Source of the DNA: Gemmatimonadaceae bacterium
Lineage (GTDB): Bacteria > Gemmatimonadota > Gemmatimonadetes > Gemmatimonadales > Gemmatimonadaceae
Assembly (NCBI GenBank): GCA_035253585.1
Contig: DATFBY010000094.1
Span: 1-24,000, forward strand
Direction: 5' to 3'
Length of the DNA stretch: 24,000 bases
In this document: positions 1 through 24,000 of the stretch, piece after piece
Layout: every line of letters begins with the position of its first letter
Position numbering within the stretch: the first letter of the stretch is position 1
Program-made: the position numbers and the translations under genes
The notes under the pieces: generated by a model
Told to the model about the DNA's origin: nothing
Database searches by the model: none
What the model saw: only the letters and a program-made list of their open reading frames with translations

Positions 1-1463
1 ACCGCTCGCGGCTGTGGACCATGCGCCAGTACGCGGGCTTCGGTACGGCGGCGGAGACGAACGCGCGGTTCAAGCTGCTCCTCGACGCCGGGCAGACCGG
101 CCTCTCGGTCGCGTTCGACCTGCCGACGCAGATGGGGATAGACTCGGACTCGCCGCGGGCGCTCGGCGAGGTGGGGCGCGTCGGCGTGGCGATCGACTCG
201 GTCGAGGACATGCACGCACTGCTCGATGGGATTCCGCTCGACAAGGTCTCGACGTCGATGACGATCAACGCGACGGCGTCGACGCTGCTCGCGATGTACA
301 TCGTGGTGGCGGAGGAGCGCGGCATTCCGCGCGCCAAGCTCAGCGGGACGATCCAGAACGACATTCTCAAGGAGTACATCGCGCGCGGAACCTACATCTA
401 TCCGCCCGGCCCGAGCCTAGCGCTCATCGCGGACATCTTTCGCTTCGCGGCGGCCGAGGTGCCGCAGTGGAATCCCATTTCGATTTCGGGCTATCACATT
501 CGTGAAGCTGGCGCGACCGCGGTGCAGGAGCTGGCGTTCACCTTCGCCAACACAATCGAGTACGTCTCGCGCGCGCTAAAGGCTGGGCTATCCATTGACT
601 CGTTCGCTCCGAGACTTTCGTTTTTCTTTGCTGCTCACAGTGATCTGTTCGAGGAGGTGGCCAAGTTCCGCGCGGCGCGGCGGATCTACGCGCGCATCAT
701 GCGGGAACGTTTCGGTGCATCGGATGCAGGCGCCAAATTGCGCTTCCACACGCAAACGGGTGGCGTCACTCTTACAGCGCAGCAGCCGATGAACAATGTG
801 GTTCGCGTCGCGGTCCAGGCACTCGCCGCCGTGCTCGGCGGCACCCAGTCGCTGCATACCAACGGCTACGACGAAGCGCTCGCCTTGCCCACCAGCGAGG
901 CGGCAATGCTCGCTCTCCGAACCCAACAAGTGGTCGCTTTCGAGACCGGCGTCACCGCCACCGTCGACCCGCTGGCCGGCAGCTACTACGTCGAGCGCCT
1001 AACGAGTGAGCTCGAGGGGCGGTCGATGGCGCTCATCGAACGGGTCGACGAGCTGGGCGGTGCGGCGCAGGCACTCGAGAGTGGATTCGTACAGGAGGAG
1101 ATCGCCCGAAGCGCCTACGAGCAGCAAATGGCGGTCGAGCGGGGTGAGCGGGTCATCGTCGGCGTCAACAAGTTCGAGGACGGCCGCGAGCCGCCGATCA
1201 TCCCGCAGCCTGATTATTCGGCCCTCGAACGGGACCAGATTGTGCGGTTGTCGCGCACGCGCGATGGGCGCGACGAGGCGGTACTCCGGCGCGCGCTGGC
1301 TCGCGTTCGGGAAGCCGCAAGAGCGTACGCCAGCGATAAAGGCGCGGCGCAGCGGCCGCCCCTGGTTCCGCTCATCGTCGATGCCGTTCGGGCGCGCGCA
1401 TCGGTGGGCGAAATCAGCGACACGTTGAGCGTCGTGTGGGGGCGACATCGTCCGCGTGCCTGA
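1..1463 (+). CDS. Methylmalonyl-CoA mutase family, catalytic (large/N-terminal) subunit; 5' end lies outside the window
   Basis: The frame is open from nt 3 (..[45 protein letters not shown]..). This is the characteristic mutase substrate-barrel sequence. The product ends at TGA 1461-1463 without a B12-binding domain, so it is a split-type large subunit. Confidence 0.9.
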
Positions 1464-1530
1464 CTGCCGCTAGCTTATGCCGGTCTACGTCGGTAAGCTG
1501 ACTAGGCACGTCTGAATCGCACGTTGGGGC

Positions 1531-1551
1531 GAGGCGGTTCGATCCGCCTTC
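1531..1551 (+). terminator. Small GC hairpin downstream of the mutase gene (possible weak terminator)
   Basis: GAGGCGG-TTCGAT-CCGCCTTC, a 6-7 bp stem with no clean U-tract after it. A second hairpin, AGCTTA(tg)CCG-gtctacgt-CGGTAAGCT, lies at 1472-1499. Confidence 0.25.
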
Positions 1552-1576
1552 CAATTGTCTAGCACAGACACCCTGT

Positions 1577-3442
1577 ATGGCGATCGATCTGGCTAAAGCC
1601 ATTGGCGAAGTCGAGGAGCGTTTGACCGCGCTCCGATTCCGCGCCTCCGGTGTCGATGTCCGCCCGGAATCCATGCTCGACGAAGTCGCGCAGCTCGTGT
1701 ACGAGGCGCGCACACTCCTCAAGCGCATCGCCAAGGTCGGTGCCACGACCGCTGTCGCGGTCGACCACCACGCCGAAGCTACGCCGCCAAGCGTCGAAGA
1801 CGACAGCTGGAGCGAGCTGCTGAGAGAGCCGTACTTTCGCACCGACGAGCACGGCATCGTCACCGCCGTGAATTCGATCGCGTGCGAGGCGATCAAGCTT
1901 CCGAACTACTTCGTTCTCGGCCGCCCGCTTTCGATGTTCATCACGATGGAATCGCGGCAAGCGATCCGAGCGCAGCTTATTCGGCTCTCGACGGTCGAGC
2001 GGGTCGACGGCGTTCACGTGAGTCTGCGCCGCCCCGCCGGCGGGCCGCTCGAGGGGAGTTTCTCAGCAGCGGCTCTTTTCCGCGACGGCATCTACGCCGG
2101 CGCGCGGTGGCTCTTCTATCCAACCGTCGAGCAGGAGGCCGCCGGCTCCTTTCCCGCAATTCCGCTTCCTGGAGAGAACGGTTCGAGACGCACCGCCTTT
2201 TTGGCGATGGCCAGCGGTATCATGTCCCGATCGTTGGACTATGAGGAAACGCTGGCCGCGTTCGCTACGATTTCGCTCCCGATGCTGGGCGATTGGTGCA
2301 TCGTCGACGTCATCAGCGAGAGTGGACACGTCCGTCGCGCGACGGTGACCTGCGCGCCTACCGAGCCGTTGGCCTCACGCATTCCACTCGTGTCTCGCGC
2401 TCCGCGCCTCGACACCGATCGCACCGCCATTGCCGAAGTACTGTCCGGCGGGCAGCCGCAAATCGTCCGCCCGGGAGCGACGGGCTTGGCCGCGTTGCTG
2501 GCAGCGACAAATGAGGAGCTAGAGCTCTTCATGGAGCTAGGCGTGACCTCAGCGCTCATCGTCCCGCTCACGGCACGCGGACAGACGCTGGGAGCCGTGA
2601 CCTTTCTGTTTGCGAGCTCACACCGACGGCACGGGCCCGCCGACTTAGCGCTGGCTCGAGAGCTCGCCGCGCGCGTCGCCATCTCGGCCGACAACGCACG
2701 ACTTTATCGCGAGGCGCAGAAAGCGAATCAGGCGAAATCCGATTTCCTGGCGGCGATGTCTCACGAGCTACGAACGCCCCTCACCGCCGTGATCGGCTAC
2801 ACCGAGATTCTTCAGGACGAGATCGTCGGCTCGCTGGCGCCAATTCAGAAAGAGCAGCTCTCGAGAATTCGTGCGAGCAGTGAGCACCTATTGGTATTGG
2901 TCGAGGAGATTCTCGCGTTCGCGCGGCTGGAGGCCGGCAGCGATCATCTGTCGTTGGAGCCGATTCGGGTGCAGGTGCCGGTCGACCAGGCCGTGACGCT
3001 GGTTGCCACTCAGGCGCGCGTGCGCCAGCTGTCAGTGGTCGTCGACGTCCCGGACGACACGCCGCCGTTCCTCGCTGATGCGGCGAAGGTTCGCCAGATA
3101 CTCGTTAACCTGATGGCCAACGCCGTGAAGTTCACTCAGGAGGGTGAGGTCGGTGTGCGCGTCCGCGCGACCGCCGAGTGGATGACGTTCACCGTATGGG
3201 ACACGGGCATCGGCATTTCGGCCGAGCACCTGAACCAGATCTTCGATCCCTTCTGGCAGGTCGATCAGAAAGCAACTCGCGCGTACGGCGGAAGTGGCCT
3301 TGGGCTCGCCGTCGTCAGGCGTCTGGCGCGGCTCATGGGCGGCGATGTCACCGTCAACTCCGAGCCGGGACAGGGAAGCCGCTTCACGGTGCGTCTTCCG
3401 CTGGCGGGCCCGCCTCCGCCGGTGGAGCGCGAGCTCAGGTAG
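1577..3442 (+). CDS. Soluble sensor histidine kinase: N-terminal helix, PAS-like, GAF, HisKA, HATPase_c; no receiver domain
   Basis: H-box SDFLAAMSHELRTPLTAVIGYTEIL. N-box QILVNLMANAVKF. G-boxes WDTGIGI and GGSGLGLAVVRRLARLMGG. GAF-like block ..LGDWCIVDV...ALIVPLTARGQTLGAVTF... No hydrophobic TM segments. Confidence 0.9.
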   Translation: MAIDLAKAIGEVEERLTALRFRASGVDVRPESMLDEVAQLVYEARTLLKRIAKVGATTAVAVDHHAEATPPSVEDDSWSELLREPYFRTDEHGIVTAVNSIACEAIKLPNYFVLGRPLSMFITMESRQAIRAQLIRLSTVERVDGVHVSLRRPAGGPLEGSFSAAALFRDGIYAGARWLFYPTVEQEAAGSFPAIPLPGENGSRRTAFLAMASGIMSRSLDYEETLAAFATISLPMLGDWCIVDVISESGHVRRATVTCAPTEPLASRIPLVSRAPRLDTDRTAIAEVLSGGQPQIVRPGATGLAALLAATNEELELFMELGVTSALIVPLTARGQTLGAVTFLFASSHRRHGPADLALARELAARVAISADNARLYREAQKANQAKSDFLAAMSHELRTPLTAVIGYTEILQDEIVGSLAPIQKEQLSRIRASSEHLLVLVEEILAFARLEAGSDHLSLEPIRVQVPVDQAVTLVATQARVRQLSVVVDVPDDTPPFLADAAKVRQILVNLMANAVKFTQEGEVGVRVRATAEWMTFTVWDTGIGISAEHLNQIFDPFWQVDQKATRAYGGSGLGLAVVRRLARLMGGDVTVNSEPGQGSRFTVRLPLAGPPPPVERELR

Positions 3443-5327
3443 TACGCTCGGGTTGTTGACCGTCGAGCTGTTCCATCGTGATGATGGCGCCGTCCACGGT
3501 GCCGCCGTCGTTGAGGAGCGGAAGCGTCGCCACTCTGCACGTCACCTGGCGCCCACGTCGGTTGATGCAGGGAATATCCGAATTGCCTGCGAACGACGCA
3601 TCGGCCAAGGCGTTTCGCAGCGGCTGCTTGAGCTGCTCCACGGGCAAGCCGACGTCGAGCGACAAGAGGTTTCGGCCTATCACTTCCTCGCGCCGCAGGC
3701 CCCAGAGGTCTTCGGCCCTGCTATTCCAGAGCAGCACGTCGAGCTCGCGGTCCACTACCACGACCCCGCCGCGCATGCTCCGGAGGATCGCCGCGAGCAT
3801 CGAGTTTGCCTGATTCAGCTCGTCGCTTCGTAGGCGGAGCTCATCGTTTATCGTCTGTAGCTCCTCGTTGGTAGAGTGCAGCTCCTCGTTCATCGTTTCG
3901 AGCTCTTCGTTGCTCGACTGTAGCTCTTCGTTGGTGGTCTCGAGCTCTTCCACGGTGGATTGCAACTCTTCATTCGTGGTTTCGAGCTCCTCATTGGTGG
4001 ACTGAAGCTCTTCGTAAGCGGCCTCCAGCTCCTGATTGGCGTGCTCCAGCTCTTGCTGCAGTCGCTTGAATCCCGTGACGTCCGAGAACGTGATCGATGC
4101 GCCGAGCAGCTTGCCGCCAGTCGTCAGCGGTGCGACGTACACATCGAACCAACGCATGTCGCCGCTGGCCACGGGCCATTCCACGGCGGAAATCGCCACA
4201 GCCCGGCCATCGCGATATGCCCGCTCCAACCGGGAGCGAAGCTCGAGTGGCTTGTACGATACCGTCAGGTCCTGAATCGGTCGACCGACGTCGTGCTGGG
4301 TAATGGAGAAGAGACTCCTCGAGCGTTCGTTCGCCAGCACCAGCACACCGTCGGCATCGACCACCAGCTGCGCGAGCGACGAGCTGTCGAAGGCGGCGTC
4401 GCGAACTTGCTCGCTGCCCCGCGCTTGAAAACCGTTGCCGGGGTTGTCCGCTTGCGCCATCAGCATGAAATGATCTCTCAAGTTGTGCTGACCCAGCTTC
4501 ATGGAGAGACGCCGCTTCAGATCGATGGGCGCAAAGAGGTCGCTGTGCGACAGCAATGTCTCGGCGCGGCCAAGGAACAGGACGCCGCCCTCCGAGAGTG
4601 CGAAATGAAAGCGGCCAAGGATTTTCGCCTGCACTTCGGCATTGAAGTACATGAGCGTGTTTCGACAGATGAGCACGTCGACACGTGAAATGGGCGCATC
4701 TTGAATGAGGTCGTGTCGGCCGAAGATGACCTGGCGCCGCATGTCCTTCTTGAAGACGTACTCGCCATTCACCGGATCGAAGTACTTTGCCCGCAACGTC
4801 GGCGGCACTGCCTCGACGTCGCGCTCGCTGTACACCGCCGCACGGGCTTTGTTGAGCGCGTTCTCATCTACGTCCGTAGCGTAGATCTTCACGCGATCCC
4901 GGAACTCCTGCGGCCCGAGCACCTCGGCAAGGATCATGGCGATTGAATACGCCTCCTCGCCCGATGCCGCGCCCGCGCTCCACACCCGGATGATCGACTG
5001 AGCCGGCCTGCGCTCGAGCAGCTGTGGCAGGACCTGGTGCTCGAGCAGCTGCCATGGCTCCGGATCGCGGAAAAATGACGTGACGTTGATCAGGACCGTA
5101 TCGAACAGCGCGGCGAACTCTTCCGGATGCACTTCGAGATAGTCCAGATATGCGCCGAAGTCCTGGACGCCGATCATCTGCATCCGCTTGCTGATGCGCC
5201 TGTGGAGCGTCGACCGCTTGTAGCCCGTGAAGTCGAACCCGCGAGTGCGCTTCAAGTACTGAAGAAGCGCCTCGAACTCGTGGTTGGTCTCTTGGCTCGA
5301 CATGGACACCTGCTTCCCGAGGCTCAC
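3435..5327 (-). CDS. CheR-type SAM-dependent protein-glutamate methyltransferase fused to PAS, an 84-aa heptad coiled coil and a second PAS
   Basis: CheR N-domain (FDFTGYKRSTLHRRISKRM). SAM-binding motifs (IRVWSAGAASGEEAYSIAMIL, ATDVDENAL, DVLICRNTLMYF). Two PAS-like blocks flank NEELQST-type repeats. The start is GTG 5327; the alternative ATG at 5303 (MSSQETNHEF) is equally plausible. Confidence 0.9.
   Translation of the reverse strand: MSLGKQVSMSSQETNHEFEALLQYLKRTRGFDFTGYKRSTLHRRISKRMQMIGVQDFGAYLDYLEVHPEEFAALFDTVLINVTSFFRDPEPWQLLEHQVLPQLLERRPAQSIIRVWSAGAASGEEAYSIAMILAEVLGPQEFRDRVKIYATDVDENALNKARAAVYSERDVEAVPPTLRAKYFDPVNGEYVFKKDMRRQVIFGRHDLIQDAPISRVDVLICRNTLMYFNAEVQAKILGRFHFALSEGGVLFLGRAETLLSHSDLFAPIDLKRRLSMKLGQHNLRDHFMLMAQADNPGNGFQARGSEQVRDAAFDSSSLAQLVVDADGVLVLANERSRSLFSITQHDVGRPIQDLTVSYKPLELRSRLERAYRDGRAVAISAVEWPVASGDMRWFDVYVAPLTTGGKLLGASITFSDVTGFKRLQQELEHANQELEAAYEELQSTNEELETTNEELQSTVEELETTNEELQSSNEELETMNEELHSTNEELQTINDELRLRSDELNQANSMLAAILRSMRGGVVVVDRELDVLLWNSRAEDLWGLRREEVIGRNLLSLDVGLPVEQLKQPLRNALADASFAGNSDIPCINRRGRQVTCRVATLPLLNDGGTVDGAIITMEQLDGQQPERTT
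3807..4058 (-). repeat. Coding 21-nt periodic tandem repeat giving 12 uninterrupted heptads (QQELEHA NQELEAA YEELQST NEELETT NEELQST VEELETT NEELQSS NEELETM NEELHST NEELQTI NDELRLR SDELNQA)
   Basis: On the + strand the hexamer ctcYtS (reverse complement of the xE-L codons) recurs exactly every 21 nt. Its positions are 3819, 3840, 3861, 3882, 3903, 3924, 3945, 3966, 3987, 4008, 4029 and 4050. Confidence 0.9.
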
Positions 5328-5403
5328 CTCGCGCCGCGCTGCGGCGTCAAGTCAAAGCTGCGAACGTCGCCGCAGTCGCACAAGGCACGTGCCCGCTGAG
5401 CGC

Positions 5404-6489
5404 TCAGAGATTCGAACCCGCGTTGGGTTCCATTCCATTGACGATCGCGGTCGCATCGCTGTGCAGCCGCGCGGGATCGCGCGCGATAGATCCGGCGCCG
5501 CGATCCTGGGAGAGCACCGCGCGGATCGTTTCGGCATTCTTATGCGCGACCTCCGCCTGCGCCGCGAATCGTTTGGCTCCGAGTGCATTACCACGGGCGC
5601 GCATTCGCTCGGCGACGCTAAGGGACAGCGACATATTTTCCTCGAGCGCGCGAAGGGCGGTCCACAACGCGGCATCCAGCGTCTCGCCCGTCCGATTCAT
5701 CAGCGCATCGGTCGACCACGCGTGCCCCACGCGACATCGGAAATGCACGATGTCTCCGTTCCGCAGCGCATAGAGCGCTCCGCCGCAGTCGGGACAGCCG
5801 TAGCCGGATGGGGTGCCGGGACGCACTGCCTGCGTGATCGCCTCCGAATCCATTTCAGCGATGTCGGCCTCCATTTCGAGCTCTTCATCTTCTTCGGTCA
5901 TCGGTGCTCCATTGACGGCGACAGGCTCGTGTGCGAGCCGAGTCAGCAGTGGTCCTAGGTCCTTGAGCCGGACGATGTGGTCGACACCGACGCGGTCTAT
6001 GGCGCTCTGCGGCATTCCGGAATAGATCGCCTCCACTGGGTCCTGCGCGATTGCAACACCACCGTAGCGCTTGATGGCAGCCAGTCCCACCGTGCCATCG
6101 TCGAGGTTCCCGGAAAGGACCACGCCGACTGTCCGTTCCCGGTACGCCACGGCGGCGGTTCGGAAAAGCGGATCCACGGCCGGACGAAATCCGCTCTCGC
6201 GCGGTCCGCGTGTGATGCGGACGTGGCCGCGCTTGACGAGTAGGTGATGATCGGGCGGAGCGACGTAGATCACGCCACGCTCGATGAGCTCGCGGTCGGT
6301 CGGATACCGAGCGTGCAGTGCGCTGCGGCGATCCAGAAGGCTGGCCAGGACGCTCGGGTTATCGGGAGGAACGTGCAGGACGACGAAGACCGCACCCGGG
6401 AAGTCAGCGGGAAGTTGTCGCACGACGTCGATCAGCATCTCGACTCCACCAGCGGAAGCGCCGATGCACACCACGTCCCGTCCGGCCAT
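5404..6489 (-). CDS. CheB-like protein-glutamate methylesterase catalytic domain (no REC) with acidic linker, C-terminal zinc ribbon and helical tail
   Basis: Ser/His/Asp triad context: VVCIGASAGG, VVLHVPP, LSGNLDDGT. C-terminal motif GYGCPDCGGALYALRNGDIVHFRCRVGHAWS. The ORF track starts at TTG 6546. I prefer ATG 6489 because GAGGTG (6495-6500, minus strand) sits 5 nt upstream. Confidence 0.85.
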   Translation of the reverse strand: MAGRDVVCIGASAGGVEMLIDVVRQLPADFPGAVFVVLHVPPDNPSVLASLLDRRSALHARYPTDRELIERGVIYVAPPDHHLLVKRGHVRITRGPRESGFRPAVDPLFRTAAVAYRERTVGVVLSGNLDDGTVGLAAIKRYGGVAIAQDPVEAIYSGMPQSAIDRVGVDHIVRLKDLGPLLTRLAHEPVAVNGAPMTEEDEELEMEADIAEMDSEAITQAVRPGTPSGYGCPDCGGALYALRNGDIVHFRCRVGHAWSTDALMNRTGETLDAALWTALRALEENMSLSLSVAERMRARGNALGAKRFAAQAEVAHKNAETIRAVLSQDRGAGSIARDPARLHSDATAIVNGMEPNAGSNL

Positions 6490-6582
6490 CTCGCCACCTC
6501 GCGACGTTTGCTTCGCGCACAACTCGAGCAAACGCTGGTTCCGCAAGGCCCGTGCTTGATTGCAGGGTGCTTGGCTACCTTC

Positions 6583-7185
6583 CTACGACGCTAGCTGGAC
6601 GAGTGCTCCGGCGATCTCACCCGAGGCGAGTACCTCGTCAGCGGCGCCGGCCGCGATTGCGGCCAGCGGCATGCTGGGGAATTGCGCGAGGCTCGGATCC
6701 TCGACGATCACGAAGCCCCCGGCATCGTGGATCGCTCGCGCACCCGTCGCGCCGTCGCGTCCGCTGCCGCTCAATACGATTGCGATCACGTTGCGTTTGA
6801 ACGCCCGGGCCGCGGACACGAAAAGGGGATCGGCGGCGGGGCGGACGTGGTGCTCGGGCGGCTCGTGCGTAAGTGCCATCGTGCCGTTGCGCCGAATGAC
6901 GACGTGATAGTTAGGCGGCGCGACGTAGACGATCCCTGCCTCGAGCGTCTCACCGTGCTCGGCACGCTTGACGCTGCGTTTGGATGCTCGCCGAAGCACG
7001 TCGGCCAACGCCGACGGCTCGGCGCGGCTCACGTGCAGGACGATGACGATCGGTGGCTGGAAGAGCGAAGGCAGAGCCCGCAGAATTCGAAGCAGCGTGG
7101 GGAAGCCGCCTGCGGAGGCCGCACAAACGACCGCGCGCGGCTTTCGTGCTCGAGCCGATTCGAGCATTGACGCCAACTCCGACAT
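6583..7185 (-). CDS. Minimal CheB-like methylesterase, catalytic domain only (about 200 aa, no REC)
   Basis: VVCAASAGG, IVLHVSR, LSGSGRDGATGARAIHDAGGFVIVEDP and VYVAPPNYH are all CheB_methylest hallmarks. The alternative start ATG 7167 is preceded by GGAG. Confidence 0.85.
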   Translation of the reverse strand: MSELASMLESARARKPRAVVCAASAGGFPTLLRILRALPSLFQPPIVIVLHVSRAEPSALADVLRRASKRSVKRAEHGETLEAGIVYVAPPNYHVVIRRNGTMALTHEPPEHHVRPAADPLFVSAARAFKRNVIAIVLSGSGRDGATGARAIHDAGGFVIVEDPSLAQFPSMPLAAIAAGAADEVLASGEIAGALVQLAS

Positions 7186-7273
7186 TCGAGAGCGCGCGCG
7201 AGAGAGGGGTCATCGATGTGGGCGCGCTCGAGGATCGCTCACGTCCTTGTACGGTGCACCAGCGCGCGGTAAA

Positions 7274-7302
7274 TTGCAAGCCTTTGCGAGATTCCTAAGT
7301 AT
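7274..7302 (+). promoter_or_regulatory. Candidate sigma70-like promoter for the zinc-ribbon/argS pair, possibly giving a leaderless mRNA
   Basis: TTGCAA (7274-7279), a 17-nt spacer, then AAGTAT (7297-7302). This is the only AT-rich patch in the 124-nt divergent spacer. The ATG at 7310 is 7-8 nt past the -10 element and has no Shine-Dalgarno. Confidence 0.3.
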
Positions 7303-7309
7303 CAACACG

Positions 7310-7651
7310 ATGCCGACTTACGAGTTCGAGTGCAGTAACGGTCACCGGTTCGACAGGTTTTTCCGGAAGATTGCGGATGCGGCCGCCGAACTCCCGTGCG
7401 AGGAGTGCGGGGCGGTGGCCACCCGGCGCATTTCCGGAGGTGCCGGGCTCCACTTCAAGGGTTCTGGCTTTTACGTCACCGATTACGGTAAGGGCGGGAA
7501 GAAACCGGCGGAGAGTGCCGGCGGAGGGGGCGCGCCTGAAAGCTCGGGTGGGGCGCCCGACAGCGCACCGACGAGCGCCGAGGCGAAAGGCGATACCAAG
7601 CCCGCCACACCGGAAAAGAAATCCGACACGAAGTCCACTCCCAAGAAATGA
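7310..7651 (+). CDS. FmdB/CxxC_CxxC_SSSS-family zinc-ribbon protein with a Gly/Pro/Lys-rich disordered tail
   Basis: MPTYEFECSNGHRFDRF...ELPCEECGAVATRRISGGAGLHFKGSGFYVTDY is the family signature. The true start is taken as ATG 7310, inside the longer track ORF 6968-7651. Confidence 0.85.
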   Translation: MPTYEFECSNGHRFDRFFRKIADAAAELPCEECGAVATRRISGGAGLHFKGSGFYVTDYGKGGKKPAESAGGGGAPESSGGAPDSAPTSAEAKGDTKPATPEKKSDTKSTPKK

Positions 7652-9294
7652 CTACGGCGCCCGACCTGATCCGCGCCGCTCTGGTCCGCGCGGCGCGGGA
7701 GCTTAGTGCGCCCGAGCCGATCGAGCCGCTCATCGAAAGGCCTCGCGATCCGGGGCATGGTGAGTGGGCGACCAATCTGGCGCTCGTGCTCGCGCGTCCG
7801 CTGAAGAAGAAACCGCGCGACATCGCGGAACGGTTGGTGGAGAAGCTCGCTTTGGATCGCGGAATCGTGACCGCGGTCGAGATCGCGGGCCCGGGCTTCA
7901 TCAACTTCCGCGTCGCGCCCGGCGCGAACGCGCGTGAGCTCGAGAGCATCCTCCGGCGCGACCTTGAATATGGCCGCAGCGACGCGGGTCGCCGCGAGAA
8001 AGTCAACATAGAATTCGTCTCGGCGAATCCGACGGGACCGCTCCACGTTGGGCACGGCCGTCAGGCAGCGATCGGTGATGCGATCGCGTCGCTGCTCGAC
8101 GCGACCGGGTGGGAAGTCTCCCGCGAATACTACTACAACGATGCCGGGGCACAGATCGCCAACCTCGGGCTGAGCGTGCAAGCGCATCTCGCTCGTCAGG
8201 CGGGCCGCGACGTGGCGATCCCCGAGGGCGGGTATCACGGCGAGTACGTGCGCGAGATCGCTGATCGCTACGCCGCGGAGCATGCGGAGGATCGTGACGG
8301 GCGCGACCTCGATGCGATTACCCGATTCGCCGTGCGCGAGCTGCGACAGGAGCAGGATGTCGACCTGCAGGCATTCGGCGTTCGCTTCGACACGTACTAT
8401 CTCGAATCGTCGCTCTACACCACCGGGCAGGTCGAAGAGACCGTGCGCGCGCTGATCGCCGCCGGTCACGCGTACGAAAAGGATGGCGCGCTCTGGTTGC
8501 GCACGACAGAGTACGGCGACGACAAGGATCGTGTGATGCGGAAGAGCGACGGGACGTTCACGTATTTTCTCCCCGATGTCGCTTACCACGTCAGCAAATG
8601 GGAGCGTGGATTCCATCGCGCGATCAACGTGCAGGGCTCCGACCACCACAGTACCGTCGTACGCGTTCGCGCGGGTCTTCAAGCGCTCGACATGGGTATA
8701 CCGGCCGGGTATCCGGAGTACGTGCTGCACCAGATGGTGACGCTCATGCGCGGCGGCGAAGAAGTGAAGTTCTCCAAGCGCACCGGGACCATCGTGACTG
8801 TCCGAGAGCTAGTCGACGAAGTCGGACGCGACGCGATGCGCTACTTCTTCCTCATGCGGAAAGGCGACTCGCCACTGGTGTTCGACATCGAGCTGGCAAA
8901 GAAGCAGTCGCTCGAGAATCCCGTGTACTACATCCAGATGGCGCACGCGCGCATGTCGGGGATCTTCCGCGTCGGCGAGATCGACCCGGCATCCGTGGCG
9001 ACTGAAAGCGTGAGCTTCGACGTCCTCGACAAGCCGGAGGAGCAAGCGCTGATCCGTGCGCTGCTCGATTATCCATCGTTGATCGCGGGTGCCGCCGAGT
9101 CGCTCGAGCCGCACCGGGTGGCATCGTATCTCCACGACACCGCCGGCCTCGCGCACGCCTGGTACCACAAGTGGTATGTGCTCAACGAGCCTGACGAGAT
9201 CCGCTCGGCGCGCCTCGTGTTAGCCCGCGCGGCGCAGATCGTCTTGAGGAATGGGTTGCAGATATTAGGCATCAATGCGCCGGATCGGATGTGA
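7648..9294 (+). CDS. argS: Arginine--tRNA ligase
   Basis: HIGH-type motif SANPTGPLHVGHGR, KMSKS-type motif KFSKRTGT, and C-terminal anticodon-binding (DALR) region ..EPHRVASYLHDTAGLAHAWY... ATGA overlap with the upstream gene. Confidence 0.97.
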   Translation: MTTAPDLIRAALVRAARELSAPEPIEPLIERPRDPGHGEWATNLALVLARPLKKKPRDIAERLVEKLALDRGIVTAVEIAGPGFINFRVAPGANARELESILRRDLEYGRSDAGRREKVNIEFVSANPTGPLHVGHGRQAAIGDAIASLLDATGWEVSREYYYNDAGAQIANLGLSVQAHLARQAGRDVAIPEGGYHGEYVREIADRYAAEHAEDRDGRDLDAITRFAVRELRQEQDVDLQAFGVRFDTYYLESSLYTTGQVEETVRALIAAGHAYEKDGALWLRTTEYGDDKDRVMRKSDGTFTYFLPDVAYHVSKWERGFHRAINVQGSDHHSTVVRVRAGLQALDMGIPAGYPEYVLHQMVTLMRGGEEVKFSKRTGTIVTVRELVDEVGRDAMRYFFLMRKGDSPLVFDIELAKKQSLENPVYYIQMAHARMSGIFRVGEIDPASVATESVSFDVLDKPEEQALIRALLDYPSLIAGAAESLEPHRVASYLHDTAGLAHAWYHKWYVLNEPDEIRSARLVLARAAQIVLRNGLQILGINAPDRM

Positions 9295-9300
9295 GATAGC

Positions 9301-9392
9301 GGGCCATCCGCCATCCGCCATCCGCCATCCGGCTATCGATTCGGCAAGCTCGCTTCGCTCGGATGGCGGATGGCGGATGGCCGATGGCGCCC
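9301..9392. repeat. Large inverted repeat made of tandem heptamers; probable terminator or REP-like hairpin after argS
   Basis: 4 x CCATCCG (9304-9331), a 28-nt spacer, then 3 x CGGATGG plus 1 x CCGATGG (9360-9387). The flanks are GGG and CCC. A pyrimidine/T-rich tract, CCCTTTCTTCCTTTACACTTTCTTC, follows. Confidence 0.75.
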
Positions 9393-9426
9393 TTTCTTCC
9401 TTTACACTTTCTTCAGATCGACGCTC

Positions 9427-10344
9427 ATGACCGTCCTCGTCGTCGGCTCCGTCGCTCTCGACTCCGTCGAGACTCCATTCGGCAAAGCGGATGATGCCCT
9501 CGGCGGCTCCGCAACGTTTTTCGCGGCGTCGGCAAGTCTGCTCTGTCCGGTGCAGCTGGTTGGTGTCGTCGGCAATGACTACCCAGTCGATCAGCTCGAG
9601 CCGCTGAAGCAACGCGGCGTCGATCTGTCTGGACTCGAGCGCGCCGACGGCGAGTCATTTCGCTGGCGCGGCCGGTACCGGCACGACCTCAACAGCGCCG
9701 AAACCCTCGAGACTCGGCTCGGCGTCTTCTCCCACTTCCGACCGAAGATCCCCGAGCAATTCAGGCGCGCGCCCTTCGTCTTCCTCGGCAACATCGACCC
9801 ACGGCTCCAGCTCGATGTGCTCAAGCAAGTCGAGAAGCCGCGGCTCGTGGCTTGCGACACGATGAACTTCTGGATCGAGAGTCGTCGTCCCGATCTCTTG
9901 GCGCTGCTCGAGCACGTGGACCTGATCACCCTCAACGACGCCGAGGCCCGGCAGCTCACGGATGAATACAACCTGCTGCGCGCGGCACGGTGGATCATGG
10001 ATCGAGGTCCGCAGCACGTGATCATCAAGAAAGGAGAGCACGGCGCGTTCATGTTCACCAAGAAAACGCTCTTCTATGCTCCGGCCTTTCCGCTGGAGTC
10101 GGTCTTCGATCCCACTGGCGCAGGCGACTCGTTCGCCGGCGGATTCATCGGTTATCTGGCGCGCACCGGCGATCTCTCCGAGCCCAATCTGAAGCGCGCC
10201 GTCGTCTACGGCTCGGCAATGGGATCGTTCGCCGTCGAGCGGTTTTCGATCCAACGGTTTCTCGAGATCGGTGCAAAGGACATCACCGAGCGCGTGCGTG
10301 ATTTTCATCGACTCGTGTCCTTCGATCAGGACCTGGTGGAGTGA
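9427..10344 (+). CDS. PfkB/ribokinase-family sugar or nucleoside kinase
   Basis: MTVLVVGSVALDSVETPFG N-terminus, and C-terminal PfkB signature DPTGAGDSFAGGFIGYLA. ATG 9427 is chosen because the track start at 9370 lies inside the hairpin repeat. Confidence 0.85.
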   Translation: MTVLVVGSVALDSVETPFGKADDALGGSATFFAASASLLCPVQLVGVVGNDYPVDQLEPLKQRGVDLSGLERADGESFRWRGRYRHDLNSAETLETRLGVFSHFRPKIPEQFRRAPFVFLGNIDPRLQLDVLKQVEKPRLVACDTMNFWIESRRPDLLALLEHVDLITLNDAEARQLTDEYNLLRAARWIMDRGPQHVIIKKGEHGAFMFTKKTLFYAPAFPLESVFDPTGAGDSFAGGFIGYLARTGDLSEPNLKRAVVYGSAMGSFAVERFSIQRFLEIGAKDITERVRDFHRLVSFDQDLVE

Positions 10345-11387
10345 GCTCCGAGCGCGACTCGCTCGATTACCGCGCCGCCGGCGTCGACATCGACGCCGCT
10401 GACGACGCCAAGGAGCGGATCAGGGCGCTGGTCGAATCGACGTTCACGTCAGGCACGCGCAGCCGCTTCGGCGGCTTCGGCGGGATGTTTCGGGTGCCTG
10501 ACGACGCGCGGCAGCCGCTGCTCGTCTCCAGCGCCGACGGCGTCGGCACAAAACTGAAAGTCGCCATCGCCGCCGGCCGTCACGACACCGTGGGGCAAGA
10601 TCTCGTCAACCACTGCGTGAACGACATTCTGGTGCAGGGCGCACGCCCTCTCTTCTTCCTCGATTACGTCGCATTCGGCGAGCTGAGCCCCGAGATCGTC
10701 GAGCAGGTGGTGAGCGGCATCGCCGCGGGTTGCCGCGAGAATGGATGCGCGCTCATCGGCGGCGAAACGGCCGAGATGCCGGGATTGTACACGCCGCCTG
10801 ACTACGATCTGGCGGGCTTCATCGTTGGAATCGTCGAAGAGACTGACGTCCTGGGTCCGAACAGGGTGCGCGAAGGCGATGTCCTCATCGGGCTCGCCAG
10901 CTCCGGACTACACACCAACGGCTATTCGCTCGCTCGGCGCATCCTCTTCGACAAGCTCGGCCTGACCGTCGACAATCCGTTCCCTGGCGGCGGCGGGACG
11001 GTCGCCGACGTGCTGCTCAAGGTCCACCGCTCCTACCTTGCCGCACTCTCGCCGGTGCTCGGCGAGATTCACGCGATGGCGCACATCACCGGCGGCGGGA
11101 TTCCGGGAAATCTCGTGCGGGCGCTCCCCGATACGGTCGATGCGGTGGTCGATATTCCAAGCTGGGTGATTCCGAACGATTTCCTGGCGCTCGAGCAGGG
11201 AGGGGAAGTTCCGCGCGAGGAGATGTTCCGCACCTTCAACATGGGGGTGGGGATGATCGTGATCGCGCCAGAGGAGTCCGTCGCCACGATTCTGGCCAGC
11301 AGCGGAACGGCAGGCATCACGGCGTGGCAGCTCGGTCGGGTGATGAGCGGGTCCGGTAAAGTGAGCTTGCAAGAGGGAATTGCGTGA
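10341..11387 (+). CDS. purM: Phosphoribosylformylglycinamidine cyclo-ligase (AIR synthetase)
   Basis: YRAAGVDIDAADD.., VSSADGVGTKLKVA, DLVNHCVNDILVQGARPLFFLDY and HITGGGIPGNL. GTGA overlap with the upstream gene. Confidence 0.95.
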   Translation: MSSERDSLDYRAAGVDIDAADDAKERIRALVESTFTSGTRSRFGGFGGMFRVPDDARQPLLVSSADGVGTKLKVAIAAGRHDTVGQDLVNHCVNDILVQGARPLFFLDYVAFGELSPEIVEQVVSGIAAGCRENGCALIGGETAEMPGLYTPPDYDLAGFIVGIVEETDVLGPNRVREGDVLIGLASSGLHTNGYSLARRILFDKLGLTVDNPFPGGGGTVADVLLKVHRSYLAALSPVLGEIHAMAHITGGGIPGNLVRALPDTVDAVVDIPSWVIPNDFLALEQGGEVPREEMFRTFNMGVGMIVIAPEESVATILASSGTAGITAWQLGRVMSGSGKVSLQEGIA

Positions 11388-12364
11388 GGCGGGCACTCTG
11401 CCTGACGAGTATCCTGCTTGCCGGCGCGGCGCCGGTCGTGGCGCAGCAACCGGATCCGCAATGCCTCGATCCGGCGATCGTCGGCCCAGCACTGATCGGT
11501 GGCGACGCGTGCCAGAAGGCGATCGACCTCTTCCGCTACTTCAATCCCCAAGTGGGAACGCTGGTACAAGGGGGGAACGCAACCGTTGGACACGGTGGGA
11601 CGCTTCGATTCGCGCGCTTCGCGGCGGGAATTCGTCTCACCGCGCTGCGCGCCCATGTTCCCGTCCTGAACGGACCCGGAGTGTCCTCCGGCCCACCGGT
11701 GAGCGACAGTTACGACGTGGATTCGAAGTGGGCCGCGCTGCCATCGGCCGACGTTGCGATCGGACTCTTCGAAGGCATCCCGCTCGGTCTGCTCCGTGTC
11801 GGCAGCATCGAAGCCATTGGAACCGGATTTGTCGTCCCTGATGTCACGCACGGTTCCGTGCGGCTCGAGCCGAGCGGCGCCCGATTCCGGTTTGGATGGG
11901 GGGCACGGGTAGGAATTCTTCAAGAGAGCCTCGTGACGCCGGCGATCGTCGTCACGTGGATGCGGCGCGAGACGCCGGACATCGAGCTGTCAGGCAGAAC
12001 GACGGCGCAAGATTCGCTCGGCGTCCACGATCTTCGCGTGCGCACCACGGGCTGGCGGGTCGTCGCCAGCAAGAGCTTTCTCAGCTTCGGTCTAGCGGGT
12101 GGCGTCGGCCGCGACGAGTATCGGTCGCGTGGCGACCTCTTCTATCGTCTGCGCAGCGGACTGGGCGCCGCTACCCTTCGCGTCGATGAGCGCGTGCGGC
12201 GCCTCAACATGTTTGGCACGGTGTCGTTGAATCTTCCACTCATTCAGTTCGTGGGAGAGATCGGTCGCGCGTCAGGCGGCGACGTCGACACGTACAACAG
12301 CTTCGCCACCGCGGCCGACGCGGCACGGTGGTATGGATCGGCGGGCGTTCGCATTTCGCCCTGA
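11384..12364 (+). CDS. Hypothetical exported protein (signal peptide; possibly beta-rich outer-membrane protein)
   Basis: N-terminal MRRALCLTSILLAGAAPVVAQQ looks like a Sec signal with an AxA-like VAQ site. Alternating hydrophobic/polar strands occur later (RFRFGWGARVGIL, AIVVTWM, WRVVASKSFLSFGLAGGVG). I recognise no family. Its codon frame is tightly coupled to both neighbours. Confidence 0.6.
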   Translation: MRRALCLTSILLAGAAPVVAQQPDPQCLDPAIVGPALIGGDACQKAIDLFRYFNPQVGTLVQGGNATVGHGGTLRFARFAAGIRLTALRAHVPVLNGPGVSSGPPVSDSYDVDSKWAALPSADVAIGLFEGIPLGLLRVGSIEAIGTGFVVPDVTHGSVRLEPSGARFRFGWGARVGILQESLVTPAIVVTWMRRETPDIELSGRTTAQDSLGVHDLRVRTTGWRVVASKSFLSFGLAGGVGRDEYRSRGDLFYRLRSGLGAATLRVDERVRRLNMFGTVSLNLPLIQFVGEIGRASGGDVDTYNSFATAADAARWYGSAGVRISP

Positions 12365-12369
12365 CGAAC

Positions 12370-13482
12370 GTGCCAGAACACGGCTCTTCCGACGCTCGCG
12401 ACCTCGCGTACATGCGTCGCGCGCTGGCGCTCGCCAGGCGAGGGTGGGGCTGGACCGCGCCGAATCCGATGGTCGGCGCGCTGATCGTGCGGGCCGGTCG
12501 GATCGTCGGCTCCGGTCATCATGCACGCTACGGTGAAGCGCACGCCGAAGTCGCGGCGCTCGAGGAAGCCGGTGCACGCGCCAAGGGCGCCACGGCGTAC
12601 GTGACGCTCGAGCCCTGCACGCACCAAGGAAAAACGCCGCCGTGCGTCAACGCACTCATCGAGGCACAGCTGCGCCGCGTGGTGGTCGCCGTGCGCGATC
12701 CAAATCCTGTCGCACGTGGAGGAGTGGAGAAGTTGCGACGGGCGGGAATCCAGGTCGATGTCGGCGTCGCCCAGAGTGAGGCGTGCGAGCTGAACGCGGC
12801 GTTCTTCCACTCCTTCGCAACCGAGCGTCCCTGGGTTCGGCTCAAGTTGGCGACGACAATCGACGGCGCGATCGCCGACGCCAAGGGAAAGTCGAGATGG
12901 ATCACCGGTGCGAACGCACGAGCGGCCGCGCACCGGCTGCGTGCCGACAGCGATGCGATCGCGGTCGGCATCGGAACTATCCTGGCCGACGATCCGATTC
13001 TCACGGTTCGTCACGCGCGCGCGCCTCGCATCTCGCCGCTCCGCGTTGTGTTCGATCGGCAGTCGCGCCTTCCGCTCGCGTCGACGTTGGCGCGAACGGC
13101 CAACGAATTTCGAACGGTGGTCATCACTCAGGACGGTGAGAGCACGCGCTCGCGCGCATTACGCGACGCGGGAATCGAGATCATGGAGGCCGATACGCTT
13201 GACGACGCGCTGCTCGCGCTGCGCGCGCGCGGCGTCCGTTCCCTCTTGCTGGAAGGGGGCGCCAGGCTCGCCGGAAGCTTTTTGAGCGAGGCGCGCGTGG
13301 ATCGTTTGATTATCTTTCAGGCACCGATCCTATTGGGCCAAGGTGCTTTGGGGGCGTTCGATTTTGCTCGGGGATTCGAGCTCACCGATGCGTCACGATT
13401 CCCGGTGCTCCTGCGCCGACGTCTCGGTGAGGATCTTATGACCGTGTACGCACTTCGAGAGCTGGCGTGTTCACCGGATTGA
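12370..13482 (+). CDS. ribD: Bifunctional riboflavin biosynthesis protein RibD (pyrimidine deaminase / uracil reductase)
   Basis: YMRRALALARRGWGWTAPNPMVGALIV and HAEVAALEEAG...TLEPCTHQGKTPPC form the CDA zinc motif. A reductase half follows (KLATTIDG..., LLLEGGARLAGSF). The start is uncertain: GTG 12370 (chosen), ATG 12328 (37-nt overlap with the upstream gene) or ATG 12412. Confidence 0.9.
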   Translation: MPEHGSSDARDLAYMRRALALARRGWGWTAPNPMVGALIVRAGRIVGSGHHARYGEAHAEVAALEEAGARAKGATAYVTLEPCTHQGKTPPCVNALIEAQLRRVVVAVRDPNPVARGGVEKLRRAGIQVDVGVAQSEACELNAAFFHSFATERPWVRLKLATTIDGAIADAKGKSRWITGANARAAAHRLRADSDAIAVGIGTILADDPILTVRHARAPRISPLRVVFDRQSRLPLASTLARTANEFRTVVITQDGESTRSRALRDAGIEIMEADTLDDALLALRARGVRSLLLEGGARLAGSFLSEARVDRLIIFQAPILLGQGALGAFDFARGFELTDASRFPVLLRRRLGEDLMTVYALRELACSPD

Positions 13483-14105
13483 TCGACGACGTCGGGCGTA
13501 TCGAGCGCATCGCCGTGACGACGGCGGGGCGCGAGCTACGCGTTCGATGCCGCTACGACGACCTTCTGGAAGGCGAGAGCATTGCGGTGAACGGCGCCTG
13601 CCTAACTGTGCGAGAGCGTGGGCCAGGTTGGTTCACGACAGCCGCGGTCGAAACGACGCTCGGGCGCACCACGATCGGGCACTGGCGCGAGGGCCAAAGC
13701 GTTAATCTAGAACGGGCCCTGCGCCTCGGGGACCGGATTGGCGGCCATCTGGTGCAGGGTCATGTCGACGGCGTGGGCACCGTGACCGCCGTGTCCCGGA
13801 GTGGCGATGCACTGATGATCGACATCGCGTTAGGCGGCGGCCTGGCGGATCTGATGGTGCCGCACGGCTCGCTGTGCGTGGACGGAGTGAGCCTTACCGT
13901 GAACGCACTCCCGACTGCGGACACGGTGCAGCTCTCGCTCATCGACTATACGCTGCGGCACACCACATTGGGCGCGCTTCGCTCCGGGGACCGCGTGCAC
14001 ATTGAGGCCGACATCATCGGCAAGTACGTACAGCGCCTGGTGGCGCCGTACGGCGCCGATGCGTCGGCCGCGAATCTCGGTTCTCGAATCTCCAATCTCG
14101 ACTGA
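13467..14105 (+). CDS. ribE: Riboflavin synthase (alpha chain)
   Basis: [13 protein letters not shown].. N-terminus. Duplicated lumazine-binding repeats: [13 protein letters not shown] and [12 protein letters not shown]. Confidence 0.93.
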
Positions 14106-15313
14106 TGCCTTTCGGAACGATCGAGCGGGCGATCGAAGACATTCGGGCCGGGCGGCTCGTGCTCGTGGCCGACGACGAGGATCGCGAGAACGAAGGCGAC
14201 CTCATCGGCGCGGCGCAGCTCGTGACCCCGGAGGTCGTGAATTTCATGATCAAGCGCGCCGGTGGCTTGATCTGCCTCGCGCTCACCCCCGAACGGTGCG
14301 ACCAGCTCGGCCTCGCCCCTATGAGCGAGGTCAACACCGAGGAGCAGCGCACGGCGTTCACGGTGAGCATCGATGCTGCCGCGCGCTTCGGTGTGACCAC
14401 CGGAATCAGCGCCGCCGATCGAGCCAAGACGATCCGCGTCGCCGTCGATCCGTCCAGCACGCCGAACGATCTTCGACGCCCCGGACACGTCTTCCCCTTG
14501 CGTGCCTATGGGGGAGGCGTGCTGCAGCGCGTCGGGCATACCGAGGCCGCGGTCGATCTGGCGCGCCTCGCCGGCCTCTATCCGGCGGGCGTCATTTGCG
14601 AGGTGCTGGACGACGAGACAGGCGACTCGGCTCGGCGGCCCCAGCTCGAGCGTTTCGCCGAGCGACACGGACTGATCTTCGTCACGGTGGCGCAGCTGGT
14701 CGCGTATCGCCTTCGCACCGAGCGCCTCGTCCACCGCATCGCCGAAGCCCGTCTGCCCACCGAAGTCGGCGAATGGCGGATCATCGGTTACCGCAATGAC
14801 GTCGACGATCACGAGCACGTCGCCCTCGTGTACGGAACCATCGGCGACGGCGAGAACGTGCTGGTTCGCGTGCACTCCAAGTGCCTCACCGGGGATGTTT
14901 TCGGCTCCCTGCGTTGCGATTGCGGGCCGCAGCTCCACGCCGCAATGCAGATGATCGAGAAAGAGGGACGGGGCGCCATCGTTTATCTCGATCAGGAAGG
15001 GCGCGGCATCGGACTGCTCAACAAGCTCAAAGCCTACGAGCTCCAAGACACGGGCGCCGACACGGTCGAGGCGAACGAGCGACTCGGTTTCGAGCCAGAC
15101 CTGCGCAATTACGGCATTGGGGCGCAGATCCTGCTCGATCTCGGACTGAAGTCGATCCGTCCAATGACCAACAATCCACGGAAGATGGTCGGGCTCGAGG
15201 GCTACGGCCTGCGCATCGAATCACGCGTACCGCTCACGATGGCCGCGACGACCGAGAACCGCGGCTATCTCGACGCGAAGCGTTCGAAGCTCGGCCACTT
15301 GCTCGCGCACTGA
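14105..15313 (+). CDS. ribBA: Bifunctional 3,4-dihydroxy-2-butanone-4-phosphate synthase / GTP cyclohydrolase II
   Basis: DHBP synthase block: [41 protein letters not shown] block: [41 protein letters not shown]. Confidence 0.95.
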
Positions 15314-15792
15314 TGGCCGAGTTCACCGGAACACCGAACGGAAAGGGAAAGCGCATCGCCGTCGTGGTCAGCCGATTCAACGAGAGCGTCACTACCAAGC
15401 TGCTCGAAGGCGCCATGAACGCCCTCACGCGCCACGGCGCGATGTACGACGACATCGACGTCGTGTGGGTGCCGGGGGCGTGGGAGCTTCCCGCCGCGGC
15501 GCGCTTTCTCCTCGCATCAGAGCGCTATCACGCACTGGTTGCTGTCGGCGCCGTCATCCGCGGTGAGACGGCGCACTTCGATTACATCGCCAACGAAGCG
15601 TCTCGCGGCCTGGCTGATGCCAGCGCGGAGTTCGACACGCCGGTCGGATTCGGCGTCCTGACGTGTGATACAGAGGAGCAAGCGGAAGCGCGCGCCGGTG
15701 GCGAGCACGGCAACAAGGGATGGGACGCGGCATTGGCCGCGCTCGAGATGGCCGACCTGTTCGACCGTCTGCATGTCGCGCCGGAAGACTGA
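15313..15792 (+). CDS. ribH: 6,7-dimethyl-8-ribityllumazine synthase
   Basis: IAVVVSRFNESVTTKLLEGA, VWVPGAWELP, AVGAVIRGETAHFDYI and VGFGVLT. TGATG junction with ribBA. The start lies inside the longer track ORF 14881-15792. Confidence 0.93.
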   Translation: MAEFTGTPNGKGKRIAVVVSRFNESVTTKLLEGAMNALTRHGAMYDDIDVVWVPGAWELPAAARFLLASERYHALVAVGAVIRGETAHFDYIANEASRGLADASAEFDTPVGFGVLTCDTEEQAEARAGGEHGNKGWDAALAALEMADLFDRLHVAPED

Positions 15793-16192
15793 GACCCGTG
15801 CCCGAGCGCGGGCGCTTCAAGCGTTGTATGCGTGGGACATGCGCGGAGAAAAACAGCTCGACCTGGTCGCCACGCAGATCTGGGACGATCTGGCCGTTCC
15901 GCCTGACGAGCGCGCCATGGCGGGTCGTCTCGTTCGCACCGTCGTCGCCGAAGGTCGAGCGCTCGACGACACGCTGCGCGACGTCACCACCAACTGGCGG
16001 CTGGAGCGTCTCGGCGCGATCGAGCGATCGGTGCTCCGGCTCGGCGGCGCCGAGCTCATGATCGGCGAGACTCCGCCGCGCGTCGTCATTCAAGAAGCAG
16101 TGCGCCTCGCCGAGCGTTACGGGAGCGCGCAGAGTGCACGGTTCGTGAACGGCGTGCTCGATGCCCTGGCCCGCCGCATGGGTCGCCTCTAG
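15773..16192 (+). CDS. nusB: Transcription antitermination factor NusB
   Basis: RARARALQALYAWDM.., ERLGAIERSVLRLGGAELM and AVRLAERYGSAQSARFVNGVLD. Classical ribH-nusB linkage. ATG 15773 overlaps ribH by 20 nt. Confidence 0.88.
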   Translation: MSRRKTETRARARALQALYAWDMRGEKQLDLVATQIWDDLAVPPDERAMAGRLVRTVVAEGRALDDTLRDVTTNWRLERLGAIERSVLRLGGAELMIGETPPRVVIQEAVRLAERYGSAQSARFVNGVLDALARRMGRL

Positions 16193-17331
16193 TGCGCATC
16201 CTGCTCGTCAACTGGCAGGATCGGGAGAACCCCGAGGCCGGCGGCGCGGAGATCCATCTCCACGAGCTCTTCGGACGCCTGGCTGCCAGCGGTCACGACA
16301 TCACGCTGCTGTGCAGTGGTTGGAAGGGATGCATGCGTCGCGTCGAGCTCGACGACATCCAGATTCATCGTGTCGGCACGCGCTACACATTTCAATTTCT
16401 CGCGCGGCGATATTACCGCCAGCATCTGGCGGCGGCCGACCACGACGTCCTCATCGAGGACATCAACAAGGTGCCGCTCTTCACACCACTATGGGGAGCG
16501 AAGCAGGTAGTGACGCTGGTCCCCCACCTGTTCGGCACTACCGCATTCCGTGAAGTTTCACCTCCATTGGCGGCGATGGTGTGGCTGTCCGAGCTACCGA
16601 TCACACCGATCTATCGTCGCTCGGCATTTCATGCGATCAGTGAGAGCACGGCCGACGATCTGGCGGCGCGCGGCATCCCGCGAAATCAGATTCGCGTGAT
16701 CTATCCAGGTGTCGATACCGTGTACTTCACGCCGAGCCCTGACGAGCGCGCGCCCAATCCGGTTTTCGCCTATGTCGGTCGGCTCAAACGATACAAGGGT
16801 GTCGACATCGTCATGCGAGCGTTCGCCGAGCTTCGTCACCCGACGGCGACGCTCGAGATCGCGGGGACGGGTGACTATCGGCCCACGCTGGAAGCGCTCG
16901 CGGCATCGCTTGACCTCGGCCAACGGGTGCGGTTTCTTGGGTTCATCTCGGAGGAGGAGAAGCGCGCGCTGCTCCGGCGCGCGTGGGCGCTGGCGTTCGC
17001 GTCGCCGAAGGAGGGGTGGGGGATCACCAACCTCGAAGCCGCGGCCAGCGGCACGCCAGTCGTTGCATCGAACTCCCCCGGTCTCCGCGAATCCGTTCGC
17101 GATGGAGAAACCGGATTTCTCGTGCGGCACGCTGACGTCAGCGCAATGGCCGATGCGTTTCGCCGGCTGGCCGAGTCACCGGAGCTCGTGGGTCGTCTCG
17201 CCGTCGGCGCGCGCGCCTTCGCCGAGCGCTTCACATGGGACGACGCGGCGCGACAGACCGAGGACCACCTATCGGAGGTCGTGCACGCGCCACTGAGCAG
17301 CTCGCCGGACCGCAGCCCCGTAGCATCGTAG
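16192..17331 (+). CDS. Glycosyltransferase, GT4 (group 1) family
   Basis: MRILLVNWQD..GGAEIHLHEL N-terminal half. C-terminal EX7E region SPKEGWGITNLEAAASGTPVVASNSPGLRESVRDGETGFLV. Confidence 0.88.
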   Translation: MRILLVNWQDRENPEAGGAEIHLHELFGRLAASGHDITLLCSGWKGCMRRVELDDIQIHRVGTRYTFQFLARRYYRQHLAAADHDVLIEDINKVPLFTPLWGAKQVVTLVPHLFGTTAFREVSPPLAAMVWLSELPITPIYRRSAFHAISESTADDLAARGIPRNQIRVIYPGVDTVYFTPSPDERAPNPVFAYVGRLKRYKGVDIVMRAFAELRHPTATLEIAGTGDYRPTLEALAASLDLGQRVRFLGFISEEEKRALLRRAWALAFASPKEGWGITNLEAAASGTPVVASNSPGLRESVRDGETGFLVRHADVSAMADAFRRLAESPELVGRLAVGARAFAERFTWDDAARQTEDHLSEVVHAPLSSSPDRSPVAS

Positions 17332-17335
17332 GAGG
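17330..17335 (+). promoter_or_regulatory. Shine-Dalgarno for hpf
   Basis: AGGAGG lies 5 nt upstream of GTG 17341. It is the only strong RBS in the only real gap (9 nt) of the 17-gene array. Confidence 0.65.
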
Positions 17336-17340
17336 ACGCA

Positions 17341-17652
17341 GTGGAGATCATCTTTCACGCACACCGGGCCGTCATCTCCCCCACCATGCGCCAGCGCGCC
17401 GAGCGTCACATCGAAAAGATCGCCGGTCGAATGCGACGGCTCGTCGACGCTGTCGTACGTTTCGAACAAGATGGCCCTGTTCGCCGCGTGGAAGTCGTGC
17501 TACACGCTCCGCGAATGCGCCCGTTGATCGGGCAGGGCTTCGGCCGCACCTACGGTCCCGCGCTGTCCGAGGCGCTGGAAAATGTGCAGTCGCAGCTCGC
17601 TCACAAGAAGCGAACGCCGAAGGCGCGGAAGCGTCTTGCCGCTCGGGCATGA
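17341..17652 (+). CDS. hpf: Short ribosome hibernation/ribosome-associated inhibitor family protein (HPF/RaiA, sigma54-modulation protein family)
   Basis: About 100 aa. The beta-alpha-beta pattern MEIIFHAHRAVISPTMRQRAERHIEKIAG...VRFEQDG..RVEVVLH....YGPALSEALENVQSQLAHKKR matches the family layout. The position directly upstream of hprK/PTS genes matches the known hpf-PTS linkage. Confidence 0.7.
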   Translation: MEIIFHAHRAVISPTMRQRAERHIEKIAGRMRRLVDAVVRFEQDGPVRRVEVVLHAPRMRPLIGQGFGRTYGPALSEALENVQSQLAHKKRTPKARKRLAARA

Positions 17653-18632
17653 AAAAGCCGGCCTTCACCGTCGCTCGATTTCTCGATCTGCTGCGCGACT
17701 CGCTGCAGCTCGAGCAGGTCGGTGCGTCCGATGGGCTCCAGCGGGAGATTCTGAGCAGCGACGTCTCGAGTCCTGGGCTGGTGCTGGCCGGCTACGTCGA
17801 GCGCTTTCCCGCGAATCGCATCCAGGTGTTCGGCGAGACGGAGGTGTCATACCTCGCGTCGCTCCCAGAGGAGCAACGGTCGCGGGTGCTCGATCTGTTC
17901 TTCTCCTTCCCGGTGCCGTGCGCGATCGTCACCAAGGGGCTCGAGCTGCCTGACGAGTTCGTGAGCGCGGCGACGAAGGCGAACGTGCCGGTACTGCGGT
18001 CGGCGCTGAAAACCGCCGAGTTTTACAGTCGCGTCAAGCCGGTGCTCGCCGAGGAGTTCGCGCCGACGACGACACTGCACGGGTCGTTGGCCGACGTGTA
18101 CGGTGTGGGGTTGTTGTTCGTCGGCCAGAGCGGCATCGGAAAATCGGAGTGCGTGCTGGACCTGGTCGAGCGCGGACATCGGTTGGTCGCCGATGACCTC
18201 GTCATCGCGCATCGCCGCGGGAACGACGTCATCATCGGGCGCGGGCACGAGCTTCAGCGGCATCACATGGAGATTCGTGGCGTCGGGGTGATCGACGTGA
18301 AAACGATCTTCGGCATCCGCGCTGTTCGACAGCAGAAGCGCATCGAGGTCGTCGTCTCCTTGCAGGAATGGGACAAGGCATCGACTTCGGCCACCGTGGA
18401 TCGCACCGGTCTCGACGTGCAGACGACGACGATTCTCGACGTCGAGATTCCGAAGGTGCTCATCCCCCTCAACCCGGGAAAGAACATCACGGTGGTGGCG
18501 GAAGTCGTCGCCATGAATCACCTACTCCGCTACAGCGGCGTCGATCCGGCGGAAGCGTTCAACCAGAAGCTCATCGACCGCATGCGGGCGTCGTCCGACC
18601 TTCGGCAGTATCTGGCGGAGGACAATGAGTAG
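17649..18632 (+). CDS. hprK: HPr kinase/phosphorylase
   Basis: Walker A motif GLLFVGQSGIGKSECVLDLVERGHRLVADD and signature HMEIRGVGVIDV. ATG 17649 (MKKPAFTVARF) lies inside the longer track ORF and makes an ATGA overlap with hpf. Confidence 0.92.
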   Translation: MKKPAFTVARFLDLLRDSLQLEQVGASDGLQREILSSDVSSPGLVLAGYVERFPANRIQVFGETEVSYLASLPEEQRSRVLDLFFSFPVPCAIVTKGLELPDEFVSAATKANVPVLRSALKTAEFYSRVKPVLAEEFAPTTTLHGSLADVYGVGLLFVGQSGIGKSECVLDLVERGHRLVADDLVIAHRRGNDVIIGRGHELQRHHMEIRGVGVIDVKTIFGIRAVRQQKRIEVVVSLQEWDKASTSATVDRTGLDVQTTTILDVEIPKVLIPLNPGKNITVVAEVVAMNHLLRYSGVDPAEAFNQKLIDRMRASSDLRQYLAEDNE

Positions 18633-19029
18633 CTCGCCGCAGCCGCCGGCGATCATCATCGGACACGGCGACTTCGCCCTCGGAATGATCTCGGCGGTCG
18701 ACCAGATTACCGGCATGGGTGATCTCTTCATTCCGATGTCGAACTCGGGGCTGAGCGCGGCCGACGTCCAGGCGAAGCTGCGCGAGCTCATCGATGCGCA
18801 TGGTGCCGAGGTGATCTTCACCGATCTTCCGGCGGGGAGCTGCAACATGGCGGCGGCAAGGATCGCCGGCCTCGCGCCGGAGATCACCGTCGTCACCGGC
18901 GTGAGCCTTCCCGTGCTGCTGCACTACGCGCTGCACGGAAACGTCTCTTCTCGCGAGGCGGCGGCGGAGGCGGTGGAGCGCGCCATTCCCGCGCTCAAGG
19001 TGGTGGCGAGGACACCGCGTGGCGATTGA
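18625..19029 (+). CDS. PTS mannose/fructose/sorbose-family EIIA component
   Basis: AIIIGHGDFALGM carries the phospho-His context. The size (134 aa) and ..VIFTDLPAGS.. fit EIIA-Man. GGAGG precedes the ATG. Confidence 0.85.
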   Translation: MSSSPQPPAIIIGHGDFALGMISAVDQITGMGDLFIPMSNSGLSAADVQAKLRELIDAHGAEVIFTDLPAGSCNMAAARIAGLAPEITVVTGVSLPVLLHYALHGNVSSREAAAEAVERAIPALKVVARTPRGD

Positions 19030-19510
19030 TCTCCATCGCATCGACGACCGGCTCATCCACGGACAGGTCGTGGTGGGTTGGGGACAACCGTTAGGCCTGG
19101 GATTCATCGCACTCGTGGACGACGAAGTCGCGGGGAGCGAGTGGGAGCAGGAGCTGTATCGGATGGGCGTTCCTCCCGACATGGACGTCTACTTCGCGAC
19201 GGTCGAAGACGCCGCGGGGCGCCTACGCGAGTGGGAGAAGGACGAGCGTCCCGGCATCCTGCTCACTCCGGACATCGAGACCATGCGCCGGTTGGTCGAC
19301 CTGTCAGGCGGCGCCATCAAGCGCGTCAACCTCGGCGGCATCCATCATCGCGCTGGACGCTCGGAGCGGCTGCGCTACCTCTACCTCTCCGAGGATGAGA
19401 TTCAGCAGCTCCGAGACCTGGCCAATCGGGGCGTCCACATCTCGGCGCAGGATGTGCCAGCCGCGCGGCCCATGCCGCTCGAGGAAGTGCTCGAGCACGA
19501 CAACGGATGA
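19019..19510 (+). CDS. PTS mannose/sorbose-family EIIB component
   Basis: HRIDDRLIHGQVVVGW is the EIIB-Man phospho-His signature; ..VNLGGIH.. lies further on. Confidence 0.88.
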   Translation: MAIDLHRIDDRLIHGQVVVGWGQPLGLGFIALVDDEVAGSEWEQELYRMGVPPDMDVYFATVEDAAGRLREWEKDERPGILLTPDIETMRRLVDLSGGAIKRVNLGGIHHRAGRSERLRYLYLSEDEIQQLRDLANRGVHISAQDVPAARPMPLEEVLEHDNG

Positions 19511-20205
19511 TGAGCCTGATCGAGCTGCTCCCGCTCGCGTTGTTAGGCGGCGTCGTCGGCATGGACGTCGTCACCTTTCCACAGGCGATGATATCGCGCC
19601 CGATCGTTGCCGCATCGTTAGGCGGTGCGCTGGCAGGAGATCCACTATCGGGGCTCGTCGCCGGCGCCACGCTCGAGCTGATAGCGCTCGAAACGCTGCC
19701 CGTCGGCGCGTCGCGATATCCGGAATGGGGCTCGGCGTCGGTGGTGGGGGGCGCCCTCTTCGCCGATCGAGGCGGCGATCCGACGCATCAGGCGGCCGCG
19801 CTCGTGCTCTCGGTACTCGCTGGCGTTGCCACGGCGTGGATCGGCGGCTGGTCGATGTATCAGTTGCGGCGTCTCAACGCTTTTTGGGCGCATCGGTCGA
19901 GCGATCGCGTGCAGCGCGGCGATCGGGGAGCGGTGATGAGCCTCCAGCTGCGCGGACTGACCGGCGATCTCGTCCGCGGCATGCTGCTGACGATCGCCGC
20001 GCTATGGGTGACGCGGGCCATGCTCGATTTCAGCCTCGCGCGCTGGACCGTGGACGCTACGACATCGCGCGCCATCGTGGCCGGAATAAGCGGTGCCGCC
20101 GCACTCGCCGCGGCCTGGACGTTGACGCACGTCACGACGGCCGCACGCTGGTTTCTGATTGGCGGACTTGCTCTCGGAGTGATTCTCGTGCTGGTGATGC
20201 TATGA
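19507..20205 (+). CDS. PTS mannose/sorbose-family EIIC membrane component
   Basis: Polytopic hydrophobic protein, 232 aa. ..LLGGVVGMDVVTFPQAMISRPIV..G.ATLELIALETLPVGASRYPE.. resembles EII-Sor. ATGA junctions on both sides. Confidence 0.8.
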   Translation: MMSLIELLPLALLGGVVGMDVVTFPQAMISRPIVAASLGGALAGDPLSGLVAGATLELIALETLPVGASRYPEWGSASVVGGALFADRGGDPTHQAAALVLSVLAGVATAWIGGWSMYQLRRLNAFWAHRSSDRVQRGDRGAVMSLQLRGLTGDLVRGMLLTIAALWVTRAMLDFSLARWTVDATTSRAIVAGISGAAALAAAWTLTHVTTAARWFLIGGLALGVILVLVML

Positions 20206-20981
20206 GCGCCGCCGCACGTGAGCGCACCGCGATTCCATTGCTGCCGCTTCGCACGCAGGCGGCGATGTTCGTTCGTCTCTTCGCGATTCAGGGATCGTGG
20301 AATTACGAGCTGTTGGTGGGTAACGGCGTCGCGTTCAGCGTCGAGCCGGCGCTTCGTCGTCTCGACGGCGGCGTGAACGGTTCCGCCTATCGAGAGGCGC
20401 TGGCGCGGCAGGCACGATACTTCAACGCGCACCCGTATCTGGCGGCCGTCGCGGTCGGTGCGCTGGCCCGCGCCGAGCTCGACGGAAACGCACCGACGCA
20501 GATCGAGCGCTTTCGCACGGCGTTGCCCGGTCCGCTGGGGAGCGTGGGCGATCGTCTCGTCTGGGCCGGCTGGCTTCCGTTTTGCTCGCTACTCGCGCTA
20601 CTCGCGTTCGGACTTGGCGCCGGTCCGTGGGCTACCTTGCTCCTGTTCCTGGCGACGTACAACGTAGGCCACATTGGATTGCGCGCCTGGGGATTGCGAG
20701 TGGGTTGGCGGCACGGACTGCGCGTTGCCTCCGCGCTCGGCAATCCAGTCTTGCGGCAAGGGCCTCAGCATCTGGCGCGCGCCGTGGCGCTGCTGGCCGG
20801 AGTGGCGATCCCTCTCGCACTCCTTCGTCTGATCGGCCCTGATCGGAACGTGGTGGGCACTTCAGTGCTCGCGGCAATGTTGATCTCCTTAGGGTTGGCG
20901 CGGCTTCACGGCCGCGTCCCCGGGTGGCGCGTCGCGTTTGGCGTGCTCGTGATCTTCGCACTCCTGTCAATCGCCAAATGA
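20202..20981 (+). CDS. PTS mannose/sorbose-family EIID membrane component
   Basis: FVRLFAIQGSWNYELLVGNGVAFSVEPALRRL...ALARQARYFNAHPYLAAVAVGA matches the EIID N-terminal signature (Q.SWNYER..G.GF...P.L...H..FFNT.P). The true start is ATG 20202, inside track ORF 19395-20981. Confidence 0.85.
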   Translation: MSAAARERTAIPLLPLRTQAAMFVRLFAIQGSWNYELLVGNGVAFSVEPALRRLDGGVNGSAYREALARQARYFNAHPYLAAVAVGALARAELDGNAPTQIERFRTALPGPLGSVGDRLVWAGWLPFCSLLALLAFGLGAGPWATLLLFLATYNVGHIGLRAWGLRVGWRHGLRVASALGNPVLRQGPQHLARAVALLAGVAIPLALLRLIGPDRNVVGTSVLAAMLISLGLARLHGRVPGWRVAFGVLVIFALLSIAK

Positions 20982-21250
20982 GTATGTCTGAACGAGCCGT
21001 CACCATCTCCAATCGCAACGGGCTGCACGCGCGTCCGGCGGCCGAAATCGTGAAATGCGCCTCGCGCTACGACAGCGAGATCACCATGGTGCGCGATGAT
21101 CTCGAGGTGAATGGAAAGAGCATCATGGGTGTGATGATGCTCGCCGCCGAATACGGCTCGACGTTGCTCGTGCGCGCGAACGGACCGGATGCCAACGAGG
21201 CTGTGCAGGCGATTGCCAGTCTCATCGAGCAGAAATTCGGAGAGACGTAG
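20978..21250 (+). CDS. ptsH: Phosphocarrier protein HPr (has both His-15 and Ser-46 type sites)
   Basis: NRNGLHARPAAEIV is the active His context; VNGKSIMGVMMLAA is the regulatory Ser context. The start is ATG 20978 (ATGA overlap) or ATG 20984. Confidence 0.9.
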   Translation: MSMSERAVTISNRNGLHARPAAEIVKCASRYDSEITMVRDDLEVNGKSIMGVMMLAAEYGSTLLVRANGPDANEAVQAIASLIEQKFGET

Positions 21251-23034
21251 TGGAGCGACGGCTCGTCGGGATTCCAGCGTCACCAGGAATCGTCGTGGGA
21301 CCCGTGCACCTCCTGCGGTGGGAGGTACCCGAGGTCCCGCAGCGCATCATCAGCGATGATGCGATCGAAGCCGAGATCAAGCGCTTCCATGCCACCCTCG
21401 ACCGCGCCCGCGACCGCCTGCGCTACGTGCGCAATCGCGCCGAGAGCCACGCCGGCGCGGAAGAGGCGGCGATCTTCGAAGTGCAGCTCCACATGCTGGA
21501 CGACAAGGAGCTACTCGGCCGCGTAGAGACGCTGATCCAACAGAACCTGGCGGCCGAAACGGCGTTCGATCTGACGATTCTCGAGTGGCGCCATCACTTC
21601 GCGCGTCACAGCTCGCCGATGATGCGCGAGCGTGTGGGCGATATCACTGATGTGCAGATCCGCGTGCTGTCGCTGCTCCTTGGTCTCCCCGACCACGATC
21701 CGGTCGACGTGCAGAAAGGTGCAAACGCGATCCTGGTCACGCACGATCTTACGCCAAGCCTCACCGTACAGCTCGACCGCGATGCGATCGCGGCGATTGC
21801 GACCGACGCCGGAACGCGCATCTCGCATGTCGCCATTCTGGCGCGATCGCTCGGCCTTCCCGCCGTGGTGGGTCTTCGCGACGCGACCAGCCAGCTCCGA
21901 GGCGGCGAATCCGGCATTCTCGACGGGACCGCCGGAACGCTCGTCATCGCGCCCACGGCCGAGGAAGTCGACTCCTACCGCGCTCGCGCGCGCCGCGAGC
22001 TCGAGCACACCGCGGAGATGGCGACTCTCGCTACGGCCGAGGCGATCACGCAAGACGGCGTGCAGCTCGTGCTGCGCGCCAACGTCGATCTTCCGGAGGA
22101 AGCGGACCTCGCCGCGCACAGCGGCGCCGACGGCGTCGGTCTCATGCGCACAGAGTTTCTGGTCGTCGGCCGCACGACGATGCCTGACGAGGAGGAGCAG
22201 TATCGCGCCTACCGGCGCGTGCTCGACGCGTTCAGCGGCCGTACGGTGATCATTCGCACCTTCGACATCGGCGGTGACAAGCTTCCAGTCGGCGGTTTTC
22301 CGACGGAGCCGAATCCATTTCTTGGATGGCGCGCCATCCGAGTGTGCCTCGATCAGCCCGACATTTTTCTCACGCAGCTTCGCGCGCTCCTCCGCGCTCG
22401 CGCGCATGGCGACGTTCGCATCCTGCTCCCGCTCATCGTCACCGTCGACGAAGTGCGTCTCGTGCGACAATTGCTTCGTCAGGCAACCGAGGAGCTGGCG
22501 ACGCGCGGAGTGCCGCATCGCGCTGATGCTCCGCTCGGCGCGATGATCGAAACGCCGGCGGCGGCGGTGGCGGCCGATACCTTCGCGGGCGAGGTGTCGT
22601 TCTTCAGCATCGGCACCAACGACCTCGTTCAGTACTCGCTTGCCATCGACCGCGGCAATGCGAACCTCGCCCAGCGTTTCACTCCGCTCCATCCCGGCGT
22701 CTTACGGATGATCAAGGCGACAACGGAGGCGGGCACACGGCATGGCATCACGGTCGCATGCTGCGGGGAGATGGCATCGCAGCCTGTCACGGCTTTTGCG
22801 CTCATTGGTCTTGGCATAAGGGAGCTGAGTGTATCGCCACGTTCCGTTCCGGTCATCAAGCGGATCGTACGCGGGATCACTGCCTCCGCGGCGAGTGAGG
22901 CCGTCGAGGAAGCGATGCATGCACGCAACGCAGTTGATGCAGAGCGGGCGCTCTCGAAACCGCTGAACGTGCTGTTTGGACGAGATCCGTTGCTGGAAGA
23001 GGGGTTAAGCAGCGGGTTGCCCGGCTCCACCTAG
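21250..23034 (+). CDS. ptsI: Phosphoenolpyruvate--protein phosphotransferase (PTS Enzyme I)
   Basis: ATDAGTRISHVAILARSLGLPAVVG carries the phospho-His. The PEP-utilizing C-terminal domain has GVGLMRTEFL, IRTFDIGGDK, FFSIGTNDLVQYSLAIDR and CGEMA. Confidence 0.95.
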   Translation: MERRLVGIPASPGIVVGPVHLLRWEVPEVPQRIISDDAIEAEIKRFHATLDRARDRLRYVRNRAESHAGAEEAAIFEVQLHMLDDKELLGRVETLIQQNLAAETAFDLTILEWRHHFARHSSPMMRERVGDITDVQIRVLSLLLGLPDHDPVDVQKGANAILVTHDLTPSLTVQLDRDAIAAIATDAGTRISHVAILARSLGLPAVVGLRDATSQLRGGESGILDGTAGTLVIAPTAEEVDSYRARARRELEHTAEMATLATAEAITQDGVQLVLRANVDLPEEADLAAHSGADGVGLMRTEFLVVGRTTMPDEEEQYRAYRRVLDAFSGRTVIIRTFDIGGDKLPVGGFPTEPNPFLGWRAIRVCLDQPDIFLTQLRALLRARAHGDVRILLPLIVTVDEVRLVRQLLRQATEELATRGVPHRADAPLGAMIETPAAAVAADTFAGEVSFFSIGTNDLVQYSLAIDRGNANLAQRFTPLHPGVLRMIKATTEAGTRHGITVACCGEMASQPVTAFALIGLGIRELSVSPRSVPVIKRIVRGITASAASEAVEEAMHARNAVDAERALSKPLNVLFGRDPLLEEGLSSGLPGST

Positions 23035-23074
23035 CCTCATATCATCCACGCTTCACAAAGTCAGCTAACTCCAT

Positions 23075-23096
23075 GTGCCGGAGCGAGTCCGGCCAC
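23075..23096 (+). other. Small hairpin in the 73-nt ptsI-metK spacer
   Basis: GTGCCGGA-gcgag-TCCGG(c)CAC, a stem of about 8 bp with one bulge and no U-tract. Its function is unknown. Confidence 0.2.
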
Positions 23097-23107
23097 GGTA
23101 CACTCAC

Positions 23108-24000
23108 GTGCTTCATAACCACCTGTTCACTTCCGAGTCGGTCACTGAAGGGCATCCGGACAAGATCGCCGACCAGATCTCCGACGCCGTCCTCGACGCC
23201 ATCCTGGCTGAGGATCCCAAGGCGCGCGTCGCCTGCGAAACGCTGGTGACGACCGGCCTCGCCTGCGTCGCCGGCGAGATCACGACGCATACGTACGTGC
23301 ACTTCCCGGACATCGTTCGTCGCACCATCGACGCGATCGGCTACAACGACGCGACCTATGGCTTCGACAGCAAGACGTGCGCGGTGTTGAGCACGATCGA
23401 CCGGCAATCGCCGGACATCGCGCAAGGCGTCGACACGGGTGGCGCGGGCGATCAGGGAATGATGTTCGGCTTCGCTACCGATGAGACGCCCGAGCTCATG
23501 CCGATGCCGATCATGCTCGCGCACACGCTCACGCGTCGTCTCGCCGAAGTGCGAAAAAGTGGCGTGCTTCCGTGGCTGCGCCCCGACGGCAAGACCCAGG
23601 TGACTGTCGAATACGACAAGGGACGCCCGATTCGCATCGACACCGTCGTCGTCTCGACCCAGCACGCCGACACGGTGAGCAACGATGAGATTCGCCGCGC
23701 CGTGATCGCCGAGGTGATCGAGCCCGCGCTGCCGTCCGAGCTGCTCGATACGAGTGGCGTCAAATATCACATCAATCCGACTGGCCGCTTCGTCATCGGC
23801 GGCCCGCAGGGCGATGCTGGTTTGACCGGTCGTAAGATCATCGTCGACACGTACGGCGGCATGGGCCGCCACGGTGGCGGCGCGTTCAGCGGCAAGGATC
23901 CATCAAAGGTCGATCGCTCGGCGTGCTACGCGGCGCGCTGGGTGGCCAAGAACATTGTCGCGGCTGGTCTCGCGCGGCGGTGCGAGGTGCAGGTTGCATA
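23108..24000 (+). CDS. metK: S-adenosylmethionine synthetase, 3' end outside the window
   Basis: My own translation from GTG 23108 reads (M)[49 protein letters not shown]...[24 protein letters not shown]...[12 protein letters not shown]... The gene is missing from the ORF track because no stop codon occurs before the window end. Confidence 0.95.

Follow-up and report, generated by a model that had tools for sequence, protein, structure and literature searches.

Gene content of the locus

The stretch of Gemmatimonadaceae DNA analysed here (24 kb in total; hereafter the window) carries four signalling genes at positions 1577-7185, which were confirmed at their coordinates by a check of the open reading frames (ORFs) and by Pfam. 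A soluble sensor histidine kinase of 621 aa is encoded on the plus strand (1577..3442), and three minus-strand genes encode a CheR-PAS-coil-PAS protein (3435..5327), a receiver-less CheB with a C-terminal extension that includes a zinc ribbon (5404..6546), and a receiver-less CheB that consists of the catalytic domain only (6583..7185; 200 aa). The kinase gene is convergent with the CheR gene, and the stops of these two genes overlap by 8 nt; none of the four proteins contains a membrane-spanning segment. The ORF coordinates agree with the original prediction with regard to gene order, strands and the convergent kinase, and Pfam confirmed the domains that had been claimed for all four proteins, with the kinase PAS domain falling under the Pfam cut-off (18.2 vs 22.6 bits) and being backed by its homology to clear PAS domains of partner kinases at other loci.

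The kinase is composed of an N-terminal helix (residues ~1-60; nt 1577-1756), a divergent PAS domain (residues 81-190; nt 1817-2146), a GAF domain (residues 222-370; nt 2240-2686; Pfam), a HisKA domain with H396 in SHELRTP (residues 386-454; nt 2732-2938; Pfam, 1.4e-21), and a HATPase_c domain (residues 501-610; nt 3077-3406; Pfam, 3.4e-33), all on the plus strand. All boxes of a class I HisKA kinase are present, i.e., the H box (SHELRTP, H396), the N box (NLMANAVKF), the G1 box (DTGIG), and the G2 box (GSGLGL), and the protein has no receiver domain.

As had been claimed, the window is devoid of recognizable partners of a chemotaxis array; Pfam, run on the window ORFs, found no methyl-accepting chemotaxis protein (MCP), CheA, CheW, or receiver domain across the 24 kb, and none of the window ORFs of at least 80 aa was matched by phmmer when CheY, CheW, and the cytoplasmic domain of Tsr served as queries. 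A response regulator was likewise not found in the window. The description of the flanking genes as housekeeping holds for those window genes that can be assigned by Pfam, including a mutase, Zn_ribbon_8, argS, pfkB, purM, rib genes, and nusB as well as a GT4 glycosyltransferase, HPrK, PTS, and ptsI; Pfam assigned no family to a few window ORFs. The Zn_ribbon_8 protein is encoded by the small ORF upstream of argS. A scan for promoters and terminators gave no signal above chance level.

The CheB proteins and the CheR protein with its heptad coil

Both CheB proteins start at the catalytic domain and have no N-terminal receiver, and both match solved CheB catalytic domains (3SFT and 1CHD for the CheB-only protein). 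The Ser-His-Asp triad is intact in both, and its residues align with what we take to be S164, H190, and D286 of the E. coli protein. For the extended CheB, the longest ORF comprises 380 aa, but translation likely starts at M20 (nt 6489), which yields a protein of 361 aa. Its catalytic domain (CheB_methylest, residues 26-199; nt 5950-6471, minus strand; Pfam) is joined by an acidic linker to a zinc ribbon (nt 5713-5820, minus strand), which is followed by a helical hairpin (nt 5497-5712, minus strand). In this 175-aa extension, C251, C254, C271, and H275, which form the zinc ribbon, are invariant in two alignments (A1 and A2), and the AlphaFold model (pLDDT 85) shows a beta ribbon and then a long helical hairpin. 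The extension matched no Pfam family, and a Foldseek search against the PDB returned nothing below E = 0.4, with only generic helical hairpins and zinc ribbons among the matches; the extended subfamily nevertheless comprises 52 CheB genes in related loci. The CheB-only protein, which is 39% identical to the extended CheB, is of the subfamily that supplies the CheB part of natural CheB-CheR fusions. Natural CheB-extension-CheB fusions also occur, and the two CheB proteins likely work together.

The longest ORF for the CheR protein (630 aa) starts with GTG at 5327, and the NCBI model (P0001; 622 aa), which starts with ATG at 5303, is annotated as a Gemmatimonadaceae CheR family methyltransferase and is 100% identical to the window protein. 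On the minus strand, this gene encodes CheR_N (residues 17-68; nt 5124-5279; Pfam), the CheR SAM domain (residues 81-271; nt 4515-5087; Pfam E 1.5e-55), PAS1 (residues 313-421; nt 4065-4391; Pfam), the heptad coil (residues 422-505; nt 3813-4064), and PAS2 (residues 510-619; nt 3471-3800; Pfam). The CheR domain covers positions 1-192 of the 195 positions of the Pfam CheR profile and is the only part of the protein for which solved relatives (5FTW, 1AF7) were found. Close homologues of the CheR protein number more than 8000 in at least 8 phyla.

The coil, which bears a net charge of -23, is made up of eight near-invariant heptads (NEELQST/NEELETT type); its core (residues 439-494; 3846..4013, minus strand) reads EELQST NEELETT NEELQST VEELETT NEELQSS NEELETM NEELHST NEELQTIN and contains no basic residues, for a net charge of -19. 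The heptads hardly vary across 81 loci, which span at least 8 phyla. As the peptide pattern NEELETMN had been used in part to retrieve 80 genome loci and biases that one heptad, conservation was remeasured on 148 cluster representatives found with HMMER, among which the consensus fraction was 0.88 for the coil vs 0.49-0.52 for the PAS domains. Overall, the coil is the best-conserved segment of the CheR protein (0.86-0.88; the CheR domain reaches 0.73 and the PAS domains 0.5-0.6), a level that is, judging from these alignments, far above what a plain linker would need.

The consensus for MCP methylation sites is EExxA(S/T) (PMC1079850). We searched for EE-x-x-[AST]-[ST], i.e., the CheR consensus widened such that Ser or Thr is permitted in place of Ala, and found six exact matches in the coil, strictly 7 residues apart, against a background of 2 matches in the 5165 residues of the other window proteins; the heptad run is far beyond chance. 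Because every heptad comes close to the CheR site consensus, the coil is the likely methyl acceptor, and the sequence evidence points to the invariant coil of the CheR protein, not the kinase, as the methylation substrate. The original prediction did not name a methyl-accepting segment. With regard to published data, we found no coil methylation experiment in the literature for the window protein or any family member, and a full-text literature search with heptad strings (NEELQSTNEEL and others) gave no match. As phmmer detected no homology between the coil and the Tsr cytoplasmic domain, no claim of homology to the MCP methylation helices is made.

The regularity of the coil could also be read differently, namely as that of a rigid dimerisation or signalling helix between the PAS domains, in which case CheR and CheB would in truth act on a different protein, e.g., the kinase or a response regulator. 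PAS domains are often joined by coiled-coil linkers, partner kinases have EEL heptads of their own, and the invariant alternation of Q and E together with Asn at the 'a' positions and Leu at the 'd' positions suggests a precise packing code; MCP methylation sites show no strict invariance of such an alternation, which may have a packing role instead. We consider this explanation quite unlikely, however, as the invariance across phyla exceeds that of the catalytic domain, which a plain linker does not require, and as the coil heptads fit EE-x-x-[AST]-[ST] while those of the partner kinases (e.g., EELRVA, EEELRQQ) deviate from it and no such site occurs in the window kinase; in addition, the actinomycete module persists without an adjacent kinase.

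Fused relatives and linkage across genomes

The original prediction pointed to single polypeptides with the order CheB-CheR-PAS-coil-PAS-HisKA-HATPase(-REC), and such a protein does exist. A tblastn search of plasmids located the full fusion WP_114889177.1 (1495 aa), a Sulfitobacter plasmid protein with the order CheB-CheR-PAS-heptads-PAS_10-PAS-HisKA-HATPase-REC, and CheB-CheR-PAS-coil-PAS fusions are found among close relatives (P0391, P0253). With a chimeric query (CheB, CheR-PAS-coil-PAS, and the kinase core), the top 120 matches were all CheB-CheR fusions and included no kinase fusion, and the matches listed in an exhaustive search of representatives were mostly stand-alone proteins and fragments. 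KEGG and JGI name such proteins 'two-component system, chemotaxis family, CheB/CheR fusion protein'. They correspond to the proteins termed MAC (for methyl-accepting coiled-coil), whose classes MAC1 and MAC2 were, according to the accessible descriptions, defined from genomes by Wuichet and Zhulin (2010; Sci Signal 3:ra50) and are included in MiST 3. In these descriptions, MAC proteins have receptor-like and kinase functions that are paired with CheB/CheR, the receptor and the kinase being located in one protein and CheB/CheR being either fused to it (MAC1) or associated with it (MAC2), and they are described there as experimentally uncharacterised. Judged by its domains and gene content, the four-gene set described here is a split copy of this widespread MAC CheB/CheR signalling system.

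Of the 81 related loci (at least 8 phyla), 71 have a CheB gene no more than 3 kb from the CheR gene, including 45 of the 51 loci with full flanks, and approximately 35 have a kinase gene within this distance. The density of kinase genes is 0.97 per 10 kb within 3 kb vs 0.12 farther out (8-fold; p 1.8e-11), although these enrichment statistics overstate the evidence since the related loci lack phylogenetic independence. No kinase gene adjoins the module at roughly half of the loci, especially among actinomycetes, and many actinomycete loci have a gene for a sigma factor-STAS fusion nearby instead, as in Actinoplanes. The CheB counts, the kinase enrichment, and the synteny described below nevertheless support the proposed linkage as conserved.

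The order mutase-kinase-CheR-CheB-argS is kept in two other, diverged Gemmatimonadaceae MAGs (L083 and L084), with CheR proteins that share 63-65% identity with the window CheR protein and kinase orthologues that are 49% (L083) and 36% (L084) identical to the window kinase; this common synteny indicates vertical inheritance. At the N-terminus of 31 of the 42 partner kinases there is a helix with EEL heptads. These heptads are lost in the window kinase, the L083 orthologue lacks the entire N-terminal helix, and the L084 orthologue retains the heptads; coupling at this locus is thus less certain than it is family-wide. One might therefore propose that the window kinase is uncoupled from the methylation module, i.e., that its adjacency represents inherited synteny and that the CheB/CheR-coil proteins signal through something else, which would also fit genes that are convergent and do not form one operon. 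The kinase nevertheless stays beside CheR in three diverged MAGs and its catalytic motifs are intact, and fully fused MAC1-type proteins join the kinase via PAS domains with no EEL helix before it, showing that this helix is not the sole possible coupling route; we thus regard an uncoupled kinase as very unlikely.

Similarly improbable, in our assessment, is that the enzymes of the locus perform ordinary adaptation on MCPs whose genes lie elsewhere in the genome, with a CheR that merely bears PAS sensors and a kinase that is an unrelated neighbour. The CheR and CheB domains do score well against the canonical families, and the accessible literature indicates that ~80% of those species that possess MAC components encode other chemotaxis systems too; by contrast, the same literature describes some proteome clusters that are rich in MAC components and seemingly without other chemotaxis systems. 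Within flanks of up to 10 kb on each side, MCP, CheW, and CheA were found at none of the 81 loci, both CheB proteins lack the receiver domain that ties CheB to CheA, and full fusions to a histidine kinase are known.

Proposed mechanism and comparison with known systems

The reading that we favour, and consider reasonably probable, is that the locus encodes a split, soluble MAC-type CheB/CheR two-component module in which the coil is the methyl acceptor and the output passes through the kinase. Under this model, the heptad coil, with near-consensus sites (E-E-L-Q/E-S/T-T) every 7 residues as in Tsr methylation helix 1, would be the substrate; CheR would methylate it in cis or across a dimer, and the receiver-less CheB proteins, probably as a pair, would strip the methyl groups and may also deamidate the alternating glutamines of the coil. 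The flanking PAS domains would shift the methylation balance in response to a cytoplasmic signal. Neutralisation of up to ~20 negative charges could alter the packing of the Asn-'a'/Leu-'d' coil, and this change would be relayed to the adjoining PAS-GAF histidine kinase, leading to phosphorylation of a response regulator whose gene presumably lies elsewhere. The module would regulate genes or drive some other non-motility response, and methylation would provide a slow memory or gain control.

A more speculative extension, which we consider unlikely, is that the coil is a soluble, array-free methyl acceptor that doubles as a methylation-gated docking rail, such that the CheB/CheR-coil pair would represent a portable cassette for adaptation or memory. 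In that case, the short N-terminal EEL helices of partner kinases, which have basic residues at the 'e' positions, might zip onto the coil only in particular methylation states, the sigma factor-STAS fusion might stand in for the kinase as the output in actinomycetes, and the CheB paralogues might form a heterodimer that is targeted by the zinc-ribbon/hairpin domain; a variety of output proteins could thereby make use of the cassette.

Textbooks present the reversible methylation of glutamates as the memory device of bacterial chemotaxis, yet it is understood only within MCP-CheA-CheW arrays. MAC-type modules are very common and suggest that the same chemistry may, in soluble form, tune ordinary two-component kinases; the invariant eight-site coil fused to a methyltransferase, the paired receiver-less CheB proteins, and the EEL helix on partner kinases provide handles for a first biochemistry of these modules. 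The window locus itself is an unremarkable and somewhat degenerate example, and its source is uncultured; carriers that are in culture (e.g., Nostoc, Calothrix, Azospirillum, and Actinoplanes) would make better models.

With regard to canonical adaptation as carried out on E. coli Tsr and Tar, the window shares homologous enzymes (including the CheB triad and the SAM-binding domain of CheR) as well as candidate EE pairs 7 residues apart on an acidic helix with some sites being Gln; it differs in that it has no MCP signalling domain, CheA, CheW, or receiver on CheB, and in that the putative acceptor helix is part of the methyltransferase polypeptide and carries eight tandem candidate sites as compared to four or five in Tsr/Tar. 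Wsp, Rhodospirillum centenum Che3, and Myxococcus xanthus Che3 resemble the proposed system in that methylation-tuned signalling has a non-motility output; Che-like pathways with alternative functions retain MCP, CheW, and CheA in the accessible parts of their descriptions (PMC3868531, PMC3147164), whereas the window module has none of these.

An Azospirillum brasilense plasmid locus (L081) is similar in encoding CheR-PAS-coil-PAS-PAS, two receiver-less CheB proteins, whose lengths alone (336 and 339 aa) suggest that they are of the extended type, and a kinase with EEL heptads; its kinase, however, is a hybrid with a receiver and keeps the EEL helix, whereas the window kinase has neither. A possibly distinct A. 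brasilense CheR/CheB fusion protein is linked, in the title of its report, with chemotaxis as well as the development of cysts (Wu et al. 2011, Microbiol Res 166:606). The Sulfitobacter sp. SK012 fusion shares the modules and their order (CheB-CheR-PAS-heptads-PAS-HisKA-HATPase, with NEELQST-like heptads) but is a single polypeptide that carries a receiver at its C-terminus, has heptads that are fewer in number and less regular, and lacks a zinc-ribbon CheB; in the window, the modules are spread over four genes and there is no receiver.

The MAC class as a whole has in common with the window CheB/CheR homologues with a coiled-coil 'receptor' and a histidine kinase, and no MCP, CheA, or CheW. 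In the window, CheR and CheB are likewise encoded with none of these as neighbours, the CheR protein carries a conserved coil with methylation-site-like heptads, and a histidine kinase is associated, albeit one without the EEL helix; the arrangement differs in that it is the CheR protein that bears the coil, the kinase has a convergent gene of its own, and two CheB proteins are encoded separately. The interpretation as a split module put forward originally was thus largely right, as the fusions and the linkage indicate, with the amendments that the class had already been described and that the window kinase is without an EEL helix. Set beside MAC1 and MAC2 by means of secondary descriptions of these classes, the window system is probably a member of the MAC class, neither new nor an unrecognised oddity.

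Domain composition of the four-gene locus

ORF calling in the window identified four long ORFs in the region 1577-7185, and Pfam bore out the domain assignments originally predicted for their products. These genes encode a soluble sensor kinase of 621 aa (1577-3442, + strand; Pfam GAF, HisKA, and HATPase_c), a CheR protein (3435-5327, - strand; CheR_N, CheR, and two PAS domains separated by an 84-residue heptad segment), a CheB catalytic domain with a 175-residue extension (5404-6546, - strand), and a CheB-only protein (6583-7185, - strand, also assigned by Pfam); none of the four proteins contains a hydrophobic segment resembling a membrane span. Motif inspection found H396 and the N, G1, and G2 boxes of the kinase intact; its N-terminal PAS is below the Pfam threshold when considered alone (18.2 vs 22.6 bits) and is homologous to clear PAS domains of partner kinases in related loci. 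The NCBI model of the CheR protein (P0001, from a Gemmatimonadaceae MAG; 622 aa, 100% identical) starts at the ATG at 5303. Both CheB proteins match solved CheB catalytic domains, and both align with the E. coli CheB residues Ser164, His190, and Asp286.

The CheB extension has no match in Pfam. Alignment revealed, in order, an acidic linker, CPxCGG...(16)...RCRVGH, and conserved helices, with C251, C254, C271, and H275 invariant. In the AlphaFold model (pLDDT ~85, and >95 in the hairpin), a small beta ribbon leads into a pair of long antiparallel helices, and Foldseek found no significant fold match in the PDB. All copies of the extension that were found are either joined to CheB or encoded by short ORFs of their own; possible roles include targeting to the heptad coil or regulation that replaces the missing receiver.

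The flanking genes had been described as unrelated housekeeping and the window as devoid of MCP, CheW, and CheY. The former holds for the remaining Pfam-assignable genes (mutase, Zn_ribbon_8, argS, pfkB, purM, rib genes, nusB, glycosyltransferase, HPr kinase, and PTS), with a few other ORFs lacking a match in Pfam, and the latter is upheld by phmmer, as CheY, CheW, and Tsr cytoplasmic domain probes matched none of the window ORFs of at least 80 aa. The original prediction's description of this locus is confirmed. Ordinary housekeeping genes unrelated to the signalling module occupy 12328-23034 (ribD, ribE, ribBA, ribH, and nusB, then a GT4 glycosyltransferase, HPr kinase, a PTS EIID-like gene, and ptsI). 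Between purM and ribD lies a 326-aa ORF (11384-12364, +) with no Pfam match; ORFs of 329 and 283 aa, neither with a recorded Pfam hit, occupy the equivalent position in L083 and L084, two other Gemmatimonadaceae MAG loci.

Conserved linkage and fusion of CheB, CheR, and kinase genes

Homologues of the CheR-PAS-coil-PAS protein form a very large and strongly conserved family, with more than 8000 members at E < 1e-20. Stand-alone homologues of ~620 aa share 55-67% identity across Gemmatimonadota, Cyanobacteria, and Chloroflexota; in JGI annotation, these proteins bear the name "CheB/CheR fusion protein". Scanning a single genome from each species extended the range to Planctomycetota, Armatimonadota, Actinomycetota, Acidobacteriota, Kapaibacteriota, and proteobacteria. 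We called ORFs in 80 related loci and the window, and searched them using the window domains plus CheY, CheW, and Tsr as probes; counts are given for all 81 loci and for the 51 in which 4 kb or more flank the CheR gene on each side. The predicted gene linkage recurs: within 3 kb of the CheR gene, any CheB was found in 71/81 (45/51) loci, CheB with the C-terminal extension in 52/81 (33/51), CheB-only in 35/81 (21/51), both CheB types in 16/81 (9/51), and any histidine kinase in 34-36/81 (24/51). MCP or CheW was found in 0/81 (0/51) loci at this distance and in 0/81 up to 10 kb. Kinase density was 0.97 per 10 kb up to the 3-kb limit and 0.12 per 10 kb beyond it, although the binomial p of 1.8e-11 overstates the evidence because the loci are not independent.

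L083 and L084 reproduce the window context (mutase, PAS-GAF kinase, CheR-coil, CheB with extension, Zn_ribbon_8, argS, pfkB, and purM) with a single CheB each; the window CheB-only gene is therefore extra. The Zn_ribbon_8 gene between the cheB genes and argS (7310-7651, +; 113 aa, ending in a low-complexity tail rich in Lys, Pro, and Ser) keeps its position in both. On a plasmid of Azospirillum brasilense, the set recurs as CheR-PAS-coil-PAS-PAS together with a pair of CheBs and a hybrid kinase. A 2011 paper reportedly ties a CheR/CheB fusion protein of A. brasilense to cyst development as well as chemotaxis. Upstream of the CheR gene in three Pseudonocardia loci (L049, L052, and L077, ~7700-9950), CheB-with-extension matches occur on both strands, probably representing two opposed cheB genes with ORFs overlong in high-GC DNA.

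In actinomycete loci (Actinoplanes, Dactylosporangium, and an Actinomycetes MAG), the CheB-CheR-coil pair has no kinase nearby; instead, a conserved gene encoding a sigma-70 family factor-STAS domain fusion is found (L043:12655-13857, L037:12635-13747, L033:1662-2834, L067:14774-15904, and L074:7838-9082), ~0.8 kb from the CheR gene in Actinoplanes. Its L079 homologue has the sigma regions and no STAS hit. This neighbour in place of the kinase hints at a different output.

The Rosetta-stone argument that the kinase and the methylation enzymes would work together, which drew on a CheB-CheR-PAS-coil-PAS-HisKA-HATPase(-REC) fusion architecture, is confirmed by natural fusions. Close relatives P0391 and P0253 are CheB-CheR-PAS-coil-PAS proteins of 780-880 aa with a CheB part that belongs to the CheB-only subfamily, and the full-length form exists as a 1495-aa Sulfitobacter plasmid protein (CheB, CheR, a PAS-like region, NEELQST-like heptads STEELKAVNEEAMSMNEEFQSTNEELETSKEELQSLNEEL, PAS_10, PAS, HisKA, HATPase_c, and receiver). 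Some cyanobacteria have both CheB types in one protein. Two single-ORF fusions (L003:7703-9454 and L014:8286-9911) join an extension-type CheB, the zinc ribbon/hairpin, and a short-type CheB, and Pfam places a CheB_methylest domain on either side of the extension in L003; these fusions suggest that the two CheB paralogues work together.

The acidic coil and the partner-kinase helix

Residues 439-494 of the CheR protein comprise the repeats EELQST, NEELETT, NEELQST, VEELETT, NEELQSS, NEELETM, NEELHST, and NEELQTIN, with Asn at 'a', Glu-Glu at 'b' and 'c', Leu at 'd', and Q/E at 'e'. Of the 88 residues in the coil segment, 27 are acidic and 4 basic (net charge -23), and none in the core is basic. 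Across the 81 loci, almost all coil columns are invariant, including the Q/E alternation at the fifth heptad position; as one heptad had served in the retrieval pattern, conservation was remeasured on 148 cluster representatives that HMMER alone had retrieved, giving a mean consensus fraction of 0.88 for the coil core vs 0.49-0.52 for the flanking PAS domains (the CheR domain scored 0.73 in the 81-locus set). H484 (window 3876-3878), in the seventh heptad, is a lineage-specific change at an otherwise invariant position that is Gln in 77/81 homologues.

Within the coil, EE-x-x-[AST]-[ST] is matched exactly six times, always in the same 7-residue register; the kinase and both CheBs have 0 matches, and other window proteins have 2 across 5165 residues. 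The MCP methylation-site consensus is EExxA(S/T), and Tsr sites 297, 304, and 311 show 7-residue spacing (PMC1079850). Judged from these sequence patterns, the coil is the likely methyl acceptor; because phmmer with the Tsr cytoplasmic domain did not detect it, homology to MCP methylation helices is not claimed.

An N-terminal helix preceding a PAS domain is common to the partner kinases. Of the 42 kinases encoded no more than 3 kb from the CheR gene, 31 have at least 2 in-phase EEL heptads in this helix and 25 have at least 3 (e.g., ALEELHVAEEELRQQNEQL; L039:11968-13299, L001:7319-8767, and L084:9898-12033), against a background of 1/1446 unrelated ORFs. Since these heptads do not fit the CheR consensus and often have Arg or His after Leu, the helix may serve in docking rather than as a substrate. 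The window kinase keeps the helix (1577-1756), with the corresponding stretch (YEARTLLKRIAKVG) degenerate and its EEL heptads lost; its syntenic L084 orthologue (36% identity) keeps the heptads, and its L083 orthologue (49% identity) lacks the whole helix. Kinase coupling in this sublineage may therefore use other surfaces or be weakened.

Relation to methyl-accepting coiled-coil systems

According to the account of Wuichet and Zhulin 2010 in a 2022 preprint, methyl-accepting coiled-coil (MAC) systems have CheB and CheR domains either incorporated (MAC1) or associated (MAC2), and MAC proteins are present in some proteome clusters without other chemotaxis systems; MiST 3 built MAC1 and MAC2 profiles. 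The original proposal of a kinase output tuned by methylation outside chemotaxis is consistent with our evidence and with the published MAC hypothesis. The present analysis adds the invariant coil of the CheR protein as the likely methyl acceptor, two conserved subfamilies of CheB with fusion in some cases, the EEL helix that partner kinases carry and the window locus has lost, and, in actinomycete loci, a sigma factor-STAS neighbour that takes the place of the kinase. As the MAC class is known from comparative genomics, the window locus, assigned through a secondary description of MAC, is a split member of it and not a new kind of system.

Follow-up and report, generated by a model that had tools for sequence, protein, structure and literature searches.

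In enteric MCPs the methylation sites consist of residue pairs of which the second residue is modified, and Glu and Gln are commonly interchanged at these sites. The enzymes CheR and CheB normally act on an antiparallel four-helix bundle, and CheR is reportedly tethered to the enteric receptors by a C-terminal NWETF pentapeptide carried on a flexible arm. S-helix linkers reportedly span approximately 40-50 residues and bear an ERT-type signature at their centre. In Tsr the sites of methylation occupy the solvent-exposed c position of the heptad, next to a Glu at b, and a high acidic density destabilises the methylation helices (Flack et al. 2022, PMC9282233). The CheB-CheR hybrids of R. centenum are located outside the che clusters, and those of P. 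inhibens show no co-regulation with che genes. Annotations contain thousands of CheB/CheR fusions with PAS domains and kinases, while the searchable literature holds only passing mentions of the hybrid family, assigns no substrate to it and does not state what is methylated.

The gene considered here was found in a stretch of 24,000 nucleotides (the window) from a Gemmatimonadaceae MAG. It occupies positions 3435..5327 on the minus strand and encodes a CheR-PAS protein of 630 aa with a 100% match to the NCBI model P0001, which is 622 aa long and starts 8 residues downstream in the numbering used here. NCBI labels this protein a 'CheR family methyltransferase', and its layout is CheR_N-CheR-linker-PAS-heptad helix-PAS. 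CheR_N (aa 17-68) and the SAM-binding CheR domain (aa 81-271), at 4515..5279 on the minus strand, were recognised by Pfam with E=5e-18 and 1.5e-55, that is with 65 bits for PF03705 and 188 bits for PF01739 against cut-offs of 27 for both. They are followed at 4392..4514 (minus strand) by a variable tether, predicted to be disordered, which leads to the first PAS domain; the AF2 pLDDT was below 50 across aa 254-304 (approximately 50 residues), and the column entropy of 2.93 bits was the highest of the protein among 80 sequences. PAS domain 1 (aa 313-421, PAS_4/PAS_10, AF2 strands within 319-416) lies at 4065..4391, and PAS domain 2 (aa 510-619, Pfam PAS E=7e-22, also seen in the AF2 model) at 3471..3800, both on the minus strand. 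A Pfam scan of the protein found no output domain and no kinase domain.

Between the PAS domains, at 3807..4058 (minus strand), residues 424-507 form a block of 12 unbroken heptads of the general form [N]-E-E-L-[Q/E]-[S/T]-[T]. The heptads are QQELEHA, NQELEAA, YEELQST, NEELETT, NEELQST, VEELETT, NEELQSS, NEELETM, NEELHST, NEELQTI, NDELRLR and SDELNQA. Retranslation gave residues identical to those of the sequence-only reading of this DNA, and the position which that reading had assigned to the block, between two PAS domains, agreed with the Pfam boundaries. The heptads contain 2 QE, 8 EE and 2 DE pairs; 27 of the 84 residues are acidic and 2 are basic, giving a net charge of about -25, and Lys and Arg are absent from heptads 1-10. 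An exact 21-nt periodicity had been claimed at the DNA level. Tandem Repeats Finder reported, at 3836-4039, a period of 21 with 67% matches and 0% indels, so the phase is exact, but the DNA copies differ from each other and a period of 42 was stronger (74% matches, 0% indels). The true unit is therefore one of 14 aa, NEELQST-NEELETT.

The block had also been proposed to fit the MCP pattern Glu-Glu-x-x-Ala/Ser-Ser/Thr in heptad spacing, and this was borne out. The strict form [EQ][EQ]xx[ASTG][ASTG] matched in 7 heptads, starting at residues 432, 439, 446, 453, 460, 467 and 481, with spacing 7, against approximately 0.065 matches expected from the composition of the remaining protein, and it had zero matches in the rest of the protein. 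EELETM and EELQTI fail this pattern at the final position. When the 10-residue MCP consensus was considered, its upstream half was only half satisfied in the block, with Q/E at -5. The two N-terminal Gln residues, which had been likened to the Gln-encoded sites of MCPs, occupy the first position of the pair and not the second, so this likeness is not supported. AF2 predicted a single unbroken helix of aa 418-517 (3777-4076 in the window; pLDDT 88-94) containing the block, and the monomer model shows one straight helix, unlike the antiparallel four-helix bundle of the MCP helical-hairpin dimer. The protein had no Pfam match to MCPsignal at E<=0.01, and aa 420-510 matched only generic coiled-coil families below threshold. 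A precomputed match to PF28159 had suggested that the block has a Pfam family of its own; this was rejected, as the entry is 'CEP89', a generic coiled coil. Inspection of the approximately 100-residue helix revealed no ERT motif.

The best sequence match in the PDB was the designed coiled coil 8p4y, in which N aligned on N and L on L along the heptads. Designed coiled coils of this type carry Asn at position a and Leu at position d, and with a=N and d=L the EE pairs would occupy b/c and the Ser/Thr residues f/g. The block may accordingly form a dimeric coiled coil with Asn at a, Leu at d and the EE pairs exposed at b/c. In that register the pairs would coincide with the published register of the Tsr methylation sites.

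The block is a family signature and not a local oddity. A pattern scan with block peptides alone found it encoded at no fewer than 578 genomic loci (at least) in approximately 10 phyla, of which 80 loci were kept, 79 of them with a recognisable block, and it was found in approximately 2,500 protein clusters at E<=1e-10. A set of 5.8 billion proteins, searched with the block alone, yielded just fragments of 100-170 aa, which were uninformative on architecture. In an alignment of 80 sequences, which includes CheB-CheR fused forms at approximately 30% identity, the invariant columns of the whole protein were confined to the block; its mean entropy was 0.415 bits, while CheR averaged 1.40 and the PAS domains 2.0-2.1. 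The EE register, whose conservation the sequence-only reading had proposed to check, was kept among the homologues. Sorted by heptad position, the entropies were.57 at a,.25 at b,.14 at c,.17 at d,.54 at e,.42 at f and.81 at g, i.e., the second Glu of the pair, at c, was the least variable residue of the heptad, and the outward-facing and usually variable positions b, c and f were among the most fixed and more conserved than the catalytic domains. Heptads 5-8 had E/E in all 80 sequences and never Q, and E/Q variation was restricted to heptads 1, 2 and 11; a role for Gln deamidation, which had been suggested for the block, is therefore unsupported at the central sites.

Deviations specific to single heptads are shared across phyla, i.e., Y in heptad 3, V in heptad 6 and M in heptad 8. 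Among orthologues all 6 Leu codons occur in the block, Ser codons are of the TCN as well as the AGY type, and where the residues are identical the third-base identity is 0.54. Since codons vary freely while residues are fixed, selection acts on the protein. An origin at the DNA or RNA level (recent repeat expansion, gene conversion or structured RNA) was rejected in view of the free codons, the conserved deviations and a search of Rfam, which gave no match. Of 200 homologues, 187 had 104 aa between the anchor residues in PAS1 and PAS2; the others were longer by 7, 14 or 28 residues, multiples of 7 that preserve the heptad phase, as in signalling helices.

With one exception, the block is coupled to CheR. 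For all 79 recognisable blocks a CheR domain was present in the same or a frameshift-adjacent ORF, and CheR was also present in every one of the 12 cluster representatives whose sequence extends 330 aa or more upstream of the block. Four candidates for block proteins devoid of CheR were dismissed: P0351 and P0256 come from assemblies with a frameshift, in which CheR lies just upstream, while P0241 and P0349 are unrelated proteins of low complexity. The sole remaining exception, P0308, has the block with neither CheR nor CheB on a short contig. In 72 of the 80 loci CheB was either part of the same polypeptide or encoded by an adjacent gene, and three of the eight loci lacking it were cut by contig ends. 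Among 79 related loci, 8 had CheB fused into the same polypeptide, and at the present locus the genes are separate. Complete genomes with the module include Kutzneria CP073318, Actinosynnema CP192037 and Methylobacter CP197401, and a fused CheB-CheR-HK member occurs in Sulfurimonas.

Two CheB genes lie upstream on the minus strand. CheB1 (5404..6546, Pfam E=1e-54) consists of a methylesterase domain with the motifs GASAGG, LHV and DDG, has no REC domain, and ends in a 4-Cys zinc ribbon and a helical hairpin. CheB2 (6583..7185, Pfam E=2e-53) is, by its translation, a CheB catalytic domain only, of 200 aa. The two had been called paralogs, a description we replace: CheB2 is the counterpart of the second catalytic domain in the single-chain CheB-linker-CheB of most homologues (116 of 120 CheB1 homologues are single-chain), and the pair is a split form of one two-domain protein. 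The Ser, His and Asp motifs are retained in both. The CheR part aligned with B. subtilis CheR (5ftw) at E=1e-38, and in alignments to 5ftw and 1af7 its residues R44, R87 and Y227, invariant in 25 orthologues, correspond to R53, R98 and Y235 of Salmonella CheR, which we take to be catalytic or receptor-helix-binding residues. From these motifs CheR and both CheBs look catalytically active.

No MCP, CheA or CheW gene was present in the window, nor did two other genomes have one within 10 kb. Among the 80 loci no partner gene was conserved near the block. A convergent gene at 1577..3442 on the plus strand encodes, according to Pfam, a GAF-HisKA-HATPase histidine kinase, which is a possible output partner. 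A histidine kinase gene occurred within 8 kb in only 25 of the 80 related loci; in the CheB-CheR fused subfamily the kinase is fused or directly downstream.

No other part of the protein is as well conserved across approximately 10 phyla, so the block is probably the enzyme's own substrate. We therefore favour, with a confidence somewhat above even, a self-contained module of writer, eraser and substrate, in which the heptad block is methylated by its own CheR domain and demethylated by the adjacent CheBs. The core of what the sequence-only reading had proposed, a substrate helix built into the methyltransferase, agrees with the CheR/CheB coupling, the conservation of b, c and f, the putative Tsr-like register, the conserved CheR residues, the lack of nearby MCP, CheA and CheW genes and the tether; its details concerning Gln deamidation and paralogs are not supported. 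Several observations speak against a substrate role: central EE pairs that are never Q, no homology to the MCP signalling domain, a single straight helix in place of a bundle, the missing output domain, the lack of a conserved partner gene, and P0308. The module would comprise two PAS domains as sensor, the tethered CheR as writer, CheB-CheB as eraser and the helix as substrate. The latter, a helix of approximately 100 residues, would form a coiled coil with Asn(a) and Leu(d) whose solvent-exposed b/c positions present as many as 8-10 Glu-Glu sites. CheR may methylate these on its own chain (in cis) or, in a dimer, on the partner chain (in trans). With a charge of about -25, one Leu per heptad and polar Asn layers, the unmethylated coiled coil is expected to be only marginally stable. 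Methylation would neutralise the outer face and stabilise the helix and its packing, as has been proposed for MCP methylation helices, and the shift in stability might alter the coupling between the PAS domains or, in the fused relatives, between PAS and histidine kinase. The charge state may in this way set the geometry between the PAS domains. Because the CheBs are devoid of a phosphorylatable receiver domain, feedback would have to arise from the conformation, which would decide whether CheR and CheB can reach the sites.

The main competitor of the substrate reading, which we regard as rather unlikely, is that the block is a mere signal-transmitting and dimerising coiled-coil linker of the S-helix kind, and that CheR and CheB target MCPs encoded elsewhere or a partner kinase. 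The continuous AF2 helix joining PAS1 and PAS2 is what a linker would look like, as are the constant anchor distance with its phase-keeping variants and the resemblance of the block to only generic and designed coiled coils with no MCP homology. Ordinary linkers, however, fix positions a and d, yet here b, c and f are fixed, with c and b among the least variable, and the block is far better conserved than the PAS domains it would join. A coiled coil designed for stability alone would hardly have so large a negative charge, lack salt bridges between e and g, and place Asn in most a positions. A linker would also leave unexplained why the block is restricted to positions behind CheR and what the disordered tether of CheR is aimed at, as no gene for an alternative substrate is linked.

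Binding could also account for the coupling to CheR/CheB and the outer-face conservation, if the acidic helix were a docking platform or pseudosubstrate that holds or inhibits CheR_N or CheB, or recruits a partner, and is itself left unmodified. The invariance seen on every side of the helix could just as well be due to a different binding partner, a point against the substrate reading. On its receptor-binding face CheR_N has conserved basic alpha-2 residues, and central EE pairs that are never Q would suit a surface that requires charge. We nevertheless consider docking improbable: 8-10 identical sites exceed what docking needs, and the conserved catalytic residues of both enzymes imply turnover on some substrate. 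The C-terminal hairpin of CheB1 was tried as a basic partner of the helix and rejected, since it is not basic; its net charge of about -1 makes it no obvious charge partner, and the AF2 model of the C-terminal part gave no significant fold match in the PDB. Least probable, and very unlikely, appears to be a polyanionic helix that senses pH, ionic strength or divalent cations, in which protonation of a Glu ladder, or cation binding to it, would drive a helix or coiled-coil transition. It draws on the acidic excess, with Glu at i and i+1 every 7 residues, but the block contains no known cation-binding motif, and neither the obligatory link to CheR/CheB nor the invariant Ser/Thr at f/g would be explained.

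A broader version of the substrate reading is held more tentatively, at slightly less than even confidence, namely that the family constitutes a widespread methylation memory module, free of MCP and CheA, which operates on an acidic coiled coil with 8-10 sites in PAS proteins and PAS histidine kinases. CheR and the double CheB would write and erase methyl groups in approximately 2,500 protein clusters of some 10 phyla, and one variant may equip a MerR-type transcription factor with sensory adaptation. Ordinary two-component sensors would then gain a form of adaptation so far known only from chemoreceptor arrays. If the block is the substrate, reversible glutamate methylation extends beyond chemoreceptors, and other sensors could be given adaptation by attaching this portable module to them. 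It would offer a compact natural model for multi-site charge tuning of a coiled coil and a potential minimal writer-eraser-substrate unit for synthetic signalling circuits. No paper describing the heptad block was found in the openly accessible literature, also when exact peptide strings were searched.

By its architecture, in which PAS domains and the conserved NEEL heptad block come after CheR, the CheR-PAS protein belongs to the 'two-component system, chemotaxis family, CheB/CheR fusion protein' family of the KEGG K13924 type (CheB-CheR-PAS-histidine kinase proteins), and JGI gives this name to its homologues. The fused K13924 forms carry a variant block (IEELETS, NEELKST, NEELQST, NEELQST, NEELETS, KEELQSL) after CheR and before PAS_10. 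Unlike in those fusions, CheB is here supplied by two separate upstream genes, and the CheR-PAS protein has no kinase domain. Designed parallel dimers ('protein origami', PDB 8p4y) support a=N and d=L by the N/N and L/L alignment, but the designed pairs have e/g salt bridges with Lys/Arg and isoleucine at other a positions, and the block has neither. With the S-helix linkers of PAS, GAF and HAMP kinases the block shares a continuous helix that joins signalling domains and changes length in heptad steps, while its helix is approximately twice as long, extremely acidic, free of ERT and conserved on outward-facing positions. As in the pentapeptide tethering of the enteric system, a flexible segment of tens of residues would keep the enzyme near a multi-site helix; in the present protein this segment is covalent and disordered, and there is no pentapeptide. 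Compared with MH1/MH2 of E. coli Tsr and Tar, the block has no homology to the MCP signalling domain, carries 8-10 consecutive sites instead of the 4-6 that MCPs distribute over two helices, and is predicted as one helix between PAS domains where MCPs have a bundle of antiparallel hairpins. At position a it has Asn in place of Leu/Met, E/Q variation is absent from its central sites, and the locus is devoid of CheA and CheW. What the block has in common with MH1/MH2 is an EE pair that recurs at seven-residue intervals with x-x-small-Ser/Thr behind it, a dense acidic outer face, and enzymes of the CheR/CheB type; in the putative register it would also share the placement of the pair at b/c, with c taken by the second Glu (PMC9282233).

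The CheR-PAS open reading frame (3435-5327, minus strand; 630 aa) contains CheR_N at residues 17-68, CheR at 81-271, PAS_4/PAS_10 (PAS1) at 313-421 and PAS (PAS2) at 510-619 according to Pfam, and NCBI lists the identical protein from a Gemmatimonadaceae MAG. The start was called mechanically at the GTG at 5327, and 5304-5327 encodes eight residues more than the NCBI model, which has 622 aa and begins at a Met eight residues further in; the residue numbers of the sequence-only reading are therefore offset by eight from the public record. Translation of the heptad block (3807-4058, minus strand, residues 424-507) gave exactly the twelve heptads listed in that reading; their second and third residues are QE in two, EE in eight and DE in two, with Leu always next. 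The claimed DNA periodicity was borne out as well, with no indels in Tandem Repeats Finder. Similarity between copies was 67% for period 21 but 74% for period 42, so the true unit is 14 residues, NEELQST-NEELETT. This 42-nt super-period, NEELQST alternating with NEELETT, extends over 3838-4039. The likeness to methylation sites also held: seven heptads match the strict pattern [EQ][EQ]xx[ASTG][ASTG], against 0.065 expected, and a whole-protein scan found none outside the block. The block carries 27 acidic and two basic residues, heptads 1-10 are without Lys or Arg, and Leu is the sole hydrophobic residue in each heptad.

As a gene CheR-PAS is ordinary, since the CheB/CheR-PAS family is known and widely annotated. 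Its homologues number at least 8,000 and are named 'two-component system CheB/CheR fusion protein' by JGI; the best 120 of these showed 55-67% overall identity, 97 of them had twelve heptads, and the central heptads were almost letter-perfect. Between residues 439 and 490, most positions were invariant in 25 orthologues. When 80 sequences were aligned, among them fused CheB-CheR proteins with an overall identity of only about 30%, invariant columns occurred in the block and nowhere else in the protein. Mean column entropy was 0.415 bits in heptads 3-10 versus 1.40 in CheR, 1.59 in CheR_N, 2.0-2.1 in the PAS domains and 2.93 in the CheR-PAS linker. By heptad position it was.57 (a),.25 (b),.14 (c),.17 (d),.54 (e),.42 (f) and.81 (g). 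The outward-facing positions b, c and f, normally free in a coiled coil, were thus among the most fixed, and the second Glu (c) was the least variable of all. Judged from these alignments, the block is a signature of the protein family. HMMER, run exhaustively against 1.84 billion cluster representatives, returned 2,497 block clusters at E<=1e-10. A locus scan with peptide patterns taken from the block only, one genome per species, gave at least 578 loci in Actinomycetota, Cyanobacteriota, Gemmatimonadota, Chloroflexota, Acidobacteriota, Planctomycetota, Myxococcota, Pseudomonadota, Campylobacterota, Desulfobacterota and Verrucomicrobiota. Some homologues carry insertions in heptad multiples: protein P0008 has 16 heptads (+28 aa), while P0042 and locus L039 have +7.

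In a set of 72 sequences every synonymous codon is found at the invariant residues, with six for Leu and both the TCN and the AGY type for Ser; third-base identity was 0.54 where the residues are identical. Heptad-specific deviations, i.e., Tyr in heptad 3, Val or Ile in 6 and Met in 8, are kept across phyla. On this codon evidence selection acts on the protein, not on the nucleic acid. Both recent repeat homogenisation and a nucleic-acid-level function were ruled out by the free synonymous codons and the deviations conserved across phyla; Rfam gave no match.

In an AlphaFold2 run with 25 homologues (mean pLDDT 73), residues 418-517 were predicted as one unbroken helix between two PAS folds, with pLDDT of 88-94 in the heptads, and residues 254-304, between CheR and PAS1, as disordered. 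Conserved anchors in PAS1 and PAS2 were 104 residues apart in 187 of 200 homologues; the other distances, 111, 118 and 132, differ by +7, +14 and +28, so that heptad phase is preserved. The closest sequence match in the PDB was a designed 'origami' protein of coiled coils; its N-x-x-L heptads pair Asn with Asn and Leu with Leu in the alignment, and these designs have Asn at a and Leu at d. Given that register, the EE pair would fall at b/c and Ser/Thr at f/g.

Two CheB methylesterase genes, both lacking a receiver domain in Pfam, lie upstream on the minus strand: CheB1 (5404-6546) directly upstream of the CheR-PAS gene, and CheB2 (6583-7185). The two CheB paralogs of the sequence-only reading are indeed two genes here, but homologues indicate the split form of one double-CheB protein. 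In 116 of 120 CheB1 homologues a single chain of CheB, zinc ribbon with helical hairpin, and CheB was found (about 540-580 aa, mostly cyanobacterial); the zinc-ribbon and hairpin domain, confidently predicted (pLDDT >90), matched no PDB fold significantly. Both proteins keep the GAS(A/T)GG serine and the His and Asp motifs. R44, R87 and Y227 of CheR-PAS align with Salmonella CheR R53, R98 and Y235, the receptor-helix-binding and catalytic residues of that enzyme, and are invariant in 25 orthologues. The CheR and CheB enzymes thus look functional. At its 3' end the CheR-PAS gene meets a convergent GAF-HisKA-HATPase kinase gene, the tails overlapping by 8 bp (3435-3442). No MCP, CheA, CheW or CheY genes were found in the window, the rest of which encodes methylmalonyl-CoA mutase, ArgS, a riboflavin operon, NusB, HPr kinase and PTS proteins. 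Directly after the argS stop codon (9294), positions 9303-9389 consist of (GCCATCC)x4, 28 nt and (GGATGGC)x4, a near-perfect hairpin of about 35 bp (MFE -69.6 kcal/mol, z = -7.7), likely a terminator or regulatory hairpin. The next frame, a PfkB kinase, has its ATG (9370) overlapped by this hairpin, and its real start probably lies further downstream.

A block could be recognised at 79 loci, of which 67 had CheR-PAS-block-PAS and eight a single CheB-CheR-block chain; among the other four are a CheR-REC variant in which no PAS was detected and three frameshift splits adjoining CheR. CheB was fused or adjacent at 72 of 80 loci, and a contig end cuts three of the remaining eight. Twelve cluster representatives extend 330 residues or more upstream of the block, and every one of them carries CheR. 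Of four seemingly CheR-less representatives, two stem from long-read assemblies in which a frameshift cuts off CheR immediately upstream, and two are unrelated low-complexity proteins. The one real exception, P0308 (L084, 554-1891), has an N-terminally truncated RQC domain before PAS-block-PAS on a 2.6 kb contig with no CheR or CheB, and may be a rearrangement remnant or chimeric assembly. P0351 (L085, 6001-7317) has a MerR-type helix-turn-helix after PAS-block-PAS and a frameshifted CheR just upstream; it may be a DNA-binding output variant or an artefact of an error-prone long-read contig. Neighbourhoods in one cyanobacterium and another Gemmatimonadaceae genome contained cheB and cheR-PAS, and no MCP, CheA or CheW. 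The convergent kinase is a possible functional partner, but a histidine kinase gene occurred at only 25 of 80 related loci; the gene next to CheR-PAS is not constant. In a fused subfamily (L059 Sulfurimonas, L064 Sulfuricurvum, L071, L079) the block variant, IEELETS NEELKST NEELQST and so on, lies about 190 unannotated residues past CheR, ahead of PAS_10; the kinase is in-chain at L059 and an overlapping downstream PAS-HisKA-HATPase-REC frame at L071 and L079. CheB-CheR hybrids, found in the literature in passing mentions only, sit outside che clusters in R. centenum and lack co-regulation with che genes in P. inhibens.

We lean, by a little, towards a self-contained module in which CheR and CheB-CheB write and erase methyl groups on the block helix. 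CheR, on its flexible tether of about 50 residues, would methylate the second Glu of the b/c pairs in its own chain or the dimer partner, and CheB-CheB without REC would remove the groups. With up to 8-10 sites per chain, their charge state could then tune how stable the marginal, highly acidic Asn/Leu coiled coil is and how it packs. This would change the way in which the PAS domains on either side are coupled and, in fused relatives, affect the kinase downstream. What the analysis shows is the pattern and its conservation, its link to CheR and CheB, a helix prediction and intact motifs in the enzymes; methylation, dimer register, the stability effect and adaptation are the steps we infer.

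Counted against this proposal are differences from MCPs. The QE pairs noted earlier carry Q at the first position, and none of 80 sequences has Q in the central EE pairs; Pfam detected no homology to MCPs; and AlphaFold2 predicts a single helix in place of the four-helix hairpin bundle. The CheR-PAS protein also has no output domain and no constant neighbour gene, and a different binding partner would equally account for the invariance on all faces. The block may instead be a pure signalling linker between the PAS domains, with CheR and CheB acting on another substrate, which is possible but doubtful. That the helix serves for docking or as a pseudosubstrate seems improbable, and that the strongly acidic block is a pH or cation sensor, most improbable.

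In freely accessible full-text literature, searched also with exact peptide strings, we found no account of the block or of the enzymes' substrate. The new aspect of the methylation module would be CheR/CheB adaptation on a non-MCP helix within the enzyme's own protein; the hypothesis is sharp, cheap to test and bears on a very large orphan family. The MCP site consensus, E-E-x-x-small-S/T, is said to go back to Terwilliger/Nowlin and to Alexander and Zhulin in 2007. The block differs in having Asn for Leu/Met at a and Q/E for Ala at e. Methylation sites of Tsr are solvent-exposed c positions with Glu at b (Flack et al., PMC9282233). The block reproduces an MCP site in linear consensus and, with Asn at a and Leu at d, would do so in register too.
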